From: Clostridia bacterium
GTDB taxonomy: Bacteria; Bacillota; Clostridia; RGIG6154
Assembly: GCA_045589295.1 (NCBI GenBank)
Contig: JAZNOU010000012.1
Location: 165,353 to 229,352 of the forward strand
Reading direction: 5' to 3'
Length of the DNA: 64,000 nt
Shown: positions 1-64,000 of the stretch, one piece after another
Layout: every line of letters starts with the position of its first letter
Numbering within the stretch: position 1 is the first letter of the stretch
Made by a program: the position numbers and the translations under genes
Notes under the pieces: model-generated
The model's input: the letters and a program-made list of their open reading frames with translations, nothing else
Told to the model about the DNA's origin: nothing
The model's database searches: none

Positions 1-98
1 AAGGAAGTTCAGATTGTTTATATTTTCTCGCTTGTTACTTTAGTCTGCGGAATAATTTCGCTATTTGCAGTAGTTTAAAAAAGAAAGGTGAAGGAACA

Positions 99-1232
99 TT
101 GAATAAAAAAAAGGGGAAGCTGTCTATAAAAAAGGAACTGTTTGGTTTTTCAAAGACTGACCCTGTTTTATCCAATCTCGTTTTAATACTTGTATGTTTT
201 GGGCTGATTATGTGTTTCTCTGCATCAGCTCCTACAGCTCAGGTGCAAAACGGTGACAGTTATTTTTTCTTAAAAAGACAGATGATTTGGGCAGTAATTG
301 GCTTTGTAGCCATGGCTTTTACTGCAAACTTTAATTATAAAAATTACAGAAAATATTCTTTTATGCTTTATGTAATAACTATCGGACTTTTGTTGATAGT
401 TTTACTATTCCCGGGGATTAACGGTGCAAAAAGATGGATTGGTATTGGCGGTTTTTCTTTTCAGCCGTCTGAGGTTGCCAAATACGCACTTATTATAATG
501 ATATCTCACAAAATGTCGGTCCAGGATTGGGAAAAATCGGAATTTTTTAGAGATTTTGTGCCATATCTTATTCTGTATGGCGTGTTTGCTCTTCTTTTGA
601 TGCTGGAACCTCATTTCAGCTGTACACTTTTATTGTTTGGTGTTACAGTTGCAATGCTTTTTGTAGCAGGAGCGAAAAAGAAGCATTTTGCAATATGCTT
701 ATTGGTAGCAATCCCTGCGATAATATTTCTGGCATTTAGCGGATACAGAGCGGAACGTATGGCTGTATTCCTTAACCCGATGGCAAGCGATCCGAGTGGT
801 GAGGGTTGGCAGATAAGGCAGTCGCTTTATGCAATCGGCTCAGGCGGTATGTTTGGACTTGGAATAGGTCAGAGCAGACAGAAGTTTTTATATCTTCCCG
901 AACCTCAGAATGACTTTATTTTTGCAGTTATTTGTGAGGAACTTGGCTTTGTTGGAGCTACAGTTGTTTTGTTATTGTTTGCTGCGCTTGTTTGGAGAGG
1001 AATTTATATAGCAGTAAATGCTCCTGATAAATTCAGTTGCTTTTTGGCAACCGGCATTACCGCGCTTGTTGCTATTCAGGTTATAATAAATGTTGCGGTT
1101 GTTACGTCGTCTATGCCTGTTACAGGTATGCCGCTTCCGTTTTTCAGTGCGGGAGGCTCATCTTTGGTATTTTTAATGGCAGGTATGGGAATACTTCTTA
1201 ACATATCAAAATATATAGGAAGACGAAAGTAA
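99..1232 (+). CDS. ftsW: FtsW/RodA/SpoVE (SEDS) family peptidoglycan glycosyltransferase
   Basis: The 377-aa product is polytopic and has SEDS-like conserved segments (GxxxSFQPSE, PEPQNDFIF, C-terminal MPVTGMPLPFFSAGGSS). It lies immediately upstream of murA and ftsQ. Confidence 0.85.
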   Translation: MNKKKGKLSIKKELFGFSKTDPVLSNLVLILVCFGLIMCFSASAPTAQVQNGDSYFFLKRQMIWAVIGFVAMAFTANFNYKNYRKYSFMLYVITIGLLLIVLLFPGINGAKRWIGIGGFSFQPSEVAKYALIIMISHKMSVQDWEKSEFFRDFVPYLILYGVFALLLMLEPHFSCTLLLFGVTVAMLFVAGAKKKHFAICLLVAIPAIIFLAFSGYRAERMAVFLNPMASDPSGEGWQIRQSLYAIGSGGMFGLGIGQSRQKFLYLPEPQNDFIFAVICEELGFVGATVVLLLFAALVWRGIYIAVNAPDKFSCFLATGITALVAIQVIINVAVVTSSMPVTGMPLPFFSAGGSSLVFLMAGMGILLNISKYIGRRK

Positions 1233-1287
1233 CCAAAAATTTAACAGTTGCATAAGATAAAGCATAGCTTTGTTGGAGGTGCAACTA

Positions 1288-2538
1288 ATGAATTGCTTTG
1301 TTATGTCGGGAGGCAGGCGTCTTGAAGGTGAAATTACCGTTCAGGGTGCTAAAAATTCAGCATTGCCGCTGATAGCTGCCTGCCTTTTAAACAAAGGAAA
1401 GTGTGTTATTCACGATTGCCCCGATTTATCTGATGTGCGAGCGGCGGTTGATATTTTAAAATGCTTAGGGTGCGATGCAAAATATTCAGATAATACGGTG
1501 ATTTGTAATTCCGAGCATGCAAACAAGCATGTTGTTCCCGAGTATCTTATGAACAAAATGCGTTCATCGGTGATATTTTTGGGGAGTATGATTTCCAATA
1601 TGAAAAAAGCGATACTCTCATACCCCGGTGGATGCGAGATAGGTGCAAGACCTATTGATATACATATCGAAAGCCTTAAAAAATTAGGTGTTGATATTTT
1701 AGAGTGTGAAAATCATCTTACGTGTTTAGCAAATGGAATTGTTCCGTGCAAAATTGTATTGCCGTTTCCGAGTGTAGGCGCAACAGAAAATATTATGCTT
1801 GCAACGGCTGTTTCAAATGGAAAGACAATTATAGAAAATGCGGCTAAAGAGCCTGAAATTGTGGATTTGCAGAATTTTTTAAATTCAATGGGCGCACACA
1901 TTTTTGGTGCGGAAACAGGTACAATACAGATAGATGGAGCGGATGAACTTTTTAACACCGAATACACTGTTATTCCTGACAGAATTGCTGCAGCAACTTT
2001 TATGTGCTCGGCTCTGGCAACAGACGGAGAAATTGTTTTAAACAACGTAAGGTGCGACCATTTGGATGCAGTAATAAATGCACTTCGCAAATCAGGTGCG
2101 CAGATACACACTGATACAACTCAGTTGAGCATAAAAAGAGGTAAATATTTTTCAGGCATTGGAAGTCTTGAAACAGAGGTTTATCCCGCGTTCCCAACAG
2201 ATGCACAGCCTGTTCTTACAGCAGCTCTTTCGGTTGCTGACGGAAAAACTGTTTTAAGAGAAAAAATATTTACCGACAGATTTCGCCATGTGCCTTATAT
2301 GAACAATATGGGTGCAGACATAAAAGTTTTTGGCGACACTGCAGAAATAAACGGTGTTGAAAGCCTAAACGGCGATATGCTGCTTGCTCATGAACTGCGC
2401 GGAGGTGCTGCACTTGTGATTGCGGGACTTTGTGCAAAGGGCAGGAGTACTGTTGGCAATATTCAGTTTATTGACAGAGGTTATGAAAAATTAGAAAATA
2501 CATTTAAACGCCTTGGTGCTGATATACAAAGAATTTAA
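1288..2538 (+). CDS. murA: UDP-N-acetylglucosamine 1-carboxyvinyltransferase MurA
   Basis: The N-terminus (GxRLEGEITVQGAKNSALP) and overall length are typical of MurA/EPT. An ATG at 1288 follows a GGAGGTG ribosome-binding site; the ORF track started it at 1270. Confidence 0.9.
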   Translation: MNCFVMSGGRRLEGEITVQGAKNSALPLIAACLLNKGKCVIHDCPDLSDVRAAVDILKCLGCDAKYSDNTVICNSEHANKHVVPEYLMNKMRSSVIFLGSMISNMKKAILSYPGGCEIGARPIDIHIESLKKLGVDILECENHLTCLANGIVPCKIVLPFPSVGATENIMLATAVSNGKTIIENAAKEPEIVDLQNFLNSMGAHIFGAETGTIQIDGADELFNTEYTVIPDRIAAATFMCSALATDGEIVLNNVRCDHLDAVINALRKSGAQIHTDTTQLSIKRGKYFSGIGSLETEVYPAFPTDAQPVLTAALSVADGKTVLREKIFTDRFRHVPYMNNMGADIKVFGDTAEINGVESLNGDMLLAHELRGGAALVIAGLCAKGRSTVGNIQFIDRGYEKLENTFKRLGADIQRI

Positions 2539-2549
2539 AGGTAAACATA

Positions 2550-3323
2550 ATGGAAAAAAAGAAACAAACCAGCGGTAAAATAATTGATATTAACCGCAAG
2601 GAAATCAGAAAACGAAAAAAAAGAGCCGCCAGAAATCGATTTATATGTTTTTTGGCGGTTATAGCTGTTATATGCTTTTTGATGACGCCTGTTTTCAATA
2701 TCAAATGGATTGATGTTGAGGGTAACCAGAAAACCAAATTTGGTGAAATAGTAAAGGCATCAGGGGTTGAGTATGAGCAGAATATGTTCAGGTTGAATAT
2801 TAAAAAGAGCAAACAGCAGATAAGGACGATAGCTTATATTGATGATGTTAAAATAGCCAGACATATTTCAGGCGGAGTAATGATAAAAGTTACTGAAAGA
2901 GAGCCTGTTGCTTGTTTAAAATACGCAAACGGCTTTGTGCTGATTGATAAGGAAGGAAGGCTTTTAGAAACATTAAAAGAACCTACGGGGTATCCTGAAA
3001 TTGTAGGCATTAAACTTTCAAAGCAAAAGATTGGCGATATATTAAAAGAAACTGATGAAGCTAAAATAGCCACTATGGATGAGCTTTTGGATAAACTTAA
3101 AGAACATGAGCTTTTACAAAGGACATCTAAAATTAACATTTCAAAAGCAAATAACGCAGAGTTTGTTATTGACGGCAATAAAAATATTATAACAGGTGGG
3201 AATTACAGACTCGATTATAAACTTATGATGCTAGAAGCAACAGTTTCAGAGCTTTCAAGGTCAGAAGCAGGAACGATAGATTTGTCAACAGAAGGTGAAG
3301 CACTCTTTACACCGGACGAGTAA
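2550..3323 (+). CDS. ftsQ: cell division protein FtsQ/DivIB (POTRA domain)
   Basis: The 257-aa product has a basic N-terminus, a single TM and a POTRA-like region (IKWIDVEGNQ...), and sits downstream of ftsW-murA. Confidence 0.75.
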   Translation: MEKKKQTSGKIIDINRKEIRKRKKRAARNRFICFLAVIAVICFLMTPVFNIKWIDVEGNQKTKFGEIVKASGVEYEQNMFRLNIKKSKQQIRTIAYIDDVKIARHISGGVMIKVTEREPVACLKYANGFVLIDKEGRLLETLKEPTGYPEIVGIKLSKQKIGDILKETDEAKIATMDELLDKLKEHELLQRTSKINISKANNAEFVIDGNKNIITGGNYRLDYKLMMLEATVSELSRSEAGTIDLSTEGEALFTPDE

Positions 3324-3338
3324 TCAAAACAGCAAGAC

Positions 3339-3367
3339 TTGACATAAATATAATTTAATGTTAGAAT
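3339..3367 (+). promoter_or_regulatory. sigma-A type promoter (TTGACA-17-TAGAAT) driving the FMN riboswitch and ribU
   Basis: TTGACA lies at 3339-3344 and TAGAAT at 3362-3367, separated by a 17-nt spacer. Confidence 0.5.
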
Positions 3368-3371
3368 GATT

Positions 3372-3485
3372 TTAAGCTTCGGGGCAGGGTGAGATTCCCT
3401 ACCGGCGGTTATAGCCCGCGAGCGCAAAAGCGCAGATTTGGTGTAATTCCAAAGCCGACGGTAAAGTCCGGATGAAAGAAGTTGT
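3372..3485 (+). promoter_or_regulatory. FMN riboswitch (RFN element) aptamer
   Basis: It contains the hallmark RFN conserved segments CTTCGGGGCAGGGTGAGATTCCCTACCGGCGGT...AGCCCGCGAGC...GATTTGGTGTAATTCCAAAGCCGACGGTAAAGTCCGGATGAAAGAAG. Confidence 0.85.
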
Positions 3486-3499
3486 AAAAATTAGTATTT

Positions 3500-3535
3500 T
3501 TTGTGCCCCCTTGCATTAGAGGGGCATTTTTTTGT
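3500..3535 (+). terminator. riboswitch expression-platform intrinsic terminator
   Basis: A GC hairpin (TGCCCCC...GGGGGCA) is followed by a run of seven T, 25 nt upstream of the ribU start. Confidence 0.6.
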
Positions 3536-3558
3536 TCCAAAATGAAAGGAAGATTTAA

Positions 3559-4104
3559 ATGAAAAAGAAAAATTTAAGAAAACTTACAGTTATGGGACTT
3601 TTGTGTGCGGTGTCTGTGATTTTGGTGTCAATTATTCACTTTCCACTTTTTGCGGCAGCACCATTTTTAGAGTATGATCCGGCAGATGTTCCGATATTTA
3701 TCGCAACATTTTCGTTTGGTCCTGTGGCAGGGTTTTTGGTTACTATAGTAACTTCTGTTATTCAAGGAACAACTGTCAGTGCATCAAGCGGACTTTACGG
3801 AATTTTAATGCACATAATTTCAACAGGAAGCTTTTGCCTTGTGTCAGGGGTTACATATAAAAAGTTTCACACAAAAAAGGGCGCTGCGATTTCACTTGTT
3901 ATAGGAACACTTGCTATGACGCTTGTTATGATTCCTGCCAATCTATTTATAACACCGTATTTTATGGGTGCACCTGTTTCTGTTATAAAGGGGTTACTTT
4001 TGCCCGTAATTATTCCTTTTAACTTTATTAAGGCGGCTGTAAACTCTGTTATAACATTTTTGCTTTACAAAAGAATTGCAAGACTGTGGGAAAATAAAGA
4101 ATAA
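3559..4104 (+). CDS. ribU: ECF-type riboflavin transporter S component (RibU-like)
   Basis: The 181-aa product has 5-6 TM helices and sits immediately downstream of the FMN riboswitch, the conserved Firmicutes arrangement. Confidence 0.75.
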   Translation: MKKKNLRKLTVMGLLCAVSVILVSIIHFPLFAAAPFLEYDPADVPIFIATFSFGPVAGFLVTIVTSVIQGTTVSASSGLYGILMHIISTGSFCLVSGVTYKKFHTKKGAAISLVIGTLAMTLVMIPANLFITPYFMGAPVSVIKGLLLPVIIPFNFIKAAVNSVITFLLYKRIARLWENKE

Positions 4105-4153
4105 AAACGTGACTTTTAATTGAATTTGTGCCTATAAAGTCGAATGTATCTAG

Positions 4154-4183
4154 TTGACAAAACTAGGTGCAAAGTGGTATAAT
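4154..4183 (+). promoter_or_regulatory. promoter TTGACA-18-TGgTATAAT (extended -10)
   Basis: Near-consensus -35 and extended -10 elements lie upstream of the hemolysin III gene. Confidence 0.45.
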
Positions 4184-4209
4184 TTACAAAAAAGTTAAAG
4201 GGGTGCATC

Positions 4210-4890
4210 ATGGAAAGAACAAAGCTTAAAGACAGAATTCTTCCCCCATATACAAAAGGCGAAGAAATTATGAATATGGTAACGCATATCGTAGGCGGTG
4301 CAATAGGTATTGTTGCGCTTGTTTTGTGCGTGATAAAAGCGGCACTTAATTCAAACGTTTATGGAGTTGTGAGTGGAGCTATTTTTGGTGCTACTATGAT
4401 TATACTTTATACAATGTCAAGTGTGTATCATGGACTTAATCCAAACCTTACTGCAAAAAAAGTTTTTCAGATTATTGATCATTGCTCAATCTTCATTCTC
4501 ATTGCGGGAACATATACGCCTATCGTTCTTTGCACAATAAGGAGTATTTCGCCTGTGATTGGCTGGGCATATTTTGGGTTTGTGTGGGCTGTGGCGGCAT
4601 TTGGTATTGTATTAAATTCAATAGATCTTAAAAAATATGATAATTTTTCACTTATATGCTATTTGCTACTTGGCTGGTGCATTATTTTTAACATAAAAAC
4701 AGTGGCGGCAGGTGTTGGTTTTGGCGGAATGATGTTTTTGGTAAGCGGAGGAATAGCCTATACGATTGGTGCAATATTTTATGCAATGGGCAAAAAAAGG
4801 AACACAAAGTATATCCATAGTGTGTTCCATATCTTTGTGGATTTGGGAAGTTTATTTCACTTTTTCTGCATACTTTTCTATGTAATGTAA
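4210..4890 (+). CDS. hemolysin III / PAQR family channel protein (YqfA-like)
   Basis: The 226-aa product has seven TM helices and the conserved HxxG, SxxYH and HIFVD motifs of the hemolysin III family. Confidence 0.85.
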   Translation: MERTKLKDRILPPYTKGEEIMNMVTHIVGGAIGIVALVLCVIKAALNSNVYGVVSGAIFGATMIILYTMSSVYHGLNPNLTAKKVFQIIDHCSIFILIAGTYTPIVLCTIRSISPVIGWAYFGFVWAVAAFGIVLNSIDLKKYDNFSLICYLLLGWCIIFNIKTVAAGVGFGGMMFLVSGGIAYTIGAIFYAMGKKRNTKYIHSVFHIFVDLGSLFHFFCILFYVM

Positions 4891-4917
4891 AAAGCAGTCA
4901 GTTGACTGCTTTTTTTC
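4891..4917. terminator. bidirectional intrinsic terminator
   Basis: A perfect hairpin (AGCAGTCA-GT-TGACTGCT) is flanked by an A-run and a T-run between convergent genes. Confidence 0.6.
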
Positions 4918-5413
4918 TTATCAGACTCATTATTGCTAGAGTTATTAAAATTCCTGAAATACTACCAAAAGAGTCAATTAAAATGTCGGTAAACTGACAA
5001 CTTCTTCCTGGCACAAATGTCTGGTGGAGTTCATCAGTTATTGCATAAAAAACACAAAATGTGAGAGAAATAATTACATTTTTTTGAAGGTAGTGGTTGC
5101 CTTTTTTAATAAAGCTTAGTGAATTGGATATAAAGATTGAAACTCCCAGTAACAAAAAAAGAAAAAAGTGTGCGGTTTTTCTTACATAATTATTTATCTT
5201 TTTGACAAGCTCATTTTTTTCTTTTTTAGAAATATTTTTGTTTTTGGTGACTGCAGTTACGATTTTTTTGGTTACTGATTTGCTTACTAAGTTTGATTTT
5301 GTGGCGGGTTGTGATGAAAAATAAAAGATAGACGCCATAATAATCAGTGTGAAAAAGTATGCAATTATTTTTTTGATAATCAGATGCGGATTTGTTCCTG
5401 AAATCATAGTCAC
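4898..5413 (-). CDS. VanZ family membrane protein
   Basis: It carries the FSSQP motif and the C-terminal TDELHQTFVPGRSxQFTDILIDSFG motif typical of VanZ-like proteins. It overlaps the upstream FHA gene by 4 nt. Confidence 0.75.
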   Translation of the reverse strand: MTMISGTNPHLIIKKIIAYFFTLIIMASIFYFSSQPATKSNLVSKSVTKKIVTAVTKNKNISKKEKNELVKKINNYVRKTAHFFLFLLLGVSIFISNSLSFIKKGNHYLQKNVIISLTFCVFYAITDELHQTFVPGRSCQFTDILIDSFGSISGILITLAIMSLIRKKAVN

Positions 5414-5859
5414 TCCTCGTCAAACCTTGGTTCAACAAATAAGAACATAAGCTGACCGATTTTTATAAGATCTCCCGTTTTTATGGCACAAGGCTCCAAC
5501 CCTATGCGCTCGCCGTTTACGAATGTGCCGTTTGTTGTGTCATTATCAACAATTGTCCACATGTCGTGCGATTTTAAAAACTGTGCATGCACAGTTGACA
5601 TAAAAGGGTCTGAAATTATAATATCGTTTTTTCCACCTCTGCCTATTGTGAACTTGTGCTTGATATTATAACTTTCCTCAACTCTGAAAGGAACGGATTT
5701 TATTTTGTTTATCAGTTTGATGTATGGTGTGTCATCTAAAACGGTCCCCATACGTGAGTGCTTGATATCAAGGTAAATCAGTCTTATAATGCTGAACATA
5801 AAAAAGTAAATAGCTGTTACAAACAGGTATTTTAAAAGACCTGAAACAAGCTCAAACAT
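5410..5859 (-). CDS. FHA domain-containing membrane-anchored protein
   Basis: An N-terminal TM is followed by an FHA core (FTIGRGGKNDIIISDPFMSTVHAQF...NGTFVNGERI). Confidence 0.8.
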   Translation of the reverse strand: MFELVSGLLKYLFVTAIYFFMFSIIRLIYLDIKHSRMGTVLDDTPYIKLINKIKSVPFRVEESYNIKHKFTIGRGGKNDIIISDPFMSTVHAQFLKSHDMWTIVDNDTTNGTFVNGERIGLEPCAIKTGDLIKIGQLMFLFVEPRFDEE

Positions 5860-5999
5860 AAAAAATCCCTCACTTTCTTTTTAATTAGTATAATATAAGT
5901 ATTGAAAAAATGCAAATTTTTTATTATAATATATAATAGTGTAAATTTTAACTTTAATATTTACATAATTTGCCGGACATATTAAAGTCAGGAGGGAAT

Positions 6000-7451
6000 A
6001 TGGTGCGAAAAAATATTTCAAATCAGGAAGATCCTAATTTAAACAGCTCGGGGCAGACAACAGAGGTAGCGCAGGAAACAAAAGTAAAAAAAGCTCCGAC
6101 AAAATTTCAAAAAGCAATTGAATATATCAAGGATAATTCTACAGTGGCAAAAAGCACAGTGATAGGGTTCTTTGTTTTTGCTGTCATATTGGCAATCGTT
6201 TCAAATATTCAGGTGGGTTATGCAGTTGTTTTTAATGATAAGACAATAGGTTATGTTGCGCACAAAGACACTGCACTTGAAAAAATTGATTTTATTTGCA
6301 AAGAAATTACCGACAATATAGCAGACACCGAAACAAATGTTACTGCTTCTTTGGTGCCTTCTGTTGCACCAGCCTTTAAATTTATAGCAGAGGACGAAAT
6401 AGAACAGGCTATCAAAGAGGAGATTTCGTATTATGTTAATGCAGCGGCTGTTTATATAGATGGAGAGTTTGCGTTTGCAGCAAAAGATGCAACTGAGGCA
6501 GAAACGTTTATTAAAAAATATCAGGAAATGGTTTGCGGTGACGGAACTATTATTTCTTCTCAAAGCGAAAACAAAGTAACATATAAAGATGAAAAGGTTA
6601 TTCTTACAGAAGTGCTGGACGAGCAGGCGGCAATGTCAAGACTTGCGGGAACTGACTCAAAAGATGGACTTTATACTGTTGAAGAAGGAGATACACTGTG
6701 GAATATTGGTATTGATAACGATATTGCAACAGACTATCTTATGGTGCTTAACAACTTAGATAGTGAGGTTCTTCAGATAGGAACTGTTTTGAGGGTAAAA
6801 TATCCAGAACCTATAATTGATGTTAAGGTAGTAAAAGATATTACCTATACCGAAATTCATCCCTACGAAACTGAGAAAAGATATGACAAAAATCTCAACG
6901 TCGGAACATATCGAACATATCAAAAGGGCTCTAACGGCGAAACAAGGGTAAGAGCAATTGTAACTTATGTTAACGGCAATGAAATTGAACGTGAAATTAC
7001 AGAAAAAACTGTTTTAAGTGAGCCTGTTACAGAAATTCTTTTGGTAGGAACAAAGCCAAAGCCAAAAACTGCGGCGACAGGAAAGTTTGCAAGACCTATT
7101 TCGGGTGGATATGTGTCGTCCTCATTTGGCAACAGAAGCCGTGGATATCATACAGGCGTTGACTGGGCAGTTTCATATGGAACACCTATTTATGCATCAG
7201 ACGGCGGAACAGTTACAGCCGCCGGATGGGGTGGTGGTTACGGCAAAATGGTTAAAATTAATCATGGTAATGGGTATGAAACTTTGTATGCCCATTGCTC
7301 AAAGCTTGTCGTATCAAGTGGAAAGAAAGTTGCAAAGGGGCAGCTTATTGGTTATGTAGGTAGTACAGGAAACAGCACAGGACCTCATTTGCATTTTGAA
7401 ATAAGAAGAAATGGTTCATACCTCAATCCTACTAAATATTGTGGTGAATAA
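6000..7451 (+). CDS. LysM domain-containing M23 family metallopeptidase
   Basis: An ATG at 6000 follows an AGGAGGG ribosome-binding site. The protein has an N-terminal TM, a LysM domain (YTVEEGDTLWNIG) and a C-terminal M23 domain (HTGVDW...HLHFEIR). Confidence 0.85.
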   Translation: MVRKNISNQEDPNLNSSGQTTEVAQETKVKKAPTKFQKAIEYIKDNSTVAKSTVIGFFVFAVILAIVSNIQVGYAVVFNDKTIGYVAHKDTALEKIDFICKEITDNIADTETNVTASLVPSVAPAFKFIAEDEIEQAIKEEISYYVNAAAVYIDGEFAFAAKDATEAETFIKKYQEMVCGDGTIISSQSENKVTYKDEKVILTEVLDEQAAMSRLAGTDSKDGLYTVEEGDTLWNIGIDNDIATDYLMVLNNLDSEVLQIGTVLRVKYPEPIIDVKVVKDITYTEIHPYETEKRYDKNLNVGTYRTYQKGSNGETRVRAIVTYVNGNEIEREITEKTVLSEPVTEILLVGTKPKPKTAATGKFARPISGGYVSSSFGNRSRGYHTGVDWAVSYGTPIYASDGGTVTAAGWGGGYGKMVKINHGNGYETLYAHCSKLVVSSGKKVAKGQLIGYVGSTGNSTGPHLHFEIRRNGSYLNPTKYCGE

Positions 7452-7523
7452 AACTTTAAGCAATCTCTCTTGTATGGGGGGATTGCTTGTAGGTTTTTGT
7501 CGCAAAATTTTTAGAAAAAACAC

Positions 7524-7552
7524 TTGATTTTGGTAAGTAGGTGTGCTATAAT
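7524..7552 (+). promoter_or_regulatory. consensus sigma-A promoter TTGATT-17-TATAAT
   Basis: An exact TATAAT at 7547-7552 sits 17 nt downstream of TTGATT, with an A-tract upstream. It lies 60 nt upstream of the PqqD-family gene. Confidence 0.6.
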
Positions 7553-7615
7553 TATCTTACGTAGGTATAACTGTGGATTTTTTTGTGTACCAATCAATTT
7601 TTGGAAGGTGAACAG

Positions 7616-7879
7616 ATGCGACTAAAAGATGGCTTTTTATTAAGAAATGTTGCCGGTGAATATGTTGTTGTCCCAACAGGGAACAGCATGGTTGACTTTA
7701 AGGCTATGATATCTCTTAATGAAACAGGCGCGTTTTTATGGGAGCAGCTTTTAGCAGACAAATCAGAGCAGCAACTTTTAGATGCGCTTTTGAGTGAGTA
7801 TGACGTTGATGAAAAAACCGCATCTGAAGATATTAAAGAGTTTGTAGAGTTGCTTAAAGAAAAGAACCTGTTGGTATGA
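7616..7879 (+). CDS. PqqD family protein (RiPP recognition element, lasso B1-like)
   Basis: The 87-aa product has the PqqD/RRE fold signature (MRLKDGFLLRNVAGEYVVVP...LNETGAFLWEQL...). A ribosome-binding site AAGGTG lies 5 nt upstream of the ATG, and the gene overlaps the next by ATGA. Confidence 0.8.
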   Translation: MRLKDGFLLRNVAGEYVVVPTGNSMVDFKAMISLNETGAFLWEQLLADKSEQQLLDALLSEYDVDEKTASEDIKEFVELLKEKNLLV

Positions 7880-8328
7880 ATATGAAAAAAGTCTTAAGTA
7901 CAAAAGAGATTATGCCTCTTGTGGGAGACATCTTAAAAACGGCGGAGCGAGTTAGGTTTACCGTTAAGGGAAACAGTATGTATCCGCTTTTAAGGTCGGA
8001 CCGCGACGAGGTAGAGGTTATAAAGTGCGATAGTATAGGCAAGTATGATATTGTTCTTTACAAAAGAAACAATGGTGACTATATTCTTCACAGGGTGCTC
8101 AAAGAAAATGACAACGCACTTTCAATAGCAGGCGATTTTGAACAGGAACTTGAAAGCCCTGTGTATAAAGATCAGGTTATTGCAAAAGTTGTCAATATAA
8201 TAAGAGACGGTAAAAAAGTTATCTCTTGTAACAACGGCATCTATAAAACGTATTGTGTTTTGTGGGCGGCGGTATTTAAAAACAGACGAAGGATACTTAA
8301 AATACTTAAGAAACTGAGGAAATGGTGA
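7876..8328 (+). CDS. S26/S24-type serine peptidase, Ser/His (SipW/ER-type-like), no TM anchor
   Basis: It has a GNSMYPLL nucleophile box and an IVLYK...YILHRVL box, with His where bacterial signal peptidase I (SPase I) has Lys. There is no N-terminal hydrophobic anchor, and the C-terminus is an amphipathic basic tail. Confidence 0.6.
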   Translation: MNMKKVLSTKEIMPLVGDILKTAERVRFTVKGNSMYPLLRSDRDEVEVIKCDSIGKYDIVLYKRNNGDYILHRVLKENDNALSIAGDFEQELESPVYKDQVIAKVVNIIRDGKKVISCNNGIYKTYCVLWAAVFKNRRRILKILKKLRKW

Positions 8329-9998
8329 AATTGAAAAATAAAGATATCGCTAAACAATGGTTTTTTAAGAATATCAGACAGGTTTTTGGCGGAGTTTTTG
8401 CTCTTACTTTTGTTTCTGTCCTGATTAATGTGTCAGGTGTCGGATTTGCGATTTCTTCAAAACGTGTTTTGGATGTAGCATCTAATTCAACTGAAGGGAA
8501 CTTATTAACAGAAGCTTTAGTTTTGTTTTCTTTGGTTGTGATTCAGCTTATTTTGCAAATTATCCTCTCTAAGTGCTATGTTAAAACGCAGGCACAAACG
8601 AGAATTAAAATAAAAACCGACTTGTTTGAAAGCATAGTGAAAAAAGATTTAACTGAGGTGAATTTTTATCACTCGGGTGAGTTGGTTAACAGGCTCACAA
8701 GCGACGTTAACGTTGTGTCAAACGCGGTGGTGGATATTTTACCAACTGCGATAGCACTTAGCATTGGGGTTTGTTTAAGCTTTGGGGTATTGTTCAGTTT
8801 GGACCCTGTTTATGCAGTTATTTATCTGATAGTTGCACCCCTTGCACTTTTAACTGCAAGATTTTTTAGAAAAAGGCTTAAAGTGTTACATAAAGAGTCG
8901 GTTTCAACCGACGGGATTGTTAAATCGTTTATGCAGGAATGTTTCAGAAATCTGCTCGTGGTCAAGGCTTTTGAAAAAGAAGATCACGTAACCGAAAAGT
9001 GTAATGCTTATCAACTTGCTAACTACAAGGTTTTGATAAAGAAAAACGATATCAGCATTTTAGCGAACGTAATGTTCTTTTTGTCCATTACTGCAGGCTA
9101 TTATTTAACTCTTATTTGGGGGGCATACAAGCTTTCGATAGGAATTTTAACAATCGGTGAAATTGTTGCAATGCTTGAACTTGTTTCACAAATTCAGTCC
9201 CCGCTAAAGTCATTATCATCACTTCTTCCGCAGTATTATTCGGCGGTAGCTTCATCTGAAAGAATTTTGGAGCTTGAAGATTTGCCTGATGAAAAACAAC
9301 TAAATGCAAGCAGTGAAAAAGTTGATGACTTTTCAAAGCTTGTCATTGACAATATGTCTTTTTCGTATGATGAAAGTTTAATTTTTGATAAAGCTTCCTG
9401 CGAAATTGAAAAAGGCGACATCGTCGGAATTTACGGCGAGTCGGGAATTGGAAAAAGCACACTTATAAAACTTATTTTAGGAGTGCTTAAGCCCAATAAG
9501 GGCGAGATTTACATAGTTGACCCGAGCGGTCAAAAGATTTTGGTTGATACAGAAACTAAAAACCTGTTTTCTTATGTGCCTCAAGGTAACCTGATATTAT
9601 CTGGCACAATAGCAGAAAACGTGGTTTTCGGTTCTGACAACATAGATATAAAGCTGGTTGAACGTTGCATCAAAGTGTCGCAGCTTGATGAAATGGTCAG
9701 TCAGTTGCCACTAAAACTTGATACAGGTTTGGGTGAAGGCGGCCTAGGTCTTTCTGAAGGACAGGTACAGCGATTATCTATCGCAAGGGCATTGTATCGG
9801 AATTCTGAAATACTGTTGCTTGATGAAGCAACGTCGGCTCTTGACCGAGAAACCGAAATCAGGGTGTTGGAGGAAATGAAGAGTTTGAATAAGACTTGTC
9901 TTTTCATAACTCACCGCAAAGAAGCACTTTTAAGTTGCAGCAAGCTTTTAAGTGTGAAAAACGGAAAGATTTCCATCGACAGGCAGGAAATTTTATAA
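8322..9998 (+). CDS. ABC transporter, fused permease/ATP-binding exporter
   Basis: The 558-aa product has six TM helices followed by a nucleotide-binding domain with Walker A (GESGIGKST), an LSEGQVQRLSIARAL signature and Walker B (LLLDEATSALD). Confidence 0.85.
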   Translation: MVKLKNKDIAKQWFFKNIRQVFGGVFALTFVSVLINVSGVGFAISSKRVLDVASNSTEGNLLTEALVLFSLVVIQLILQIILSKCYVKTQAQTRIKIKTDLFESIVKKDLTEVNFYHSGELVNRLTSDVNVVSNAVVDILPTAIALSIGVCLSFGVLFSLDPVYAVIYLIVAPLALLTARFFRKRLKVLHKESVSTDGIVKSFMQECFRNLLVVKAFEKEDHVTEKCNAYQLANYKVLIKKNDISILANVMFFLSITAGYYLTLIWGAYKLSIGILTIGEIVAMLELVSQIQSPLKSLSSLLPQYYSAVASSERILELEDLPDEKQLNASSEKVDDFSKLVIDNMSFSYDESLIFDKASCEIEKGDIVGIYGESGIGKSTLIKLILGVLKPNKGEIYIVDPSGQKILVDTETKNLFSYVPQGNLILSGTIAENVVFGSDNIDIKLVERCIKVSQLDEMVSQLPLKLDTGLGEGGLGLSEGQVQRLSIARALYRNSEILLLDEATSALDRETEIRVLEEMKSLNKTCLFITHRKEALLSCSKLLSVKNGKISIDRQEIL

Positions 9999-10020
9999 AG
10001 TTTGTTTGGGAGGAATAAAG

Positions 10021-10977
10021 ATGAAATGTAAGAGAATTATCAAAGTAGTAAGTGCGCTTGCATTAACTGTAGCTTTGTTAGTATCTGCTAGTGTTGTTTC
10101 ATTTGCTGCAACATATACAACACAGACAACATACATTAATGAAGATACTATTGAAGTTATTTCAAGAGCTACAGGCTTAAACGATGGCGAAATGGCTACT
10201 TATGTTGCTTACAGAAACGGCGAGTTCTCAGAAACTAATGCAGTTTACATCGACCAGGCAACAGAGCAGGACAATGCAGTTGAATTTAGATATCAGGCAG
10301 ATTCTGATGATGTAAAAGCAACAGTATTGTTCGGCGGTGAAAGCGCACCGAATACATTGGAGCCGGATAAAGTTGGTCATAAAATTACAGTATATGTTAA
10401 CGAAGTGGCTCAAGGCGACCAAGTTGCTGCTTATGCTGTAGCTGACTATGACGGCGAATATCTCGCAAGAGAATTTTCGGTAAACATTGAAAACGGAAAA
10501 GCTATTAAAAAAGTTGAATTCGCAGCTGATGGAGCTGAAAAAACAACTGTAGAAGCTTGGTATGTTAAAAATGGCGCGTTGGTTGTATTAAGCCGTGTTA
10601 TTGAATCAGATGGTTCATTGTACATTACAGCAGAGGATGCAACCATTTCTGTTAAACTTGGTGCTGTTACTGGTACTGAAAACACAATTACTGCATTTGC
10701 CAAAGCAGTTTGCACAGATGATGCAGACTACGGAATCTTAATTGCGGACTCAGAAGTTGAAATCGAAGCTGCTGGTCGTATTGACTGGAAAGATGCTGAA
10801 GACTACACAACTCCGGTTTATTTCAATGCTTTAGGCAAAGGTAACAATGGTGTATTTGCAGTAGAAGTAACTGATGAAGACTGCTTTGTTGCAGGTAAAA
10901 GCTTTAATGTAAAAGCTTATGCTGATTCTGGAGAGACAGAAGTGTATTCAATTGATACTGTAACTGTAAGATTATAA
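10021..10977 (+). CDS. secreted acidic beta-rich protein with signal peptide (possible cognate of the adjacent peptidase)
   Basis: An ATG at 10021 follows a GGGAGG ribosome-binding site. The signal peptide ends at ...SFA/ATYTT. The protein has no recognisable enzymatic motifs. Confidence 0.55.
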   Translation: MKCKRIIKVVSALALTVALLVSASVVSFAATYTTQTTYINEDTIEVISRATGLNDGEMATYVAYRNGEFSETNAVYIDQATEQDNAVEFRYQADSDDVKATVLFGGESAPNTLEPDKVGHKITVYVNEVAQGDQVAAYAVADYDGEYLAREFSVNIENGKAIKKVEFAADGAEKTTVEAWYVKNGALVVLSRVIESDGSLYITAEDATISVKLGAVTGTENTITAFAKAVCTDDADYGILIADSEVEIEAAGRIDWKDAEDYTTPVYFNALGKGNNGVFAVEVTDEDCFVAGKSFNVKAYADSGETEVYSIDTVTVRL

Positions 10978-11024
10978 GAGCGACTGTATCATTTAACGAT
11001 ACAAATTCAGGAGGAGAATTTACT

Positions 11025-11186
11025 ATGAAAAATTATCAAAAACCTGTTTTAGAGGTTGTTGAATTAGCAGTTGCTGAAAATATCGCTGCATTAGTGCCGA
11101 AAACTATCTATAAAAGATCAGTTGGCAAGAAGATGGCTCAGGACACCAGAATAATGCTTGTAGAAGATTTAAGTAATCTTAGCTAA
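11025..11186 (+). CDS. 53-aa peptide with lasso-precursor-like leader motif (candidate RiPP precursor)
   Basis: Translation is MKNYQKPVLEVVELAVAENIAALVPKTIYKRSVGKKMAQDTRIMLVEDLSNLS. An AGGAGG ribosome-binding site lies 10 nt upstream, and the ORF sits between the exporter operon and the kinase gene. The ORF track missed it because it is under 60 aa. Confidence 0.5.
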   Translation: MKNYQKPVLEVVELAVAENIAALVPKTIYKRSVGKKMAQDTRIMLVEDLSNLS

Positions 11187-11235
11187 TTTTAGCACTGCAA
11201 ATTAAATAAAAATTTGAGAGGATGTTTACTTTAAT

Positions 11236-12111
11236 ATGCAATATACTGTCGCAGGTTTTAATATTGATGTTGTCAGTGAACATCCTTCTTATCTTTTTAT
11301 GAGACTCAAAGACTATGAAAGCACTTTTTCGGGGGAAGCAGACTTTACAGTCAGGTGTAAAGAAGAAAAAAATATCGCTCTCCCCGATGATATTGTGCTT
11401 ATAGGTCAAAGAGTCGGAAGATGGATATGGTTTGAAAAAAAAGATGGTACGCTCGGTGCGTACATAAAATATGACGATGTCGAAAACATTGCGGCATTGG
11501 CATTGTGGGATAAAGCTTTTAAAAATATTGAATTATCTGTTTATGATATTGAGCCATACGGCAATTTGCCAATAGCTCAAAGAATTTTTTATTTACTGGG
11601 AGATGTTATTGCATACTCGGTATTAAACTGCGGTGCAGGAGTTTTCCATTCTTCTGCGATAAGTTATAAAGGAAACGGGATTTTATTTTCCGCACCATCG
11701 GGAACAGGAAAATCCACACATACATCTTTATGGAAAGATGTTTTTGGTGATAATGTTGTTATATTTAATGACGATACACCAATACTTAAGATAGAAAATG
11801 ACGTTTGTTTTGCCTACGGCTCACCTTGGAGCGGCAAAACTGCGATTAATGAAAATATAAAGGTTCCGCTTAAGGCGATTGTATGCCTTGACAGAGCGCA
11901 GACCAATTCAATAAAAAGACTTACGGGGATTAGTGCTTTTTACAGAATTTTCAATGAAATGAGAAAGCCTCCGGTTGAGAGTCTTATGGACAAGAGTCTT
12001 ACGGTTATGGATAGTATTTTGCAGAAAGTTCCGGTTTACGAGCTTTTTTGCAATAAAAATAAAGATGCAGTAATGACAGTTTTTGACGCTGTCGGTTTTG
12101 ACAAATTATAA
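11236..12111 (+). CDS. HPr kinase/phosphorylase-related kinase (HprK C-terminal-like P-loop)
   Basis: The segment GILFSAPSGTGKSTHTSLW...VVIFNDDTPIL matches the HprK P-loop and aspartate-pair architecture. The N-terminal 130 aa are unrelated to authentic HprK. Confidence 0.6.
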   Translation: MQYTVAGFNIDVVSEHPSYLFMRLKDYESTFSGEADFTVRCKEEKNIALPDDIVLIGQRVGRWIWFEKKDGTLGAYIKYDDVENIAALALWDKAFKNIELSVYDIEPYGNLPIAQRIFYLLGDVIAYSVLNCGAGVFHSSAISYKGNGILFSAPSGTGKSTHTSLWKDVFGDNVVIFNDDTPILKIENDVCFAYGSPWSGKTAINENIKVPLKAIVCLDRAQTNSIKRLTGISAFYRIFNEMRKPPVESLMDKSLTVMDSILQKVPVYELFCNKNKDAVMTVFDAVGFDKL

Positions 12112-12125
12112 GAGAGGTAAAAAGG

Positions 12126-13736
12126 ATGAATAAAAAAATATTTTTTGGTACACTTTTGTGTATGGTTTTATGTTTAAGCATTGCGACATGCGCATTTGCC
12201 GCAACATTTTCTGATTTATCAAAAAGCCACTGGGCGTACGATAATATTGTCGAATTAAGTTCACAGGGGGTTATAAACGGATACTCTGACGGTACATTTC
12301 GCCCCGAAGCATATGTTACGAGAGCTGAATTTGTTAAGCTTATAGGTACAATCGATACAATCAAAAATGGTGACTTTGACGACCTACCTAAAACTCACTG
12401 GGCATATGAATACGTTATGAAATCAGGGGTTGATGTTGACAGAAAGAACTTTCGCCCTGATGAAAATATCACAAGAGCAGAAGTTTTAGATATATTGTGG
12501 AACAGATATGGAACTGAAACAGATGCAAAAGTTCCCGGAATTATAGAAAATCAGCACAAAAATGTTCCGGCTGTTACCTGGGGATATTCTTACGGACTTA
12601 TGATAGGCGATGACGGAATAAATTTAAGACTTAGTGATGATTTGTCAAGAGCAGAAGCGGTTACACTTATTTTGCGCTCCAGAAAGATTGATACATCAAA
12701 GCAAAAGTTGCTTGCAGACAATGTAAACAGCAAGATTTTGGAAAATATTTTTAATGATACAATGCTTTTTGATAAACCTTACAGTGAAAATGAAACAGTT
12801 ACAGTTGGCGAAATTTCACACGCAGCTTTAAGACTTGCATATCAAACAAAGCAAATTCCATATAACAAGGATTTGTATATCGGCGATCCACAATTTGATG
12901 GTGATTATGCACTTGATATTGCTCACATGGCAAAACAAGTATTTGGTGAAGCTTCAAACAACAAAGAGTTTGCAGAAGGCAAGGCAAATCAACAGCAGGT
13001 TTTGGCAGCACTTATGTATGGTTATATGTTTAAAGCAAACGACTCGCCTGTAATCGGCAGAATGGATGATTACTACAAAGATGCAGTTGTTGCAAAAGGT
13101 CTTACAATGCAAAATATGTTACTTACATACACTAACAGACGCGGCATTTTTGCAAGCGCTGACGGACTTTTGCATAATGACAAAGCTGTAACACATAAAG
13201 AAATTGCATCAATTCTTTTGCAACTTGATAACTTTACAGGTTCACAAATAAGCTATTCAAACGGCAAAGAATCGGATGAAAAATTAAGCACAGATGCTTA
13301 TATTTACGAAAATGCAGATGATGGATTTGGAATTTTATTAAAAGGCATTCCAAACGTAGTTTACGAGACACCAATGAAAGCTCCTGCTAAAGAGTTTACA
13401 GTTTTTGCAAGAGATTTCTTTGAAATATTTACTACTCTTTCAGATGGCATTAAGGCAAAAGCCAAAAGCGAGGGCGCTGAAATTGTTTTAAGAGTTTATC
13501 CAACACTTATTGCAAATGCAGGCAATGAAGTTATTATGAGAACAAAGATATATGTAGCTTCAAATCCAAAAGGCTTAAATCTTGGTGAAATTATCGGTAA
13601 GTGCGATATGAATACAGATATTAAAGCCTTGGAAGGTAAAACGTATTTTGTTGATATTTCAACCAATCATCCATTGGATGACATGTACATCAATCCTGAA
13701 AATGTAAGCTTAAAACAGCTTATATGGAATGATTAA
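12126..13736 (+). CDS. SLH-domain cell-surface protein
   Basis: A signal peptide is followed by three S-layer-homology repeats (FSDLSKSHWAYDNIVEL...TRAEFVKLI and others) and an unassigned C-terminal domain. Confidence 0.7.
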   Translation: MNKKIFFGTLLCMVLCLSIATCAFAATFSDLSKSHWAYDNIVELSSQGVINGYSDGTFRPEAYVTRAEFVKLIGTIDTIKNGDFDDLPKTHWAYEYVMKSGVDVDRKNFRPDENITRAEVLDILWNRYGTETDAKVPGIIENQHKNVPAVTWGYSYGLMIGDDGINLRLSDDLSRAEAVTLILRSRKIDTSKQKLLADNVNSKILENIFNDTMLFDKPYSENETVTVGEISHAALRLAYQTKQIPYNKDLYIGDPQFDGDYALDIAHMAKQVFGEASNNKEFAEGKANQQQVLAALMYGYMFKANDSPVIGRMDDYYKDAVVAKGLTMQNMLLTYTNRRGIFASADGLLHNDKAVTHKEIASILLQLDNFTGSQISYSNGKESDEKLSTDAYIYENADDGFGILLKGIPNVVYETPMKAPAKEFTVFARDFFEIFTTLSDGIKAKAKSEGAEIVLRVYPTLIANAGNEVIMRTKIYVASNPKGLNLGEIIGKCDMNTDIKALEGKTYFVDISTNHPLDDMYINPENVSLKQLIWND

Positions 13737-13766
13737 TCTGGTTTAATTTACATGGAGGAAAAATAA

Positions 13767-14459
13767 ATGGAAGAAAGAGAAATTGATATCTGGGGACTAA
13801 TACAGTCAATAATTAAGAGATGGTGGATTGTTGCTATTATCACTGTTATAGTCGGAACAACAGGTTTTACATATTCAAAATTTGCAATCACTCCTTTGTA
13901 TGCGGCAAAAGGAACACTTTATATTACCGTAGACAATACTGCCTCCTTGCAAGGTGGAACAAGTCTTGATTACAACTCAATTTTGGCGGCACAGGAGCTT
14001 ACAAAAACATATTCTTTAATACTTTCAAGTAATACATTCTACAGAATTGTTGCTGCAGAAAGCGGACTTGACTACAGCTATAAAGAAATTTCAAGAATGG
14101 TTACAATGGGCAACGAAAATGACAGTGAAATTATGTCGATTACAGCAAAATGTGCAAATAGAGAACACGCAGCTATTATTGTTGAAACTATACTTAACAA
14201 TGCACAGGCAGAAATTTCAAGAGTGGTTATTGGCGGAAGTGTAAGAATTATTGACCATCCTGAACTTCCTAACGGACACTCATATCCTAACGTAACAAAG
14301 AACACATTCTTATGCTTGGCGCTTGGTGTTATCTTAGGTTGTGCTCTTGCAATTTTCATTGAATGGCTTGATGATACAATCAAGAGTGATGAGGATGTGC
14401 TGAAGTTTGGCATCCCGATATTAGCAGTTATCCCGCTTTTAGAAACAAAAAGCGAGTAA
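13767..14459 (+). CDS. Wzz/CpsC/YwqC-family polysaccharide chain-length (tyrosine-kinase modulator) protein
   Basis: It has two TM helices, a periplasmic-type loop and a C-terminal DDTIKSDEDVLKFGIPILAVIP segment typical of CapA/YwqC. No cognate BY-kinase gene follows. Confidence 0.8.
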   Translation: MEEREIDIWGLIQSIIKRWWIVAIITVIVGTTGFTYSKFAITPLYAAKGTLYITVDNTASLQGGTSLDYNSILAAQELTKTYSLILSSNTFYRIVAAESGLDYSYKEISRMVTMGNENDSEIMSITAKCANREHAAIIVETILNNAQAEISRVVIGGSVRIIDHPELPNGHSYPNVTKNTFLCLALGVILGCALAIFIEWLDDTIKSDEDVLKFGIPILAVIPLLETKSE

Positions 14460-14487
14460 AAAAAGACAGTAAAATTTTTCAGAAAGG

Positions 14488-17400
14488 GTGAGAGAAGATA
14501 TGAGAAAGCGTGTAAAATCGCTTATTGGCATGATTATTGCAATGACTATGATCTTGCCGACGGCTTTGCCGGTGACAACTCCTGTTTCGGCACAAAATTC
14601 CTACGGATTTAATGATTTTCCTACCGGATGGTCAGCACCTGCAATGTCACATGCAGTTGAAAACGGATTGATATACGGAAAATCCGAAGACCGTATATGT
14701 CCTACAGATAATTTAACTAGAGCGGAAATGGCTACAATCATTAACCGTGCATTCGGTGCTACGGTGGAAAAGGATATTTCGGCATTTTCAGATGTAGCTC
14801 AGTCAGCTTGGTATTACAATGAAATAAAAAAGGCATACAATATGCAAACCCTTTATGGTGATGCAGGCGGCACTATGCGTCCCGATGCCTTTATTATAAG
14901 AGAAGAAGCCATAGCGATTGTTGCAAGAGCTATGGTTTTAAGTGGTTATTCGGCTTCTAATCTTGATAAGTTTAATGATAAAGACCAAATTGCAGATTGG
15001 GCAGTAGATCCGCTGGCTTCAATGGTAGCAAACGGCTACGTTAACGGCGATGAAAAGTCTAATATGAATCCGAAGGCATTCATTACCAGAGAAGAATTTG
15101 CTCAGCTTTTACATAATATTGTTAAGCATTATTATGATGCTGAAGATGGCGTAACAACATTCAACGGGAATGTTATGATTAATGAACCGACCACTTCATT
15201 GAGTGATTTGGTTGTTAATGGCGATCTTATTTTGGGTGATGGTGTTGGAACAAGCAACATTGTTCTAAAAAATGTTAAAGTAACAGGTCGTATCCTTATC
15301 AGAGGCGCAACCCATATTTCGTTTAAAAACAGCAACTTTGGTGGCGGCGTTACAGTTAAAAATGTTAATGATGTGGTACATTTTGATCATTTTAGTGATG
15401 AAGTGCATTTTAATGATATGCAAGATCACACAGAGGTCACATTTAAGAAGAAAACTACCGGCGGTGGCGGTGGTGGAACTCCTCCGGCACCTACAACTGC
15501 TAGTTATAAAGTGGAACACTATCAGGAAGCTTTGGATGGAAGTTTTGCAGTTTTTGAAACAGAAACCCTTTCAGGCAGTATTGGTGCAAGTGTTACAGCA
15601 GTAGCTAAAACCTATACAGGTTTTAGCGAAGATACTGTAAATCCATCAAGAGTTGCAACAGGCACTGTTGTATCTGATGGTTCTTTGACTCTTAAGCTTT
15701 TTTACACAAGAAACAGTTATACAGTAACATTTGATGCTCGCGGCGGTGCTATTTCAGGCACACCGAAAACTGTTTATAAATTCGGTGAAACATTAGAACT
15801 CCCTGTACCTACAAAAGGAACAGACACATTTGGCGGGTGGTGGACAGCGCTAAATGGAACAGGAACAAAAATTGAAAATACAAGCGTATTGGGAACAGAT
15901 ATTACATCTGCTGCCATTACTGTTTATGCGCATTGGATACCTGCAGCTCCGACTCCCACAGCTACGACGTTTACAGTAAAACATTTGTTTGAAAAACTTG
16001 ACGGAACTTATGAAACTAAAGCAGAACGCGGAGATGAACTTAACGTTGCCGGTGATATAACGGTTTCAATCGTTCCTGAAAATTACAGAAATCCGATTGC
16101 GGGATTTAATTATTTTGATTATAGCTTTGACGGAACAGACAATGCAGGCATGCCAAAAGCAGATGGAAGCACTGTTCTTAATATCCGTTATAATAGAAAG
16201 AGCTACGACATCGTATATAACTATGGTGAAGCAGGCGGAAGCAACACAGTTTCATTTAGATATGGTGAAAGTGTAGATCTTTCAATTCCGACAGTTACAC
16301 CACCTGTAGGTAAGTATTTTGCAGGTTGGTATGATGCACTTGTTGGCGGCACACAGGTAACATTCCTTGAAACACCTGTTGGCGGAACAACAATTTATGC
16401 ACGTTGGGCAGAAGATGTTGGAGTTTATACTGTTGAATTCTATCAGCAGAATTTGGATGGAACTTACACCCAAGTAACTGCGGACACTTTATCAGGACTT
16501 ACTGGTGTAGTAGGAACAGATGTAAGTGTGGATAAAAATTCGACCACAATCAAAGATAAGTATATAGGTTTTGAAGTTAATGAAACAGAAAGTACACTCA
16601 CACAAAGACTTGCTAAAACAGGCACAGTACTTAAAGTTTATTATGACAGAAAGATTTATACAATCGATTACGACTTTGATGGCGGTTATGCAGATGGAAC
16701 ATATACTGATACATTTATGTATGGCCAAACCGTTGCGCTTGCCAAAGGTAAAAATAGCAATGGCAAGGTTTTAGGCGGTTGGTTTACCGATTTAGATGGT
16801 AATGGCACACAGGTAACAGATACTGCAAATATTGATGCTATCTTAGGCGCGCTCACAGGCAATACAATCACACTTTATGCTTATTGGGTAGAAGAAATAG
16901 GCGAATATTCTGTTGAATTCTATCAGGAAACTTTAGATGGTGCTGATTATACTCTTGTTGCAGCTGACACTATTGTCGGTCTTACAGGAACAGTCGGCGA
17001 GAAAGTAGCTATTGATGCAACAATAGATGAAGTTAAGAATAAATATTCAGGCTTTACAGTAAACGTTGCAAAGAGTGAACTTTCAAAAACACTTGCTAAA
17101 GAGGGCACAGTTCTTAAAGTTTACTACGACAGAAATATTTATACCTTGTATTACAATTATAGCGATGCTGATACTGTGGGAATTGGAAGTGCGACCTTTA
17201 AACATGGTCAGAATATCACATTCCCTGATGAATCAACATTCAATAAAGAATCATTTAGCTTTGCAGGCTGGTACACAACCCAGGACTTTAAAGATGATGA
17301 AGTTGTAGATACAGGCAATACAATCGAACAGATTATAGACATTGCAAATGGTGAAACAGAAACTACCATATATGCTAAATGGGCAAAATTCTTCACAGTA

Positions 17401-20400
17401 ACATTCAGAGAGGGTGCAAAAATAGGAACGTACACAGTTGATCCTGCTGTTGAAAACACAGTTCCGTATTCTGCATTCCCTTACGACAAACTTGTTGAAC
17501 GTTATAAGACAGGTTACTTTGAAGATGAATCTGTATCTTCTGTATACGCAGGTAATGAGTATAAACACACATTTGAAGGACAGTGGTACTACACAGATGA
17601 AAACGGCAACGATGTCGTATTTACAGACGAAACAATTGTAGACCGCGATCTTACAGTAAGATATAAATTCAGATATGTGAGACTGGAACTTTTTGTTGAG
17701 AAATTAGGTCATAACCTTGTACTTGAGGTGCCTTTTGAAGAAAGTACAAGAATTATCGACACAATTAAAGATGAATTGTTTGTAAATCAGGAAAAAATAC
17801 TTTTGGTTGCAGATGAAGTTGATGCAAGAAGCAAGTTTATGGCGTTGAACCTTAAGTTGGTTAACTTCCTTGACAGTAAGGGAATTGAAATAGTTGAACC
17901 TGGTATGATTTTCGCCGAAGATGGCGAAATCTTAAAGCAACATATCAGATTTAATGCATTTGCATATCTTGATGAAGCAAGTGTTAAGACTGTTGTTGTA
18001 AACGCAATCAGAACAACATTCAAAAATGATCCTTTAAGAATGCGTGGCGTTATCGATGAAATGATGACAGAACAGGATGAAGACGTTGTTAACCTTATGG
18101 ATACAATGCTTGTATCTATGCTTTCAGGTTCAGATGCTGCAAGAATCAAGGGTATTATTGCAGATGCGGTGGAAGATGCGGTTGCAAATGATACAACCGG
18201 TGAGTTCAAAAACAAAATTAAAGACATCATAACAACACAGCTTGATGCAGGTAATACAACAGTTGAAACAAGCATTAAAAAGGCAATTAAAGATTACTTT
18301 ATGAACAGCGCAAATGATGCTAAAATCAGAGAAATCGTTTCAGACCTTATTGATGATGCTTATAAAACTGATGATGAAACCGATCCGGTAAGGAATTTCG
18401 TGAAGAGTTACATAAAGACATATCTTAACGAAAACCCAACAGTTTTAGATGATATGATCAGAGAAATGGGCGAAAATTTAGATCCTAATGATCCTAACGA
18501 TGCGCACATTATTGATCTTATTCATGAAGTTTTAGACGAAAATGTAATATATCTTGAAAAACTTGTTGATGATGCTATCAAGAACCTTAAAAACACAATA
18601 GGCGAACCAATACACAGCTTTATCGTTGATGCCATCACAACAGAGCTTTCAACTAATGCTGCTGAGCTTGATATTTTGATTGATGAAATCTCAAATGCAA
18701 ACGTAACTGATATTAAGTCGGTGCTTGCAACAGTTATGGAAGATAACGATACATTTGAAATTATTGTTAAAGATGCAATTGCCGATGAAGCGGTATTTAA
18801 TAAGGTTATCAAAGCTGCTCTTGACAACGCAAGTGTATTTGATGCAATCGTAAGCGAACTTTGCAGCGGCGATACGAGCTTCTATAATATGCTTGTAGAC
18901 ATTGCACTTTCGTCAGATTCACTTAAGGGCGAGGTTAAAAATGCAGTTGTTAATAATGATGATGCACTTATAAGCGTACTTAATGAAGTGGCATCTGATG
19001 CTTCACTTAAAGCTGAAATGGTTGAAGAAATTTTAGTTGCTTCTGATGCTAAGCTTAAAGATCAGCTTACAAGCCCGCTTTCTATAACATCGGATTATTA
19101 TGCAGACGTTAAAGCTCAGGCACTCAGTCAGGCTGAAACTGAAATAATAGGCATAATCGAAACAGGTATCAATGAAGATGAACACCCAGATTACTGGCCG
19201 ATTGCTTTTGAAAAGGCTATGGAAATAGCAGAAGCAAGAGTTAGACAGGATCTTATTGCTGGCAGTGTTGATCCTAACGGTTCACTTTGGGATACAATGT
19301 ATGCAGAGGCAATGGCTCAAGCAGCAATTGATGTCAAAGCAGAGCTTAACGGAGGTATTACTGATGCTTCAGAATACTACGCAGCTGCTGTAAATGGTGC
19401 TAAAGAGCAGGCAGAAAAAGAAATTACAGACTTACTTTCAACAGGTATTACTGAGGGTAGCAAGTACTGGGATGTTGCATATAGTACTGCAAAAGGAATT
19501 CTTAGAACCGAAATTGACACATCATTCGATTCAAAGATTGTAGAAATCAAGACAGATGCTAATCTTAAAGCACAGGTGGTAGCTTGGGCACAGACAGCGA
19601 TTAATAACACTAATATAGAAAGTGCTATTAAGAACTATGCTAAAGGCTTGGCTACAAGCACAGACTCTGCGGATGTTAGCCTTAGAACATCAATTATTGA
19701 CACTGTAATCAATACAGCAGATAGCTTAGAACCAGGTAAAAAAGAGACATTGGTTAGTGATATTATCACAGAGCTTTTGAAACCTGCAAATGCAACAGTT
19801 AAAGAGACTGTTGAAAACAAGGCTATTGAAGTATTAAACAGAGCTGAAAACAATGCACTTAAAACTACGCTTATCGATAGTGTGCTTGAAGATATCTTTG
19901 CTGACAACACACTTAAAGGCGATTTGATTGCAAGACTTAAGACTAAGGTTAAGGACCCTGCACAGGAAGCATTTAAGTTAACTGTTATTAGCGAAGCTAT
20001 CAATGCAGTTGTTAATGATAGCTCAGTTAATGCAAGGGCAGTTATAATAATAAATGACCTGATTGAAACAGATACTGCATTTAAGGCAGACATTATAGAG
20101 CACATCGTCGACTATATCTTAGAAGATGCTACTGTTAGAGCTGAAGCTATGGAAAAGGTTGTCGAAATGATTGAAGATCCGGAAGATGACAGCCATAAGC
20201 AGGAAGCAATCGACTTTGCGTTTGACACCCTTAAGGGCGACACAACGAAACGTGCAGAAATTGTGGATAAGTTCTTAACAAACATCTTAGGTAATAATGA
20301 CAAGAGAGAAGATATGGCAACAGAAGTTATCGACATTATGTTCTCTAACGATACCTTAAGAAATAGGATTTTAGATCTTGGGTTCGAACAGATGTTCGCA

Positions 20401-21714
20401 GGTGAAGATACAATTGCAGAAATTGTTTCACTTGCACTCGACGAACTCATTAGTGACGATACCGTAAGACGTGATATGATTATTGCAGTAATCAGCACTG
20501 AAAGCGGAAGAAGAAAGATTTTAGACATTCTCTTTGATGAACTTGAAAGGGATCCTGAGTTCATTGACGAAATAGTTGACATCGCAATGAACGGCAAGTA
20601 TGGCGATTTGGTTGATATATTTGTATCCGACCTTATTTACAACGGAAAGATTCAGATTAATCCAGACAACAGACAAATCGCAGAAGAAATCGTTCTTCCA
20701 ATGTTAGACGACATTTCTCTTGATACTGTTTTAGGCAAATTGCCCGCAAAAGTTACAGATGTTTTACCAACATCTGTAATCGAAAAGGCGTTTAACAAGT
20801 TTAAGTCAAAAGCAAGAGAACTTTTGGTTGAAGGTATAAATGAAGCTAAAGAAGGCAACTGGAAAGACATTTCAGTTATGGTGGACAACGAGCTTGATAT
20901 AATTAATGAAGTTTTAGTTCCGCTTTATAATAAAGTATTCCCGAAAGTTGTTGACAAAGCTGAGGACTTCTACTACTACAACGAAAATGTTTACTTAAAA
21001 GCAATAGTTGACATGATTGACCCTGAGTTCTTGCTTGATAACACAAAACCGGCATCAATTGGTGGAACAGGATACAGATTAAGAACAACAGAAGAATATT
21101 ATGAAATTATCAGAAATATCTCTGTTTTAGTTGATGATGCAGCAAACTGGTATATGGAAAACATTTCTGATGACCAGATTAACGGTGCTATTGACAAAGT
21201 TGCAGGAAAAGTTAATACTTTACTTGCAAAGGTTAATGGACTTGTGGGCGGAAGAATACCAATGTCTAAGATTGACAAAGTGGTTGAATACACCAAGAAG
21301 GCTCTTGATAAGAGAGAAAGCGTTTATAATATTACAACAAATGGTGTATTTGAAAAGGTTGACAAGGTTTATAACAAGCTTATTGAAATTGTTAAAAACA
21401 AAACCGGTGTTGATATTACTAAGTCTACTACGATAGAAGTTACTTTTGACGGAAGTGAAATCGACGTAAACGGTAAGGATGTCAACATTGACAATCGTAA
21501 GATAAGCATCAGTGTTAAAGGTTACAAATTTGAACTTGATTCAGAATCAATCACAGCACTTAACAAAACTGTTAATATTGACAGATTTGTTCAAAAAGCT
21601 GCCGATTTATTCGGAACAAGAAGTGTAACATTTAAAATTATAAATGATGCTCCGTACAGCTACGGTGCTTATGTGGGCAATAACTACATAAAGTTAGCTG
21701 CTGAGTACAAATAA
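14488..21714 (+). CDS. giant (2408 aa) SLH-anchored surface protein with Listeria-Bacteroides-type repeat modules and long acidic helical C-terminal region
   Basis: A signal peptide and three SLH repeats are followed by a Gly6 linker. At least six Y-x-V-x-F...GWY/W repeat modules come next, and then an about 1,300-aa D/E-rich low-complexity region. Confidence 0.85.
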   Translation: MREDMRKRVKSLIGMIIAMTMILPTALPVTTPVSAQNSYGFNDFPTGWSAPAMSHAVENGLIYGKSEDRICPTDNLTRAEMATIINRAFGATVEKDISAFSDVAQSAWYYNEIKKAYNMQTLYGDAGGTMRPDAFIIREEAIAIVARAMVLSGYSASNLDKFNDKDQIADWAVDPLASMVANGYVNGDEKSNMNPKAFITREEFAQLLHNIVKHYYDAEDGVTTFNGNVMINEPTTSLSDLVVNGDLILGDGVGTSNIVLKNVKVTGRILIRGATHISFKNSNFGGGVTVKNVNDVVHFDHFSDEVHFNDMQDHTEVTFKKKTTGGGGGGTPPAPTTASYKVEHYQEALDGSFAVFETETLSGSIGASVTAVAKTYTGFSEDTVNPSRVATGTVVSDGSLTLKLFYTRNSYTVTFDARGGAISGTPKTVYKFGETLELPVPTKGTDTFGGWWTALNGTGTKIENTSVLGTDITSAAITVYAHWIPAAPTPTATTFTVKHLFEKLDGTYETKAERGDELNVAGDITVSIVPENYRNPIAGFNYFDYSFDGTDNAGMPKADGSTVLNIRYNRKSYDIVYNYGEAGGSNTVSFRYGESVDLSIPTVTPPVGKYFAGWYDALVGGTQVTFLETPVGGTTIYARWAEDVGVYTVEFYQQNLDGTYTQVTADTLSGLTGVVGTDVSVDKNSTTIKDKYIGFEVNETESTLTQRLAKTGTVLKVYYDRKIYTIDYDFDGGYADGTYTDTFMYGQTVALAKGKNSNGKVLGGWFTDLDGNGTQVTDTANIDAILGALTGNTITLYAYWVEEIGEYSVEFYQETLDGADYTLVAADTIVGLTGTVGEKVAIDATIDEVKNKYSGFTVNVAKSELSKTLAKEGTVLKVYYDRNIYTLYYNYSDADTVGIGSATFKHGQNITFPDESTFNKESFSFAGWYTTQDFKDDEVVDTGNTIEQIIDIANGETETTIYAKWAKFFTVTFREGAKIGTYTVDPAVENTVPYSAFPYDKLVERYKTGYFEDESVSSVYAGNEYKHTFEGQWYYTDENGNDVVFTDETIVDRDLTVRYKFRYVRLELFVEKLGHNLVLEVPFEESTRIIDTIKDELFVNQEKILLVADEVDARSKFMALNLKLVNFLDSKGIEIVEPGMIFAEDGEILKQHIRFNAFAYLDEASVKTVVVNAIRTTFKNDPLRMRGVIDEMMTEQDEDVVNLMDTMLVSMLSGSDAARIKGIIADAVEDAVANDTTGEFKNKIKDIITTQLDAGNTTVETSIKKAIKDYFMNSANDAKIREIVSDLIDDAYKTDDETDPVRNFVKSYIKTYLNENPTVLDDMIREMGENLDPNDPNDAHIIDLIHEVLDENVIYLEKLVDDAIKNLKNTIGEPIHSFIVDAITTELSTNAAELDILIDEISNANVTDIKSVLATVMEDNDTFEIIVKDAIADEAVFNKVIKAALDNASVFDAIVSELCSGDTSFYNMLVDIALSSDSLKGEVKNAVVNNDDALISVLNEVASDASLKAEMVEEILVASDAKLKDQLTSPLSITSDYYADVKAQALSQAETEIIGIIETGINEDEHPDYWPIAFEKAMEIAEARVRQDLIAGSVDPNGSLWDTMYAEAMAQAAIDVKAELNGGITDASEYYAAAVNGAKEQAEKEITDLLSTGITEGSKYWDVAYSTAKGILRTEIDTSFDSKIVEIKTDANLKAQVVAWAQTAINNTNIESAIKNYAKGLATSTDSADVSLRTSIIDTVINTADSLEPGKKETLVSDIITELLKPANATVKETVENKAIEVLNRAENNALKTTLIDSVLEDIFADNTLKGDLIARLKTKVKDPAQEAFKLTVISEAINAVVNDSSVNARAVIIINDLIETDTAFKADIIEHIVDYILEDATVRAEAMEKVVEMIEDPEDDSHKQEAIDFAFDTLKGDTTKRAEIVDKFLTNILGNNDKREDMATEVIDIMFSNDTLRNRILDLGFEQMFAGEDTIAEIVSLALDELISDDTVRRDMIIAVISTESGRRKILDILFDELERDPEFIDEIVDIAMNGKYGDLVDIFVSDLIYNGKIQINPDNRQIAEEIVLPMLDDISLDTVLGKLPAKVTDVLPTSVIEKAFNKFKSKARELLVEGINEAKEGNWKDISVMVDNELDIINEVLVPLYNKVFPKVVDKAEDFYYYNENVYLKAIVDMIDPEFLLDNTKPASIGGTGYRLRTTEEYYEIIRNISVLVDDAANWYMENISDDQINGAIDKVAGKVNTLLAKVNGLVGGRIPMSKIDKVVEYTKKALDKRESVYNITTNGVFEKVDKVYNKLIEIVKNKTGVDITKSTTIEVTFDGSEIDVNGKDVNIDNRKISISVKGYKFELDSESITALNKTVNIDRFVQKAADLFGTRSVTFKIINDAPYSYGAYVGNNYIKLAAEYK

Positions 21715-21721
21715 TTAATGG

Positions 21722-21756
21722 TCAGCGGGTAAACAGTATAAGTTTACCCGCTTGAT
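21722..21756 (+). terminator. putative intrinsic terminator
   Basis: A GCGGGTAAAC...GTTTACCCGC 10-bp stem lies directly after the giant ORF stop. The T-tract is weak. Confidence 0.45.
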
Positions 21757-21779
21757 TAAAAAAGAGAGGATGATACATT

Positions 21780-23345
21780 TTGAAAAAAGCATTATGTCTT
21801 GTTTTAGCTTTAATGTTATGTCTTCCATCTGTGGTTGCTTTTGCAGACATAGAAGGAACTGTACAGGGCGATATAATGCTCACTTCAACAGAGGGCGAAG
21901 CTTTGCCTGAGGATAAAGAAACTGCAACTGAAACATCAGATGCGCTTAAGTTCAGCGATATTATTGCAGATTCGGTTCTTGGTGAGGCTGTATACAAGCT
22001 TGTTGATGCAAAGGTGATATCGGGGTATCCTGATGGCACATTCAGACCTGATTCAGGGGTGACTCGTGCCGAACTTTGTAAAATGATAAATCTGGTTTAT
22101 GATTTAGATGTAAAAGCGACAAGTATGTCTTTTAAAGATGTAACAGAAGAAGACTGGTATTATGATTACGTTTTGGTTGCGGTCCAGGCGGGATATATTA
22201 AAGGCTTTACAGATAACACATTCAGAGGGGACGACCCTGTTACAAGAGAACAGGCGTGTGCTATTATAAACAGAGTAACAACAGCAAAAGGTGCAAGTCT
22301 TTTTGACTTACCTTTTACAGATAACATAACAGATGCTGTGTCAGATTGGGCATTGGAAGATGTTAAAAAAATTATTGCAAACTATGTAATGCCTTTGGAA
22401 GCAGGCGGTAAATTCCGTGCAACAGAGGATATTACAAGAGGCGAGCTTGCGCTTGCATTAGAAGGTTTTGTTGTTATAGTTCCTGAATATACAGTAACTT
22501 TTGAAACAAATGGAGGAAGTGAGATTGCTTCTGTTGTGGTTAAAGAGGGTAAAACAGTTGCAAAACCTGAAGATCCGAAAAAAGATAACTATACTTTCAA
22601 TGGTTGGTATACAGACAGTAAGCTTAAAACTGCTTATGATTTTGAAAAAACGGTTTCAGATAACATTACACTTTATGCAAAATGGCAGGCAAAAGTAACA
22701 GGCGGTGGCGGTGGAGGAGTTTATATTCCGCCTTCAGGTGGTACACCTTCATCGTACACAGTAACCTTTAATTCAAAAGGCGGCAGTGCAGTTGACAGCG
22801 TAACGGTTACATCGGGCGCAACAATTTCAGCACCTGCAGAGCCTACAAAAGAAATGAAAGTGTTTACAGGCTGGTATACAGACTCTGCTTGCACAAATCT
22901 TTTTGATTTTACAACTCCAATAACAGGCAATATTACGCTTTATGCGGGTTGGGAAGATGACCATGCGGCTATGAATGGTCAAAAAATATCCGACCTTACA
23001 ATATTTAAAGAGGCGTTGGTTGCTACTACATTTGACATTCAGCCTCATACAGACATGGCAAGCATAATTGTTTCCACGTTTGAAAGTGTGATTTCTGATG
23101 GTGAGTCCGGAATAATTCTTACAAATGACTATATTAAAACAACGTACGAAGCAAATATGCTCCAGATAAAAGATATTTGGGAGAATCAGCTGTTTGTAGA
23201 TACATTCTCAGACGAGCAACAGGATTTTAAAGATAAAATAGCGCTTGTTTTAACAGATGCACAAGCAAACGGCTATTCAATGTCACTTTCAGAAACTTAT
23301 GTATTGTTCAGAACAATAATAGGTGATTTTATAAATTGGGAATAA
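21780..23345 (+). CDS. SLH-domain surface protein with Flg_new (Listeria-Bacteroides) repeats
   Basis: It has a signal peptide, SLH repeats, two YTVTF...GWYTD repeat modules and Gly-rich linkers, making it a paralogue of the giant protein's N-terminal architecture. Confidence 0.8.
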   Translation: MKKALCLVLALMLCLPSVVAFADIEGTVQGDIMLTSTEGEALPEDKETATETSDALKFSDIIADSVLGEAVYKLVDAKVISGYPDGTFRPDSGVTRAELCKMINLVYDLDVKATSMSFKDVTEEDWYYDYVLVAVQAGYIKGFTDNTFRGDDPVTREQACAIINRVTTAKGASLFDLPFTDNITDAVSDWALEDVKKIIANYVMPLEAGGKFRATEDITRGELALALEGFVVIVPEYTVTFETNGGSEIASVVVKEGKTVAKPEDPKKDNYTFNGWYTDSKLKTAYDFEKTVSDNITLYAKWQAKVTGGGGGGVYIPPSGGTPSSYTVTFNSKGGSAVDSVTVTSGATISAPAEPTKEMKVFTGWYTDSACTNLFDFTTPITGNITLYAGWEDDHAAMNGQKISDLTIFKEALVATTFDIQPHTDMASIIVSTFESVISDGESGIILTNDYIKTTYEANMLQIKDIWENQLFVDTFSDEQQDFKDKIALVLTDAQANGYSMSLSETYVLFRTIIGDFINWE

Positions 23346-23352
23346 GTTGTTA

Positions 23353-23385
23353 AAAGGTGAAAGTTTTATCTTTCGCCTTTTTTAT
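23353..23385 (+). terminator. intrinsic terminator
   Basis: An 11-bp stem (AAAGGTGAAAG / CTTTCGCCTTT with one G-U wobble) is followed by a T-run. Confidence 0.5.
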
Positions 23386-23467
23386 GTACTAAAATACTAT
23401 TGACTTTATTTGCTAAATATTATATAATATTTATACATGTGGACAAAGTTTTAAGGAGGAAAAAAGC

Positions 23468-24769
23468 ATGGGAAAAAGTTTTGCAAAGCTTTTGGTTGCA
23501 GTACTCTTGATTGCAGTTATTATTTATCTTGCATTCTTTGATGTTACAATCGGAAGTTTCAAAAAACCGGGCGTTTTCAGTGATGAAAGTGGTGTTGGCT
23601 CGGTTATTAAAGGTTTGGATTTAACAGGTGGTTCTGTTCTTACATTTGAGGCACAGGCAGACTCTGTTACAACAGAACAAATGTCAACTGTTATCAATAT
23701 TATGAGAACACGTCTTGACAGCCTTGGTTATACAGAGGCTACAGTTAGAAGTCAGGGCGACAAGAAATTTGTTGTTGAAATGCCGGCTATTACAAATCCG
23801 GATCAGGCAGAAGCTCTCTTAGGAAGAACAGCGCAGCTTAGATTTGTTGATGCTGATGGAAATGAAGTTTTGAGCGGAACAGATGTTAAAAAAGCTGTAA
23901 AATCATATGGACAGCTTTCACAGACAGCTGCTGCTGAAAACTATGTTGAACTTCAGCTTAATGATGAGGCTATTGCAAAGTTTGCTGCAGCAACAAAAGC
24001 AGCGGCTAACGCACAGCCTGATGAAAACGGAAATGCTAAAAACTTTATAGCTATTATGCTTGATGAGGAAGTAGTTTCTGCTCCTTCAGTTAGTGCTGAA
24101 TATGCAGCAGAAGGTATTAATTCAGATACTGCTATTATTTCAGGTGGTTTCACTGCGCAAGGCGCAGAAGAGCTTGCAAGCATCATTAATGCAGGTCAGC
24201 TCCCGTTTGCCTTAAAGACAGTTTCTAAGTCATCTGTTGGTGCAACACTTGGTGAAAGAGCTTTAGAATCAAGCCTTTTTGGTGCATTAATCGGTCTTAT
24301 CATCATTTTGGCGTTTATGCTCATTATCTATAGAGCAATGGGATTAGCTGCTGATATTGCGCTTGCTTGCTACATCGGTATCTTAATGCTTATCATGGGA
24401 CTTTTAAGAGTTAACTTAACACTTCCTGGTATTGCAGGTATCATTCTTTCGATCGGTATGGCAGTTGATGCTAATGTTATCATCTTTGAAAGAGTTAAAG
24501 AAGAATTAAAATCAGGCAAAACAACAAAGGCTGCGGTTGCAGCAGGTTTTAAAAGAGCGTTTGCCGCAATCGTTGACTCAAACATTACAACTCTTATCGC
24601 TGCAGTTGTACTTTATGTAGTTGGCGCGGGTCTTATCAAAGGTTTTGCTATCACATTGGGATTAGGTATTATTGTAAGTATGTTTACTGCAATTTTTGTA
24701 ACTAAGTTCTTGCTTAAACAGGTTGTTGAGCTTTTTGGCAAGAATCCTAAGTTGTACTGCGGAAGATAA
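23468..24769 (+). CDS. secD: protein translocase subunit SecD
   Basis: The 433-aa product has an N-terminal TM, a periplasmic domain and a C-terminal six-TM SecD/RND-like domain. It is followed by secF. Confidence 0.85.
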   Translation: MGKSFAKLLVAVLLIAVIIYLAFFDVTIGSFKKPGVFSDESGVGSVIKGLDLTGGSVLTFEAQADSVTTEQMSTVINIMRTRLDSLGYTEATVRSQGDKKFVVEMPAITNPDQAEALLGRTAQLRFVDADGNEVLSGTDVKKAVKSYGQLSQTAAAENYVELQLNDEAIAKFAAATKAAANAQPDENGNAKNFIAIMLDEEVVSAPSVSAEYAAEGINSDTAIISGGFTAQGAEELASIINAGQLPFALKTVSKSSVGATLGERALESSLFGALIGLIIILAFMLIIYRAMGLAADIALACYIGILMLIMGLLRVNLTLPGIAGIILSIGMAVDANVIIFERVKEELKSGKTTKAAVAAGFKRAFAAIVDSNITTLIAAVVLYVVGAGLIKGFAITLGLGIIVSMFTAIFVTKFLLKQVVELFGKNPKLYCGR

Positions 24770-24782
24770 GGGGGGCTGAAAA

Positions 24783-25670
24783 ATGTTTAATATTGTAAAA
24801 AATAAAAAGATTTTCTATATCGTTTCAGCAGTTATTATCCTCGCAGGTATTGTTTCAATGCTTACACAGGGCTTTAAAATGGACATTGATTTTGCTGGCG
24901 GTATTGAATGTACAGTAAATGTAGGCGCTGAAGTAGACAGTGCTAAATTAAGTGAAATTGCAAGTATTGTAAAAGAAGCAACAGGTTCTAATGCAACTGT
25001 TATTAAAACAGGTGTAAATGGTACAGAAGCACTCATTAAAATTTCTGATGAGCTTACAACAGAAAAAGAACTTTCTATGAAAGCTGCACTTAAAGAAAAG
25101 CTTGGCATCGAGGATAATGCAATTACAAACTTTGAGGTTGTTTCACCTACAGTAGGAAAAGAAATGCAGACTTCTGCTTTGTTGGCGGTTATTATCGCAG
25201 TAGCTTTGATGCTTGTTTACATTTCTGTAAGATTTGAATTTTTGTCAGGTTGTGCTGCAGTATGTGCACTTATCCATGACGTTTTGATTATGCTTTCATT
25301 CTACTCAATTTTTGGAATTGCAATCAATACAACATTTATTGCTGCAATTCTTACAATTTTGGGTTACTCAATCAACGCAACTATCGTTCTTTTCGACAGA
25401 GTAAGAGAAAATCAGAAACTTACAAGAAAAGAAACATTTTCAAACATCGTAAATACAAGTGTGTGGCAGACAATGTTTCGTTCATTAAATACTTCAATCA
25501 CAACACTTGCAACAATTATTGTATTGTTCTTTGTTGGTGTTGATTCAATCAAAGAATTTGCACTTCCTATTACAGTTGGCGTTGTTGCAGGCTTTTACTC
25601 ATCAGTATTCCTTTCAGGTAACATCTGGGTTGAGTTTAAAAAACTTGCTAAGCACAAAAATGTTGCATAA
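24783..25670 (+). CDS. secF: protein translocase subunit SecF
   Basis: The 295-aa product has the SecF topology and conserved C-terminal TM bundle. Confidence 0.85.
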   Translation: MFNIVKNKKIFYIVSAVIILAGIVSMLTQGFKMDIDFAGGIECTVNVGAEVDSAKLSEIASIVKEATGSNATVIKTGVNGTEALIKISDELTTEKELSMKAALKEKLGIEDNAITNFEVVSPTVGKEMQTSALLAVIIAVALMLVYISVRFEFLSGCAAVCALIHDVLIMLSFYSIFGIAINTTFIAAILTILGYSINATIVLFDRVRENQKLTRKETFSNIVNTSVWQTMFRSLNTSITTLATIIVLFFVGVDSIKEFALPITVGVVAGFYSSVFLSGNIWVEFKKLAKHKNVA

Positions 25671-25689
25671 AATATTAGTTTAAATTATA

Positions 25690-25730
25690 GCTTCCCGACT
25701 TAAATAGTCGGGAAGCTTTGTTATATATTT
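25690..25730 (+). terminator. intrinsic terminator after secF
   Basis: The hairpin GCTTCCCGACT-TAAAT-AGTCGGGAAGC is followed by a T-rich tract. Confidence 0.55.
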
Positions 25731-25780
25731 TTTGTTTTTGCACGGTTTGGGTCAATAATGTATAAATATTCATAAATCAG

Positions 25781-25809
25781 TTTACTTTTTTGAATAATTG
25801 TGGTATACT
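25781..25809 (+). promoter_or_regulatory. promoter TTTACT-17-TGgTATACT (extended -10) for the GC-rich RNA
   Basis: The -35 element is at 25781-25786 and the extended -10 (TGGTATACT) at 25801-25809. Confidence 0.45.
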
Positions 25810-25814
25810 ATTGT

Positions 25815-26445
25815 TGTAAAATTGGGTGGTGCAGTATTCTAGTCAGATTTTTTCATTCCCAGGACGGGCCTAAAAATCCGTTGAAGGGCACATCGATGAA
25901 GTTTCTGGTGCGGGCTTTCGACGCCCAGTCGAGGGTTTGTGCTGGGAGTTAAGGATTAAGGGCGGTCGGCAATGGCATGCAGAATTCGACCCTTCTTCCG
26001 TGGAGACCTATACTTGTGCCGTATTGGCCGACTAGTCTGTGAAGACTCGGCTGAAAAGGTACGACTTAGGATTAAACCTGCGTTGCGGTCTTTTTTGGCT
26101 GTGCGCAGAGTAGCCTGCCTTGAGCGGTTGTGGTGGATTGCAAGATCAGGTTTTGTCTGGTTGGCCGACCGGACAAAACTATTGCTTCATGAAACCACAT
26201 TTGCAAAAGAGGCTAAGATTGATTAAATCTGTCGAGGAAATCTCCTAGACTGTTGGAAACAGATACGCAAAGGATTGAAGTGCGGACTAAGTGGCAATCG
26301 GGTACAAAGTTGAGCGATCGCTTTGGTCTTCTTTTAAAGGGAAACCGCTTACATCGGCGACGAGTGAGCAAGAAGGCGGGAAAGCCAACCCGACCTAAGC
26401 CGTAAATTTTACTTTGTGTATTACCCCTTAAATTTACATTTATTT
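25815..26445 (+). ncRNA. OLE (ornate large extremophilic) RNA candidate
   Basis: This is an about 600-nt GC-rich (about 50% against about 33% background) ORF-poor island with its own promoter. It sits immediately upstream of a 4-TM 21-kDa protein gene and dxs-tlyA-nadK-argR-recN, which is the published OLE/oapA synteny. Confidence 0.6.
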
Positions 26446-26459
26446 GGGAGAAATGATAA

Positions 26460-27029
26460 TTGAAAAAGAAAATTAGATTTAAACCGGGAAAGAAACAAAT
26501 AAGCATAAAATATATTTTTGTGATTTCTTTAATAACTCTTGCTATTGCCGTTTTAATGAAAGCAATAAGCGATGCTATTTTGGAAAATATTGTATTAACA
26601 TACAGCTATTTTATTCTGCTGGGAATAATTTTAATTGGTATTATATTTGACATAGTAGGCGTTGCGGTTACTTCAAGTGACGATACAAAATTTCACGCTA
26701 TGGCGGCAGACAAAGTGTATGGAGCAAAAGAAAGCATTATGCTTATAAAAAATGCGGAAAAAGTTTCCAGTATCTGCAATGACGTAATAGGTGATGTGTG
26801 TGGTATTGTAAGTGGAGCAGTGTCCTCTTGGGTTGTAGTGCAACTTGCAATGGGGGCACTAAAAGGCGAAGAAATTCTCGCTCTGGTTATGACAGGCGTT
26901 GTTTCGGCATTAACTGTAGGTGGCAAAGCTCTTGGTAAGTTTTTTGCACTTAATTACAATTGCAGTATTGTGTATATTGCGGGGAAAATAATACGATTTT
27001 TTAAGTTTTCCAAGAACTATAGGAGGTAG
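26460..27029 (+). CDS. oapA: OLE-associated protein A (OapA)-like small 4-TM membrane protein
   Basis: The 189-aa product has four predicted TM helices and a TTG start with a GGAG ribosome-binding site. Its position between the structured RNA and dxs is the assignment's main support. Confidence 0.6.
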   Translation: MKKKIRFKPGKKQISIKYIFVISLITLAIAVLMKAISDAILENIVLTYSYFILLGIILIGIIFDIVGVAVTSSDDTKFHAMAADKVYGAKESIMLIKNAEKVSSICNDVIGDVCGIVSGAVSSWVVVQLAMGALKGEEILALVMTGVVSALTVGGKALGKFFALNYNCSIVYIAGKIIRFFKFSKNYRR

Positions 27030-27032
27030 ACC

Positions 27033-28847
27033 GTGGGCATTATTGATAACATTAATTCGCCAAAAGACGTTAAAAAACTTAATAATGCCGAGCTTAAGAG
27101 GTTAGCTGGTGAGATAAGAGAAAGCTTGCTTAAGTCAGTGTCAAAAACAGGGGGACATTTGGCTTCAAATTTAGGAATAGTTGAAGTTACTCTTGCGCTT
27201 TTTAAGGTGTTTAATTTGCCTGAAGATAAGATTGTATATGACGTTGGACATCAGTGCTATGTACATAAAATTTTGACCGGCAGAAAAGACCGTATGGACA
27301 GTTTAAGAACGCATGGCGGTTTGGCGGGATTTCCCAAAATTCAGGAAAGCGAGTATGACTTTTTTAACACAGGACATTCAGGAAATTCGGTTTCTGTCGC
27401 AATGGCACTTGCCGAGGCAAACAGATTGAATGAAAAAGATGCATTTGCAATTGCAGTAATTGGTGACGGCTCGTTATCAAATGGACTTGCTTTTGAGGGG
27501 CTTAATAACGCAGGCAGAAAAAAATCAAATCTCGTTGTTGTTTTAAATGACAACGAAATGAGCATATCACAAAATGTTGGCAGTCTTAGCAATTACTTGA
27601 GTATGCTCAGAACTAAACCTGAGTATTCAGGTTTTAAGAAGAAAGTTGAACGAGGACTTGGACATATAAAGGGAATTGGTGAGGGTATTGCCAAGGCGCT
27701 TTCTGTTACCAAAGACAGTCTAAAGCACCTTTTAATTCCAGACACAGTGTTTGAAGCACTGGGTTTTACCTATGTTGGTCCTATAGATGGACATGATATT
27801 GAGCTTTTAACAACAGTGTTTGAGCAGATTAAGACTATTGACAAGCCTGTTTTAGTTCACGTTATTACCAAAAAAGGTAAGGGGTATTCTTTTGCAGAAA
27901 ACAATCCTGCAGCGTACCACGGAATTGGCCCGTTTGACATAAAAAAACCATTGTTTTTACAGCAAAAAAAAGAGTCTTATGCATTTGCACTTGATGAAAT
28001 TTTATGCAAAGAGGCGGAAGTAAATAAAGATGTAATAGGAATTTGCGCGGCAATGGAACATGCTGTTGGAATGAACAAATTCCACAAAAAATTCCCTGAC
28101 AGATTTTATGATGCAGGAATATGCGAAGGACATGCTGTGACTTTTGCAGCGGGGCTTGCTGCAGCAGGTAAAATTCCTGTGGTTGCAATTTATTCAACCT
28201 TTATGCAAAGGGCGTACGATAATATAATAAGCGATGTTGCGCTGACTAATCAGCACGTTGTATTTTGTATGGACAGGGCAGGAATAACAGGTCAGGACGG
28301 GGAAACTCATCATGGTGTTTTTGATGTTTCTTTTATGCTTCACATACCGAATATGACGGTCTTGACACCTAGAAATTCAAATGTGTTCAGACTTGCTCTT
28401 AAGGCGGCGATTAACGATATAAATGGACCTGTTGCAATAAGATATCCTAAATCGGAATCAAACGATATGTCATCTCCGGATGATATTTTCAAGGCGGAAT
28501 TTTTGCGCGAGGGTAAAAATGTTACCGTTATTACAATGTCGCAGATGACTGAAGTGGTTATGGCTCTGGATTTTGATGGTGACCATATAAATTTAAACAG
28601 TATAAAACCTATTGACAAGGATGCTATTATCAAATCTGCAATAAAAACCAAAAGAGTTGTAACTGTTGAGGACAATATTGTAAAAGGCGGAATGGGTGAA
28701 ACGATTTCAGATATTTTAAAAGAACTTGACGTGAAAGTTGTTAATCTAGGCATAAAAGACAGTTTTGTCAAGCATGGTAAAACAAGTGAGCTGTTAGATG
28801 AAATTGGACTTGGCGGTAAGGATATTCAAAAGGTGATTTTAGAATGA
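27033..28847 (+). CDS. dxs: 1-deoxy-D-xylulose-5-phosphate synthase
   Basis: The 604-aa product has a GTG start after an AGGAGG ribosome-binding site and a thiamine-diphosphate binding motif (GDGSLSNGLAFEGLNNAG) in the transketolase-like fold. Confidence 0.9.
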   Translation: MGIIDNINSPKDVKKLNNAELKRLAGEIRESLLKSVSKTGGHLASNLGIVEVTLALFKVFNLPEDKIVYDVGHQCYVHKILTGRKDRMDSLRTHGGLAGFPKIQESEYDFFNTGHSGNSVSVAMALAEANRLNEKDAFAIAVIGDGSLSNGLAFEGLNNAGRKKSNLVVVLNDNEMSISQNVGSLSNYLSMLRTKPEYSGFKKKVERGLGHIKGIGEGIAKALSVTKDSLKHLLIPDTVFEALGFTYVGPIDGHDIELLTTVFEQIKTIDKPVLVHVITKKGKGYSFAENNPAAYHGIGPFDIKKPLFLQQKKESYAFALDEILCKEAEVNKDVIGICAAMEHAVGMNKFHKKFPDRFYDAGICEGHAVTFAAGLAAAGKIPVVAIYSTFMQRAYDNIISDVALTNQHVVFCMDRAGITGQDGETHHGVFDVSFMLHIPNMTVLTPRNSNVFRLALKAAINDINGPVAIRYPKSESNDMSSPDDIFKAEFLREGKNVTVITMSQMTEVVMALDFDGDHINLNSIKPIDKDAIIKSAIKTKRVVTVEDNIVKGGMGETISDILKELDVKVVNLGIKDSFVKHGKTSELLDEIGLGGKDIQKVILE

Positions 28848-29641
28848 AGACAAGGCTTGATGTATATCTTTTTGAAAATAATCTGGCAGAAAGCAGAGAA
28901 AAAGCAAAAAGCATTATTATGAGTGGAAATGTGTATGTCAACAATCAAAAAGCCGACAAGGCGGGGTTTGTAGTAAATGATGGTGATAGTGTTGAAGTAA
29001 GAGGCAAGCAAAATCCTTATGTAAGCCGAGGCGGATTAAAGCTTGACAAGGCAATGAAGGTATTTGACATAACACTTAAGGATAAGGTTTGTATGGACAT
29101 CGGTGCTTCAACCGGCGGATTTACAGACTGTATGCTTCAAAACGGGGCAAAAAAAGTTTTTTCTGTTGATGTTGGCTATGGTCAACTTGCATGGAAGTTA
29201 AGATGCGACGAAAGAGTCGTTAATATGGAAAGAACCAACATAAGAAACGTAACAAAGGAGCAAATTGCACAAGATATTGATTTTGCATCTGTTGATGTTT
29301 CGTTTATTTCACTAAAACACGTTTTGCCTGTTGCAAAACAGCTTTTAGCAGAAGGAGGCGAAATGGTTTGTCTTATAAAACCGCAATTTGAAGCGGGAAG
29401 AGAAAAGGTTGGTAAAAAGGGCGTTGTAAGGGATATTAATGTTCACTACGAGGTAGTTTATAACATAATTGAGCTTGCAAAAAGCGAGGGCTTTTATCCC
29501 AGTGCACTTGACTATTCACCAATCAAAGGACCAGAAGGGAATATTGAATATATAATTCACTTAAAAACAATTGAAACAGAAAGTGAAATTGATGTTAAAA
29601 AAGTGGTGGATTTAAGCCACGAAAATTTATCAGCACTTTAA
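28844..29641 (+). CDS. tlyA: TlyA family rRNA (cytidine-2'-O)-methyltransferase / hemolysin A
   Basis: It has an N-terminal S4 domain (RLDVYL...) and an FtsJ-type SAM methyltransferase motif (DIGASTGGFTD). Confidence 0.85.
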   Translation: MKTRLDVYLFENNLAESREKAKSIIMSGNVYVNNQKADKAGFVVNDGDSVEVRGKQNPYVSRGGLKLDKAMKVFDITLKDKVCMDIGASTGGFTDCMLQNGAKKVFSVDVGYGQLAWKLRCDERVVNMERTNIRNVTKEQIAQDIDFASVDVSFISLKHVLPVAKQLLAEGGEMVCLIKPQFEAGREKVGKKGVVRDINVHYEVVYNIIELAKSEGFYPSALDYSPIKGPEGNIEYIIHLKTIETESEIDVKKVVDLSHENLSAL

Positions 29642-29648
29642 GAGGTGT

Positions 29649-30497
29649 ATGTTTATGAAAAAAATTGCACTTATAACAAATTTAACAAGGGACAAAGATT
29701 TAGAGCACACAAGAAATGTTGCAAAGAGTCTTTGTGAGTTTGGTGCGCAAATTTTTTCAAATATAAAGGAAATAGAAAACACTACTTATGCAGAAATTGA
29801 AGATGCCTTTAAAAATGCAGATATGGCGGTTGTTTTAGGCGGCGACGGAACACTTATAAGAGCGTCTAAGTATGCTATAAAATATGATGTTCCCATTTTG
29901 GGATACAATATAGGAAATCTCGGATTTTTAGTTGAACTTGAAAAAGGCGAGAAAGATGAACTTTCAAAGATTTTTACCGACGAGTATGAAATTGAAAACA
30001 GAATTATGCTGCATGTAAGTGTTTCAAGAAACGGTGAAGAGATTTTCAAATCAACTGCATTAAATGATGTTGCAGTTTCGCGCGGTGTTATCTCAAAAAT
30101 GACACATCTTAAACTTAGTGTTGATAACAAATACGTAAGTGACTATTATGCAGACGGCATAGTGATTGCAACACCTACAGGTTCGACCGCATATTCGTTG
30201 TCGGCGGGAGGACCGGTTGTAGCACCAAACCTTGATGTTATGATTATAACACCCATTTGTGCACACACCGTAACTTCAAGACCAATGGTTATTTCAGATA
30301 AAAGCACAGTGGATATAAGCGTTGATATTTACCACAGTGAAGATGTTGTGGTTATGTGCGACGGGGAGCGCGGCATTGAGCTTAAAAGCGGTGATGTTGT
30401 TACAGTTACAAAAGAAGAAAGATGCGCAAAGCTTATAAGGTTTGGAAAGAGAAGCTTTTTTGATGTGCTTCATCAAAAACTTTCGGAGAGAAAATAA
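29649..30497 (+). CDS. nadK: NAD(+) kinase
   Basis: It has the GGDGT motif and an NE/DGxxxxTxxGSTAYSLSAGGP motif. Confidence 0.85.
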   Translation: MFMKKIALITNLTRDKDLEHTRNVAKSLCEFGAQIFSNIKEIENTTYAEIEDAFKNADMAVVLGGDGTLIRASKYAIKYDVPILGYNIGNLGFLVELEKGEKDELSKIFTDEYEIENRIMLHVSVSRNGEEIFKSTALNDVAVSRGVISKMTHLKLSVDNKYVSDYYADGIVIATPTGSTAYSLSAGGPVVAPNLDVMIITPICAHTVTSRPMVISDKSTVDISVDIYHSEDVVVMCDGERGIELKSGDVVTVTKEERCAKLIRFGKRSFFDVLHQKLSERK

Positions 30498-30513
30498 TTT
30501 TGGAGGAATAAAA

Positions 30514-30969
30514 ATGTCCAAAAAGAGAAGACATGACGAAATTTTGAGACTTATCAGTGAAAATGTAATAGAAACACAAGGTCAGCTTACTCAGCTTTTG
30601 TTGGATGAGGGTTTTGATGTTACGCAGGCCACAGTTTCAAGAGATATAAAAGAATTAAGGCTTGTTAAGGTTTCTGACTACGACGATAACTACAGATATG
30701 CAATGTCAAGAAATGAAAACCATGCTTCAATTATGTCAAGAAACGTTCAGCTTTTAAAGCATGTTATTTTAAGCGTTGAAAGTGCGAAAAATATTGTTGT
30801 TATTAAAACTCTGGCAGGTTCAGCACAGGGGTGTGCAAGTGCTTTAGAGTCAATGAATTTTGAAAAAATAGTTGGAGTTATTGCAGGGGATGATACCATT
30901 TTTGCAGTAGTTCCTGATGATTCGGATGCTAACAGACTCATTCGAAAAATAGAAGAGGTATTAAAGTAA
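30514..30969 (+). CDS. argR: arginine repressor ArgR
   Basis: An ATG at 30514 follows a GGAGGA ribosome-binding site. The protein has a winged-helix N-terminus (QATVSRDIKEL) and a C-terminal oligomerisation domain (GDDTIF). Confidence 0.8.
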   Translation: MSKKRRHDEILRLISENVIETQGQLTQLLLDEGFDVTQATVSRDIKELRLVKVSDYDDNYRYAMSRNENHASIMSRNVQLLKHVILSVESAKNIVVIKTLAGSAQGCASALESMNFEKIVGVIAGDDTIFAVVPDDSDANRLIRKIEEVLK

Positions 30970-32642
30970 TGCTCAGCCATTTACACATTGAAAACATAGC
31001 CATTATGGATAACGTAGACATAGAGCTTGAAAACGGCTTTCTTGCACTTACAGGTCAGACTGGTGCGGGAAAGTCTATTATCATTGACTCTATTAATCTC
31101 TTAACAGGCGAAAGAAGTTCACGTGAGCTTGTTAAAAGTGGTAAAGACAAGGCTTTTGTTGAAGGTGTGGTTTATACTGAAAATAAAGAGGCACTTGAAA
31201 TTTTATCGCAAAACGGAATTGACGCTTTCGAGGGTGAGCCGCTTGTATTAAGCAGAGAAATTACCAAAGACGGCAGAAGCACAGTAAGAATTAACGGGAG
31301 AATTTCAACTACCCACGTATTAAAAGATGTTTGCTCTAAAATTATCAATATTCATGGTCAAAACGATAATCAAAGCATTTTAGACACTAAATTCCACGGC
31401 CTTTTTTTAGACAGTTTTGCTTCTCTTTCAGATGAAATTGAAGAATATCAAAGCATTTTTGACGAGTTTGTAAAAACGCAAAATCTTTTAAAGCAAACAG
31501 ACCAGGATGAAGAACAAAAAGAGCAAAGGAAAGAATTTTTAGAGTTTCAGATAAATGAAATCGAGCAGGCAAATCTTACTCTAGGAGAAGATGAAGAACT
31601 TTTAACCCAAAGACAAAGATTTTTGAACAATGAAAAGTTTGAAGAAAGCGTTAACAAAAGCTATTATGCCTTGGCGGGCTCGGAAGATTTTGATGGTGCG
31701 TGCTCTTTAGTGAAATCTGCACAGAAAGGTTTAGATGACCTTGCAAAGTTTGAACCCAGAGCAGAAAAAATTTCAGAGAAAATAAAAGACATTTTAAGTG
31801 AGCTTGAAGATATAAAGGAAACAGTTTACGACCTTAAAAATGATGATGACTTTGCAGAAATAGATATTAACTTTGTTGAGTCAAGAATAGATGTAATTAA
31901 CCGCCTTAAAAGGAAATATGGGGGAGAAATTGAAGACATTTTAAGCAAAAAAGAAGAACTTACAGATGAACTTTCAGCTATTGAAAACAGTACAGAAAAT
32001 AAAAAGGCTCTTAAAGAAAAAGCAGAAAAGTTAGAGCTTGAGCTTACAAAGAAAGCAGTAAAAATTGAAGCGGCAAGAAAACTTTCAGCAGAAAAACTTA
32101 AAAAAGAGGTAGCAAATCAGCTAAAAGACCTTGAGATGGAAAAGGTTGAGTTTGACACCAAGATTTCAAGATGCGAATTTTCAAGACGCGGCTTTAACGA
32201 TATTCAGTTTTTAATTTCAACAAACCCAGGTGAGCCTTTAAAACCGCTTAACAAAATCGCATCAGGCGGTGAACTTTCAAGAATTATTTTAGCATTAAAA
32301 GTTGTGCTTTCAGGAAAAGACAGCGTTTCAACTATGATTTTTGACGAGGTTGACGTAGGTGTCGGTGGAAGCGCGGCGCAGAAAATTGCAGAAAAGCTTA
32401 GAAGCATTTCAAAGGACAAGCAGGTTATTGTTATAACTCACTTGGCGCAAATTGCAAGTTTTGCAGATAACCACTACCTTATTTCCAAAAAGGTTGAAAA
32501 CGGAAATACTTATTCTGAAATAAATCTTTTGTCAGATACACAAAGAATAGATGAAATTGCTAGAATTATGAGTGGCAGCGTTATTACAGAAAGCACAAGG
32601 GGTGCTGCTGAAGAAATGATTAATATGGCAAAACAATTTTAA
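30969..32642 (+). CDS. recN: DNA repair protein RecN
   Basis: The 557-aa SMC-like protein has Walker A (GQTGAGKS), coiled coils and a C-terminal signature/Walker B region. Confidence 0.9.
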   Translation: MLSHLHIENIAIMDNVDIELENGFLALTGQTGAGKSIIIDSINLLTGERSSRELVKSGKDKAFVEGVVYTENKEALEILSQNGIDAFEGEPLVLSREITKDGRSTVRINGRISTTHVLKDVCSKIINIHGQNDNQSILDTKFHGLFLDSFASLSDEIEEYQSIFDEFVKTQNLLKQTDQDEEQKEQRKEFLEFQINEIEQANLTLGEDEELLTQRQRFLNNEKFEESVNKSYYALAGSEDFDGACSLVKSAQKGLDDLAKFEPRAEKISEKIKDILSELEDIKETVYDLKNDDDFAEIDINFVESRIDVINRLKRKYGGEIEDILSKKEELTDELSAIENSTENKKALKEKAEKLELELTKKAVKIEAARKLSAEKLKKEVANQLKDLEMEKVEFDTKISRCEFSRRGFNDIQFLISTNPGEPLKPLNKIASGGELSRIILALKVVLSGKDSVSTMIFDEVDVGVGGSAAQKIAEKLRSISKDKQVIVITHLAQIASFADNHYLISKKVENGNTYSEINLLSDTQRIDEIARIMSGSVITESTRGAAEEMINMAKQF

Positions 32643-32651
32643 AGGTGAATT

Positions 32652-33059
32652 ATGGAACAGGCATTTGGCAGGATTGAAAGTATAAAAGGCGATTTAGCAG
32701 TTGTTTTAATACAAAGGGGAAGTATGTGCGGTGAAAATTGTTCATCTTGCGGTATGTGCGGCGGAGCAAAAACAAAAATCACGGCAAAAAATACAATTGG
32801 TGCAAATGTTGGCGACAGTGTTGTTTTAAGCGTGCCTACTTCAAAGGGCTTGAAGGCAACATTGCTTGTTTACGGAGTTCCTGTTTGTATTTTGATATTG
32901 TCTGCTATATTGTTTCAAAATGTAGGTTTTTCGGAAAGCATTTCTGTGCTTTTTGGGTTTTTATTAATGGTAGTATGGTTTTTAGCTATATTTTTTTTAG
33001 AAAAAACAGGTAAATTTGAAAAAGATATATTGGCAAGTATAGTTAAAAAGAGGGGCTAA
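32652..33059 (+). CDS. RseC/MucC (SoxR-reducing system) family protein
   Basis: It has an N-terminal Cys cluster (CGENCSSCGMCGG) and two C-terminal TM helices. Confidence 0.55.
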   Translation: MEQAFGRIESIKGDLAVVLIQRGSMCGENCSSCGMCGGAKTKITAKNTIGANVGDSVVLSVPTSKGLKATLLVYGVPVCILILSAILFQNVGFSESISVLFGFLLMVVWFLAIFFLEKTGKFEKDILASIVKKRG

Positions 33060-33124
33060 GGTCTCTCTTTTTTAATAAAACCACTTTTTTGTGTATATAA
33101 TTACTACAGAAAGGTGGTAATTTT

Positions 33125-33658
33125 ATGACTAAAATTTTAAAGAAGTGGGAAATAGCAGGTTTTTTCTTTGTTGTCGCACTTGGTACACTTGGACATTTTT
33201 TGTATGATTTAACAGGGCAAAATGAGATTATCGGAAAATTTTTTGCGACCAATGAAAGTACATGGGAGCATTTAAAACTTTTGTTTTTTCCATGTGTTGT
33301 TTTTATGATTATAGAGTGGTTTTTTATCGGGAAAAACTACAAGGGATTTGTTTTTTCAAAGCTTGTAGGAGTGCTTTCGGGGCTTGTTTTGATTGTGGTG
33401 CTTTTTTACACATACACAGGTGTTTTGGGACAAAACGTTGACTTTTTAAACATTGCTATTTTTGTTATCGCTGCGGCATTTTCGTTTTATATAAGCTACA
33501 GACTTTTATCAGGCGGTATAAGAGTAACGCTTACATTGCCGTCTTTGATTGCATTTATAGTAATTGCTGTGCTTTTTGTAACCTTTACAACCAATCCTCC
33601 AATGATTAATCTTTTTAAAGACCCTGTAACAGGAAGCTACGGAACTCAAAAACAATAG
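33125..33658 (+). CDS. hypothetical polytopic membrane protein
   Basis: The 177-aa product has five or six hydrophobic helices and no recognisable motif. Confidence 0.4.
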   Translation: MTKILKKWEIAGFFFVVALGTLGHFLYDLTGQNEIIGKFFATNESTWEHLKLLFFPCVVFMIIEWFFIGKNYKGFVFSKLVGVLSGLVLIVVLFYTYTGVLGQNVDFLNIAIFVIAAAFSFYISYRLLSGGIRVTLTLPSLIAFIVIAVLFVTFTTNPPMINLFKDPVTGSYGTQKQ

Positions 33659-33711
33659 ACAAAGTACCTGCTTTGTGATACAATAGAGAAAAAGTGTTTC
33701 AGGAGTACGTT

Positions 33712-35388
33712 ATGAAGAAAAAACTTTTTAAAATTTGCATATTACTGGCGGCAGTTTTTATCTGTCTTATTTTAGGCGCAAAAATTTCACCTGCATTTAA
33801 AAACTGTCTAAAAACAGCGCTTTTGCCTATTTTACCTGAGTCAAAGCCTGTGATTTTTTACTATGCAGATGCCAAGAAAGTGCACAGCTTAAATAACGTT
33901 GATATAAACAAAGTGGATTTTAAAGAAATTCAGAAAACAAAAGAAAAAACTTATGTAATAAATCATTCAAGGGGATATGCATTAGAGTTTTCCAATGATA
34001 CAAAGTTTGATTTTACAAAAGACAGCGACTATTTTACAGCCATCCAAAAGGATATGACAATCACTGTTTCAAAGGAGTTTTCACCATACCTTGATACAAA
34101 ACAGTTTGTTGATGAGTCTTTGAATAAGTATTTTTTAAATGAAAAATTTGCTGAGCATAACAGAATTGAAATTCACAAAAATGCTATGGAAAAAATAGGG
34201 GACTACTGGATGCAGATTTCGGTTTTGTCAAGAACTAAGGCTCCTGGCAGTGAAGTTAAGTACAACACCTATGCACAGTGTATTATCTACACAGGTACAA
34301 GGCATTTTTACAGAATTTTATTTAAAACGGATAAGTATGATGAAAATCTGAAGGAGCAGATTTACAAAACTTTATACTCATTTACGGATGGCATTGAAAT
34401 TAAGGGTAAATCGGGCATCTTTACTGATTTTAAACCTATTCAGAATAAAAACTGGTCGGAAGAAACTAAAAAGCTATATGATGAAATTAAAAATTCAAGC
34501 GATGTAAAATGGGGCATTTTTGTTCCGTGGGCTGTTACAAACAGTGATTTTGAAGAAATCAAAACGATTGAAAAAGAAATAAACCATAAATTCTCAGGCG
34601 TTTTGGAGTATATGTATTTAGGGCAAAATGCACCGATTGAGGGTATGAAAAAGGCGTATGATGATGGAAAAATAATTGAACTTACTTTACAGACTTCAAC
34701 CGTTATGAATCAAGATCTTGACAGTTATAACATAATGTTTGATATTATTGACGGGAAAAAGGACGACGAGATTATGGCGTTGGCTCAAAGTTTAAAAGAA
34801 TTTGAGCACCCGTTTTTGTTCAGGCTTAATAATGAAATGAATTCTGATTGGACTACTTACGGGGGAAACGTAACTTTAAATGACCCTGAAATATTTGTCA
34901 GCGTATGGAGAAGAATTTACGACATCTTTGAAAAGGTAGGAGTAAACAATGCTATATGGGTATTTAATCCTAACGACCAAAGCTTTCCTACAATGGGCTT
35001 TAATTCGAGCACTGCTTATTACCCGGGTAACGGATATGTGCATATTTTCGGAGTAACAGGCTACAATACAGGGACATACTATGAAGAAAAATATATGGAA
35101 AAATGGGAAGAGTTCGACGAAATTTATTCTGAAATTGTAAAGTCGAGCCAAAAAACATATGGTAAATTCCCCTGGATAATAACTGAATTTGCATCGTCAG
35201 GAATTGGCGGAGATAAAGCAAAGTGGATTGAAAATATGTTTGTTTCAATTAAGAATTATCCGCAAATTAAAATGGCTTTCTGGTTTTCAAGCGCTGACTA
35301 CGATGAAAACGGAAATGTTGCCCGTTCTTATTGGTTGAATGAAAATGAAACATGTTTGGATGCATTTAAAAGGAATTTGAATAAATAA
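33712..35388 (+). CDS. secreted glycoside hydrolase, GH26-like (beta-mannanase family) candidate
   Basis: It has a signal peptide, an RLNNEMNSDW motif and a later ITEFASSG motif resembling the GH26 acid/base and nucleophile regions. Confidence 0.45.
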   Translation: MKKKLFKICILLAAVFICLILGAKISPAFKNCLKTALLPILPESKPVIFYYADAKKVHSLNNVDINKVDFKEIQKTKEKTYVINHSRGYALEFSNDTKFDFTKDSDYFTAIQKDMTITVSKEFSPYLDTKQFVDESLNKYFLNEKFAEHNRIEIHKNAMEKIGDYWMQISVLSRTKAPGSEVKYNTYAQCIIYTGTRHFYRILFKTDKYDENLKEQIYKTLYSFTDGIEIKGKSGIFTDFKPIQNKNWSEETKKLYDEIKNSSDVKWGIFVPWAVTNSDFEEIKTIEKEINHKFSGVLEYMYLGQNAPIEGMKKAYDDGKIIELTLQTSTVMNQDLDSYNIMFDIIDGKKDDEIMALAQSLKEFEHPFLFRLNNEMNSDWTTYGGNVTLNDPEIFVSVWRRIYDIFEKVGVNNAIWVFNPNDQSFPTMGFNSSTAYYPGNGYVHIFGVTGYNTGTYYEEKYMEKWEEFDEIYSEIVKSSQKTYGKFPWIITEFASSGIGGDKAKWIENMFVSIKNYPQIKMAFWFSSADYDENGNVARSYWLNENETCLDAFKRNLNK

Positions 35389-35516
35389 ATTTTGGCTTTT
35401 TCAGGAGATTTCAAATGATGAAATTTTTGTGAAAAAGCCGTTCTTTTTTTAAAAAAATTGACTTTATTATTTTAAAGGTGTATAATTTTATAGTTAATAA
35501 AATGTTTGGAGGCAGT

Positions 35517-37253
35517 ATGATAAAGGAACTTTCAAAATGCATAGGTAAGTATAAATTGCCGTCAATTTTATCACCTCTTTTCATAACAGGAGAGGTTATA
35601 CTGGAGGTTTTAATTCCATTTTTGATGGCAACTATTATTGACGAGGGCATAAATAAAGGAAATATGAAGGTTGTAACGGTGACAGGTGCAGTTTTGACGT
35701 TTTTGGCGCTTTTATCACTTGTTTGCGGTGCACTTTCAGGAAAATATGCAGCGATTGCATCAGCGGGTTTTGCGAAAAATTTAAGAAAGAAAATGTTTTT
35801 TAAAATTCAGGACTACTCTTTTAAAAACATTGATAAGTTTTCAACGGCAAGCTTAGTCACAAGAATGACAACTGATGTTACAAATATTCAAAACTCTTAT
35901 CAGATGATTATACGTGTTGCGGTGCGTTCGCCGATTATGATGGTAACTTCTTTGGTTATGGCGTTTTCGGTACACACTAAGCTTTCTTTAATTTTTCTTG
36001 CAATTCTTCCTGTTTTAGGTATAGGACTTTATCTTATTATGACAAATGCTCACCCTATTTTTGAAAGAGTTTTTAAAATTTATGATAAGTTAAACACAAT
36101 CGTTCAGGAGAATTTAAGAGGTATCCGTGTTGTTAAGGCTTATGTAAGAGAAGAATACGAAAAAGATAAGTTTTTTGATGCCTCAGAGGGAATGTATCAG
36201 GGCTTTTCAAATGCGGATAAGCTTTTAGCATACAATGCGCCTTTAATGCAATTTTGCGTGTATACGGCCATGCTTTTGATTTCGTGGTTTGGTGCACACT
36301 TAATTGTAAGTGACGTTTTTACAACAGGTAAGCTTGTAACACTTATTTCCTATGTAATGCAAATTCTTCACAGCCTTATGATGCTTTCAATGATATTTGT
36401 TATGATTACCATGTCAAAGGCATCAGCTAAAAGAATTGTTGAAGTTATAAAAGAGGAACCTGATATTAAAAATCCTGAAAATCCTGTTATGGAAGTAAAA
36501 TCAGGTGATATTACATTTGAAAATGTACATTTTGGATATTCTGAAAACAAAAATTGTTTGCAAAACATTAACTTAAACATTAAAAGCGGAGAAACAATTG
36601 GCATTTTAGGTGAAACGGGAAGCGGAAAATCAAGCCTTGTTCAGCTTATTTCAAGACTTTATGACGCAACCGAAGGAAGCGTTAAGGTTGGCGGAGTAGA
36701 CGTAAGAGATTATGATATTGCCGTTCTTCGCGATGCGGTTTCTGTTGTTTTGCAGAAAAACGTACTTTTTTCAGGTACAATAAAAGAGAATTTAAGATGG
36801 GGTAACAAAGAGGCAACTGATGAAGAAATTGTAAATGCCTGCCGTCTTGCTCAGGCAGATGAGTTTATAAATTCGTTTCCTGATAAATATGATACTTTTA
36901 TCGAACAGGGAGGAAGCAATGTGTCGGGCGGACAAAAACAAAGACTTTGTATTGCCCGTGCGCTTTTGAAAAATCCTAAAATCTTAATTTTAGATGACTC
37001 AACAAGTGCGGTTGACACAAGGACAGATGCAGCCTTAAGAAAAGCATTCAAGGAGGCAATCCCAAGTACAACCAAGCTTATTATTGCCCAAAGAATTTCA
37101 TCTGTTATGGATGCAGATAAAATTATTGTTATTGATGGCGGAAAAATTTCAGCATTCGGCACACACGACGTGCTAATTAAAACTAACGAAATATACAAGC
37201 AGGTGTACGAATCTCAAAGTAAAGGGGGATTAAGCGATGGGACCGATGCCTAG
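35517..37253 (+). CDS. ABC transporter permease/ATP-binding protein (heterodimeric multidrug-type exporter, subunit 1)
   Basis: It has six TM helices plus a nucleotide-binding domain with GETGSGKSS, LSGGQKQR and ILILDDSTSAVD. It overlaps its partner gene. Confidence 0.85.
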   Translation: MIKELSKCIGKYKLPSILSPLFITGEVILEVLIPFLMATIIDEGINKGNMKVVTVTGAVLTFLALLSLVCGALSGKYAAIASAGFAKNLRKKMFFKIQDYSFKNIDKFSTASLVTRMTTDVTNIQNSYQMIIRVAVRSPIMMVTSLVMAFSVHTKLSLIFLAILPVLGIGLYLIMTNAHPIFERVFKIYDKLNTIVQENLRGIRVVKAYVREEYEKDKFFDASEGMYQGFSNADKLLAYNAPLMQFCVYTAMLLISWFGAHLIVSDVFTTGKLVTLISYVMQILHSLMMLSMIFVMITMSKASAKRIVEVIKEEPDIKNPENPVMEVKSGDITFENVHFGYSENKNCLQNINLNIKSGETIGILGETGSGKSSLVQLISRLYDATEGSVKVGGVDVRDYDIAVLRDAVSVVLQKNVLFSGTIKENLRWGNKEATDEEIVNACRLAQADEFINSFPDKYDTFIEQGGSNVSGGQKQRLCIARALLKNPKILILDDSTSAVDTRTDAALRKAFKEAIPSTTKLIIAQRISSVMDADKIIVIDGGKISAFGTHDVLIKTNEIYKQVYESQSKGGLSDGTDA

Positions 37254-39144
37254 AGGACCGAGAGGCAGAATGATGCATGGCAAAAAAGCTAAAAACCCTA
37301 AAAAGACATTAAAAAGACTTCTTGGAATAATTATAAAAGAGAACAGGTTTAAGTTTATCGGAGTTATAGTAGGAATAGTTGTAAGCGCACTTACAGGTGT
37401 TGCAGGCTCTATGTTTACAGGTGTTTTGATTGACGACTACATTGTTCCCTTAACACGCATGCAAAACCCAGTGTTTGGCGGACTTTTAAAAGCAATTTTA
37501 ATGATGGCGGTTATTTATTTCATAGGTCTTATTGCAACTTTTGCATATAACAGATTTATGGTTACAATTACGCAAGGTACGCTTAAAAAAGTGAGAGATG
37601 ATATGTTCTCGCACATGCAAACGCTCCCCATCAAGTATTTTGATACTCATTCACACGGCGATATTATGAGCCATTACACAAATGATGCCGACACACTCCG
37701 TCAGCTTATTTCTCAGAGTATTCCTCAGATGTTTTCATCATTAATTACTATTGTTTCGGTATTTTGCGCTATGGTGTCAAAAAGCATATATTTAACTTTA
37801 TTTGTGCTTGTGTTTATCTTTTTTATGACTAAAATTGCAGGTACTGTGGGACGCAGAAGCGGCAAAAACTTTGCGGCACAACAAAAAACCATAGGTAAGC
37901 TTAATGGATATATTGAAGAAACAATTCACGGGCAAAAGGTGGTTAAGGTTTTCTGCCATGAAAATGAAGCTAAACAAAAAATGGAAATGCTCAACGAAGA
38001 GCTTTGCCAAAATGCAACAAAAGCTAACACTTATGCAAATATTTTAATGCCTATTATGGGCAATTTAGGCCATCTTCAGTATGTTTTAATTGCAGTTATC
38101 GGAGGACTTTTTGCAATTTATAATGTTGGTGGGGTAACAGTTGGTGTAATTGCGACTTTTTTGCAACTGAGCAAAAACTTTTCAATGACAGTTACACAGA
38201 TATCACAGCAGATTAATTCTGTTGTAATGGCACTTGCAGGTGCTGAAAGAATTTTTGAAGTAATGGACCAAGAGCCTGAAGCAGATGACGGATATGTAAC
38301 TTTGGTTAATGCAAAATATGACGGCGAAAATTTGACAGAAACTGAAAAAAGAACAGGCATCTGGGCGTGGAAACATCCTCACGAAGACGGAAGCATAACA
38401 TATAAGGAACTTAAAGGTGACGTAAGATTTTATGATGTGGACTTTGGCTACACAGAGGAAAAAGTTGTGCTGAAAAATGTTTCTATTTATGCAAAGCCGG
38501 GCCAGACAGTTGCATTTGTAGGTGCAACCGGGGCTGGGAAAACCACCATCACTAATCTTATAAACAGATTTTATGATTTGGCAGATGGCAAGATAAGATA
38601 CGACGATATTAACATTAATAAAATCAAAAAGAGAGATTTAAGACGTTCACTTGGTATTGTGCTTCAGGATACAAATCTGTTTACCGGTACAGTTATGGAA
38701 AACATTAGGTACGGAAAACTTGATGCTACAGATGAAGAAGTTTATGCGGCAGCACGCCTTGCAAATGCAGATGGTTTTATAAATATGCTTCCACAAGGGT
38801 ATAACACACATCTTTCAGGTGACGGCTTGGGGCTTTCACAAGGTCAGCGTCAGCTTTTAGCTATCGCAAGGGCTGCGGTAGCAGATGCTCCTGTTATGAT
38901 TTTGGATGAGGCAACATCAAGCATTGACACAAGAACCGAGGCAATTGTTCAAAGCGGTATGCAAAAGCTTATGAACGGCAGAACGGTATTTATTATCGCC
39001 CATCGACTTTCAACTGTTCAAAATGCAGATGTTATTATGGTATTGGAGCAGGGAAGAATAATAGAGCGCGGTAACCACGAGGAATTAATTGCGCAAAAGG
39101 GCAAATACTATCAGCTTTATACTGGTGCATTTGAATTGGAATAA
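37237..39144 (+). CDS. ABC transporter permease/ATP-binding protein (exporter subunit 2)
   Basis: It has six TM helices plus a nucleotide-binding domain with GATGAGKTT, LSQGQRQLLAIARA and MILDEATSSID. Confidence 0.85.
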   Translation: MGPMPRGPRGRMMHGKKAKNPKKTLKRLLGIIIKENRFKFIGVIVGIVVSALTGVAGSMFTGVLIDDYIVPLTRMQNPVFGGLLKAILMMAVIYFIGLIATFAYNRFMVTITQGTLKKVRDDMFSHMQTLPIKYFDTHSHGDIMSHYTNDADTLRQLISQSIPQMFSSLITIVSVFCAMVSKSIYLTLFVLVFIFFMTKIAGTVGRRSGKNFAAQQKTIGKLNGYIEETIHGQKVVKVFCHENEAKQKMEMLNEELCQNATKANTYANILMPIMGNLGHLQYVLIAVIGGLFAIYNVGGVTVGVIATFLQLSKNFSMTVTQISQQINSVVMALAGAERIFEVMDQEPEADDGYVTLVNAKYDGENLTETEKRTGIWAWKHPHEDGSITYKELKGDVRFYDVDFGYTEEKVVLKNVSIYAKPGQTVAFVGATGAGKTTITNLINRFYDLADGKIRYDDININKIKKRDLRRSLGIVLQDTNLFTGTVMENIRYGKLDATDEEVYAAARLANADGFINMLPQGYNTHLSGDGLGLSQGQRQLLAIARAAVADAPVMILDEATSSIDTRTEAIVQSGMQKLMNGRTVFIIAHRLSTVQNADVIMVLEQGRIIERGNHEELIAQKGKYYQLYTGAFELE

Positions 39145-39155
39145 AAAGCAAGTAA

Positions 39156-39190
39156 AAAAGGTTGTAAAACTTTACGTTTTACAACCTTTT
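39156..39190. terminator. bidirectional intrinsic terminator
   Basis: A perfect 15-bp stem (AAAAGGTTGTAAAAC / GTTTTACAACCTTTT) lies between convergent genes. Confidence 0.7.
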
Positions 39191-39192
39191 AA

Positions 39193-40026
39193 TTATAGTT
39201 TATTTAAATATATTTCTTCACCTGGTTTGATTTCTAATGTAATACCGCTATTTATAAAGTCCTGATCGCTGTAAATGAGCGAGAGTGTGGTTGCGGTAGG
39301 GTTATAGATATAATTACTGTCAACCGACATAATAAGACTTTTAAATGCAGAAATGTAGTCGCAAATTTCAATGTTTGTAGCAAGCCATATATCATCACAC
39401 GCAGTTACTTTTTTGAAAATATTTTCCATTACTTCCCAGTTGTTGTCTCTGTCTAATTCATAAGCATGACCATAAATATAGAACATAGTGCATTGGTTAA
39501 ACAAGGGCGGGTTATATGCTAAGAAACCGTCACAAAGCTCCATAATTTTCGGGTTTAAAACAGAACAGGTCGGATTGAGATAATACCAATCATTTGGAAG
39601 CGAAAATTTTTCAGACTGAACGGCGGTTCTTGCATACTTGATTCCGCAGTTTTCCAAAAGAGCGGGAGTTTTACTGTTGTATGCAGTATATGGATATGCA
39701 AACCCTCTTACGGTCTTTCCAAAAACGCGTTCAAGATTTTCTCTGTCTTTAATTACTTCGTATGTAGCAGTCTGAGGTGCTACCCTGTCAAGATAAGCGT
39801 GAGTAAGGCAATGTACTGCAACTTCGTGACCTGCGTATAGCTCTTTTGCATCTTTCATGCTGGTGAATTTCTTTTCACCGCTGTTTAAGTTGAATGTGCC
39901 TTTTACACCATATTTGTTCATAAGTGCAATAAGAGGTCTATCCTGTGGCCATCCATCGTCAAAACTTAAAGTAAATGCTCTTCTTTTTCCACCCGGGAAA
40001 ATTGGGTAAATTGCCATTTTTATCAC
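39193..40026 (-). CDS. polysaccharide deacetylase (NodB-homology) family protein
   Basis: It has FTLSFDDG and HGxxH-type motifs. Confidence 0.7.
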   Translation of the reverse strand: MIKMAIYPIFPGGKRRAFTLSFDDGWPQDRPLIALMNKYGVKGTFNLNSGEKKFTSMKDAKELYAGHEVAVHCLTHAYLDRVAPQTATYEVIKDRENLERVFGKTVRGFAYPYTAYNSKTPALLENCGIKYARTAVQSEKFSLPNDWYYLNPTCSVLNPKIMELCDGFLAYNPPLFNQCTMFYIYGHAYELDRDNNWEVMENIFKKVTACDDIWLATNIEICDYISAFKSLIMSVDSNYIYNPTATTLSLIYSDQDFINSGITLEIKPGEEIYLNKL

Positions 40027-40075
40027 CTTTTTTCGTTTTTTTTCATTATATCACAGTTGGTGATGATAGTCAATA

Positions 40076-40981
40076 TTACACAAAAAATCTTCCAAAAGAA
40101 AAAAGCCCGTAGCCAAGCTGGTTGTCTTTGCCGTAAAAACCCAAATCATCGGCATAAATGTTCATAACAAGGCTAAGCTCATCAGGGGTTAAAAATCGAC
40201 CAAAGCGTATTTTAGATTTACCCTGAAGAATTGCGGCTGCACCTGAAATTAAAGGCGTTGCCATTGAAGTCCCGCTTAAAACCGCATAAGTGTTATTTTT
40301 GTAGGTTGAAAGAATATTTGTGCCTGCAGCTGCAACTTGAGCCTTTTGCCCCTGTGAAGAAAAAGGCGCTCTGTTTAAATTCATATCAACTGCGGTTACT
40401 GCTATTACCTTATCATATTTTGCCGGATATCCTATGGTGTCTTCATCATCATTGCCACCATCATTGCCTGCAGCGCCTACCAAAATAATTCCATTTTCAT
40501 AGCATTTTCTTATCATCATTTTCTCATATTCGTTGGGTTTGTCTGCTGAAAATGACATATTTATAACGTGTACTTTTTTTGAAATAAGCCAGTCAAAGCT
40601 TTTGATAATGCTTTCTGTTTCTGCGTTACCTTTCTCATTAAAAGCTTTTGCAACATAAAGGTCGCATTTTGGTGCAGCTCCCACAATGCCTATTCCGTTT
40701 TTATTTGCACATATTGTTCCTGCCACGTGTGTTCCATGACCGTTTGTGTCTTTTACATCTTTTTCATCTTTAGAGGTAAAGTTAATATATTCTTTTATTC
40801 TTCCCCTTAAATCCTCGTGGTCCAGATCTATTCCGGTATCAATTATGCCAACCTTTATGCCTTCCCCCATTGTTTCGTGCCATTCATACGTAACCCCAAG
40901 CATTTTTACTCCGTAGTCGATGGTTTCTTTAGGGAGGTGTCCTGAGGTTGCCAGAATTTTATAATCAGAAATTTTATACAT
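40076..40981 (-). CDS. S8 subtilisin-family serine peptidase (intracellular-type, no signal peptide)
   Basis: It has the catalytic Asp (VGIIDTGID), His (HGTHVAGT) and Ser (GTSMATP) boxes. Confidence 0.85.
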   Translation of the reverse strand: MYKISDYKILATSGHLPKETIDYGVKMLGVTYEWHETMGEGIKVGIIDTGIDLDHEDLRGRIKEYINFTSKDEKDVKDTNGHGTHVAGTICANKNGIGIVGAAPKCDLYVAKAFNEKGNAETESIIKSFDWLISKKVHVINMSFSADKPNEYEKMMIRKCYENGIILVGAAGNDGGNDDEDTIGYPAKYDKVIAVTAVDMNLNRAPFSSQGQKAQVAAAGTNILSTYKNNTYAVLSGTSMATPLISGAAAILQGKSKIRFGRFLTPDELSLVMNIYADDLGFYGKDNQLGYGLFSFGRFFV

Positions 40982-41048
40982 AAAAACTCCCCTTTAAAGC
41001 CAATATATGACTTTTTAAGGGGAGTTGTGATTACTATTAATTTATGAC

Positions 41049-42542
41049 CTATATTTCAAGTGAAGTTTCCGAAACAGGGAGCATAATATCTGATTTTGCT
41101 GATTTGTTCATCACTTCAATTGCAGAATCGCAAATCTTTTGTGCAAGTTTTATTATAAATTCATCGTCCATTAAAAGTGCAAGGTCACTTTGGTTTGACA
41201 TAAATGCACTTTCTACAATGATTGAAGGCATATTCGCCTTGTATATAACAATGTAACGTGGATTATCCAAAAGTCCTGCTTTTCTTAAACCAAGGGATGC
41301 GATGTTGTTATAAAAAATTCCTGAAATTTCGCGGTTTGTAATATCAGAAAATTCTGCAGTGGATGATGCGTAGCAAATTTGTACACCGTTGGCATCGCTG
41401 CTTTCTGCCGCGTTGTTATGGAGTGACATATAGAAATGTGCACCCATTTCGTTTGCTATTTCAGGACGGCGGGATACTGAGATGGCTTCATCATCTGTCC
41501 TTACCATATAGGTGTTAACTCCATTATTTATAAGCATTTCATTTACTAAGAGAGCAAGTTTGATATTAACATCTTTTTCGTAAATATCTTTGCCGTTCCA
41601 TTTCCCTATTGTGCCGACTTCGCTTCCGCCATGACCGGGGTCGATAAACAAAAGCTTGTCTTTGGCAGAATCTTTAAGGGTTAAGTGGCTTACATATGAG
41701 CCAGCCTCTGAAATGTCACTGCCTGCTGTAGTATTATTTTTAAAAGTAATAACAAGATTTTTGCCTGACTTTGAAAGAGTGTAGTTTGCAAATTCTTTTA
41801 AGTCTATAACAATTCTCGTTGTATTTTCTGAGAACTGACCGCTTCTTATACTTGAAATATTAGGGTTTTCACTTTTGTATGTAGAAGCGTTACCCATAAG
41901 TGAGCAGTTTTTAAAGTCAAAAACAATTCTTGCGGGATTTTCAAGTTTTAGAACAGAGGGGGTAATGCTTGATACACCGCTTAATGTAATTGTTGTTTGA
42001 GTGCTTGTGTCTCTTACTGAAATTTCTGACAAAAGATGCTCATTTTCAAGTTGGGGTATGTCAGGTTCCGGCTCCGGTTCGGGAGTTGGTTCAGGTTCTG
42101 GCTCAGGTAGTGGAGTTATGTCTTTACCTACTATTGAAACGGTAGAGGTGGTATCGTTCCAGCTTACCTGCATATTAAGCTCGGTTGCAACAAATCTTAC
42201 AGGAATAAGGGTTCTACCGTTAACGATTTTTGCAGGAACGTCAAGATTTTTGATGTCAGTGTTTACAACAGATATTGTTTTTTCTGCAAAGAGCATTATC
42301 ACTGTGGTGTCATATTTAATTGTAACACATTTTGTAGCAGGCTCCCATGACACTGTGGCTCCCAAATCCTCAAACACTGCTCTTGCAGGGATAAGCGTTC
42401 TTCCGTTTTCAATAATGGGTGCAGTGTCTGTTTTAACTGCTTCGCCGTTTACTTCTAAAGTAATAGCCCTGTCTGCTAAAACAGGGGTAAATATATTTAA
42501 AATAATTACTATTGCCAAAACTAGTGGTTTTATTATTTTCAT
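41049..42542 (-). CDS. N-acetylmuramoyl-L-alanine amidase (Amidase_3) with N-terminal copper-amine-oxidase-like repeats
   Basis: It has a signal peptide, two IVNGRTLIP-type repeats, a PEPEPT linker and a C-terminal Amidase_3 domain (LFIDPGHGG...). Confidence 0.8.
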   Translation of the reverse strand: MKIIKPLVLAIVIILNIFTPVLADRAITLEVNGEAVKTDTAPIIENGRTLIPARAVFEDLGATVSWEPATKCVTIKYDTTVIMLFAEKTISVVNTDIKNLDVPAKIVNGRTLIPVRFVATELNMQVSWNDTTSTVSIVGKDITPLPEPEPEPTPEPEPEPDIPQLENEHLLSEISVRDTSTQTTITLSGVSSITPSVLKLENPARIVFDFKNCSLMGNASTYKSENPNISSIRSGQFSENTTRIVIDLKEFANYTLSKSGKNLVITFKNNTTAGSDISEAGSYVSHLTLKDSAKDKLLFIDPGHGGSEVGTIGKWNGKDIYEKDVNIKLALLVNEMLINNGVNTYMVRTDDEAISVSRRPEIANEMGAHFYMSLHNNAAESSDANGVQICYASSTAEFSDITNREISGIFYNNIASLGLRKAGLLDNPRYIVIYKANMPSIIVESAFMSNQSDLALLMDDEFIIKLAQKICDSAIEVMNKSAKSDIMLPVSETSLEI

Positions 42543-42616
42543 AGCACACCTCGCTATTCTAATAATAACAGAAAAAGTGAGCTATTTCAATATTTTTCAC
42601 CAAATTTCCATAAATT

Positions 42617-43105
42617 TTATAAAGTGATACTTTCTGTATCGCTGTTGGTTAGTTTAATAAGGTCAGATGGATTAAGTTCCATTTGATATCCCGGTTTTCC
42701 CGCGCTTACCAGCATTGTAGACAGCTCAAGACAGCTTGAGTCAATAACTGTTTTAAACGGTTTTTTCATACCAACAGGCGAACACCCGCCCCTGATATAG
42801 CCTGTGATTTTTGTAATGTCGGAAAGTTTGATAAGCTCAATGCTTTTTTCACCTACAACCCGTGCACACGCTTTAAGGTCAAGCTCTTTTGCTACGGGAA
42901 CTACAAAAACAAAATGTTGCTTTGATGCGCCAACGCATACTATGGTTTTAAAAACCATATTTTGTGGCATGCCTGTTATTCGTGCAATTTCAGTTCCATC
43001 CAAAAAATCTTTGCATTCATAAGTGTGCATAACATAGTCTATATTGTTTGTTTCTAAAATTCTTAATGCGTTTGTTTTAAAATTTGCTTTTACCATTTTA
43101 ATCAC
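42617..43105 (-). CDS. ybaK: YbaK/EbsC family Cys-tRNA(Pro) deacylase
   Basis: The 162-aa product has the GGCSPxG motif. Confidence 0.8.
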   Translation of the reverse strand: MIKMVKANFKTNALRILETNNIDYVMHTYECKDFLDGTEIARITGMPQNMVFKTIVCVGASKQHFVFVVPVAKELDLKACARVVGEKSIELIKLSDITKITGYIRGGCSPVGMKKPFKTVIDSSCLELSTMLVSAGKPGYQMELNPSDLIKLTNSDTESITL

Positions 43106-43127
43106 CTGATAAAAGTATACAACAGTT

Positions 43128-43160
43128 TTAAGAAAAATAAAGCGACTTGGAAAGTCGCTT
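43128..43160 (-). terminator. intrinsic terminator (minus strand)
   Basis: The reverse complement gives the hairpin AAGCGACTT-TCCA-AGTCGCTT followed by a T-run, directly downstream of the 43159..43659 gene. Confidence 0.5.
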
Positions 43161-43659
43161 AAAAATTGATTATAACTATTTTTTTGTTAAGACTTTTTGC
43201 GTAGCGGATTGTGTATGCAGTGCCCCCTGTTGGTGGATTATCGCATATGGCAATAACAAGGGAAGAATTATCAACCATATATCTGTTTCTGGCAAAGTAG
43301 GCCTCTTTCGAGTTTTGTGAGTCAAGGATAATTTGTTCGTCACTTTGTTTTAATATGTTTTTATATCGTTTTTGCTGGTCAAATGTCCAGGAAACAGGCT
43401 GGTCTTTGTAGGGGATTGCACATATAAGTTTGATTTGTGGGTAGTTACTTTTGAGTTCCAATACCGCCTCGGCGGCCCAGGTGTCAACGCCTAGAGCCAT
43501 TCCTGTTATAAAGTTTCTATATCCTGCCATAATTGCAAGTTCAATTTTGTCATATAGTTTGTTTTTTAAGTTTACGCAATCATTGTCCGTTTCATCAAAT
43601 TTGAAAGAAAAACTCTGAGGCCGTTTTCCTGTGAAACAACAAGTTTTATTTATATCCAT
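43159..43659 (-). CDS. YpsA-like SLOG-family (DUF1273) protein
   Basis: The 166-aa product has a Rossmann-like GxALGxD motif and resembles Bacillus YpsA/UPF0398. Confidence 0.6.
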   Translation of the reverse strand: MDINKTCCFTGKRPQSFSFKFDETDNDCVNLKNKLYDKIELAIMAGYRNFITGMALGVDTWAAEAVLELKSNYPQIKLICAIPYKDQPVSWTFDQQKRYKNILKQSDEQIILDSQNSKEAYFARNRYMVDNSSLVIAICDNPPTGGTAYTIRYAKSLNKKIVIINF

Positions 43660-43790
43660 AATTCACCTCGTAAAGTAAGATAAATAAATTATAGTTTATG
43701 AGATTATTAAAGTCAACAATATGTTGAAAGTTACACAACGTAACATATTAAATGTAACAAATTGTTACAATAATGTCAAGAGGTGTTTTG

Positions 43791-43994
43791 ATGATCGGGT
43801 TAAAGAAAGTAAGGCAGGAAAGAAACTTAAATCAGCTTAAGGTTGCTATGGATTTAAATATTTCACGCGAAGCACTTTCGCATTATGAAACGGGAAGACG
43901 TGAGCCGAGTATCGATATGTTAAGAAAACTGTCGGCATATTTTAATGTATCAATAGATTATCTTATAAACGGTAAAGAGTTTTCTGGAAAATAA
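43791..43994 (+). CDS. XRE-family helix-turn-helix transcriptional regulator
   Basis: It has an HTH_3 motif (LNQLKVAMDLNISREALSHYETGRREP). An ATG at 43791 follows an AAGAGGTG ribosome-binding site. Confidence 0.75.
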   Translation: MIGLKKVRQERNLNQLKVAMDLNISREALSHYETGRREPSIDMLRKLSAYFNVSIDYLINGKEFSGK

Positions 43995-44085
43995 CTTTAT
44001 AGAGCGAAAAATTTACAAAAACATCTTTACAAAATAAAAATATTGTGATATAATACCATTTCGTGAGGGCGATACGCTTTAACAT

Positions 44086-44161
44086 GCACCATTAGCTCAG
44101 TTGGTAGAGCACCTGACTCTTAATCAGGGTGTCCGGGGTTCGAGCCCCCGATGGTGTACCA
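44086..44161 (+). tRNA. tRNA-Lys (anticodon CTT), CCA-encoded
   Basis: The 76-nt cloverleaf has a GCACCAT acceptor, a TAGCTCAGTTGGTAGAGC D-arm, an anticodon loop CTCTTAA, a GGTTCGAGCCC T-arm and a 3' CCA. Confidence 0.9.
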
Positions 44162-44192
44162 AAGAAGAACACGATAGTGTTCTTCTTTTTTT
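44162..44192 (+). terminator. intrinsic terminator after tRNA-Lys
   Basis: The hairpin AAGAAGAACAC-GATA-GTGTTCTTCTT is followed by eight T. Confidence 0.75.
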
Positions 44193-44269
44193 ATTCTTTG
44201 CGTTGCAAATTGTAGTAATGTGTGATAAAATAAAGTTTAAAGAAAACAAAAAAATGGCTAGGTGGCAGA

Positions 44270-45085
44270 ATGGGGAAGTTTGAAGGAATTTTAATTTGCA
44301 CCGATTTGGATGGGACACTTTTTAAAAATGACAAAACCATTTCAGAAGAAAACATAAAAGCGATTGATTATTTTAAATCTGAGGGTGGAATTTTTACATT
44401 TATAACAGGGCGTATTGCTTTTCTTGCTACCGATGTTTATAATATGATAAAGCCAAATGCACCTGCAGGGTGTATTAATGGCGGAGCACTTTTTGACTAT
44501 TGTAGAAATGAGTATATTTTTAAAACTGCTATTTCAGACAGATGGAGAGAGATTATCCAAGAGGTTGAAGAAATAGTACCAGAGGTGGGAATTCAGATAG
44601 TTTGTTATGAAAATGTTTATTTTTACAGAGAAAACGATGCTGTAAGGCAATATAGAAAAATGACAAACTTGCCACACCTTACTTGCCACTATAATGACAT
44701 AACAGAGCCTGTAGCAAAAGTGCTTTTGGTTGATTCAAATGAGGATAATCTTAACAAGGTAAAGAAGTTTTTAGAAAACCACCAACTTTTTGATGAATTT
44801 GATTGTTGTCGTTCTGAAAAAACACTTTATGAAATTCTCCCTAAAGGCGTCAATAAAGGGAATGGTCTTAAAGAAATTGCAGCTTTTACAGGTGCAGTTA
44901 AAACCATTGCAATCGGCGATTACGATAACGATGTTTTAATGCTTGAAGCTGCAGATATCGGTGTTGCTGTTTCAAATGCGTGTGAAAAAGTAAAAAAAGT
45001 TGCCAATTACATCACGGTAAGCAACCAAGAAAGCGCAATAGCTAAAGTGATTTTTGATATCGAAAATGGAGAAATAAAGTTCTAA
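44270..45085 (+). CDS. Cof-type HAD-IIB family phosphatase
   Basis: It has a DLDGTL motif I and a C-terminal GDxxNDxxM motif. Confidence 0.8.
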   Translation: MGKFEGILICTDLDGTLFKNDKTISEENIKAIDYFKSEGGIFTFITGRIAFLATDVYNMIKPNAPAGCINGGALFDYCRNEYIFKTAISDRWREIIQEVEEIVPEVGIQIVCYENVYFYRENDAVRQYRKMTNLPHLTCHYNDITEPVAKVLLVDSNEDNLNKVKKFLENHQLFDEFDCCRSEKTLYEILPKGVNKGNGLKEIAAFTGAVKTIAIGDYDNDVLMLEAADIGVAVSNACEKVKKVANYITVSNQESAIAKVIFDIENGEIKF

Positions 45086-45178
45086 TAGGAAATAAAAAAT
45101 TAATATATTAAGCCTTAACTCGTGAGGACTGATTGCATTAAATGCGAGAAGGGTATAGCAAAGGAGAAATTATAAATT

Positions 45179-46354
45179 ATGGATTTTACAAATCTTAAAA
45201 CCTGCATGGACAAGCTGATTGATGAACATAATGTTCCGGGACTTGATGTAATTGTAAATTATGATCACAAAGAAGTTTTTAGGTACACCAGAGGTTTTTC
45301 AGACATTGAGAATAAGAGAAAAATGCAAGGCAATGAACTTTACGATATTTATTCCATGACCAAGCTGATTACCTGCGTTTGTGCTCTTCAACTTGTGGAA
45401 AAAGGCAAAATTTCACTTGATGATGAAATTTTTAAATTTCTTCCCGAGTTTGAAAAAATGAAAATATCGGAGCATGATTTTGATGACGGAACTAAAGTTA
45501 TGACAGGTACAGGCGAGGAGAAACAGATAAAAAGCGATTTCACTGGGTTTGCCAAAAATCAAATTACCATAAAGCACCTTTTTACCATGTCGGCGGGGCT
45601 TGATTATGCCATTGGTTCAGATTATATTCAAAATGCAGTTTCAAGCGGTGTTAAAAGCACCAGAGAAATTGTAAAAACATTTTCTCAAACTGTGCTCGGT
45701 TTTGAACCAGGAACAAGATTTCGCTACAGCCTTTGTCACGATGTGCTGGGGGCTATAATTGAAGTAGTTTCGGGCAAAAAGTTTGGCGATTATATGAAAG
45801 AAAATGTGTTTGAACCGCTTGGTATGAAAAACACATCTTTTGATGTGTCAACCGATGAAAGAGTTATGGTAAAATACCGCAAAGAGAACGGAATTGTAAA
45901 AAAAGTTGAACAGGGCAACTGGTTCAGGATTACAGATGAATATCAAAGCGGTGGAGCAGGTCTTGTTTCCACAACAGAGGATTATGCCTTGTTTTTAGAT
46001 GCGTTAGCTTGCGGTGGGGTTGGTAAAAACGGCAATAGAGTTCTTTCTGAAGAACTTGTGGAACTTATGGGTACAAATCAGATTGGTGGAAAGGCATTGG
46101 AGGATTTTGACAAATTAAGAAAAGGTTATGGCTACGGACTTGGGGTTCGCACTCATTTAGATCCGGCATCAAGTGGTTCTTTGAGCCCTGTAGGTGAGTT
46201 CGGATGGGATGGTGCAGCTGGGGCTTTTGCACTCATTGACACTAAAAACAAGCTTTCACTTACATATTTACAGCAGATGTATGGTTGGAGTCTAGAAACA
46301 CAAAATCTTATAAGAAATGCGCTTTATTCTTGCTTAAATAGGGGGATTTTATGA
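45179..46354 (+). CDS. serine hydrolase, beta-lactamase/transpeptidase-fold family (class C-like esterase)
   Basis: It has an S-x-x-K motif (YSMTKLI) and later Y and HxG elements, with no signal peptide. Confidence 0.75.
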   Translation: MDFTNLKTCMDKLIDEHNVPGLDVIVNYDHKEVFRYTRGFSDIENKRKMQGNELYDIYSMTKLITCVCALQLVEKGKISLDDEIFKFLPEFEKMKISEHDFDDGTKVMTGTGEEKQIKSDFTGFAKNQITIKHLFTMSAGLDYAIGSDYIQNAVSSGVKSTREIVKTFSQTVLGFEPGTRFRYSLCHDVLGAIIEVVSGKKFGDYMKENVFEPLGMKNTSFDVSTDERVMVKYRKENGIVKKVEQGNWFRITDEYQSGGAGLVSTTEDYALFLDALACGGVGKNGNRVLSEELVELMGTNQIGGKALEDFDKLRKGYGYGLGVRTHLDPASSGSLSPVGEFGWDGAAGAFALIDTKNKLSLTYLQQMYGWSLETQNLIRNALYSCLNRGIL

Positions 46355-47823
46355 ATTATATTACACACAAAAATTCGGTTGTTTTATATTGGGATTTGCC
46401 GGACAACTATAAAGCAGGTGATAAATTCACAGTGCTTTTAAATGGTGAAGAAATAGGTCAGACCGAAAAATGTCATTTTAAGACACAGGATTTAAACAGG
46501 GGGCCAGAGTATAGATTTGAAGTTTTGGGTGTTGGCAAAATTACAGCTAAACTCCAACCTGAAAAAAACAGGATCGACATATCCAAACCTCCATATAATG
46601 CAACAGGTGATGGAAAAACTTTGAATACAAGGGCTATCCAGCAGGCGATTAATGATTGTAAAGCGGGAGAATGTGTTTATATTCCTGAGGGGGATTTTAT
46701 GACAGGTTCGCTTTATCTTCACTCAGATATGGAGCTTTATCTTGAAAAGGGCGCAATTCTTCATGGAACAACTTGTGTTGAAGATTACACACCCAAAATT
46801 AAAAGCCGTTTTGAGGGCATTGAAATGATGTGCTATGCTGCACTGCTTAATATCGGCGAGCTTGACAGAGCAAAGGGAGTAACATGCCAAAATGTGAAAA
46901 TTACAGGCGAGGGAATGATTTGCGGAGGCGGAAGAGAGCTTTCTGACAATGTTATTGCGCTTGAATTTGAACTTATGAAGGATGAACTTGCCAAAATGGG
47001 AGATGAAATAAAAGAGTGTGAAACTTCTTGGACAATCCCTGGAAGAGCAAGACCAAGACTTGTTAATATAAGCTGTGCAAAAAATGTTGAGATTTCAGGT
47101 GTTACAATTGCATACGGCCCGTGCTGGAATGTTCATATGATTTATTCTGATAACATTGTTACATATGGATGTGAGTTTCATTCCAAAAATGTTCACAATG
47201 GTGACGGGTGGGATCCTGACTCGTCAACTAATTGCACACTTTTTGGCTCAGAGTTTTACACTGGTGATGATTCTGTTGCAATAAAGTCGGGCAAAAATCC
47301 TGAGGGAAATATAATAAACAAACCAAGTGAGCACATAAGAGTTTTTGATTGCATCAGTCACTCAGGGCACGGAATTACAATAGGAAGTGAAATGTCGGGA
47401 GGAATTAACGACGTTAAAATATGGAATTGCGATGTCAATAATTCAATGTTTGGCGTTGAAATAAAGGGAACAAGAAAACGTGGCGGATATGTTAGAAACG
47501 TAAGCGTGAGAAATTGCGAGGTTGGAAGAATTATTTTCCATTCCGTTCCTTATAATGATGACGGTGAGGGTTCAAAAGTCCCGCCTGTTTTTGAAAATTG
47601 CTTGTTTGAAAACATCAAAATTTCTGCTGTAAAACAGGAAGATGATGGTGCACTTACCCCGTGTGAAGCAATTGAAGTTGCGGGATTTGACGAAGAAGGA
47701 CATTTTGTCAAAAATGTCAAGTTTAAAAATATTTGCTTAGATAATGGCAAGGGCAGCCAAAGGCAGACAATTTATCTTCAGTGCTGTGAAGGTGTAAGCT
47801 TTGAAAATATTTATGCCAGATAA
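46351..47823 (+). CDS. glycoside hydrolase family 28-like (pectate-lyase-fold beta-helix) protein
   Basis: It has the NATGDGKTLNT...AIQQAI motif of the GH28 N-terminus and later G-D-D and HG repeat turns. Confidence 0.65.
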   Translation: MNYITHKNSVVLYWDLPDNYKAGDKFTVLLNGEEIGQTEKCHFKTQDLNRGPEYRFEVLGVGKITAKLQPEKNRIDISKPPYNATGDGKTLNTRAIQQAINDCKAGECVYIPEGDFMTGSLYLHSDMELYLEKGAILHGTTCVEDYTPKIKSRFEGIEMMCYAALLNIGELDRAKGVTCQNVKITGEGMICGGGRELSDNVIALEFELMKDELAKMGDEIKECETSWTIPGRARPRLVNISCAKNVEISGVTIAYGPCWNVHMIYSDNIVTYGCEFHSKNVHNGDGWDPDSSTNCTLFGSEFYTGDDSVAIKSGKNPEGNIINKPSEHIRVFDCISHSGHGITIGSEMSGGINDVKIWNCDVNNSMFGVEIKGTRKRGGYVRNVSVRNCEVGRIIFHSVPYNDDGEGSKVPPVFENCLFENIKISAVKQEDDGALTPCEAIEVAGFDEEGHFVKNVKFKNICLDNGKGSQRQTIYLQCCEGVSFENIYAR

Positions 47824-48006
47824 AAAAGTAGTTAAACGTAAAATATTATAGAAAGAAACTAAATATTGTGGTTTTAGTTGTTTGACGTGCGATATATTAT
47901 ATAGGAAGAAATCCGTAGCTTTTCATAAGAAAAGGTGCGGGTTTTCCTTTATACATAGCCATTTTGAAAAAATTTGAAAAAAAACAAGAAAAATTTAAAA
48001 AAACAC

Positions 48007-48035
48007 TTGATTTTTTCAGACTTTTATAGTATGAT
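48007..48035 (+). promoter_or_regulatory. promoter TTGATT-17-TATGAT of the S10 ribosomal operon
   Basis: It is preceded by extensive A-tracts (UP-like) and lies about 90 nt upstream of rpsJ. Confidence 0.5.
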
Positions 48036-48124
48036 ATACGAGTTGTATGCTGCAGAACTATGTGTGGTGTGATATGAAACACCCGGGGCAGTTGCAAGAA
48101 TATAAAAGAAAAGGAGGATAAAAA

Positions 48125-48439
48125 ATGGCATCAGAAAAGAAAATCAGAATCAAGATTAAAGGTTATGACCATGCGTTAGTTGACCAGTCAGCAGAAAAAA
48201 TTGTTGATACTGTTAAAAGAACAGGCGCTGAGGTTGCAGGTCCTATCCCGCTTCCAACTAAAAAGGAAATAATCACAATCTTAAGAGCTGTTCATAAGTA
48301 CAAAGATTCCAGAGAGCAGTTCGAAATGAGAACACACAAAAGACTTATTGATGTGATCTCACCTAAGCAGAAGACCACAGAAGCTTTAGGTAAACTTGAT
48401 TTGCCTGCCGGAATTAATGTTGAAATCAAGGTCATCTAA
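48125..48439 (+). CDS. rpsJ: 30S ribosomal protein S10
   Basis: Conserved S10 sequence; first gene of the S10 operon. Confidence 0.95.
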
Positions 48440-48503
48440 CCGGTAAGGTAGTGGGTCATGTTCGCAATACGGGCGAACCAATAACCATAAGGAGGAAAAA
48501 ATA

Positions 48504-49136
48504 ATGAAAAAGGCAATACTTGGCAAAAAGCTCGGTATGACTCAGCTTTTTGACGAAGCTGGAAAACTTATTCCAGTTACAGTAGTTGAAGCCGGCCCAT
48601 GCGTTGTTGTTCAGAAAAAGACAGTTGACAACGATGGTTACGAAGCAGTTCAGATTGGCTACAAAGACATTGAAGAAAGAAAAGTTTCAAAGCCTTTGAA
48701 AGGTCACTTTGACAAAGCTGGCGTTGGCTACAAAAGATTTTTAAGAGAATTTAAACTTGAGGATGCTGCCTCAATGAACATCGGTGACGAAATTAAAGTT
48801 GATGTGTTTGCAGCTGGCGAAAAAATCGACGTTACAGGCACAAGCAAAGGTAAAGGATATGCCGGTGTAATCAAGCGTTACAACGCACACAGACTTAAAG
48901 AAACTCACGGTACAGGTCCTGTACATCGTCATGCCGGTTCAAACGGTGCATGTTCAGATCCTTCAAGAGTATTCAAAGGTAAGAAAATGGCCGGTCATAT
49001 GGGCTGCGAAACAGTTACCATTCAGAATCTGGACGTTGTAAATGTTGACGTTGAAAAGAACTTGCTTTTAGTTCGCGGAGCAATTCCGGGACCAAAAGGC
49101 GGATTAGTAATAGTTAAAAACTCAGTTAAAGCGTAA
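48504..49136 (+). CDS. rplC: 50S ribosomal protein L3
   Basis: Conserved L3 sequence; position in the S10 operon. Confidence 0.95.
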
Positions 49137-49162
49137 GTTTTTAAGGAAGGAGGAAGTTACAC

Positions 49163-49786
49163 ATGCCTAACGTGGCTTTATATAACATGGATGGTAAAGA
49201 AATCGGAACCATCGAGTTAAACGAAAGCTTGTTTGCTGCTGAAGTAAACGGTTCTGTTTTGCACGAAGTTGTTAAAAACTATCTTGCTAACCAGAGACAG
49301 GGTACTCAGAGCACAAAAACAAGAGCAGAAGTTAGAGGCGGCGGCATTAAGCCTTGGCGCCAGAAGGGAACAGGCAGAGCTAGACAGGGTTCTATCCGTT
49401 CACCACAGTGGATTCACGGCGGTATCGCATTGGGTCCAAAACCAAGAGATTACAGATATTCAATTAACAAGAAGATGAAACTTGTTGCTTTAAAATCTGC
49501 TTTATCTTCAAAGGTTGCTGACAGTAAGATTTTTGTTATCGATACATTAGCACTTGATGAAATCAAAACTAAGAAAGTTGTTAACCTCCTTGGAAACGTT
49601 GGAGCTACAAAAGCTCTCATCGTAACAAGCGAAATTAACGAAAACGTATACAAATCAGCAAGAAACATCGAAGGTGTTAAAGCATCTTATGTTGGCGAAC
49701 TTAACGTATATGAACTTTTGAAATATGACAGCCTTGTTATTTCACAGGATGCTGTTAAGAAATTAGAGGAGGTGTATGCTATATGA
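49163..49786 (+). CDS. rplD: 50S ribosomal protein L4
   Basis: Conserved L4 sequence; operon position. Confidence 0.95.
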
Positions 49787-50073
49787 TGTATCATGATATT
49801 TTAAGAAGACCTATCATATCAGAAAACTCAATGGAAGATATAGCAAACAAAAAGTACACCTTTGAAGTTGCAGCAAAAGCAACAAAAGTGGATATTAAAA
49901 TCGCTGTTGAGCAGGTTTTTAAAGTACAGGTTGCTAAAGTTAACACAATGAACTATCTTGGCAAAACTAAGAGAATGGGTGTTCATGTTGGTAAAAGACA
50001 TGACTGGAAAAAAGCAATTGTTACTTTGAAACCAGATAGCAAAGCAATTGAATTTTTTGACGGAATGGCTTAA
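49783..50073 (+). CDS. rplW: 50S ribosomal protein L23
   Basis: Conserved L23 sequence; operon position. Confidence 0.9.
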
Positions 50074-50106
50074 TTGAATGAATTGAAATGAAGGAGTTGA
50101 AATTAA

Positions 50107-50940
50107 ATGGCTATAAAAAAATATAACCCGACTACTCCGGCAAGAAGAAATATGACCGTTTCAACATTTGAGGAAATTACCAAAAAGTCTCCTGAAAGAA
50201 ATTTGGTTGAAACAATCAAAGAAAAAGCCGGAAGAAACTCATACGGTAGAATCACTGTTCGTCACAGAGGCGGCGGTGTAAAAAGAAAGTACAGAATCAT
50301 TGACTTTAAGAGAAATAAAGACGGTATCGAAGCTAATGTTATAGCAATCGAGTACGATCCAAACAGAAGCGCTAATATCGCGCTCTTGGAATATGCTGAT
50401 GGCGAAAGAACATACATCATCGCTCCTCTTAATCTTAAAGTTGGCGATAAAGTTATCTCAGGCGAAGGCGCTGACATTAAACCTGGTAACGCATTGTTCA
50501 TTAAAGATATCCCAGTTGGTACTTTAATTCACAATATCGAACTTATGCCAGGCCGTGGTGCTCAGATGGTTAGATCTGCAGGTAACTCAGCACAGCTTAT
50601 GGCTAAAGAAGGCGCTTACGCTCAGGTTAGACTTCCATCAGGCGAAGTTAGAATGGTTAGCGTTAAGTGTAAGGCTACAATCGGTGAAGTTGGTAACCAG
50701 GATCACGAAAATATTTCTATCGGTAAAGCTGGTAGAAAAAGACATATGGGCTTCCGTCCAACAGTCCGTGGTGTTGTTATGAACCCGAATGACCATCCGC
50801 ACGGTGGTGGTGAAGGTAAATCACCTATCGGCCGTCCAAGTCCTGTTACTCCTTGGGGTAAACCTGCACTTGGTCTTAAGACAAGAAAGAAAAACAAAAA
50901 ATCAGATATGTTTATTGTTAGAAGACGTAACGGTAAATAA
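50107..50940 (+). CDS. rplB: 50S ribosomal protein L2
   Basis: Conserved L2 sequence including GGGEGK. Confidence 0.95.
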
Positions 50941-50958
50941 TATATATGGAGGTAAAAC

Positions 50959-51237
50959 ATGGGTAGATCAGTTAAAAAAGGCCCTTTCGTGAACGAAAAG
51001 CTCCTGAAAAGAATTGTTGAAATGAACGAAGCAGGCGAAAAAAGAGTTTTAAAGACCTGGTCAAGAAGCTCAACAATCTTCCCTGATATGATTGGTCATA
51101 CAATCGCTGTTCATGACGGAAGAAAGCATGTTCCGGTATATATCACTGAGGACATGGTTGGTCATAAATTAGGTGAATTTGCTCCCACAAGAACTTATAA
51201 GGGACATGCCGGAGCAAAAACATCTGGAGTTAAATAA
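50959..51237 (+). CDS. rpsS: 30S ribosomal protein S19
   Basis: Conserved S19 sequence. Confidence 0.95.
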
Positions 51238-51266
51238 TTTAGTAACGTAAGAGAGGAGGGCATAAC

Positions 51267-51602
51267 ATGGAAGCAAGAGCAGTCCTTCGTTATGCACGTA
51301 TTTCACCGCGTAAAGTGAAAATCGTGATTGATTTAATCAGGAATAAGTCTGTTGCTGAAGCAATCGGTATTATCAACAATACTCCGAAAGCTGCATCAGA
51401 ATATCTTATAAAGCTGTTAAACTCAGCTATCGCAAATGCAACCAACAACCACAATATGGATGCTGAAAAGTTGTATGTTGCAGAAGTATTCGCTAACCCC
51501 GGCCCGATTTTGAAGAGAATTATGCCAAGAGCTCAGGGTAGAGCGTTCAGAATCAGAAAAAGAACTAGTCATATTACAATTGTTCTTAAAGAAAGACAAT
51601 AA
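51267..51602 (+). CDS. rplV: 50S ribosomal protein L22
   Basis: Conserved L22 sequence. Confidence 0.95.
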
Positions 51603-51622
51603 TCTTGTAAGGAGGTAATACA

Positions 51623-52282
51623 ATGGGTCAGAAGGTACATCCACACGGACTCAGAGTCGGCGTTATCAAAGATTGGGACTCCAAATGGTATGCTGATTCA
51701 AAAAACTTCGGCGACAGCTTAGTCGAAGATTACAATGTGAGAGAATATCTTAAAAAGACTCACTTTGATGCCGGTGTTGCAAAAGTTGAAATTGAAAAAC
51801 CATCAAACAGACTTAAAATCAACATCTATGCAGCTAAACCTGCGTTTATTATCGGCAAAAAAGGTGAAGGTATAGAAAAGACAAAACAGGCAATCGTTAA
51901 AATGACAGGCAAAAACGTTTCAATTAACATTATTGAAATCAAACAGCCTGACATGTGTGCACAGCTTGTTGCTGAAAACATCGCTGCACAGCTCGTAAAG
52001 AGAGTTTCTTTCAGACGTGCTATGAAGCAGGCAATGGGAAGAACAACAAAAGCAGGTGCTATGGGTATTAAGGCTGCTTGTTCAGGTCGTTTGGGCGGTG
52101 CTGAAATTGCTCGTACAGAACAGTATCACGAAGGCACAATTCCGCTCCAGACAATCAGAGCTGACATTGACTATGGTTTTGCAGAAGCTGATACAACATT
52201 CGGTAAAATCGGTGTTAAAGTTTGGATTTATAAAGGCGAAGTTCTTCCTGGAACTGGTAAGAAGAAGGGAGAGAATAAATAA
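51623..52282 (+). CDS. rpsC: 30S ribosomal protein S3
   Basis: Conserved S3 sequence with a KH domain. Confidence 0.95.
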
Positions 52283-52722
52283 TGTTATTGCCTAAAAGAG
52301 TTAAATACAGAAGAGTTATGAGAGGTCGTATGACCGGTAAAGCTACAAGAGGTAACAAAGTAAGCTACGGCGAATTTGGTATCCAGGCTGTTGAGCCAGG
52401 TTGGATCAAGAGCAATCAGATCGAAGCTGCCCGTATCGCTATGACAAGATACACAAAAAGAGGCGGTAAGGTTTGGATCAAGATTTTCCCTGATAAGCCT
52501 GTTACAGAAAAGCCGGCTGAAACACGTATGGGTAGCGGTAAAGGTTCTCCTGAGTACTGGGTTGCAGTTGTTAAACCAGGCAGAGTAATGTTTGAAATCG
52601 GTGGTGTTTCAGAAGACATTGCAAGAGAAGCTCTCCGTCTTGCTATTCACAAGTTGCCTATCAAATGTAAAATAGTTACAAAGGCTGATACAGAAACGGA
52701 AGGTGAAGCTAATGAAGGTTAA
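52282..52722 (+). CDS. rplP: 50S ribosomal protein L16
   Basis: Conserved L16 sequence. Confidence 0.95.
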
Positions 52723-52912
52723 TGAAATAAGAGATTTATCTTATGAAGAATTAGCGGTAAAGCTTGCTGACCTCAAGGCTGAACTTTTTAATTTAAGATT
52801 TCAGAATGCTACAAGCCAGTTGGATAACCCGATGCAGCTTGTTGAGGTTAAGAAGTCAATCGCTAGAGTTAAAACAGTTATGAGAGAAATTGAGCTTAAA
52901 GAAGCTCAGTAA
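52712..52912 (+). CDS. rpmC: 50S ribosomal protein L29
   Basis: Conserved L29 sequence. An ATG at 52712 overlaps the rplP 3' end. Confidence 0.9.
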
Positions 52913-52948
52913 TAATTCCTTGTTATATATAGGAAAGGAGGAGCCGAC

Positions 52949-53206
52949 TTGTCAGAACGCGGATACAGAAAGACAAGAATAGGAAAGGTTGTTAGCAACA
53001 AAATGGACAAAACAATCGTTGTTGCCATTGTTGATAGTGTTAAACATCCTTTATACGGAAAAATCGTTAAAAAGACCTACAAATTAAAAGCACACGACGA
53101 ACAGAATGTTTGCGCAGTGGGCGATAGAGTTAAGGTTATGGAAACAAGACCTCTTTCAAAGGATAAGAGATGGCGTCTTGTAGAAATCGTAGAAAAAGCT
53201 CAGTAA
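52949..53206 (+). CDS. rpsQ: 30S ribosomal protein S17
   Basis: Conserved S17 sequence; TTG start. Confidence 0.9.
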
Positions 53207-53234
53207 TTTTAAAGAGCGGAAAGGAGATTTTGCC

Positions 53235-53603
53235 ATGGTACAGCAACAGTCATTGTTGAAGGTAGCAGACAACACCGGTGCAAAAGAACTCATGTGCATC
53301 CGTGTACTCGGCGGTACAAGAAGACGTTATGCCAATGTTGGCGACGTTGTAGTTGCTTCTGTTAAGAAAGCAACACCGGGCGGAGTTGTTAAAAAAGGCG
53401 AAGTAGTTAAAGCTGTTATTGTTAGAACTGTTAAAGGCTTAAAAAGAGCTGACGGTTCATATATAAAATTTGATGAAAATGCAGCAGTTATTATCAAAGA
53501 AGATAAAAATCCAAGAGGTACTCGTATCTTTGGACCTGTTGCAAGAGAATTGAGAGATAAAGAATATATGAAAATATTATCTTTAGCTCCAGAAGTATTA
53601 TAA
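53235..53603 (+). CDS. rplN: 50S ribosomal protein L14
   Basis: Conserved L14 sequence. Confidence 0.95.
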
Positions 53604-53618
53604 TAGGAGGTACAACCA

Positions 53619-53939
53619 ATGAAAATGCATATTAAAAAAGGTGATACAGTAGTTGTACTTTCAGGTAAAGATAAAGGCAAAAAAGGTAAAGTACTTGCTG
53701 TATTCCCAAAAACTTCAAAAGCTATCGTTGAAGGCGTTAACGTTGCTACAAAGCACTCTAAGCCAAGAAGACAGGGTGAAGAAGGCGGAATTATCAAGCA
53801 GGAAATCGCTATTAATGCTTGCAAATTGATGCACGTTTGCTCAAAATGTAACCAAGCTACCAGAATCGGACGTAAAGTTTTAGATGATGGTTCAATCGTT
53901 CGTTATTGCAAAAAGTGCAATGAATTATTTGCAGATTAA
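53619..53939 (+). CDS. rplX: 50S ribosomal protein L24 (with C-terminal Cys4 zinc-ribbon-like extension)
   Basis: It has a KOW-domain L24 N-terminus, and its C-terminus carries CSKC...CKKC. Confidence 0.9.
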   Translation: MKMHIKKGDTVVVLSGKDKGKKGKVLAVFPKTSKAIVEGVNVATKHSKPRRQGEEGGIIKQEIAINACKLMHVCSKCNQATRIGRKVLDDGSIVRYCKKCNELFAD

Positions 53940-53962
53940 TCAAAGGAAGGAGGAATTTTTAA

Positions 53963-54505
53963 ATGACCCGACTTTATGAAAAGTATGTTAATGAAGTTGC
54001 ACCTGCTCTTATGAGCAAGTTTGGTTATAAAAGCCCCATGCAGATTCCAAAGATTGAAAAAATCGTTATTAACATGGGCGTTGCAGAAGCAAAAGACAAT
54101 TCTAAAGCATTAGATGCTGCTGCAAATGACTTGGCTATCATTACAGGTCAGAAGCCTCTCATTACTAAAGCTAGAAAATCTGTTGCTAACTTTAAAATCA
54201 GAGAAGGCATGAACTTAGGATGCAAAGTTACTTTAAGAAAAGACAAAATGTACGAATTTATGGACAGATTGTTCAACATCGCGCTTCCGCGTGTTAGAGA
54301 CTTCAGAGGTATTAATCCTGATTCCTTTGACGGAAGAGGAAACTATGCTTTCGGTCTTAAAGAACAACTCATTTTCCCTGAAATTGAGTACGATAAAATT
54401 GACAAAATCAGAGGTATGGACATTATCTTTGTTACTACCGCTAAAACTGATGAAGAAGCGAAAGAGCTGCTCACTCTTATGGGTGCTCCGTATGCACATA
54501 ATTAA
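53963..54505 (+). CDS. rplE: 50S ribosomal protein L5
   Basis: Conserved L5 sequence. Confidence 0.95.
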
Positions 54506-54519
54506 GGAGGTAACATATC

Positions 54520-54705
54520 GTGGCTAAAAAAGCAATGATTATTAAACAGCAGAGAACTCCTAAGTATGCAACAAGAGCTTACACAAGATGTAAGATCTGC
54601 GGAAGACCGCATGCTTATTTAAGAAAATTCGGTATTTGCCGTATTTGCTTCAGAGAATTAGCGTACAAAGGTCAGATTCCTGGTGTTAAAAAAGCAAGTT
54701 GGTAA
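54520..54705 (+). CDS. rpsZ: 30S ribosomal protein S14 type Z (zinc-binding)
   Basis: The 61-aa product has CKICGRP...CRIC. Confidence 0.95.
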
Positions 54706-54758
54706 GATTTATCTTACTATGTAAGTTATGTTAAGTATTATGGAAGGAGGCAACATAT

Positions 54759-55157
54759 ATGCATATTACAGATCCTATCGCAGATATGCTTACTCGTATC
54801 AGAAACGCAAATGACGCAAAGCACGAAACAGTTGATGTTCCTTGCTCAAATATGAAAAAGGCTATTGCTGACATTTTGCTTGAAGAAGGATATATTAAAA
54901 ATTATCAGATCATTGATGATAATAAGCAGGGTATTATTAGAATTACTCTTAAGTATGCTGCTAACAAGAAAAAGGTTATTTCAGGTCTTAAGAGAATTTC
55001 AAAACCCGGTCTCAGAATTTACGCATCTAAGGAAGATCTTCCAAGGGTGTTAAGAGGTTTAGGTATTGCTATCATCTCTACTTCTAAAGGTATTATGACC
55101 GATAAGAAGGCTAGACAGAACAATGTAGGCGGCGAGGTTTTAGCATACATCTGGTAA
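54759..55157 (+). CDS. rpsH: 30S ribosomal protein S8
   Basis: Conserved S8 sequence. Confidence 0.95.
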
Positions 55158-55200
55158 TCATTGATTTCCAGATAAGCACAAAGTTAAGGAGGTGTATACG

Positions 55201-55743
55201 ATGTCCAGAATAGGAAGAATGCCAATCGAGGTACCACAGGGCGTCGAAGTAAAACTTGGTGCGGGTAATGAAATTACAGTTAAAGGTCCTAAAGCTACTC
55301 TTTCAAGAGTATTGCATCCTGAAATGCAGATCGCTGTTGAAAACGGACTTGTTACTGTTACAAGACCTTCGGAGAATAAGACACACAAGTCACTCCACGG
55401 ACTTACCCGTACATTGATAAATAATATGATTATCGGTGTAACTGAAGGTTACACAAAAACTCTTGAAATTAACGGCGTAGGTTACAGAGCTCAGAAACAG
55501 GGCAACAAGCTTGTTATGAACCTTGGTTATTCACACAACGTTGAAATGGAAGAACCAGAGGGCGTAAAAGTTGAAGTTCCTAACCCTAACCAGATTATCA
55601 TTTCAGGTAGTGACAAACAGGCTGTTGGTCAGTTTGCTGCTGTGGTTAGAGAAAAGAGACCGCCTGAACCATACAAAGGCAAGGGTATCAAGTACTCTGA
55701 TGAAGTTATCAGACGTAAAGAAGGTAAGACAGGTAAGAAATAA
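55201..55743 (+). CDS. rplF: 50S ribosomal protein L6
   Basis: Conserved L6 sequence. An ATG at 55201 follows a GGAGG ribosome-binding site. Confidence 0.95.
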
Positions 55744-55777
55744 TGCTGCCTGACACTTTAGAAAGGAGTGGAGAGTT

Positions 55778-56137
55778 TTGATTAACAAAACTGCAAGTAA
55801 CGTTGCAAGAGTTGCAAGACATGCTAGAGTTAGAAAACATATCTCAGGAACACCTGAAAGACCTCGTCTTTGTGTTTTCAGAAGCTCTAAGAATATATAC
55901 GCTCAGATTATCGACGATGTTAATGGCAACACTTTGGTTTCAGCTTCTTCATTAGAAGCAGGCTTTGAAGGTGTTGGTTCTAACAAAGAAGCTGCTAAAG
56001 CAGTTGGTAATATGGTAGCAAAAAAAGCACTGGATAAGGGTATCAAGAATGTTGTATTTGACAGAGGCGGATATGTTTATCACGGTAGAGTAAAAGAATT
56101 AGCAGAAGGTGCCAGAGAGGGCGGCCTGGAATTCTAA
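55778..56137 (+). CDS. rplR: 50S ribosomal protein L18
   Basis: Conserved L18 sequence; TTG start. Confidence 0.9.
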
Positions 56138-56151
56138 TTAGGAGGTAAACT

Positions 56152-56652
56152 ATGGCAGAGTTAAACACAAACGGTATGGAATTAAAAGAAACCGTTGTTA
56201 ATATCAACCGTGTTGCCAAGGTTGTAAAAGGTGGTAGAACCTTTAGATTTAGTGCTTTGGTAGTAGTAGGTGACGAAAATGGTCATGTAGGTTGCGGAAT
56301 GGGCAAAGCTGCTGAAATTCCGGAAGCTGTTAGAAAGGCTATTGAAGACGCTAAGAAAAACATGGTTTATGTTCCAAGAGTAGGAACAACAATTCCGCAC
56401 GAAATCATCGGCGAATTCGGCGCAGGCAGAGTATTACTTAAACCTGCTGCACCTGGTACCGGTGTTATCGCGGGCGGTCCTACCAGAGCAGTACTTGAAC
56501 TTGCTGGTATCAGAGATATCAGAACAAAGTCATTACGTTCAAACAATCCTAAGAACATGGTAGGCGCAACAATCGCAGGTCTTGCTAGTCTTAAAGAAGC
56601 TAAAGACGTAGCAGAACTTCGCGGAAAAACAGTAGAAGAATTATTAGGTTAA
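56152..56652 (+). CDS. rpsE: 30S ribosomal protein S5
   Basis: Conserved S5 sequence. Confidence 0.95.
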
Positions 56653-56665
56653 GGAGGAGATTTTA

Positions 56666-56845
56666 ATGGCAAGCATCAAAGTTACTTTGGAAAAGAGTCT
56701 TATCGGAAGAAAGAAAGACCAGATTGCCACTGCACATGCTTTAGGTCTTAAGAAAATCAGACAGACAGTTGTGCATGAAGCAACTCCTCAGATTTTAGGC
56801 ATGGTTAATAAAGTTTCACACCTTGTCAACGTAGAGGAAAATTAA
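56666..56845 (+). CDS. rpmD: 50S ribosomal protein L30
   Basis: The 59-aa ORF begins [19 protein letters not shown].... It is absent from the ORF track because it is under 60 aa. Confidence 0.9.
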
Positions 56846-56866
56846 TTTTTAAGGAGGTGCACTAAT

Positions 56867-57307
56867 ATGAAGCTTAGTGAATTATCACCAGCTCCAGGTT
56901 CTGTTAGAGAACACTACAGAAAAGGAAGAGGTCATGCTTCAGGTAATGGTAAACAGGCTGGCCGTGGTCACAAAGGTCAGAACGCTCGTACAGGCGGCGG
57001 TGTAAGACCGGGTTTTGAAGGCGGACAGATGCCATTATACAGAAGATTGCCTAAGAGAGGCTTCACAAATATTTTTGCTAAAAAATATGTAGAAGTTAAC
57101 CTTTCAGCACTTAACGTATTTGAAGAAGGTTCAGTTGTTACAGCTGAATTGTTAAAGAATATGGGTATTATCAGTAAAGTATGCGATGGTATCGTTATTT
57201 TAGGTAACGGTGACATCGAAAAGAAACTTACAGTAAAGGCCGCTAAATTCACCAAGTCAGCACAGGATAAAATAGTTGCTGCCGGCGGAAAGGCAGAGGT
57301 GGTATAA
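56867..57307 (+). CDS. rplO: 50S ribosomal protein L15
   Basis: Conserved L15 sequence. Confidence 0.95.
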
Positions 57308-57308
57308 G

Positions 57309-58586
57309 ATGTTTCAGACATTAGCAAATGCCTGGAAGGTACCGGAACTTAGAAAAAAAATGATTTATACTATCTTACTTTTGGTAGTATTCAGGTTTGG
57401 TTCAATTATCCCTGTTCCGGGACTTGACAAATCAGTTTTGGCAGCACTTGTTGCTGAAGGTTCAAACTCATTGTTTGGTTTCTTTGACACCATCAGTGGT
57501 GGTGCATTCGGAAATGCAACAATTTTCGCAATGAGCATCACACCATATATCAACTCATCAATTATTATGCAGCTTTTGACAATAGCCATTCCGGCTCTTG
57601 AAAGATTGTCAAAAGAAGGCGAAGAAGGCAGAAAGAAAATTGCAACTTACACAAGATATTTAACTGTTGTTTTGGCTTTCATTCAGGCATCAGGCCTTTA
57701 TGCAGCACTTCAGGCGTCTGTTTCACAGACAGGTTTCTTGTCATTTGTTACAATTACACTTACTTTCACAGCAGGTACTGCATTCTTGATGTGGTTGGGT
57801 GAAAAAATGACCGAAAAAGGTGTTGGTAATGGTATTTCGCTCATCATCTTTGTAGGTATTATTTCAAGAGCAGATGACGGCGTTAAGGCACTCTTTAGTT
57901 ATATGGCTGGTAAGATGTATAGCTTTTGGAGTATTGTTGCAGTAGTAGTTTTCTTATTACTTGCACTTGCAATCGTTGGTTTCGTTGTTCTTATCAATGC
58001 AGGTGAAAGAAGAATTCCTGTTCAGTACGCTAAAAGAGTTGTTGGCAGAAAGATGTATGGTGGCCAAAGCACACACATTCCGCTTAAGGTTTGTATGGCA
58101 GGCGTTATTCCGATTATCTTTGCAATGTCAATCCTGGCATTCCCTGCAACAATTGTTCAGCTCTTCAGCGCGAACCCTACAGGATTCTGGAAAGGCTTTT
58201 TGGACTTGTTTAATTCAAACAGCTGGTTCTATGCAGTAATTTATTTCTTGCTTATAATTTTCTTCACTTATTTCTACACTTCAATACAGTTTAATCCTAT
58301 TGAAATGGCGAATAACATGAAGGCAAATGGCGGATTTGTTCCAGGTATCAGACCTGGCAGACCTACTTCAGAATATATTGCTAAAGTATTGTCTAGAGTA
58401 ACATTAATCGGTGCTATTGCACTCGGTATTGTTGCTATCATTCCGATTGTATTAAGCAATGTTACAAGCATGAACATTGGCATTGGCGGAACTTCAATCC
58501 TGATTGTTGTAAGCGTTGCGCTTGAAACAGTAAATCAGCTTGAATCCCAGATGCTTATGCGTCACTATAAAGGGTTTTTAGAGTAA
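57309..58586 (+). CDS. secY: preprotein translocase subunit SecY
   Basis: An ATG at 57309 begins MFQTLANAWKVPELRKK; the product has ten TM helices. Confidence 0.95.
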   Translation: MFQTLANAWKVPELRKKMIYTILLLVVFRFGSIIPVPGLDKSVLAALVAEGSNSLFGFFDTISGGAFGNATIFAMSITPYINSSIIMQLLTIAIPALERLSKEGEEGRKKIATYTRYLTVVLAFIQASGLYAALQASVSQTGFLSFVTITLTFTAGTAFLMWLGEKMTEKGVGNGISLIIFVGIISRADDGVKALFSYMAGKMYSFWSIVAVVVFLLLALAIVGFVVLINAGERRIPVQYAKRVVGRKMYGGQSTHIPLKVCMAGVIPIIFAMSILAFPATIVQLFSANPTGFWKGFLDLFNSNSWFYAVIYFLLIIFFTYFYTSIQFNPIEMANNMKANGGFVPGIRPGRPTSEYIAKVLSRVTLIGAIALGIVAIIPIVLSNVTSMNIGIGGTSILIVVSVALETVNQLESQMLMRHYKGFLE

Positions 58587-58615
58587 AAAATACAACTTAT
58601 TTAAGGGGCTTTGTT

Positions 58616-59254
58616 ATGAAAATTATTTTACTTGGAGCGCCCGGCGCCGGAAAAGGTACTCAGGCCGAACAAATTTCTCAGAAATTGAATATTCCGGCTA
58701 TATCAACAGGCTTTATCATAAGACAGGCAATAGCTGATAAAACACAGGTTGGTATTATGGCTAAGGATTACATTGATAAAGGCTTGTTGTTGCCAGATGA
58801 TGTTGTAATAAAACTATTACTGGAAAGACTTGAAAATGATGATTGCAAAAACGGATATATCTTAGACGGATTTCCGAGAACAATTGCTCAGGCAGAGGCG
58901 TTGGAAACACACAATATCTTAATTGATAAAGTGGTTGACCTTGAGCTTGAAGATGAAGAAATCATCAGAAGACTTTCAGGAAGAAGAGAATGCTCAAATT
59001 GCGGCAGAACATACCACATTGAGCATAACAAACCAAGTGTAGACGGCAAATGTGATTCTTGCGGCGCACATTTAGTGTGTCGTAAGGATGACGAGCCTGA
59101 AACTATAAAAAACAGACTGGCAGTTTACCACAAACAAACAGAACCTTTGAAAGAATTTTACAGTAAAAAGGGACTTTTGATTAAGGTAGACAGTCAAGGT
59201 GGAGTAGCAAAAACTACTGACAAGGTTTTTGAAGCGATGGGAGTAAGTTTATGA
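58616..59254 (+). CDS. adk: adenylate kinase (Cys4 zinc-lid type)
   Basis: It has a GAPGAGKGT P-loop and the lid cysteines CSNC...CDSC. Confidence 0.95.
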   Translation: MKIILLGAPGAGKGTQAEQISQKLNIPAISTGFIIRQAIADKTQVGIMAKDYIDKGLLLPDDVVIKLLLERLENDDCKNGYILDGFPRTIAQAEALETHNILIDKVVDLELEDEEIIRRLSGRRECSNCGRTYHIEHNKPSVDGKCDSCGAHLVCRKDDEPETIKNRLAVYHKQTEPLKEFYSKKGLLIKVDSQGGVAKTTDKVFEAMGVSL

Positions 59255-60006
59255 TAAGCGTTAAATCACTTCGGGAGATTGAACTTATGAGGTCAGCAGG
59301 CAAAATAACTGCTGAAACATTAATGCTTTTGGAAGAAAGCGCAGTTCCCGGAATTTCAACGCTTGAGCTTGACAAAATTGCTGAAAACTATATCAGAAAG
59401 TGCGGTGCAGTGCCGTCATTTAAGAATTACGGTGGTTTCCCAGGAAGCATTTGTGCTTCTGTTAATGATGAGGTTATCCACGGAATTCCGTCTAAAAACA
59501 GGATGCTTAGGGAAGGCGATATTATAAGCTTTGATGTTGGCGCTTGTTTTAAAGGCTATCATGGTGACGCTGCAAGAACAGTTGGTATTGGTAAAATATC
59601 CGATGATGCACAAAAACTGATTGATGTTACAAAACAGAGCTTTTTTGAAGGAATTGAATTTTGCAAACCTTCAAATCGTGTTTCTGACATCTCTGCTGCA
59701 GTGCAGAAGTATGCCGAAAGTTTCGGTTACGGCGTTGTAAGAGATTATGTGGGGCACGGTATCGGCTCAAATTTGCATGAGGCTCCTGAAGTTCCTAATT
59801 TTGCGGATATTTCAAGGGGAAGAGGTGCAAGACTTGTCGCAGGTATGACGATTGCAATTGAACCTATGATTAATATGGGCGACTACAGAGTTAAAGTTTT
59901 AGATGATGATTGGACAGTCAAAACTCTGGACGGCTGCTTGTCTGCCCATTATGAAAATACCGTTCTTATTACAAGCGGAAAACCTGAAATTTTAACGCTA
60001 CTTTAA
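59251..60006 (+). CDS. map: type I methionine aminopeptidase
   Basis: Conserved metal-ligand residues in the pita-bread fold. Confidence 0.95.
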   Translation: MISVKSLREIELMRSAGKITAETLMLLEESAVPGISTLELDKIAENYIRKCGAVPSFKNYGGFPGSICASVNDEVIHGIPSKNRMLREGDIISFDVGACFKGYHGDAARTVGIGKISDDAQKLIDVTKQSFFEGIEFCKPSNRVSDISAAVQKYAESFGYGVVRDYVGHGIGSNLHEAPEVPNFADISRGRGARLVAGMTIAIEPMINMGDYRVKVLDDDWTVKTLDGCLSAHYENTVLITSGKPEILTLL

Positions 60007-60027
60007 AATTCGTAGAGGTGATTTTAA

Positions 60028-60300
60028 TTGGACGTTTACCCCGGGCTTATTGTTAAATCAACAGCTGGAAGGGATAAAGACAAATTTTTCGTGGTTCTAG
60101 GCATTATAGATGATATTTATTGTCTTATAGCCGATGGAAGAACCAGAAAAGTGGATATGCCCAAAAAGAAAAAAATTAAGCATTTAGTTTTTTTAGATGC
60201 TTGTTCTGAGGGTATAAAAGACAAAATTGAAACCGCTCAGACGGTTACCAATTCAATGGTCAGAAAAGAATTAAAGTCTTTTGAAGACTTTGAAATGTAG
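60028..60300 (+). CDS. KOW domain-containing small RNA-binding protein (YbzG-like)
   Basis: The 90-aa product sits between map and infA, as in Bacillus. Confidence 0.6.
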
Positions 60301-60329
60301 CTAAATTTCTTATTAAGGAGTGTGTATCC

Positions 60330-60548
60330 ATGTCGAAAGACGATATGCTGGAACTTGAAGGAACAGTTGTAGAATCACTTCCTAATGCGATGTTCCAAGT
60401 TGAACTTGAAAACGGACATGTGATTTTGGCTCACATTGCAGGTAAACTTCGTATGAATTTCATAAGAATTTTACCAGGTGATAAGGTTACGGTTGAAATG
60501 AGCCCGTATGACCTTACTCGTGGCAGAATAACATGGCGTGCTAAATAA
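60330..60548 (+). CDS. infA: translation initiation factor IF-1
   Basis: The 72-aa S1-like OB fold is almost invariant. Confidence 0.95.
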
Positions 60549-60614
60549 TTATAAAAATTGCGTTAAGGCAAATATCGCCGTAAATTACGGCTGAAAAAAT
60601 GGAGGTTATTTTTT

Positions 60615-60728
60615 ATGAAAGTCAGACCATCCGTAAAACCTATTTGCGAAAAATGTAAAATCATTAAGCGCAAAGGAAACATTATGGTAATTTGTGAAAA
60701 TCCAAAACACAAACAGAAGCAAGGCTGA
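60615..60728 (+). CDS. rpmJ: 50S ribosomal protein L36 (zinc-binding)
   Basis: The 37-aa product is [37 protein letters not shown]; it is absent from the ORF track. Confidence 0.9.
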
Positions 60729-60749
60729 TAAAAGGAGGTGTAAGACTTT

Positions 60750-61118
60750 ATGGCAAGAATAGCAGGTGTTGACTTACCACGTGAAAAACGTGTTGAAATC
60801 GGACTTACTTATATCTATGGCATAGGTGTTAGTTTATCGAGAAAAATTCTTGAAAAAACAGGTGTAAATCCTGACACAAGAGTTAAAGATTTGACAGAAG
60901 ATGAAGTTTCAAAACTTCGTGATATTATCGATAAGGAATGTACAGTAGAAGGTGATTTAAGACGTCAGACAGCTCTTGATATCAAGCGTCTTATGGAAAT
61001 CGGCTGTTACAGAGGCTTAAGACACAGAAGAGGTCTTCCTTGCAGAGGTCAGAGAACAAAGACTAATGCGAGAACAAGAAAAGGTCCTAAAAAGACTATC
61101 GCAAATAAGAAGAAGTAA
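60750..61118 (+). CDS. rpsM: 30S ribosomal protein S13
   Basis: Conserved S13 sequence. Confidence 0.95.
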
Positions 61119-61130
61119 GGAGGCAATGAG

Positions 61131-61529
61131 ATGGCAAAAACTGCTACAAAGAAAACCGTCAGAAGACGTAGAGAAAGAAAAAATATTGAAAAAGGTGCAG
61201 TTCATATTAATTCTACCTTTAACAATACTATTGTTACAATTACTGACACTCAGGGTAATGCTATTTCATGGGCAAGTGCCGGCGAATTAGGTTTCAAAGG
61301 TTCTAAAAAATCAACTCCGTTTGCTGCACAGATGGCAGCAGAAACAGCAGCAAAAGCTGCTCAGGAACACGGTCTTAAGAGCGTAGAAGTATACGTTAAA
61401 GGACCTGGTGCCGGAAGAGAAGCTGCAATCAGAGCACTTCAGGCAGTTGGACTTGATGTAAACATGATTAAGGACGTTACACCTATTCCTCACAACGGTT
61501 GCAGACCGCCTAAGAGAAGAAGAGTGTGA
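61131..61529 (+). CDS. rpsK: 30S ribosomal protein S11
   Basis: Conserved S11 sequence. Confidence 0.95.
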
Positions 61530-61579
61530 TTTTTGATTAATAACTTTGTTAAATATTAAAAAACGGAGGTAAGAGTAAT

Positions 61580-62206
61580 ATGGCAAGATATACAGGTGCT
61601 GTATGCAGACTCTGCAGACGTGAGGGCATGAAGCTTTACTTGAAAGGCGAACGTTGCTATACTGACAAGTGCAGTATCAAGAAAAGACAGTATGCTCCAG
61701 GTCAGCATGGTCAGGGAAGAAAAAAATTGTCAGAATACGGCGTTCAGCTTAGAGAAAAGCAGAAAGCTAGACGTTATTATGGTATATTGGAAGGTCAGTT
61801 CAGACATTATTTTGAATTGGCTGAAAAGAAACAGGGTATCACCGGTGAAAACCTGTTGTCAATTTTAGAAACAAGACTTGACAACGTTGCTTACAGATTG
61901 GGCATCGGTACTTCACGTGCTGAAGCAAGACAGCTTGTAAGACATGGTCACGTTTTGGTTAACGGTAAAAAAGTTAACATTCCTTCTTTCTTAGTTTCAG
62001 TAGGCGATGTTATCACATTGAAGGAAGCTAGCAGAGGTTCTGAAAAAATTAAAGCTGTTTTAGAAGCAACCTCAGGTAGAGCTGTTCCAAAGTGGCTTGA
62101 CTATAACAGAGATACTTTAGAAGCTAAGGTTATCGCTGCTCCTGCAAGAGACGATATTGATCTCGAAATTGCAGAACACTTAATCGTTGAGTTGTATTCT
62201 AAATAA
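61580..62206 (+). CDS. rpsD: 30S ribosomal protein S4
   Basis: Conserved S4 sequence with an N-terminal Zn-ribbon-like CRLCRREG...C. Confidence 0.95.
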
Positions 62207-62271
62207 TAAAATCAGCTCGTAGCAAGCGAACGTTCCTGCCCTAAAAGGTGGGCTTGTAAAGGAGGGTTAAT

Positions 62272-63225
62272 ATGTTAGAAATGCAAAAGCCTGAAATAGA
62301 GTGCGTCGAAATGGCTCCGGACGGAACTTACGGCAAATTTGTTGTAGAACCGTTGGAAAGAGGCTATGGTATTACAATTGGTAACTCTTTAAGACGTACA
62401 CTTTTATCCTCATTACCCGGTGCTGCTGCATCTTTCATCAAAATTGAAGGTGTTCAGCATGAATTTTCATCAATTCCGGGCGTAAAAGAAGATGTTGTTG
62501 AGATTATTCTTAACATTAAAAATTTACATGTAAAGCTCCATGAACCGGGACCGAAGCTCGTTTATATCGAGGCTTCAGGTAAAGGCGTTGTTACAGCAGG
62601 TGACATTAAAGCTGACTCAGGAGTTGAAATTTTAAATCCTGACCTTCATATTGCAACTTTAAATGAAGATGCAAAGCTTAACATGGAAATTACGCTTACA
62701 TCAGGTAGAGGATATGTTTCTGCTGATAAAAATCGTATGGAAAGCCAGTCAATTATCGGAATTATTCCTGTTGACTCAATCTATACACCTGTTACAAAGG
62801 TTAACTATCAGATTGAAAACACCCGCGTTGGCCACGTAACCGACTATGACAAACTTACAGTTGAAGTTTGGACAAACGGTACAATCCAGCCGGACAAGGC
62901 AGTAAGCCTTGCTGCACAGATTTTAACAGAACACTTAAAACTTTTCCTTGATTTGTCTGAAGGTGTGGCACATACTGAGGTGCTTGTAAGCAAGACAGAT
63001 ACTAAAAAAGAAAAAGTTATGGAAATGACAATCGAAGAACTTGATTTGTCAGTTCGTTCTTACAACTGCTTGAAACGTGCAGGTGTTAATACTGTTGAAG
63101 ATTTAGCAGGAAAGACCGAAGAAGATATGATGAGAGTAAGAAATCTTGGTAAAAAATCTTTGGAAGAAGTGCTTAACAAGATGGAAAGCCTCGGTCTTAA
63201 TTTGAGAAAAGAAGAAGACGAATAA
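62272..63225 (+). CDS. rpoA: DNA-directed RNA polymerase subunit alpha
   Basis: Conserved N- and C-terminal alpha-subunit domains. Confidence 0.95.
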
Positions 63226-63268
63226 TTCGTCTACGTGAGTTTTATCCCTACAAAAAGGAGGTTTTAAA

Positions 63269-63610
63269 ATGCCGGGAACAAGAAAGTTGGGCCGTGCAAC
63301 TGCCCACAGACAGGCAATGCTCAGAAATTTAACAACATCACTTTTGGAAAACGGTAAAATGGTTACAACCGAAACAAGAGCAAAAGAAGTTAGATGCTTA
63401 GCTGAAAAAATGATCACTCTTGGTAAGAAGAATACTCTTCACACAAGACGTCAGGCTCTTGCTTTTATCACAAAAGAAGACGTTGTTACAAAGCTGTTCA
63501 GTGAAATAGCTCCAAAATATGCTGAAAGAAACGGCGGATATACCAGAATTATTAAAATGGCTCCAAGAAGAGGAGACGGCGCTTCACAGGCACTTATTGA
63601 ATTAGTATAA
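63269..63610 (+). CDS. rplQ: 50S ribosomal protein L17
   Basis: Conserved L17 sequence. Confidence 0.95.
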
Positions 63611-63622
63611 TTTAATAACTTA

Positions 63623-63651
63623 AATCCACCCTTTTTAAGGGTGGATTTTTT
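63623..63651 (+). terminator. intrinsic terminator ending the alpha operon
   Basis: The hairpin AATCCACCC-TTTTTA-AGGGTGGATT is followed by five T. Confidence 0.8.
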
Positions 63652-63722
63652 GTGCCTTATATTGACAAGTTGGTTACTGTGGGGTATAATAAAATATATT
63701 TATATAGTAAAGGAGAAAGTAT

Positions 63723-64000
63723 ATGAGAAAGATTATTAGCATTTTATTGTGCCTTTCAATGCTTTTGAGTGTTACTTCTGTTTTTGCTGCAGAGCCAATC
63801 TCAAAGGTATTAGACGACACAAACATTGTAAATGTAACAGGCTATGTTGAAAGTGGCGATACTGTTAACATCTTGCTTTTAGATGATAATAAGGACGTTA
63901 AATACATCAACGAGTTCCCTGTTAACGCTACAGACAAAACCTACAGAGCCAAATTTAAGTATGAAGATAAAATTGAAGGTCTTACACTTTCTGTAAGGCA
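63723..64000 (+). CDS. secreted protein, 5' partial at window end
   Basis: A GGAGAAAG ribosome-binding site precedes a signal peptide (MRKIISILLCLSMLLSVTSVFAAEP). The ORF runs off the window. Confidence 0.5.
   Translation, partial: MRKIISILLCLSMLLSVTSVFAAEPISKVLDDTNIVNVTGYVESGDTVNILLLDDNKDVKYINEFPVNATDKTYRAKFKYEDKIEGLTLSVR

Follow-up and report, generated by a model that had tools for sequence, protein, structure and literature searches.

The SynChlorMet (SCM) cassette, which we take to be defined in silico by the models TIGR04248/TIGR04249 and PF27840, consists of ScmC, ScmD (a PqqD protein) and two radical SAM/SPASM proteins. Other close relatives of the locus described here are the kinase-containing lasso peptide clusters of Firmicutes (i.e., the pade, psm, and ThcoA/BaceA/PapoA types), in which a Ser-ending precursor with a leader of the form [YW]-x-x-P-x-[LI]-E-V-[LV]-[DE] is accompanied by a discrete PqqD-type RiPP recognition element (RRE), an ABC exporter, an HprK-fold kinase, and the lasso-forming enzymes, namely an Asn-synthetase-like cyclase and a transglutaminase-like B2 protease. 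The lasso kinases phosphorylate the C-terminal Ser on the linear precursor and depend on an essential His-Lys-Asp-Asp tetrad, and NTP_transf_5 acts on the phospho-Ser of pseudomycoidin (PMC9266682). According to the authors of RRE-Finder, about half of the lasso-type discrete RREs are without cyclase and peptidase partners (PMC7470986). The locus studied here shares the leader, terminal Ser, RRE, exporter, and kinase fold with these clusters, and PsmN-type NTP_transf_5 nucleotidyltransferases occur in loci related to it; it differs in having neither cyclase nor B2, and an unrelated Ser/His S26-type peptidase occupies the leader-peptidase position. Its six co-directional genes, located in a 64-kb stretch of DNA (hereafter the window, meaning the whole stretch analysed), are a genuine small-peptide operon without a lasso cyclase. 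We think it probable that they represent an RRE-dependent RiPP-type maturation operon, either a descendant or a sister of the kinase-containing lasso pathways, that lacks their lasso-forming enzymes and whose product would be linear, phosphorylated, leader-cleaved, and exported.

The first-pass annotation had placed a TTGATT-17-TATAAT promoter ahead of six open reading frames, the first three of them overlapping, and all of these elements were found at the positions it gave. The features of the locus and its immediate neighbours are as follows:

7457..7489, + strand: intrinsic-terminator-like hairpin (14-pair stem and T tract)
7524..7552, + strand: sigma-70-type promoter TTGATT-17-TATAAT with a TG-extended -10 (10/12 matches)
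7616..7879, + strand: PqqD-family RRE protein, 87 aa (PF05402, E 4.9e-19)
7876..8328, + strand: S24/S26-fold serine peptidase, predicted cytoplasmic, 150 aa (conserved Ser34/His72/Asp87, no hydrophobic segment)
8322..9998, + strand: fused ABC exporter, transmembrane domain plus ATPase, 558 aa (ABC_membrane 2.7e-32, ABC_tran 2.9e-26)
10021..10977 (alternative start 10006), + strand: signal-peptide protein, 318 aa (KD19 2.30 at residues 9-27)
11025..11186, + strand: putative precursor peptide, 53 aa (ribosome-binding site, leader HMM, 41-variant alignment)
11236..12111, + strand: ScmC-family (PF27840) P-loop kinase-like protein with PEPCK/HprK fold, 291 aa (His138, Lys159, Asp179, Asp180)
12126-13736, + strand: SLH-domain protein (directly 3' of ScmC in the window clade, a synteny partner)
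13767-14459, + strand: Wzz/CpsC chain-length determinant (after the SLH gene in window clade synteny)

The hairpin closes the preceding M23/LysM/G5 peptidase gene and forms the 5' boundary of the operon, and the promoter, joint top in a 7.3-kb scan, lies immediately 3' of it. The PqqD and peptidase genes overlap by 4 nt and the peptidase and ABC genes by 7 nt. No plus-strand terminator with a stem of more than 6 pairs was found between 7552 and 14600.

The 53-aa ORF, with the ribosome-binding site AGGAGGAG 8 nt upstream, had been described as an unannotated ORF with an excellent ribosome-binding site, a lasso-type leader, and a terminal Ser; only the word "unannotated" did not hold, as public gene sets call a hypothetical protein here. 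Its leader (residues 1-31), with the motif Y4-x-x-P7-x-L9-E-V, aligns with those of paeninodin (PadeA), PapoA, PsmA, BaceA, and ThcoA, all of whose precursors end in Ser. Across 41 variants, residues 1-31 are nearly constant and residues 32-52 variable, with Ser53, which is preceded by acidic residues, invariant. Comparison with the related locus L003 gave 4 synonymous and 0 non-synonymous differences in codons 1-31 against 2 synonymous and 15 non-synonymous in codons 32-53. To judge from these patterns, the peptide behaves as a RiPP precursor with a leader under purifying selection. The conserved N-terminal block is longer (31 aa) than in the lasso precursors, and a Thr(-2)-type boundary is not evident. 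The leader HMM, run over approximately 1.2 Mb of related loci, matched (E < 1e-3) only ORFs that adjoin an ScmC or PqqD gene, a pattern beyond chance; such ORFs were seen in about 20 diverse loci, some with 2-5 tandem copies and hypervariable cores. No recognisable precursor was found within 2.5 kb in about 60 of the 82 related loci. The C-terminal Ser is constant only in the close clade; in more distant precursors the last residue is A, Q, Y, V, or N, and a different residue may therefore be modified there.

The PqqD-family assignment was confirmed by the Pfam search, and leader binding is its proposed role. Public records call the 87-aa form (start 7616), with an alternative TTG start at 7583. 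Its best NCBIfam matches are lasso B1 models, at 40 and 36 bits versus cut-offs of 70 and 80, which sets this RRE apart from those of the lasso clusters.

The HMM searches also placed the kinase-like protein, which has a PEPCK/HprK fold, in the ScmC family (PF27840), named in silico after the SynChlorMet cassette, and not in the classical Hpr_kinase_C family, whose model misses it; this refines its earlier description as an HPr-kinase-related P-loop kinase. H138, K159, D179, and D180 are 96-100% conserved (sets of 120 and 82 homologues) and agree with the His-Lys-Asp-Asp tetrad of the lasso kinases. The P-loop and the His, Lys, and Asp-Asp residues are likewise those of HprK/P, from which ScmC differs in its N-terminal domain and in its context, a peptide cassette rather than ptsH or carbon catabolite control. 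Since no sequence match to Hpr_kinase_C or any PDB kinase was found, the kinase assignment rests on fold and motif, on which basis we propose that ScmC is a peptide Ser kinase. The pairing of an ScmC-family protein with a PqqD homologue recalls the SCM cassette, and radical SAM/SPASM enzymes, along with Cys-rich precursors, are present in related loci (L020, L066, L052, and L044). In contrast, a radical SAM enzyme is missing from the window locus, the precursor there contains no Cys, and the SCM equivalog models are widely missed (ScmC 22 bits vs 125, ScmD 17 vs 100); the locus also adds an S26-like peptidase, an ABC exporter, and an identified precursor.

The peptidase carries the GxSMxP Ser box, HR(V/I) His box, and GD box of the ER/archaeal-type S26B signal peptidases (Sec11, SipW) and of SipA, its best structural match, which is a homologue of signal peptidases and is required for pilus assembly; its match to TIGR02228 is weak (24.7 bits vs a family cut-off of 51.85). 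The earlier description of a soluble Ser/His S26-type enzyme held: the catalytic residues are almost invariant in 138 representatives (Ser34 100%, His72 99%, Asp87 100%), and a KD19 scan found no hydrophobic segment (maximum 0.93). Unlike the S26B enzymes and SipA, it thus has no transmembrane anchor or signal sequence, and its gene is coupled or fused to that of an RRE: PqqD is followed directly by the peptidase in 35 of 44 loci, usually with an overlap, and natural PqqD-peptidase as well as peptidase-NTP_transf_5 fusions exist among database gene calls. This coupling points to leader cleavage in the cytoplasm and away from a signal-peptidase function, and we propose an RRE-dependent leader-processing role for the enzyme, whose family comprises 4,389 clusters at 50% identity (E <= 1e-10). 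A TasA/SipW-type setting with a non-conserved small ORF, the reading that would have undercut the first-pass annotation, does not fit, as no TasA/TapA partner was found at the locus with Pfam/NCBIfam and the small ORF is conserved. The exporter, in which both expected domains were matched, is without a C39 peptidase domain, and we propose that it exports the mature peptide. The signal-peptide protein, whose hydrophobic N-terminus was also as described, had no Pfam or NCBIfam match; it belongs to a 7-locus family at the same position, whose conservation there is confined to the window clade.

Gene neighbourhoods define a conserved cassette of ScmC, PqqD, and the peptidase, in which the ABC exporter may or may not be included. 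Within 5 kb of ScmC in the 41 fully flanked loci, PqqD was present in 28, the peptidase in 27, the ABC exporter in 26, and PqqD together with the peptidase in 23. The cassette is widespread in Clostridia and retained across many genera, most commonly in the order ScmC-PqqD-peptidase-ABC, and some loci also carry radical SAM or PsmN-type nucleotidyltransferase genes, with NTP_transf_5 accompanying it in 10 loci. The stated absence of an Asn-synthetase-like cyclase and B2 extends beyond the locus, as neither was found in the 64-kb window or in the 82 related loci. The sole AsnB-like ORF among these loci (L066) was rejected as a lasso cyclase: it has a full glutamine amidotransferase domain and polysaccharide-gene surroundings.

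This absence bears on whether the pathway could be a split one, with precursor, B1, kinase, and exporter here, cyclase and B2 elsewhere, and a phosphorylated lasso as product, leaving the S26-like peptidase with another job. The close resemblance of the leader and C-terminal Ser to paeninodin-type precursors and the lasso B1 models as top PqqD matches would suit such an arrangement, and inspection of the source genome covered 64 kb. It is nevertheless improbable, given that the same enzymes were missing from homologous loci of different species, that PqqD scores below both B1 cut-offs, that lasso-type RREs without these partners are already on record, and that the S26-like peptidase is the protein most tightly coupled to PqqD, the place B2 holds in lasso clusters. 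A decayed lasso cluster that makes no product would also explain why both class-defining enzymes are gone, but the integrity of all six ORFs, the coupling of their starts, the strength of the promoter, catalytic residues conserved at 96-100% across hundreds of homologues, purifying selection on the leader, and retention of the cassette across many genera leave this strongly disfavoured and scarcely credible.

More weight, though still that of an unlikely alternative, may be given to the view that ScmC performs other ATP-dependent chemistry (for example, activating a carboxylate or the backbone for cyclisation or elimination) or serves as a scaffold, with PqqD, peptidase, and exporter acting as proposed. 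The match to PEPCK spans 228 residues, at least equal to that to HprK, ScmC has an additional N-terminal beta domain and belongs to a family separate from Hpr_kinase_C, it is likewise present in radical SAM/SPASM cassettes with no reported phosphorylation, and not all distant precursors end in Ser. On the other hand, ScmC shares its invariant tetrad and its P-loop with HprK and the lasso kinases, acidic residues followed by an invariant C-terminal Ser resemble known kinase substrates, and NTP_transf_5 both accompanies the cassette and is fused to the peptidase. The surroundings raise a further idea, namely that the cassette processes or regulates S-layer/SLH proteins or the capsule chain-length machinery, with the peptide as regulator, chaperone, or anchor instead of a product for export. 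In the window clade an SLH gene always comes after ScmC, and in 6 of 8 loci Wzz/CpsC comes next (L003, L005, L006, L008, L017, and L021; SLH gene only in L004 and L009), an order that holds down to 36-39% ScmC identity. Between ScmC and the SLH/Wzz genes there is no convincing terminator, SipA acts in pilus assembly, and the surroundings of the cassette repeatedly include genes for Wzz, CpsD-like, CpsB, LCP, glycosyltransferase, and SLH proteins. Against this, signal peptides and transmembrane segments are absent from the peptidase, PqqD, and ScmC, which therefore cannot work on proteins once these have been exported to the outside of the membrane, many cassettes lie beside unrelated housekeeping genes (groES/EL-like, AspRS-like, and NAPRT-like ORFs), only 7/41 and 6/41 fully flanked loci have Wzz and SLH, respectively, within 5 kb, and hypervariable cores with several tandem precursor copies are typical of secreted RiPPs. 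We regard an envelope role as quite improbable, and membership of the SLH and Wzz/CpsC genes in the system as uncertain.

Overall, the RRE-dependent, non-lasso reading of the first-pass annotation is supported in its in silico elements, from which we infer a route covering leader binding, modification, cleavage, export, and the biological role of a secreted product. Mechanistically, the 53-aa precursor would be translated and bound by the PqqD protein through its N-terminal Y-x-x-P-x-L-E-V leader, after which ScmC may phosphorylate a Ser of the leader-bound precursor, most likely Ser53. The cytoplasmic Ser/His S26-type peptidase, coupled to PqqD here and fused to it elsewhere, would then cleave off the leader, and the linear phosphorylated peptide would leave via the ABC transporter. 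No published characterisation of the cassette was found; it is uncharacterised, yet not unique to one locus, and recurs in many uncultured Clostridia from gut and rumen.

The cassette was encoded by an operon of six ORFs, all running in the same direction on the + strand (region 7457-12111). Checks of ORFs, promoter and Pfam domains bore out the promoter and gene content described in the first-pass annotation, apart from its statement that the 53-aa ORF was unannotated, since public gene sets call a hypothetical protein there.

Features of the operon (window coordinates, strand)
7457-7489, +: terminator with a 14-pair stem, ending the upstream M23/LysM/G5 peptidase gene
7524-7552, +: promoter TTGATT-17-TATAAT with a TG extension
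7616-7879, +: PqqD (RRE protein), 87-aa form as called in public records; PF05402, E 4.9e-19
7876-8328, +: peptidase, 150 aa, overlapping PqqD by 4 nt
8322-9998, +: fused ABC exporter (ABC_membrane and ABC_tran), overlapping the peptidase ORF by 7 nt
10021-10977, +: secreted protein, 318 aa, with a hydrophobic N-terminal signal (KD19 2.30)
11025-11186, +: precursor ORF, 53 aa, with the ribosome-binding site AGGAGGAG upstream
11236-12111, +: P-loop protein (ScmC), 291 aa

The secreted protein, which had no Pfam or NCBIfam family match, is acidic, and its conservation between the ABC and precursor genes was confined to the window clade (7 loci); an immunity, receptor or cell-surface function is possible for it. 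A 6-bp hairpin (TGTATC-N7-GATACA, 10985-11003) separates the end of its coding sequence from the ribosome-binding site of the precursor. The hairpin is conserved in L003, a related locus whose ScmC is 70% identical to that of the window, and may boost precursor expression through RNA processing or stability.

The 53-aa peptide carries the leader motif Y4-Q-K-P7-V-L9, which is of the YxxPxL type described for lasso precursors (PMC10368454). Neither Pfam nor NCBIfam models assigned the peptide to a family. Its leader aligned with those of PadeA, PapoA, PsmA, BaceA and ThcoA (sequences from the supplement of PMC10368454) as [YW]-x-x-P-x-[LI]-E-V-[LV]-[DE], and all six peptides have a C-terminal Ser after an acidic stretch. 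Among 41 distinct close relatives of the precursor (52-55 aa), residues 1-31 (MKNYQKPVLEVVELAVAENIAALVPKTIYKR) were near-invariant, the tails varied, and the final Ser was invariant. The same division was seen at the codon level between the window and L003, with 4 synonymous and 0 non-synonymous changes in codons 1-31 versus 2 synonymous and 15 non-synonymous changes in codons 32-53. In distant loci (ScmC 32-39% identical), the leader was retained and the tails were unrelated. A leader HMM matched small ORFs adjoining ScmC/PqqD in L004, L020 (3 copies), L066 (2), L052 (2), L037, L075, L077, L027 and L067 (several tandem copies), with hypervariable cores, some of them Cys- or Trp-rich; weaker candidates (leader-HMM E 0.01-11, or regex) adjoined the cassette in L058, L044, L070 and L043. 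No match at E < 1e-3 was found away from the ScmC/PqqD neighbourhood in the ~1.2 Mb of locus DNA searched. If the spacing from YxxPxL seen in lasso leaders applies here, the leader/core boundary would fall near residues 18-21, but conservation in the window clade reached residue 31.

Precursors of other loci differed in layout. Immediately upstream of ScmC, L067 (685-1333) has 4-5 tandem short precursor genes (~30-40 aa) with a common leader (...P-x-E-V-E-V-I-x-F-x-S-E-D-V-I-T) and very short variable cores. Most precursors outside the window clade (L037, L067, L075, L020, L066, L027, L058 and L070) have a conserved Ser ~23 residues from the start, after an E-[DE]-[IV]-[IL] block ([AT]-x-S), which is absent from the window clade and could either be phosphorylated or serve as P1 where a small-x-small motif is cleaved.

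The 291-aa ScmC has an HprK-type catalytic fold with a P-loop. Precomputed annotation assigned PF27840 (ScmC) to an identical protein and to all 120 homologues listed, and the family comprised 2,010 homologues at E <= 0.001; the score against the TIGR04249 equivalog was 22.2 bits (cut-off 125). Residues H138, K159 (P-loop), D179 and D180 were conserved at 96-100% across 120 database and 82 genome-locus homologues. According to a review of lasso tailoring (PMC9266682), lasso-peptide kinases share a His-Lys-Asp-Asp motif in which all four residues are essential, and they phosphorylate the linear precursor at its C-terminal Ser; the equivalence of the ScmC tetrad to this motif was taken from residue order and spacing, not from superposition. 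ScmC had no Pfam match to Hpr_kinase_C (PF07475) at E <= 0.01, and searches of its profile and P-loop fragment against all PDB chains returned noise with no HprK chain, so it is the fold that links ScmC to HprK. ScmC thus forms a family separate from that of the proven lasso kinases.

In fold, the 150-aa peptidase is an S24/S26 beta-barrel, with Ser as nucleophile and His as general base. Across 138 proteins representing clusters at 50% identity, G32, S34, M35, P37, R73, G86 and D87 were conserved at 100%, H72 at 99% and E93 at 97%. These residues form a Ser box, a His box (HR(V/I)) and a GD box, arranged as in Ser/His (Sec11/SipW-type) signal peptidases. The protein had no Pfam match, and its sole sequence match was to the archaeal/ER-type signal peptidase TIGR02228 at 24.7 bits, below the cut-off of 51.85. 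It sits in a large family, with 12,547 clusters at E <= 1e-3, of which 4,389 remain at E <= 1e-10; a few members, e.g., the database gene call P0289 at 27.7 bits, do reach the PF00717 cut-off. Fold and catalytic residues are common to S26B signal peptidases and this enzyme, but the latter lacks a membrane anchor, its maximum KD19 of 0.93 indicating no TM segment. We know of no report in which a Ser/His signal-peptidase-type enzyme removes the leader of a RiPP.

Several other identities for the peptidase were considered and rejected. A LexA/UmuD-type S24 self-cleaving peptidase or LexA-like regulator does not fit, as there is no DNA-binding domain (the N-terminus is merely a 22-residue helix) and His rather than Lys stands 38 residues past the Ser. 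The first-pass annotation had held that a known context such as a TasA/SipW-type biofilm operon, with the 53-aa ORF not conserved in homologous loci, would count against a new pathway; no TasA/SipW-type context was found, with no TasA/TapA-type substrate or partner in the operon, a soluble, cytoplasmic peptidase and an adjacent secreted protein that matches no family. The Ruminococcin C "peptidase" is an M16 metallopeptidase and unrelated.

An alignment-based genome scan with ScmC recovered 80 loci, mostly from uncultured Clostridia and including Oscillospiraceae, Acutalibacteraceae, Christensenellaceae and Congzhengia. Flanks of 4 kb or more on each side were available for 41 loci, and in these single-sequence phmmer found PqqD in 28, the peptidase in 27, the ABC exporter in 26 and PqqD together with the peptidase in 23, all of which are lower bounds. 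The commonest order in related loci was ScmC-PqqD-peptidase-ABC; in the window clade it was PqqD-peptidase-ABC-secreted protein-precursor-ScmC-SLH protein, in most cases with Wzz next. The peptidase gene came immediately after PqqD in 35/44 loci, mostly with overlapping stop and start codons, and two database gene calls (P0299 and P0295) are single-chain PqqD and peptidase with catalytic motifs intact. Further fusions joined the peptidase to NTP_transf_5 (P0289 and the L037 gene at 2427-4046) and to a methyltransferase (P0274). As read from these sequences, the fusions appear to tie the cassette components together functionally. NTP_transf_5, the family of PsmN-type enzymes, which decorate phospho-Ser in pseudomycoidin (PMC9266682), was encoded by a neighbouring gene of its own in 10 loci. 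Besides the enzymes named here, none recurred in the neighbourhoods of related loci. PADLOC defence models gave nothing but generic ABC ATPase matches, and a defence-system reading was therefore dropped.

Among known systems, kinase-containing lasso clusters are the closest in working, but the window cassette fails two defining lasso features, the transglutaminase-like leader protease B2 and the Asn-synthetase-like cyclase. No B2 was found in the window and 82 related loci by tblastn or a five-sequence B2 HMM, no ORF with an SGGxDS PP-loop as in a cyclase occurred in the window, and no Asn_synthase or transglutaminase domain was detected among the Pfam-scanned window ORFs. These included ten large ORFs beyond the operon, and the scan showed only genes of housekeeping or envelope type. 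The best NCBIfam matches of PqqD were the lasso B1 models NF033530 (40 bits, cut-off 70) and NF033536 (36 bits, cut-off 80). About half of the ~8,000 lasso-type discrete RREs have neither cyclase nor peptidase and were considered possible false positives (RRE-Finder, PMC7470986). In the distant relative L066, the cassette lies inside a polysaccharide locus (1384-7933 and 14551-15804) with an AMP-binding enzyme, a glutamine-dependent Asn synthase, a Polysacc_synt_2 dehydratase and a GT1 glycosyltransferase as neighbours. Automated miners could take this Asn synthase for a lasso cyclase; it was the only AsnB-like ORF in the related loci, and as a hidden cyclase it was rejected for its intact GATase domains and polysaccharide neighbours.

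SynChlorMet also has ScmC and PqqD, but the window cassette lacks its radical SAM enzyme: none of the radical SAM/SPASM enzymes, of which SynChlorMet expects two, was detected within 7524-14459 by Pfam/NCBIfam, and PqqD scored 16.9 bits against the TIGR04248 (ScmD) equivalog (cut-off 100). Such enzymes occurred only in the distant relatives L020, L066, L052 and L044, between ScmC and PqqD in loci with Cys-rich precursors, and so connect the family with SynChlorMet, a cassette defined in silico. The Cys/Trp-rich precursors (L020:7818-9896, L066:9559-9914, L052:10532-10825, L044:535-786 and 4506-4679) are present in 2-3 copies with the same leader, and these relatives probably make thioether-type products from the same platform.

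Downstream of ScmC, an SLH protein followed directly in 8/8 window-clade loci and Wzz/CpsC came next in 6/8.

Features downstream of the operon (window coordinates)
12126-14459, after ScmC: SLH protein and Wzz/CpsC chain-length determinant
14488-21714: ~2,400-aa SLH protein, present in the window and L003
21780-25670: second SLH protein with Listeria-Bacteroides (Flg_new) repeats, then SecD/SecF genes

There was no strong terminator in the window between the cassette and the SLH/Wzz genes, and no CpsD-like kinase partner adjacent to Wzz. The second SLH protein and SecD/SecF place the cassette inside a block of cell-envelope and secretion genes. On the opposite strand (-) upstream, a 149-aa ORF with an N-terminal hydrophobic segment (5410-5859), FHA-like by eye, is overlapped by a membrane protein gene (4898-5413).

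We consider it probable, with good confidence, that the locus is an RRE-dependent peptide-maturation cassette. Mechanistically, PqqD would bind the leader of the precursor, ScmC would phosphorylate a Ser on the leader-bound precursor, with Ser53 the likeliest target, the PqqD-coupled Ser/His peptidase would remove the leader, and the ABC transporter would export the linear phosphopeptide. [quoted passage not shown] The same distance bears on a rival in which ScmC performs non-kinase chemistry, to be set beside its conserved His-Lys-Asp-Asp tetrad. A split lasso pathway would share the lasso-type leader and RRE, but no B2 was found for it in the window or the related loci. Against a decayed remnant stand the codon pattern of the precursor and the conservation of catalytic residues in both enzymes. 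The last rival is an envelope-linked function, to which the conserved ScmC-SLH(-Wzz) synteny and the many capsule genes in the vicinity point.

RRE-dependent RiPP maturation is already known and RRE-guided maturation is usually classified by the class-defining enzyme; there is a fair chance that the locus may found a new class. More tentatively, it is possible that the maturation cassette is the first recognised member of a new RiPP class widespread in anaerobic Clostridia, defined by ScmC, an RRE-guided or RRE-fused Ser/His peptidase and linear phosphopeptides. In such a class, ScmC, a kinase of PEPCK/HprK fold, could be the core modifying enzyme (the sole one in the window locus), a cytoplasmic Ser/His enzyme of signal-peptidase type could cleave leaders under RRE guidance or as an RRE fusion, and the products could be linear phospho-peptides, elsewhere phosphoglycosyl- or thioether-peptides. 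The genes for these peptides lie repeatedly within S-layer or capsule loci, a hint of a signalling or envelope role over an antibiotic one. No description of the cassette was found in the literature searched, and RRE-Finder, the 2025 RRE structure paper and the rSAM compendium make no mention of such a kinase or peptidase.

Overall, a lasso-type leader, RRE and kinase persist here without the lasso enzymes, paired with a different protease, in a small system of six genes and a 53-aa substrate that is amenable to heterologous expression. If the proposed model is right, it would partly explain the "orphan" lasso-type RREs now handled as false positives (PMC7470986), extend the RiPP toolbox by a new type of leader peptidase, provide the first predicted substrate for the ScmC family, and suggest that gut and rumen Clostridia, which are poorly studied, secrete a family of small phosphopeptides.

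Follow-up and report, generated by a model that had tools for sequence, protein, structure and literature searches.

An anchor-less, LppS-like S26B-type peptidase encoded with a PqqD-family RRE in a clostridial operon: a probable RiPP leader peptidase

The gene at 7876-8328 of the window (the whole 64-kb stretch of DNA analysed here, from an uncultured gut Clostridium) encodes a 150-aa peptidase of the S26B/SipW-like type that we take, at a probability of roughly 0.8, to be the enzyme specifically charged with leader removal in a RiPP operon. The assignment rests on homology to LppS along the whole protein and on a conserved cassette in which it is encoded together with a kinase, an RRE and an ABC exporter. 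A leader-protease role had been put forward in an earlier note on this DNA, together with the claim that no such RiPP protease class had been described. The role is upheld here, while the claim of novelty has been overtaken: Popov et al. (Nat Commun, May 2026; PMC13381572) describe the class, and a clostridial homologue with 39% identity to our peptidase is listed in their dataset. Literature searches bearing on the clostridial branch (PqqD with S24, HprK with RiPP, ScmC) returned this paper only. Rather than founding a class, the window peptidase stands for a divergent branch of a kind that has only just become known; what is new is a very abundant clostridial branch whose catalytic triad is a variant one and whose precursor family and accessory genes are different.

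Organization of the operon

The features of the operon and its borders are as follows.

7457-7489, + strand: terminator-like hairpin with a 14-bp stem followed by the T-run TAGGTTTTTG, 3' of an M23 peptidase gene
7524-7552, + strand: promoter-like TTGATT-17-TATAAT with extended -10 TG, about 60 nt 5' of the PqqD start
7616-7879, + strand: discrete PqqD-family RRE, 87 aa, ATG at 7616 (PF05402, E 3.4e-19)
7876-8328, + strand: LppS-like anchor-less S26B-type serine peptidase, 150 aa
8322-9998, + strand: MsbA/HlyB-type ABC exporter, 558 aa, with fused membrane and ATPase domains
10021-10977, + strand: secreted protein, 318 aa, with a classical signal peptide
11025-11186, + strand: putative precursor peptide, 53 aa, with an AGGAGG Shine-Dalgarno and a leader of about residues 1-19
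11236-12111, + strand: HprK-like (Pfam ScmC) P-loop kinase, 291 aa, Walker A SGTGKST
12126-13736, + strand: SLH-domain cell-surface protein, 536 aa

The terminator-like hairpin, which follows a gene for an M23/LysM/G5 peptidase, would mark the upstream boundary of the operon. The promoter-like site is the top of its region by consensus match alone (10/12 positions). The peptidase gene is translationally coupled on both sides through overlapping stop and start codons. Its ATG (7876-7878) and the TGA of the PqqD open reading frame (7877-7879) form the ATGA overlap at 7876-7879 that had been reported before; at the other end its stop codon (8326-8328) and the ATG of the ABC exporter gene (8322-8324) lie within a 7-nt overlap of the two genes.

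The PDB sequences closest to the window RRE are lasso B1 proteins and LppB (9x8z), and its score is better with the lasso protein TbiB1 (E 6.9e-6) than with LppB (E 0.016). Its residues Asn35 and Asp72 are invariant in 19 orthologues. The exporter has both ABC_membrane and ABC_tran domains and a top match to TIGR02203 (MsbA; E 5.8e-70, sub-threshold as an equivalog). It has no N-terminal C39 peptidase domain by Pfam, ABC_membrane starting at residue 26, and the bacteriocin-ABC models align to it only from about model position 146-164 onward. With the exporter lacking C39, no protease other than the peptidase is encoded in the cassette. The kinase has the HprK/PEPCK fold and matches LppK by tblastn (E 4e-6).

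The 318-aa secreted protein contains no domain known to Pfam or NCBIfam, and its PDB matches were dismissed as spurious (designed repeat proteins, with no stretch above threshold). Homologues were found only in five related loci (L001-L003, L007 and L016), and its gene is a clade-specific accessory outside the conserved cassette. The SLH protein is possibly an accessory or a target of the system; 16 of 81 loci have a homologue no more than about 9 kb from the peptidase gene, directly 3' of the kinase gene where listed. In the window it is followed by a Wzz-like protein gene and then by genes for two very large SLH/Flg_new surface proteins.

The anchor-less peptidase

The signal-peptidase boxes noticed earlier, with His in place of the general-base Lys, are present (GNS34MYP, KYDIVLYKR, LH72RV and AG86D87) and near-invariant. 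Among 165 family representatives from an exhaustive profile search, S34 and H72 are each kept in 164, and R73 and the pair G86-D87 in all 165; this conservation is far above chance. An alignment of 19 homologues gives as invariant or nearly so G32, S34, M35, P37, K56, Y57, D58, R64, G67, H72, R73, G86, D87 and E93. The peptidase has the traits of the S26B type: Ser in a G-x-S-M-x-P box, His rather than Lys as general base, and a GD...acid box.

The earlier note had read the active site as a Ser/His dyad. That reading gives way to a predicted triad, in which the competence of Glu is assumed, because a third acidic residue, Glu93, is conserved (Glu in 161/165 representatives) and aligns with an Asp that is essential in LppS. 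The three predicted catalytic codons are:

7975-7977, + strand: Ser34, predicted nucleophile, equivalent to LppS Ser29 (S29A inactive)
8089-8091, + strand: His72, predicted general base, equivalent to LppS His68 (H68A inactive)
8152-8154, + strand: Glu93, predicted third triad member, aligned with LppS Asp93 (D93A inactive)

The protein has the S24/S26 fold, with an N-terminal helix alpha1 (residues 9-22), a beta-barrel core and a C-terminal helix pair (121-149). It contains no transmembrane segment, in agreement with the previous observation of a missing N-terminal anchor: its highest Kyte-Doolittle average over 19 residues is 0.93, whereas an anchored archaeal SPase I taken as control reaches 3.04. 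The C-terminus had been described as one basic amphipathic helix; it is indeed basic, with a net charge of +9 in the last 20 residues, and is modelled as two helices (121-134 and 137-149). These conserved basic, hydrophobic helices may keep the peptidase at the inner membrane face near the exporter, and the enzyme would be a cytoplasmic, possibly membrane-peripheral, serine endopeptidase that has lost its membrane anchors.

Curated family libraries gave sub-threshold matches only. The best is TIGR02228 (archaeal/SipW-type SPase I; E 1.8e-5, 24.7 bits against a cut-off of 51.85), followed by bacterial SPase I and, weakly, the Ni-SOD maturation protease TIGR02754 (E 0.03); Pfam Peptidase_S24 (PF00717) reaches 14.2 bits, below its cut-off of 23.3.

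Comparison with LppS and the LPP system

Linear polyphosphorylated peptides (LPP) are a RiPP family whose core genes, often found inside capsule loci, encode a precursor (LppA), an HprK-like kinase (LppK), a discrete RRE (LppB), an SpI-like peptidase (LppS), an MsbA-like exporter (LppD) and a putative NTP-transferase (LppN) (PMC13381572). According to the same study, LppK polyphosphorylates Ser3 of the core, and deletion of lppS abolishes leader removal. LppS of Paenibacillus alginolyticus, reported to be poorly soluble, cleaves LppA after T-1 of ...F-E-T|A-Q-S and needs the RRE LppB to do so in vitro; S29A, H68A and D93A are each inactive. Mutations at LppS E6 and I10 lower cleavage, and AlphaFold3 models the enzyme with its helix alpha1 lying on the LppB-leader beta-sheet; LppB N33 holds P-13 (the Pro kink) and D70 hydrogen-bonds Y-16. 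SpI-like peptidases were previously undescribed in RiPP pathways, by the authors' account (PMC13381572).

Profile-profile alignment (hhalign) of the window family with the LppS family (11 LppS-cluster sequences) gave a probability of 99.1% and an E-value of 1.4e-18 over 133 columns. The alignment is full-length, taking in helix alpha1 as well as the C-terminal helices, and the catalytic residues match up. BLASTP of the peptidase against the LppS sequence of Supplementary Data 1 found 21% identity (E 2e-8) and placed S34, H72 and E93 opposite S29, H68 and D93; E11 and L15 occupy the positions of LppS E6 and I10. Like LppS, the window peptidase is about 150 aa long, without an anchor and of S26B type. 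Far closer than LppS is WP_073589069 of Anaerocolumna (39% identity, E 3e-32), the nearest relative in the published list, which belongs to cluster 4 of the similarity network, a different cluster from that of LppS, with its RRE placed under "RRE others" and its precursor given as not determined (PMC13381572). That study dealt with cluster 1 only, and the class was introduced on the basis of 126 sequences, mostly from Bacilli.

The likeness extends to the surroundings. The window has an HprK-like kinase, an RRE, an SpI-like peptidase and an MsbA-like exporter, as well as a precursor with YxxP at the same spacing to E-2, and its neighbouring genes are of the cell-envelope and polysaccharide kind, as in LPP. 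Asn35 and Asp72 of the window RRE align with LppB N33 and D70, which fits a YxxP leader.

There are also consistent differences. The third catalytic residue is Glu in the window family and Asp in 10 of the 11 LppS-cluster sequences, a conservative replacement, and GDx[Q/E] stands in place of the GDxN of the LppS cluster; D44, R64, Y123, Y126, W130 and R137 are invariants particular to the window family. The RRE is not LppB-like by score, but nearer to lasso B1. The precursor shares only Y, P and E-2 with LppA, lacking the FET motif and the Ser+3 phospho-acceptor. LppN, which co-occurs with 106 of 126 cluster-1 peptidases (PMC13381572), has no counterpart here: tblastn found no LppN/PbaN-type NTP-transferase in the 64-kb window, using queries of limited sensitivity that were rebuilt from a machine-read supplement, and with the same limited-sensitivity queries PbaN-like genes appeared in only four of the related loci (L026, L039, L042 and L075). 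SLH proteins are linked to the clostridial cassette, and the branch belongs to Clostridia whereas LPP belongs to Bacilli. Measured against the LPP definition, then, the peptidase (with Glu for Asp), RRE, kinase and exporter are all present, and the NTP-transferase and full precursor motif are absent.

The precursor peptide

The 53-aa peptide encoded at 11025-11186 is most probably the substrate of the peptidase. The position of its open reading frame is conserved across related loci, and 24 orthologues have a common N-terminus, which can be written as M-K-x-Y-x-K-P-x3-V-V-E-L-x3-E-[SN], while their C-termini are unrelated. In 19 of these, Y4, P7, V12, E13, L14 and E18 never vary. Codon comparison among four orthologues from the closest loci shows 3-5 synonymous and 1-4 non-synonymous differences over codons 1-33, as against 1-2 synonymous and 15-17 non-synonymous over the last ~20 codons after codon 33, a pattern typical of a conserved leader joined to a hypervariable core.

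The spacing of Y4, P7 and E18 is exactly that of Y-16, P-13 and E-2 in the LppA consensus YxxPxVLxHQxIxFETxxS. In this register the clostridial precursors carry Ala at -3 and either Asn or Ser at -1, and Ser is absent from +3 (in the window, Asn at -1 and Ala at +3); the predicted cut falls between N19 and I20 (nt 11081/11082). Since F-3, T-1 and Ser+3 of LppA are missing, the sites of both cleavage and modification are extrapolations. Two candidates for the latter can be named. A T-I-Y-K-[KR]-[ST] motif lies directly after the leader in the window clade and near the C-terminus in a sister clade, and all five of the closest orthologues keep the C-terminal Ser although the core is hypervariable; either could be the modification site. 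Paeninodin kinases phosphorylate a C-terminal Ser (PMC7533575). The window precursor has no obvious lasso core.

Distribution of the cassette

Taking one genome per species, the locus scan yielded 80 loci, or 81 with the window. Uncultured Clostridia of the gut or rumen (Oscillospiraceae, Lachnospiraceae, Erysipelotrichaceae) account for nearly all of the 80; cultured carriers are Thomasclavelia cocleata, Clostridium methylpentosum and [Eubacterium] cellulosolvens. Several genomes have more than one cassette. The synteny is conserved: a PqqD gene was found within 3 kb of the peptidase gene in at least 66 of the 81 loci, an ABC exporter gene in at least 54 and a kinase gene in at least 51, these counts being lower bounds as many contigs end early. 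The commonest gene order is kinase, PqqD, peptidase, ABC, while the window clade has PqqD, peptidase, ABC, (X), precursor, kinase, SLH protein; an annotated JGI contig (L086) matches the window arrangement gene for gene. Annotated neighbourhoods were likewise obtained for P0010 and P0026, the contigs that carry the window peptidase itself being short. Natural fusions join PqqD with peptidase (P0134) and kinase with peptidase (P0162 and P0163), and S26-ABC fusions from Bacteroidales are in the dataset of PMC13381572.

The exhaustive profile search, with clustering at 50% identity, gave 12,416 clusters at E<=1e-3, 4,382 at E<=1e-10 and 337 at E<=1e-30; the weakest of them probably include ordinary S24/S26 proteins. 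Gene context was examined for the 80 fetched loci, compared with the 4,382 clusters of the intermediate threshold.

Alternative roles and related systems

A protease of this cassette might do something other than remove the leader, such as follower trimming, leader degradation, immunity or quality control, or it might be a structural adaptor like SipA. We consider this group of roles unlikely. The near-invariant Ser, His and Glu argue for catalysis, and with this triad and no other protease in the cassette we reject an inactive SipA-like homologue. The exporter lacks C39 as well, so that leader removal would otherwise be without an enzyme, and the homologue LppS does remove a leader.

A second possibility is a dedicated SipW-like signal peptidase serving the secreted proteins of the operon, i.e. 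the 318-aa protein and the SLH proteins. SipW itself processes TasA and TapA in the tapA-sipW-tasA operon, and more generally SipW, Sec11 and archaeal SPase I (MEROPS S26B) are held in the membrane by an anchor and cut Sec signal peptides at its trans side. Proteins with signal peptides do occur in the same gene string, an SLH protein lies near the cassette in the 16 loci mentioned, after the kinase where listed, and the best curated match is the SipW-type family. That match is nevertheless far under its cut-off, and the window peptidase differs from all these enzymes in lacking a transmembrane segment, without which its active site would be unable to reach the trans side. Moreover the conserved partners are PqqD, kinase and ABC exporter and not the secreted proteins, the 318-aa protein being restricted to five loci, and the full-length homology is to an RRE-dependent enzyme. 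We therefore regard such a function as very improbable, and the 318-aa protein, which had been suggested as a substrate, is an unlikely one for an enzyme without anchor, given the few related loci that encode it.

A self-cleaving S24 domain of a LexA/UmuD/cI-like regulator, named earlier as the case that would overturn the proposal, is hardly credible: the structural matches it could draw on do not discriminate, because S24 and S26 share one fold, and against it stand the invariant His-Arg where S24 has its general-base Lys, a 150-aa protein with neither a DNA-binding domain nor space for one, the sub-threshold Pfam S24 score, and a gene context of peptide maturation.

For the leader peptidase that we favour, parallels can be found in several other systems. 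As in the lasso B1/B2 systems, a discrete PqqD RRE would present a YxxP leader to a separate protease; here, however, that protease has the serine S26 fold, whereas lasso B2 is a transglutaminase-like Cys protease, and no Asn_synthase (macrolactam cyclase C) or Transglut_core (B2) domain was found among the larger window open reading frames scanned with Pfam, a scan that covered those from 5970 onward. An HprK-like kinase phosphorylating a precursor Ser, C-terminal in that case, is known for paeninodin (PMC7533575, PMC13381572). Exporters with a C39 domain (PCAT/AMS) likewise couple leader removal to ABC export, and the overlap of the window peptidase and exporter genes is reminiscent of this; the C39 protease is nonetheless a papain-like Cys enzyme of a fold unrelated to that of the S26 Ser peptidases, and the window exporter is without the N-terminal domain. 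SodX, the maturation protease of Ni-superoxide dismutase, is a small soluble S26-type enzyme that cuts an N-terminal pro-sequence in the cytoplasm. The window peptidase is also small and of S26 type, and its TIGR02754 match is weak and far under the cut-off; SodX has no RRE and no kinase/exporter context.

Proposed pathway

By homology with LPP we infer the RRE dependence of the peptidase, the order of the steps, the cleavage site, and phosphorylation and its site; these details are less certain than the leader-peptidase role itself. The RRE would bind the Y4-x-x-P7 stretch of the precursor, Asp72 hydrogen-bonding the Tyr and Asn35 fixing the Pro kink. The HprK-like kinase would modify a Ser or Thr in the core, phosphorylation being the likeliest reaction. 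Through its N-terminal helix the peptidase would dock on the RRE-leader beta-sheet, whereupon the Ser34/His72/Glu93 triad would cut off the leader, most likely after Glu18-Asn19, and the ABC exporter, having no peptidase domain of its own, would secrete the core.

Implications

RRE-dependent, signal-peptidase-like leader peptidases entered the RiPP toolbox only in 2026, and the window shows that uncultured Clostridia of the gut and rumen harbour a sister branch of them in abundance. The finding extends a very recent discovery and does not overturn current understanding. Perhaps the clostridial cassette, with its ScmC-type kinase, lasso-B1-like RRE, Ser-His-Glu peptidase and ABC exporter, even represents a separate RiPP class of the gut microbiome and not an LPP orthologue, with another modification site and an SLH-partnered role at the surface, a suggestion that we offer as tentative and somewhat doubtful. 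If it were true, the Lys/Ser/Thr-rich hypervariable cores would be modified elsewhere than in LPP, and might, for instance, provide a phosphopeptide signal peculiar to the strain, be associated with the cell wall or act in competition. The compact operon of about 4.5 kb (7616-12111) offers a tractable system for the generality of the LPP logic, the role of ScmC-type kinases and action at the cell surface.

Candidate precursors and their cores

The core of the putative 53-aa precursor is hypervariable: across about 20 codons, the orthologues of the window and of related loci L001-L003 and L086 differ by 15-17 non-synonymous substitutions and by 1-2 synonymous ones. Despite this, a C-terminal Ser is present in 5/5 of these orthologues. 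A T-I-Y-K-[KR]-[ST] motif is also kept in the precursors, its spacing to the leader differing between two sister clades. Four further loci that encode a peptidase of the window's family have YxxP-leader peptides with strongly divergent cores:

L077 4508-4780: 90 aa, rich in Cys, Ser, Gly and Tyr
L057 436-627: contains Cys
L060 2318-2515: contains Cys
L054 3790-4041: YxxP leader, divergent core

This divergence suggests that one type of peptidase/RRE pair is used for several kinds of product.

The candidate precursors of a second clade (L036, L042, L047, L050, L062, L064-L066, L068, L071 and L079) can be written as M-K-x-x-Y-x-x-P-x-[IL]-E-[IV]-x-x-F-[EQN]-[TSNE]..., where the F-E-[T/S/N] box resembles the FET motif of LppA, precursor of the linear polyphosphorylated peptides (LPP; PMC13381572), but lies 3 residues nearer to YxxP than FET does in LPP. 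A gene for a putative PbaN-like NTP-transferase adjoins the cassette in only four related loci, and our search of the related loci for such genes found none in the window's clade:

L026 8604-9155
L042 887-1486
L039 8547-9194
L075 1916-2500

Fusions, cassette copies and neighbors

Gene calls, in which artefacts are possible, predict natural fusions of the peptidase to other cassette members: to PqqD in family representative P0134 (243 aa), and to the HprK-like kinase in P0162 and P0163 (371 and 375 aa). Peptidase-ABC fusions of ~745 aa from Bacteroidales are entries in the dataset of PMC13381572.

Several genomes have two cassette copies: (i) tandem cassettes in L060, with kinase-peptidase occurring twice; (ii) L038 and L073 on one contig, SVJE01000003.1; (iii) L031 and L040 within one MAG; and (iv) L064 and L068 in Clostridiales bacterium VE202-01. 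In L087, a single metagenomic contig, a 602-aa Transglut_core protein (145-1953) is encoded directly 5' of a ScmC, PqqD, peptidase, ABC string.

About 26 kb downstream, the window has a second pair of ABC exporter genes side by side (35478-39144; 591 and 635 aa), fused in the same way as the exporter of the cassette and adjoining a GH26-like protein; we found no connection between this pair and the cassette.

A cell-surface setting

Four genes follow the kinase gene in the window:

12126-13736: SLH protein, ~536 aa, with N-terminal SLH domains and a ~350-aa C-terminal part lacking assignment
13767-14459: Wzz-like gene, preceding two large SLH/Flg_new ORFs
14488-21714: giant ORF, 2408 aa, with SLH domains and Listeria-Bacteroides (Flg_new) repeats
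21780-23345: ORF, 521 aa, with the same domains and repeats

The Wzz-like gene and the SLH/Flg_new ORFs lie just 3' of the cassette, which therefore has a cell-surface or S-layer setting rather than that of a classical capsule locus. Comparison of the first SLH protein with the PDB gave matches confined to its SLH region and none for the C-terminal part. Its gene lies immediately 3' of the HprK-like kinase gene in the window, L004, L006-L009, L014, L016, L024, L025, L028 and L032-L034, and a homologue occurs no more than ~9 kb from the peptidase in 16 of the 81 loci. This SLH protein may work together with the peptide system or be acted on by it.

Follow-up and report, generated by a model that had tools for sequence, protein, structure and literature searches.

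The closest described pathway is that of the linear polyphosphorylated peptides (LPPs), which were described in 2026 in Bacilli only, in Paenibacillus alginolyticus and others (Popov et al., Nat Commun 2026;17:6633, PMC13381572). The precursor LppA is accompanied by LppK, LppB, LppS, LppD and LppN, and the core set of the pathway consists of a signal-peptidase-I-like protein (SpI), an RRE of the discrete type, a kinase resembling HprK and an MsbA transporter (PMC13381572). LppS is the signal-peptidase-I-like enzyme and acts as an RRE-dependent leader peptidase; the kinase targets Ser3 of the core and not the C-terminal Ser (PMC13381572). The precursor consensus is YxxPxVLxHQxIxFETxxS, where the cut falls between FET and xxS and the phosphorylated Ser is at position +3 (PMC13381572). 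The role of the YxxP motif has been shown for LppA and LppB. Crystallographically, residues N33, D70, F74 and Y60 of LppB hold Pro-13 and Tyr-16 of LppA, and of these, Asn N33 and Asp D70 secure the kink at the Pro and the hydroxyl group of the leader Tyr (PMC13381572). The clostridial signal-peptidase/RRE rows considered here from the table in that paper record no LPP precursor.

A second related group is that of the paeninodin-type lasso peptides. Here an HPr-kinase homologue acts on the linear precursor, and the C-terminal Ser is the site of (poly)phosphorylation (Zhu et al. 2016, reviewed in PMC8498205). Precursors of this type share little beyond the C-terminal Ser (PMC8498205).

The 53-codon open reading frame analyzed here probably encodes the precursor (A) peptide of an RRE-dependent linear RiPP pathway built like the LPP pathway of Bacilli. 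As judged from the sequences, the matching known system is the LPP pathway, minus its NTP-transferase. The peptide product is most likely linear, enzyme-modified and secreted.

Gene content of the locus

The window is the whole stretch of DNA that was analyzed and is 64,000 nucleotides (64 kb) in length. The features of the locus are as follows.

7457-7489, + strand: terminator-like hairpin closing off the M23 peptidase gene upstream and marking the transcription-unit start (consensus scan, 14-pair stem then T-run)
7524-7552, + strand: promoter-like site ahead of the PqqD gene, TTGATT, 17 nt spacer, TG-TATAAT (consensus match only)
7616-7879, + strand: discrete RRE of the PqqD family, LppB/lasso-B1 analogue (Pfam PqqD 4.9e-19)
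7876-8328, + strand: soluble signal-peptidase-I-like protein of archaeal type (S26/S24), LppS analogue and predicted leader peptidase (TIGR02228 sigpep_I_arch 1.8e-5, weak, below cut-off)
8322-9998, + strand: MsbA-like ABC exporter with fused permease and ATPase, LppD analogue (Pfam ABC_membrane and ABC_tran; TIGR02203 MsbA 5.8e-70)
10021-10977, + strand: secreted all-beta FN3-like protein, 318 aa counted from MKCKRI, its Sec signal peptide invariant
11009-11014, + strand: Shine-Dalgarno sequence AGGAGG, 10 nt 5′ of the ATG (read directly)
11025-11186, + strand: precursor peptide gene, LppA analogue, ATG at 11025, TAA ending at 11186, 53 aa
11025-11117, + strand: conserved leader and conserved start of the core, codons 1-31, MKNYQKPVLEVVELAVAENIAALVPKTIYKR (27 of 31 positions invariant, the other four at least 90% conserved, in 41 clusters)
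11034-11051, + strand: [Y/W]xxPx[L/V/I] RRE-binding motif, codons 4-9, Y-Q-K-P-V-L (invariant in 41 clusters)
11118-11183, + strand: variable tail, codons 32-53, ending Leu-Ser (mean pairwise aa identity 0.34, six loci)
11236-12111, + strand: ScmC-family P-loop protein, 291 aa, predicted peptide kinase, LppK analogue (PEPCK/HprK fold, high-confidence model)
12126-13736, + strand: SLH-domain protein (Pfam SLH 1.9e-23)
13767-14459, + strand: Wzz chain-length determinant (Pfam Wzz 4.4e-11)

The promoter-like site has the top + strand score in the scan, with 10 of 12 matches and an extended -10. Downstream of it, the reading frames of the PqqD protein, the SpI-like peptidase and the MsbA-like ABC protein overlap, and these are followed by the genes for the secreted protein, the peptide and the ScmC-family protein. 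An earlier note on this DNA had sited the small open reading frame between the PqqD/peptidase/ABC block (7616-9998) and the gene for the P-loop HprK-fold protein. This position is correct, but the secreted-protein gene directly upstream is not mentioned there. The HprK/PEPCK fold that the note assigned to the downstream protein is borne out by the structure model.

The PqqD protein displays 29% identity to LppB, and its residues N35, Y62, D72 and F76 align with N33, Y60, D70 and F74 of LppB. The peptidase has 150 amino acids and its gene overlaps both neighbours. A BLASTP comparison with LppS gives 21% identity (E 2e-8), with Ser34 and His72 located on the catalytic Ser29 and His68; at the position of the third catalytic residue, Glu93 of the peptidase aligns with Asp93 of LppS. 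The peptidase sequence is 39% identical (E 3e-32) to Anaerocolumna WP_073589069.1, a member of SSN cluster 4 of PMC13381572, and the cluster 4 rows considered from that table record only a non-LPP RRE and no LPP precursor. By inspection, the peptidase has no N-terminal membrane anchor. The ABC exporter does not have a C39 peptidase domain: its matches to the models of bacteriocin cleavage and export begin only past the peptidase part of these, and the bacteriocin_ABC model aligns only from profile position 164 on.

The secreted protein has a chain length of 318-323 aa. Its C-terminal two thirds are fast-evolving and its Sec signal is of the ordinary A-x-A type. This FN3-like protein is a partner specific to the peptide subfamily of the window. 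The best family for the ScmC-family protein is TIGR04249, at 22 bits versus a cut-off of 125, i.e. far under it; PF27840/TIGR04249 takes in this protein along with more than 2000 homologues. Of the 152 "HprK kinase" calls in LPP neighbourhoods, 67 are to TIGR04249. A PDB sequence search with the kinase-like protein gave no match. The order SLH then Wzz is repeated in most of the close loci, and also in two others (L006 and L009). These downstream envelope genes (12126-14459) may be context that lies outside of the pathway.

A scan of the genome collection with the kinase gave a single locus, and the wider sampling was taken from metagenome contigs. Of 33 loci, from metagenomes or genomes, in which a ScmC homologue is flanked by 4 kb or more of sequence to the left and to the right, the peptidase is present in 28, PqqD in 22 and an ABC transporter in 20, and 13 have a small open reading frame with a YxKP leader at most 4 kb from the ScmC homologue. 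Many metagenome contigs from gut and rumen have similar open reading frames with YxKP leaders in the vicinity of ScmC/PqqD/peptidase cassettes, and comparison of the leader family of the window with these other YxKP leaders gives an hhalign probability of 97%. One locus, L007, has the secreted protein, the peptide and ScmC with PqqD and the peptidase absent within 8 kb, and in L008 the ScmC gene stands alone. Thus the kinase may have another substrate.

The small open reading frame

The earlier note had read the 53-aa open reading frame, with AGGAGG 10 nt before the ATG, as a precursor gene. The sequence, on the + strand, and the ribosome-binding site were confirmed, and a small translated gene is supported: it is conserved and has an invariant leader-like N-terminus and a variable C-terminal part. 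There are 41 homologous protein clusters of 52-55 aa in public assemblies, i.e. the identical 53-aa protein and 40 others, and synteny around the peptide gene is full in every close-clade contig examined. When six distinct loci were compared, the substitutions in the leader were found to be nearly all synonymous, and in the variable tail the frame, the length and the place of the stop codon are all retained. The Shine-Dalgarno sequence is kept as AGGAGG or AGAAGG in all six. Thus both conservation in syntenic loci and a translation signal, two of the points on which the note had made its reading depend, are present. The number of clusters, the synteny and the synonymous changes in the leader with the frame kept in the tail show the open reading frame to be more than a chance occurrence. 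By this pattern of substitution it is a real conserved gene, with strong purifying selection on the N-terminal 31 residues. The note had also called it unannotated. This does not hold everywhere, as one homologue is annotated (MBQ2896932.1, "hypothetical protein [Clostridia bacterium]"). Comparison of eight peptides of the family with NCBIfam gave no match even at E <= 10.

The N-terminal and C-terminal parts of the peptide differ greatly in conservation. Codons 1-31 have a mean pairwise aa identity of 0.97 in the six loci. The fraction of identical codons is 0.91 in codons 1-19 and 0.66 in codons 20-31, versus 0.52-0.65 in neighbouring genes; codons 20-31 display ordinary synonymous divergence with an aa identity of 94%. 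The tail is 21-24 aa in length and its DNA is unalignable between loci. The Y-x-x-P-x-L motif, which is bound by discrete lasso/PqqD-type RREs, is present as the note had stated, and the PqqD protein of the locus retains the residues by which LppB grips it.

In 41 of 41 clusters the peptide ends in Ser, which is preceded by Leu or Ile in 39 of them. However, the Ser codon is AGC in six of six loci and is inside a DNA block that is conserved anyway, so the invariance of the Ser is not yet separable from conservation at the nucleotide level. In the wider family only about one quarter of 21 representatives end in Ser. Other last residues are A, I, T, Q, V, D and F, e.g. the peptide of L006 ends II and that of L007 ends GA. 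As regards the last residue, the parallel with the C-terminal Ser of paeninodin-type peptides that the note had drawn is seen in the close clade but mostly not in the wider family. The Ser is possibly the phospho-acceptor.

A gap-free alignment from the Tyr places Ala17 at F-3, Asn19 at T-1 and Ala22 at Ser+3 of LppA. By this spacing, an LppA-type cleavage point is predicted to fall after Asn19. An alternative predicted cut, by the pattern of a hydrophobic residue at -3 and a small residue at -1, would be after Ala22.

Two explanations for the variable tail were rejected. Co-diversification with the secreted protein is suggested by a Mantel r of 0.59 between the tail and that protein, but the correlation is equally high with its conserved N-terminal part (r = 0.64), which indicates shared descent only. 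A diversity-generating retroelement target would call for a template repeat and a reverse transcriptase, both of which are lacking in the window scan: blastn-short of 11090-11240 against the window gave only chance matches of at most 19 nt, and there is no reverse transcriptase among the scanned window open reading frames.

Proposed pathway and competing explanations

The proposed pathway draws together the reality of the gene, the gene set, the RRE contact residues, the Ser/His pair of the peptidase, the kinase fold, the recurrent linkage of the cassette and the envelope context. Binding, cleavage, phosphorylation and export are proposed by homology to the studied LPP and paeninodin systems. 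The peptide would be translated from its own strong ribosome-binding site within a long + strand operon. The PqqD protein would then bind Tyr4-x-x-Pro7-x-Leu9 as a beta strand, and the ScmC-family kinase would phosphorylate a hydroxyl residue in the C-terminal part, the candidate acceptors being the clade-invariant Ser53, as with paeninodin-type kinases, or the family-conserved Thr27/Tyr29. With the leader presented by the RRE, the soluble signal-peptidase-I-like Ser/His enzyme would cut after Asn19 or after Ala22. The MsbA-like transporter would export the product to the cell envelope, beside S-layer and polysaccharide functions.

The conserved sequence might instead act chiefly as RNA or DNA, for instance as a 5′ leader, as an attenuator of the kinase gene or as the recombination flanks of a variable cassette, with the open reading frame incidental. 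Between loci, the 45 nt of 5′ untranslated sequence, codons 1-19 and the 49 nt that separate the open reading frame from the kinase gene have 87-97% identity versus a background of about 75-80%, and the high fraction of identical codons in codons 1-19 fits such an element; thus the conservation of the leader is not all due to peptide function. An invariant 9-bp pairing of 10979-10987 with 11067-11075 could enclose the ribosome-binding site and start codon. However, this helix shows no covariation in the alifold analysis, the fold is not unusual (z = -1.68), and an Rfam search of the region at E <= 1 gave only three chance eukaryotic models, i.e. no significant family. The 5′ UTR or attenuator that the earlier note had named as the opposing case is thus without a matching RNA family or a significant fold, and the + strand has no terminator-like site between the open reading frame and the kinase gene. 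Codons 20-31 diverge as a protein-coding sequence does, and across 41 clusters the tail stays in frame, at 21-24 codons, with its stop codon in place. An incidental open reading frame is therefore very improbable, but an RNA-level layer may be present alongside the coding function, which it would be unable to replace. A conserved small protein that works with the secreted FN3-like protein and ScmC in building the S-layer or envelope, e.g. as a chaperone, an anchor or a regulator, is a better candidate but still an unlikely one; PqqD, the peptidase and the ABC protein would then serve something else. The trio of secreted protein, peptide and ScmC recurs, in L007 without PqqD or peptidase within 8 kb, SLH and Wzz genes come next in most close loci, and the first 12 residues past the predicted cut equal the leader in conservation, which a RiPP core does not usually show. 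Against this, the N-terminus has a textbook RRE-binding motif with matching contact residues in the RRE, and related leaders are found beside ScmC/PqqD/peptidase cassettes that have no homologue of the secreted protein. The peptide itself also carries neither a signal peptide nor a transmembrane segment, and it would depend on the ABC exporter to reach a secreted partner.

The earlier note had taken the system to be of the lasso type, and this is not borne out. A paeninodin-type lasso precursor phosphorylated on its C-terminal Ser would have to rely on a cyclase and a B2 peptidase from another part of the genome, which appears highly unlikely. The YxxPxL leader, the adjacent HprK-fold protein, the Ser that is invariant in the clade as in the paeninodin type (PMC8498205), and the best NCBIfam matches of the PqqD protein, which are lasso PqqD chaperones though under their cut-offs, do agree with it. 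A [Y/W]xxPx[L/V/I/F/A] leader with a discrete RRE, however, also occurs in LPP and PQQ precursors and thus is not diagnostic of lasso peptides. The Pfam scan took in the operon proteins and most of the larger open reading frames of the 64-kb window. An ATP-dependent, Asn-synthase-like macrolactam cyclase (C protein) is found neither among these nor among the called genes of syntenic contigs. No B2 peptidase was found in the same two sets; Transglut_core, the model for the transglutaminase-like B/B2 peptidase, has no match in the scanned window open reading frames. Instead a serine peptidase adjoins the RRE, and its gene overlaps that of the RRE, as also happens in LPP clusters, in which this type of enzyme takes the place of B2. 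The penultimate leader position has no Thr, and a 12-residue conserved segment follows the predicted cut rather than a core that starts with Gly/Ala and has Asp/Glu at positions 7-9. Equally doubtful is an unmodified secreted signal or bacteriocin-like peptide, processed as are class II bacteriocins or pheromones. Small size, a conserved N-terminus with a variable C-terminus and an adjacent ABC exporter are what would be seen in such a case, but the leader has no double-glycine (GG) motif, the ABC protein lacks the C39 domain, and the operon shows neither an immunity gene nor a histidine kinase/response regulator pair nor an RRNPP receptor. The RRE and the kinase-fold enzyme also argue for modification. 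A modified linear precursor in a pathway of the LPP kind is the preferred reading.

Comparison with known systems

The SynChlorMet ScmC protein (TIGR04249/PF27840) and the HprK-related kinases A and B (TIGR04352/TIGR04355) are, like the 291-aa protein, P-loop HprK-like proteins that are typically encoded beside a PqqD-like protein. Two radical SAM enzymes (NCBIfam models ScmE and ScmF) are part of the definition of the SynChlorMet cassette. The locus of the window differs in that it is without ScmE and ScmF. In the SipW/TasA matrix secretion systems of Bacillus and Clostridium perfringens, the gene for an ER/archaeal-type signal peptidase is likewise beside that of a secreted beta-rich protein. 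However, the window peptidase groups with RRE-linked SpI proteins and apart from bona fide SipW, which forms SSN cluster 2 of PMC13381572. A SipW-type enzyme for the secreted protein was rejected as the main reading of the peptidase because it travels with PqqD and ScmC in most loci that have no secreted protein.

With the paeninodin type, the system of the window has in common a YxxPxL-type leader with a discrete RRE and, in the close clade, a variable tail that keeps only the terminal Ser. Without a macrolactam cyclase or B2 cysteine peptidase, no lasso fold is expected. Paeninodin-type leaders carry Trp (WxxP) and the RREs there have Gly at the position of Asn35. The nucleotidyltransferase and sulfotransferase of that type are absent at the window locus; by Pfam, there is no nucleotidyltransferase among the operon proteins and most of the larger window open reading frames.

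Similarities to the LPP pathway are more extensive. The operon has the SpI-like peptidase, discrete RRE, HprK-like kinase and MsbA-like exporter, and the Asn and Asp contact residues are kept in its RRE. The precursor has an N-terminal KKxYxxPx and a variable C-terminus, and its spacing from Tyr to the cleavage site aligns gap-free, with Glu18 at E-2. The locus is also among envelope-polysaccharide genes (Wzz, SLH).

There are several differences. The NTP-transferase (NTP_transf_5, LppN) is absent, and it was found neither in the operon, nor in the other scanned window open reading frames, nor in the called genes of syntenic contigs. The leader past YxxPx is unrelated, i.e. EVVELAVAEN versus VLxHQxIxFET in Bacilli, and the two have in common only KKxYxxPx(h), which is 9 columns with an hhalign probability of 35%. 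The FET/xxS cleavage and phosphorylation motif is missing, and with it the core Ser3. Instead, the family has the 12-residue conserved segment after the predicted cut and, in the close clade, Ser as the unvarying last residue with L or I before it in 39 of 41 clusters. The peptidase, at only 21% identity to LppS, is nearer to the SSN cluster 4 member (39%). The locus has the additional gene for the secreted FN3-like protein, and the host is not a member of the Bacilli but of a Clostridia lineage that is uncultured and comes from gut or rumen samples.

A more tentative possibility is that the clostridial ScmC/PqqD/signal-peptidase-like cassettes with YxKP peptides form a separate and much larger sister family of the Bacilli LPPs, in which the subfamily of the window dropped the NTP-transferase and Ser3, gained the fast-evolving secreted partner and fixed IAALVPKTIYK as a conserved segment of the core, together with the terminal [L/I]-Ser. 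As to size, there are more than 2000 kinase homologues and hundreds of metagenome loci. If true, this would imply another acceptor site or chemistry, e.g. phosphorylation of the C-terminal Ser or of Thr27/Tyr29, and a dedicated role in S-layer/exopolysaccharide assembly or surface variation rather than in antibiosis.

The set of five or six genes is compact, and with it one may ask what the targets of ScmC-type kinases are, how a signal-peptidase-like enzyme reads a leader presented by an RRE, and why such peptides are found in envelope-polysaccharide and S-layer loci. As the locus indicates, neither the NTP-transferase nor the Ser3 motif is needed for the pathway to exist. The locus extends a known kind of pathway rather than introducing a new principle, and it supplies a candidate precursor family for the clostridial signal-peptidase/RRE clusters, which are common in gut and rumen metagenomes.

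Coding content of the small open reading frame and its neighbors

The 53 aa open reading frame with AGGAGG 10 nt upstream of its ATG, described in the earlier note, is borne out by direct reading. It lies among the following features of its transcription unit and adjoining region, in which the secreted protein gene was absent from that note.

7457–7489 (+): terminator-like hairpin, preceding the start of the unit
7524–7552 (+): promoter-like site ahead of the first gene
7616–7879 (+): PqqD-family protein gene, first of the unit
7876–8328 (+): gene for a 150 aa peptidase-like protein, overlapping the gene on either side
8322–9998 (+): MsbA-like ABC exporter gene
10021–10977 (+): secreted protein gene, 318 aa
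11009–11014 (+): Shine-Dalgarno sequence AGGAGG, 10 nt 5′ of the ATG
11025–11186 (+): small ORF, ATG at 11025, TAA stop ending at 11186, encoding MKNYQKPVLEVVELAVAENIAALVPKTIYKRSVGKKMAQDTRIMLVEDLSNLS
11236–12111 (+): gene for a 291 aa P-loop protein (ScmC)
12126–13736 (+): SLH protein gene
13767–14459 (+): Wzz gene
14488–21714 (+): SLH protein gene, 2408 aa, after Wzz

The PqqD protein matches Pfam PqqD (4.9e-19); in NCBIfam it comes closest to the two lasso PqqD chaperone models, scoring under the cut-off of each. The 150 aa protein has a weak match to archaeal-type signal peptidase I (TIGR02228, 1.8e-5). An N-terminal membrane anchor is missing on inspection of its sequence, which carries GNSMYP and HRV, two motifs characteristic of Ser/His signal peptidases. 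The ABC protein is MsbA-like and is without the C39 peptidase domain found in bacteriocin exporters. The sole match of the 291 aa protein is TIGR04249 (ScmC, 7.4e-5), and its homologues, more than 2000 in number, fall under Pfam PF27840 ScmC. Invariant elements are the P-loop SAPSGTGKST, NDD and GxPWSGK, and the AlphaFold model, with 45 homologues as input, has a pLDDT of 93.7. In the secreted protein the Sec signal peptide is invariant and the first domain conserved, while the C-terminal two thirds are fast-evolving (45% identity, where ScmC of the same genomes has 77%). Generic FN3/Ig sandwiches are the only structures that its model (pLDDT 78.7) resembles. The ORFs scanned in the 64 kb yielded no match to an Asn-synthase-like cyclase, a transglutaminase-like peptidase, a nucleotidyltransferase or a reverse transcriptase.

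The 2408 aa SLH-domain protein contains beta-rich modules in repeat and a very extended acidic region of helical repeats, and its homologues in related contigs reach 3500–3700 aa. Elsewhere in the window, positions 25810–26443 (+) encode a full-length OLE (ornate large extremophilic) RNA (513 bits, E 1.4e-147), directly followed on its 3′ side by an ORF for a 189 aa membrane protein (26460–27029), which may be the usual OLE-associated partner. An FMN riboswitch at 3371–3487 (+) (117.7 bits) is upstream of the gene for a 181 aa membrane protein (3559–4104), annotated in syntenic contigs as an ECF riboflavin transporter S component.

Conservation at the amino acid and nucleotide levels

In a word-indexed search across 5.8 billion proteins, the identical 53 aa protein turned up on a 247-kb NCBI contig, together with 40 further homologous clusters of 52–55 aa. 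In the 41-cluster alignment, invariant residues occupy 27 of positions 1–31, and the remaining four positions are at least 90% conserved; beyond position 31 is a variable tail of 21–24 residues. The C-terminal residue is Ser in all 41 clusters and the penultimate residue is L or I in 39. The precursor gene proposed in the earlier note is indeed conserved in the syntenic loci of relatives, the gene order from the M23 peptidase gene to Wzz being present in all close-clade contigs fetched.

Leader differences between the six distinct loci are almost all synonymous (CAA/CAG, GAA/GAG, TTA/TTG, AAT/AAC, ATC/ATT, AAA/AAG and four Pro codons), and the only replacements are N3K, A22T and V24I. An RNA-family search of the ORF region gave no match and its fold is not unusual (z = −1.68). 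On these sequence comparisons the ORF region is a translated gene. With coding-type substitutions, an ordinary fold and no RNA family, it is not the attenuator of the downstream gene that the earlier note had raised as a possibility.

The identical-codon fraction, i.e. the share of conserved residues with the same codon, is 0.52–0.68 in eight neighboring genes (amino acid identity 0.56–0.81). In peptide codons 20–31 it is 0.66 with 94% amino acid identity, thus plain selection on the protein. In codons 1–19 it rises to 0.91 (amino acid identity 0.98), and these values show an additional constraint at the nucleotide level. The tail has a fraction of 0.62 and an amino acid identity of 0.34, which is below every whole gene of the operon. 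In a sliding comparison, DNA identity between loci is 92–97% at 10971–11120 against a background of about 75–80%; it drops to about 40% in the tail codons and is back at about 90% in the spacer and the start of the ScmC gene.

The 5′ UTR sequence AGCGACUGU (10979–10987) can form 9 bp with GCAGUUGCU (11067–11075, codons 15–17), a helix that would enclose the ribosome binding site and start codon. Both arms are invariant in the six loci, including L002, where the intervening UTR differs; no covariation was detected among these loci. This pairing could be the cause of the suppressed synonymous change in codons 1–19.

The 49 nt that separate the peptide stop from the ScmC start (11187–11235), TTTTAGCACTGCAAATTAAATAAAAATTTGAGAGGATGTT, are almost identical in all loci compared (the window, L001, L002 and L089–L091), whereas the other intergenic regions of the operon show only 65–75% identity. 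The terminal Ser codon, AGC, is the exact point where DNA conservation restarts after the tail. A second island, at 9630–10110, has 93–100% nucleotide identity to the close-clade locus L001. It takes in the ABC gene's 3′ end and the short spacer, and then the codons for the signal peptide of the secreted protein (these have an identical-codon fraction of 0.88); the fast-evolving rest of that gene comes next.

The window's own tail (11118–11183), SVGKKMAQDTRIMLVEDLSNLS, is the outlier of its clade; the pattern in most relatives is xxGxxLAQxGVxMYxLxxDEKLS. An origin of the variable tail by a diversity-generating retroelement is not supported, and there is no co-diversification of tail and secreted protein beyond shared phylogeny.

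Distribution of the cassette

Among 1.84 billion representative proteins, a profile search recovered 23 of small size (49–66 aa) that share the pattern MKxYxKPxhxVhELxhxENIAAhVPKTIYKK. S/G/T/N-rich tails come after it, and these close with different residues (S, A, I, T, Q, V, D or F). Among distant ScmC loci, L006 has the secreted protein, a peptide ending in II and ScmC, with PqqD and the peptidase and with no ABC gene within the flank. L007 has the trio of secreted protein, peptide and ScmC adjoining Wzz, CpsD-like and CpsB genes, with no PqqD or peptidase within 8 kb. In L008 the ScmC homologue (7926–8867) lies between ffh/ylxM and an HtrA-like protease gene; PqqD, the peptidase and small leader-type ORFs are all missing within 8 kb. 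ScmC stands alone there, thus members of the kinase family can also occur outside the cassette.

Scanning metagenomes with the ScmC alignment added 80 loci, which were analyzed by six-frame translation and jackhmmer. In the 33 metagenome or genome loci where ScmC is flanked by at least 4 kb on either side, the peptidase is within 4 kb in 28, PqqD is nearby in 22, an ABC exporter in 20, a small ORF with a YxKP leader in 13 (e.g. MKEYKKPELYIEEFELEDILTVSLVDGDPDDGWY in L019), Wzz in eight and a secreted-protein homologue in five. The window leader family aligns with the other YxKP leaders over 23 columns (hhalign probability 97%). Together, the linkage counts and the leader alignment indicate that the small ORF belongs to a broad clostridial small-peptide family tied to a ScmC/PqqD/peptidase (± ABC) cassette.

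Tandem YxKP-leader pairs or long Cys-rich ORFs occur in the ScmC/PqqD/peptidase loci L015 (two tandem ORFs, 6298–6589), L023 (6494–6826), L058 (4800–5069) and L076 (2461–2814), the Cys-rich forms of the last two being 81–89 aa. Several short YxKP-leader ORFs end in an acidic stretch and an aromatic residue (DDGWY, IPYW, ELDWI, DFEW). The variety of these ORFs suggests several putative product sub-classes.

Proposed pathway and comparison with known systems

By analogy, the ORF is best read as a putative precursor of a linear RiPP resembling the linear polyphosphorylated peptides (LPPs) of Bacilli. From homology, the YxxP motif would be bound by the PqqD protein acting as RRE, the peptide phosphorylated by the ScmC-type kinase, the leader removed by the signal-peptidase-like enzyme with assistance of the RRE, and the product exported by the MsbA-like pump. 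Of the lasso-type precursor proposed in the earlier note, the precursor with an RRE-binding leader stands and the lasso pathway gives way to an LPP-like one. A lasso precursor with its cyclase encoded at a distance is unlikely because a dedicated non-B2 peptidase is present, and neither the leader nor the exporter suits a class II bacteriocin or pheromone. A nucleotide-level layer does exist beside coding, but a pure RNA or DNA element in place of coding is excluded. Some weight remains with a reading in which the peptide, independently of the RRE module, acts with the secreted protein in envelope assembly, given the L007 trio, which is without PqqD or peptidase within 8 kb, and the conserved post-cleavage segment.

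If the LPP-like precursor is phosphorylated at all, the terminal Ser is a possible though rather doubtful acceptor. Paeninodin-type kinases act on the C-terminal Ser of linear precursors whose sequences share little else (PMC8498205), and the invariant terminal Ser of the close clade fits this precedent. Against it, most of the wider peptide family is without that Ser, LppK uses Ser3, and the same AGC codon is present in all six loci at the edge of a conserved DNA block.

LPP clusters (Popov et al., Nat Commun 2026;17:6633; PMC13381572) encode, besides the signal-peptidase-I-like LppS, a discrete RRE named LppB, the HprK-like kinase LppK, the NTP-transferase LppN and the MsbA-like pump LppD, frequently within capsular polysaccharide loci. 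Their precursors are 35–200 aa, with the N-terminal consensus YxxPxVLxHQxIxFETxxS and variable C-termini. LppB N33 and D70 hold the Pro kink and Tyr hydroxyl of the leader, LppK puts several phosphates on core Ser3, and the peptidase LppS cuts after Thr-1 only with presentation by LppB. The ‘HprK kinase’ class of its supplement comprises matches to TIGR04249 (67), TIGR04352 (65) and TIGR04355 (11). A few of the peptidases tabulated there are clostridial (Desulfosporosinus, Dehalobacter, Anaerocolumna, an uncultured Ruminococcus) and group apart, in SSN clusters 4 and 9; among the rows covered here, they are paired with an ‘other’ RRE and have no LPP precursor entered.

The window peptidase has 21% identity to LppS (E 2e-8), Ser34 and His72 aligning with catalytic Ser29 and His68 and Glu93 with Asp93; identity to the Anaerocolumna cluster-4 protein is 39% (E 3e-32). 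The PqqD protein has 29% identity to LppB, and N35, Y62, D72 and F76 align with N33, Y60, D70 and F74. The peptide has in common with LPP leaders only the first nine columns, KKxYxxPxh (hhalign probability 35%). A gap-free count from the Tyr puts Glu18 on E-2 of the LPP precursor LppA and Asn19 on T-1, but Ala17 stands in place of F-3, and Ala22 in place of the phosphorylated Ser3. Other clostridial leaders keep Ser or Thr a few residues past the E-[D/E] pair (EDIITTS, EDILTVS); the window subfamily keeps IAALVPKTIYK instead, with Thr27 and Tyr29 conserved across the wider family. Since two features that define LPPs are missing, the NTP-transferase among the ORFs scanned in the 64 kb and the FET|xxS motif in the peptide, the window locus is classed as a variant of the LPP kind and not a member.

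Follow-up and report, generated by a model that had tools for sequence, protein, structure and literature searches.

An LppK-family kinase in a rearranged, LPP-like cluster of Clostridia

A kinase gene in a co-directional cluster

The gene of interest encodes a 291-aa kinase and lies within a 64-kb stretch of DNA from a Clostridia bacterium (hereafter the window, meaning the whole stretch that was analyzed). It is the sixth gene of a co-directional array in which neighboring genes overlap or are separated by gaps of no more than 49 nt. The array and its immediate surroundings contain the following features.

7457..7489, plus strand: terminator-like hairpin closing the upstream M23-peptidase gene (consensus scan: 14-pair stem, then a T run; pattern match only)
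7524..7552, plus strand: sigma-70-like promoter candidate, TTGATT-17-TATAAT with TG (10/12 consensus match; pattern match only)
7616..7879, plus strand: PqqD-family RiPP recognition element (RRE), LppB/B1-like (PF05402, E=4.9e-19)
7876..8328, plus strand: archaeal-type signal-peptidase-I-like (S24/S26) protein, putative leader peptidase, LppS-like (TIGR02228, E=1.8e-5, below the model cutoff)
8322..9998, plus strand: MsbA-like ABC exporter, LppD-like (ABC_membrane and ABC_tran; best NCBIfam match MsbA, TIGR02203)
10006..10977, plus strand: 323-aa secreted protein, position conserved in the window's sub-clade
11025..11186, plus strand: 53-aa precursor peptide, with a strong Shine-Dalgarno sequence
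11236..12111, plus strand: LppK-like HprK-fold kinase (291 aa, ATG start)
11647..11649, plus strand: codon of His138, the predicted catalytic His of a His-Lys-Asp-Asp set (invariant in the homologue alignment)
11689..11718, plus strand: P-loop SAPSGTGKST of the kinase (residues 152-161, including Lys159)
11767..11775, plus strand: Asn178-Asp179-Asp180 of the kinase (invariant in the homologue alignment)
12126..13736, plus strand: 536-aa SLH-domain protein directly downstream of the kinase (SLH, E=1.9e-23)
13767..14459, plus strand: Wzz/CpsC-type polysaccharide chain-length determinant (PF02706, E=4e-11; TIGR01006, E=2e-30; synteny conserved)
14488-21714: 2408-aa SLH/Flg_new protein

The resulting gene order, PqqD-peptidase-ABC-323aa-peptide-kinase-SLH-Wzz, defines a sub-clade of related loci (L001, L006-L009, L012, L013, L022, L071 and L087-L090). 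The promoter candidate lies directly upstream of the PqqD gene, whose start is placed at 7583 (TTG) by the ORF caller; homologues begin at MRLKDGF, which corresponds to position 7616. The PqqD protein gives weak matches to lasso_PqqD models, and its matches in the PDB are TbiB1, TfuB1, PbaB1 and LppB. Family matches of the peptidase are solely to signal peptidase I models, and its GNSMYP and HR motifs are visible. A tblastn search of the window with LppD finds the exporter region (E=3e-42 at 8580-10037). The 323-aa protein has no Pfam or NCBIfam match; phmmer finds homologues at the equivalent position in L001, L003, L006, L008 and L022, while L087-L090 carry there a similar-sized protein without a Pfam match.

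The surface-layer genes that the initial annotation placed after the kinase are indeed there, with the Wzz gene lying between the 536-aa SLH protein and the SLH/Flg_new protein. That annotation did not cover the PqqD, peptidase and ABC genes upstream, with which the maturation operon is complete. Genes farther out from the cluster are of the housekeeping type (FtsW, MurA, FtsQ, SecDF).

A tblastn search of the whole 64-kb window returned neither an Asn-synthase-like lasso cyclase nor a transglutaminase-like B2 protease, and neither family occurs among the genes called in L001 and L087-L090, which are syntenic with the window. As judged from its gene content, the cluster is a peptide-maturation operon of the type that produces linear polyphosphorylated peptides (LPPs), a class described from Bacilli (Popov et al., Nat Commun 2026; PMC13381572); it is without a macrolactam cyclase, and its predicted product stays linear.

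The kinase joins an HprK-type catalytic half to an unrelated N-terminal domain

The kinase was aligned with 34 homologues (34-77% identity to the window protein). The P-loop and downstream DD pair that were originally read as an HprK-type signature in the C-terminal half are present in, and invariant across, this alignment. The complete set of invariant residues includes (i) H138, (ii) the entire P-loop with K159, (iii) N178, D179 and D180, and (iv) a PW-GK motif (P197, W198, G200 and K201).

The first ~130 residues are a different matter. They had been described as unlike the regulatory domain of HprK, and this description holds: the local Pfam scan of the ORF gives no match to Hpr_kinase_N or to Hpr_kinase_C (PF07475), and PDB sequence searches with both the protein and the family profile find no HprK at a threshold as lax as E<=10. 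Hence, at the sequence level, an HprK-type catalytic half is combined with an unrelated N-terminal part. A structure model of the kinase fits HprK over the C-terminal domain only, with an N-terminal domain that is not superposable. The latter domain is clade-specific, being alignable only among closer relatives. We speculate that it is the element that sets the choice of acceptor site.

The kinase belongs to the ScmC/LppK branch within the HprK-PEPCK fold

Database searches list more than 2000 homologues of the kinase (counted as protein clusters), nearly all of them unnamed proteins from Clostridia metagenome bins. In species-representative genomes there are at least 555 confirmed relatives, out of 600 candidate stretches listed.

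Four Bacilli lpp loci were retrieved via their LppS homologues, and the kinases of adjoining lasso clusters served as the lasso comparison. By precomputed database annotation, on which this assignment rests, PF27840 ("ScmC") is carried by the exact match of the window kinase, by all its homologues, and by the LppK orthologues (260-262 aa) of all four lpp loci. The precomputed annotation of the three lasso kinases is PF07475 in each case, once as a weak match; our own Pfam scan matched PF07475 in one of the three (33.9 bits). The NCBIfam models separate the proteins in the same way. TIGR04249 is the sole match of the window kinase (E=7e-5, residues 118-231, 22.2 bits versus a cutoff of 125) and the best match of LppK (E=5e-10), and the top score of a lasso kinase is to the authentic HprK model (TIGR00679-like).

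Pairwise and profile comparisons agree. In BLASTP, the window kinase aligns with an LppK orthologue over residues 136-275 (28% identity, E=4e-10), while only the P-loop aligns with a lasso kinase (E=0.008). With the family profile, LppK reaches 58.7 bits and a lasso kinase 24.3 bits, and the LppK alignment extends back to profile position 51. At the positions aligned to H138, K159, D179 and D180 of the window kinase, the residues of the LppK orthologue are His, Lys, Asp and Glu.

A neighbor-joining tree (42 sequences, 257 columns, 100 bootstraps) places every Clostridial kinase in one clade (support 95/100) whose sister is a monophyletic LppK (100/100); the lasso kinases, which are those next to the lpp loci and stand in for authentic HprK and PadeK/ThcoK, fall outside the group of Clostridial kinases plus LppK. 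The initial annotation had proposed a phylogenetic comparison with PadeK-type kinases and HprK. In the tree, the window kinase is separated from the lasso kinases, in a clade sister to LppK; its nearest characterized relative is LppK and not PadeK. These results indicate that, by sequence, the window kinase is a ScmC/LppK-branch member of the HprK-PEPCK fold, and neither an authentic HprK nor a PadeK-type lasso kinase.

Two further systems deserve mention. ATP/GTP-dependent PEP carboxykinase is listed among the nearest known systems of the window kinase. The SynChlorMet cassette protein ScmC (TIGR04249) resembles it in that both kinases are paired with a PqqD-like protein. Identity with SynChlorMet ScmC was rejected on the score of 22.2 bits against the curated cutoff; the radical-SAM/SPASM partners ScmE and ScmF are absent from the genes annotated in and around the cluster, and the literature searched contained no mention of the SynChlorMet cassette. 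A supplementary table of Popov et al. pools matches to TIGR04249 and TIGR04352 as 'HprK kinase' (PMC13381572).

A sister system of the LPP clusters

The lpp clusters encode (i) a precursor with the leader YxxPxVLxHQxIxFETxxS, (ii) the kinase LppK, (iii) a discrete RRE, LppB, (iv) the archaeal-type SpI-like LppS, (v) the MsbA-like pump LppD, and (vi) the nucleotidyltransferase LppN; they sit in capsule loci and are without a lasso cyclase (PMC13381572). Deletion of lppK leads to loss of the +80 Da series of the precursor, the modified site being Ser3 of the core; the precursor variants S3A, S3T and S3Y are left unmodified by LppK, and cleavage by LppS requires LppB (PMC13381572).

The window cluster resembles these clusters in four respects. 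Firstly, PF27840 and the best model TIGR04249 are common to the window kinase and LppK. Secondly, both clusters encode a discrete PqqD RRE, an archaeal-type SpI-like peptidase and an MsbA-like exporter. Thirdly, the precursors of both carry a YxxPx[LVI] leader and vary at the C-terminus, with the N-terminus being conserved. Finally, both lack a macrolactam cyclase and lie within capsule/EPS loci that have a Wzz gene.

There are equally clear differences. The window kinase is only 28% identical to LppK, and over the catalytic domain only; it is 30 aa longer and has a different N-terminal part. The LPP gene order is precursor-K-B-S-D-N, compared with RRE-peptidase-ABC-(323 aa)-precursor-kinase in the window. 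LppN, an NTP_transf_5 nucleotidyltransferase, was not found in the window (no tblastn match at E<=0.01 with two LppN-type queries against the whole window). The leader of the window peptide fails the pattern Px9Fx[T/A] and is without LppK's acceptor Ser 15 residues past the Pro of YxxP; instead, a C-terminal Ser is conserved. Lastly, the hosts of LPP clusters are Bacilli, whereas the host of the window system belongs to the Clostridia.

The RRE and peptidase further differentiate the two systems. In comparisons with the sequence similarity network (SSN) of Popov et al., for which a handful of reference sequences was used, the two window proteins are closer to cluster 4 (Desulfosporosinus, Anaerocolumna; 34-44% identity, E=1e-28 to 4e-31) than to the LPP cluster 1 (26-32% identity, E=6e-8 to 1e-11). 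The window RRE is 44% identical to an RRE of cluster 4 versus ~32% for LPP RREs, and BLASTP of the peptidase gives E=4e-31 for cluster 4 and, for three cluster-1 sequences, at best E=1e-11; the edges of the SSN were set at E<1e-23. By these values the peptidase would be a homologue from outside cluster 1. The RREs of cluster 4 were filed under 'RRE others' by Popov et al. and were not analyzed there (PMC13381572).

LPP clusters were described only in 2026, and only in Bacilli. What is new here is an LppK-family kinase in a rearranged, LppN-less, LPP-like cluster of Clostridia, and the window locus belongs to a sister system of that class.

The precursor peptide ends in a conserved serine

The kinase had been noted to follow a peptide ending in Ser. 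That peptide is the 53-aa ORF at 11025-11186, which carries the motif YQKPVL at residues 4-9 (Y4-x-x-P7-x-L9). Positional homologues occur in 17 distinct loci, and a database search with the 53-mer yielded 41 distinct close homologues; a PDB sequence search with the peptide gave nothing relevant. Across the 41 close homologues, residues 1-31 are near-invariant, while the tail, from residue 32 to the penultimate residue, has a mean pairwise identity of 47% and a minimum of 14%. Every locus of the window's sub-clade has the small ORF called as a gene at the equivalent position, with a strongly conserved N-terminal half (consensus MKxYxKPxhxVhEL...ENIAA(L)VPxTxYK); this conservation of position and sequence indicates that it is a real gene.

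The variable tail ends in a fixed residue. The C-terminal residue is Ser in all 41 close homologues; 16 of these peptides contain no other Ser. A terminal Ser is also found in five of five more distant Congzhengia-type peptides and in L007. The exceptions within the sub-clade are L001, L008 and L089, whose peptides end in Ile or Ala and have a Ser 3-6 residues before the end. Among the other hydroxylated residues, Thr27 and Tyr29 are invariant (41/41), and Ser32 is present in just 16/41.

Serine positions counted from the Pro of YxxP (P) can be compared across three groups of peptides.

LPP precursors (Bacilli): Ser at P+15, which is the phosphorylated Ser3, in 7/7; last residue not conserved
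Sister Clostridial peptides (kinase-first clusters): Ser at P+16 in 8/9, the sole Ser in three; last residue Ser in 0/9
Peptides of the window's sub-clade: Ala/Leu or Ala/Val at P+15/P+16; last residue Ser in most

In the window peptide itself, P+10 and P+15 are Ala and P+12 is Asn. From this distribution, the conserved serine appears to have moved, in one sub-clade, from the leader-core junction to the C-terminus. Such a relocation would amount to a natural experiment on site choice by HprK-fold peptide kinases.

The C-terminal Ser is the same site that is used by lasso-peptide kinases. PadeK, ThcoK and SyanK act on the linear lasso precursor, where the C-terminal Ser becomes (poly)phosphorylated, and the precursors of kinase-containing lasso clusters, otherwise dissimilar, have an extremely conserved C-terminal Ser (PMC9266682). 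The peptide family of the window shares with these precursors a conserved terminal Ser on a variable tail. The initial annotation had generalized that HprK homologues in RiPP clusters phosphorylate the C-terminal Ser. This is correct for PadeK, ThcoK and SyanK (PMC9266682); as a rule it is incomplete, because LppK phosphorylates Ser3 of the core (PMC13381572).

The adjacent peptide had been put forward as the substrate, with its terminal Ser as the target, and the comparative evidence favors this. A Ser that is retained at the end of every close homologue in spite of a variable tail, and that 16 of them have as their only Ser, argues that the kinase probably acts on the precursor peptide. By the same pattern of conservation, Ser53 may well be the phospho-acceptor.

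It is also conceivable, though we regard it as unlikely, that the kinase acts on the same peptide at another residue: Thr27, Tyr29, or a Ser near the leader cleavage site as in LPP. The position used by LppK, the Ser at P+16 in most of the sister Clostridial peptides, the invariance of Thr27 and Tyr29, and the three sub-clade peptides without a terminal Ser are all in line with such a site. However, the sub-clade has no Ser at P+15 or P+16, Ser32 is present in a minority of the peptides, and 16 peptides offer no Ser but the terminal one. Thr27 and Tyr29 are less favored since LppK refuses Thr and Tyr in place of Ser3; all characterized HprK-family kinases cited here act on Ser.

Gene content and order in related loci

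Gene neighborhoods were compared in 43 species-level loci with at least 3.5 kb of flank on both sides of the kinase. Beside the kinase, PqqD is found in 33 of these, the peptidase in 27, ABC in 24, Wzz in 10, and the SLH protein in eight. The most frequent gene order among the relatives is kinase-PqqD-peptidase-ABC. Five syntenic loci (L009, L012, L013, L071 and L090) are without the peptidase. A recognizable peptide occurs in 26 of 86 sources (85 loci plus the window, with a few duplicate loci included), and in the sister loci that keep a full-length kinase (L014-L036), no upstream precursor was detected by two leader HMMs or by eye. With its at least 555 relatives, this sister system to LPP is very widespread in gut Clostridia. 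Culturable carriers of sister systems include Clostridiales bacterium VE202-01 and Paenibacillus doosanensis.

These counts bear on a second alternative, namely that the substrate is not the small peptide but, for instance, the 323-aa or the SLH protein, or an intermediate in cell-wall or polysaccharide formation. The tight, conserved synteny of 323-aa protein, peptide, kinase, 536-aa SLH protein and Wzz within the sub-clade invites this reading, as does the fact that roughly two thirds of the related loci show no recognizable precursor beside the kinase. Nonetheless, we consider it highly unlikely. The RRE, peptidase and exporter are the constant partners of the kinase across the wider family, far more frequent than SLH and Wzz, which for this reason do not make better substrates. 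Furthermore, the kinase has no signal peptide, whereas the 323-aa and SLH proteins are secreted, and the characterized family member, LppK, modifies a precursor peptide. The S-layer/Wzz neighborhood, once taken as a hint that the substrate might lie elsewhere, turns out to be a conserved feature of this kind of cluster and does not point to another substrate.

Lasso peptide kinases and authentic HprK

A third alternative is that the window kinase is a tailoring kinase of the paeninodin type (PadeK/ThcoK) and that the genes for the cyclase and B2 protease lie in another part of the genome. There are real likenesses. The YxxPxL leader motif is of lasso type, lasso B1 models and structures give the best scores for the PqqD protein, and lasso precursors that are associated with a kinase are marked by a conserved C-terminal Ser. 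The window kinase also shares the HprK-like fold and the His-Lys-Asp-Asp set of PadeK, ThcoK and SyanK, without which lasso peptide kinases do not function (PMC9266682).

Several observations nevertheless make a lasso kinase extremely improbable. The cyclase and B2 protease of lasso clusters were found neither in the 64-kb window nor among the called genes of L001 and L087-L090. The PF07475 and TIGR00679-like signatures of the lasso kinases are missing from the window kinase, which the tree puts with LppK on a separate branch. A lasso macrolactam needs an Asp or Glu at core positions 7-9, and there is none at these positions after any plausible cleavage near ENIAA|LVPKTIYKR.

That the gene encodes an authentic HPr kinase/phosphorylase of carbon catabolite control can be dismissed for practical purposes: fold and P-loop speak for it, but likeness is confined to the fold of the C-domain, with no detectable relationship at the sequence level (no Hpr_kinase_C/N match in Pfam, and no PDB HprK found by the profile), and the N-terminal domain, the peptide-maturation context and the predicted substrate are all different. 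Clustering with authentic HprK, the outcome that would have spoken against the original reading, thus finds no counterpart in the Pfam and PDB searches.

Proposed pathway

From the fold, catalytic residues, family, gene content and order, and conservation patterns described above, we infer an activity on the peptide, an acceptor and an order of steps as follows. The kinase would be a cytoplasmic, ATP-dependent serine kinase within a cyclase-less RiPP pathway of LPP type. By homology with the LPP and lasso systems, the PqqD protein would (i) bind the leader at Y4, P7 and L9 by strand addition. The kinase would then (ii) use its P-loop (K159), H138 and D179/D180 to phosphorylate the precursor, most likely at Ser53 and possibly repeatedly. 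After phosphorylation, the signal-peptidase-like S24/S26 protease would (iii) remove the leader, for which ENIAA|L is a candidate cleavage site; signal peptidases prefer small residues at the cleavage site, and ENIAA|L would fit this preference. Finally, the MsbA-like ABC transporter would (iv) export the final product.

A probable link to the cell envelope

Genes that follow the kinase are also conserved in the sub-clade. Orthologues of the 536-aa SLH protein occupy the equivalent position in 11 species loci and in L001/L002 (phmmer E=1e-49 to 2e-264), and L087-L090 have an SLH protein of 531-545 aa directly after the kinase. Since Wzz and the 536-aa SLH protein come after the kinase in the whole sub-clade, the association between the kinase cluster and envelope genes seems to reflect a functional link rather than coincidence.

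One could go further and propose that in gut Clostridia the phosphorylated peptide is dedicated to assembling the cell envelope, and is not a secreted antibiotic or signal. We offer this as a quite improbable extension. Were it true, it would explain why the kinase, peptide, 323-aa protein, 536-aa SLH protein and Wzz are kept as a block. The C-terminal phospho- or polyphospho-Ser could in that case be where a glycan or secondary cell-wall polymer is attached or primed; alternatively, the peptide could regulate a Wzz-dependent polymer bound by the co-conserved SLH protein.

Independently of this proposal, the locus strengthens the link between phosphorylated ribosomal peptides and capsule/S-layer loci. 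LPP and paeninodin clusters both lie in capsule loci, and lppB is co-induced with a chain-length-regulator kinase gene (PMC13381572).

Surface-layer genes downstream of the kinase

The LppK-like kinase gene is followed by four genes on which this section draws:
12126–13736, SLH protein, 536 aa
13767–14459, Wzz
14488–21714, giant protein with SLH and Listeria-Bacteroides repeats, 2408 aa
21780–23345, second SLH/Flg_new protein, 521 aa

The first of these encodes ~400 residues without a known domain, and matches its counterparts beside the kinase in other genomes with phmmer E-values as low as 2e-264; Wzz is always the next gene. Judged by sequence, the 536-aa proteins are genuine orthologues that accompany the kinase, sharing more than the common SLH domain. 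The gene equivalent to that for the giant protein encodes 3539–4636 aa in two of the retrieved loci (L087 and L088).

Precursor peptides

A peptide with the YxxP leader motif is recognizable in just 26 of the 86 sources searched (85 loci, a few of them duplicates, plus the window). In the remaining sources, including L014–L036 and many other sister loci, two leader HMMs found no precursor, either 5' of the kinase or elsewhere in the locus. Two residues of the 53-aa peptide (11025–11186, + strand), Thr27 and Tyr29 of the motif P-K/T-T-x-Y-K, do not vary among the 41 close homologues or among the 13 aligned peptides from loci with the gene order of the window. These residues could mark a cleavage site, serve as a recognition element, or constitute a second modification site.

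Variable components and borders of the cluster

Two further features lie upstream of the peptide gene:
4898–5859 (− strand) and 5970–7451, VanZ-like, FHA-domain and LysM-G5-M23 peptidase genes, directly 5' of the cluster
10006–10977, gene for a 323-aa protein that begins with a signal peptide, flanked by the ABC exporter and precursor genes

The 323-aa protein has no match in Pfam or NCBIfam. Homologues were detected by phmmer at the same position in L001, L003, L006, L008 and L022, while in L087–L090 the slot is filled by a similar-sized protein without a Pfam match; the protein may be a partner, an immunity protein or a receptor. In the Bacilli lpp loci (L086, L091), by comparison, a 570–573-aa protein without a Pfam match lies immediately 5' of lppA.

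Five syntenic loci, mostly from Congzhengia MAGs (L009, L012, L013, L071, L090), retain PqqD, ABC, peptide, kinase, SLH and Wzz genes and lack the S24/S26 peptidase gene, so the leader there would be cleaved by a different enzyme or never.

In L087 and L088, too, the cluster is bordered by the VanZ-like, FHA-domain and LysM-G5-M23 trio. Phosphothreonine is the ligand recognized by FHA domains.

Cultured Paenibacillus doosanensis carries a Clostridial-type system (L029, 9855–12819), preceded by a LuxR-type response regulator gene and comprising a peptide with Ser at P+16 (counted from the YxxP proline), kinase, PqqD, peptidase and NTP_transf_5; it could be used as an experimental model.
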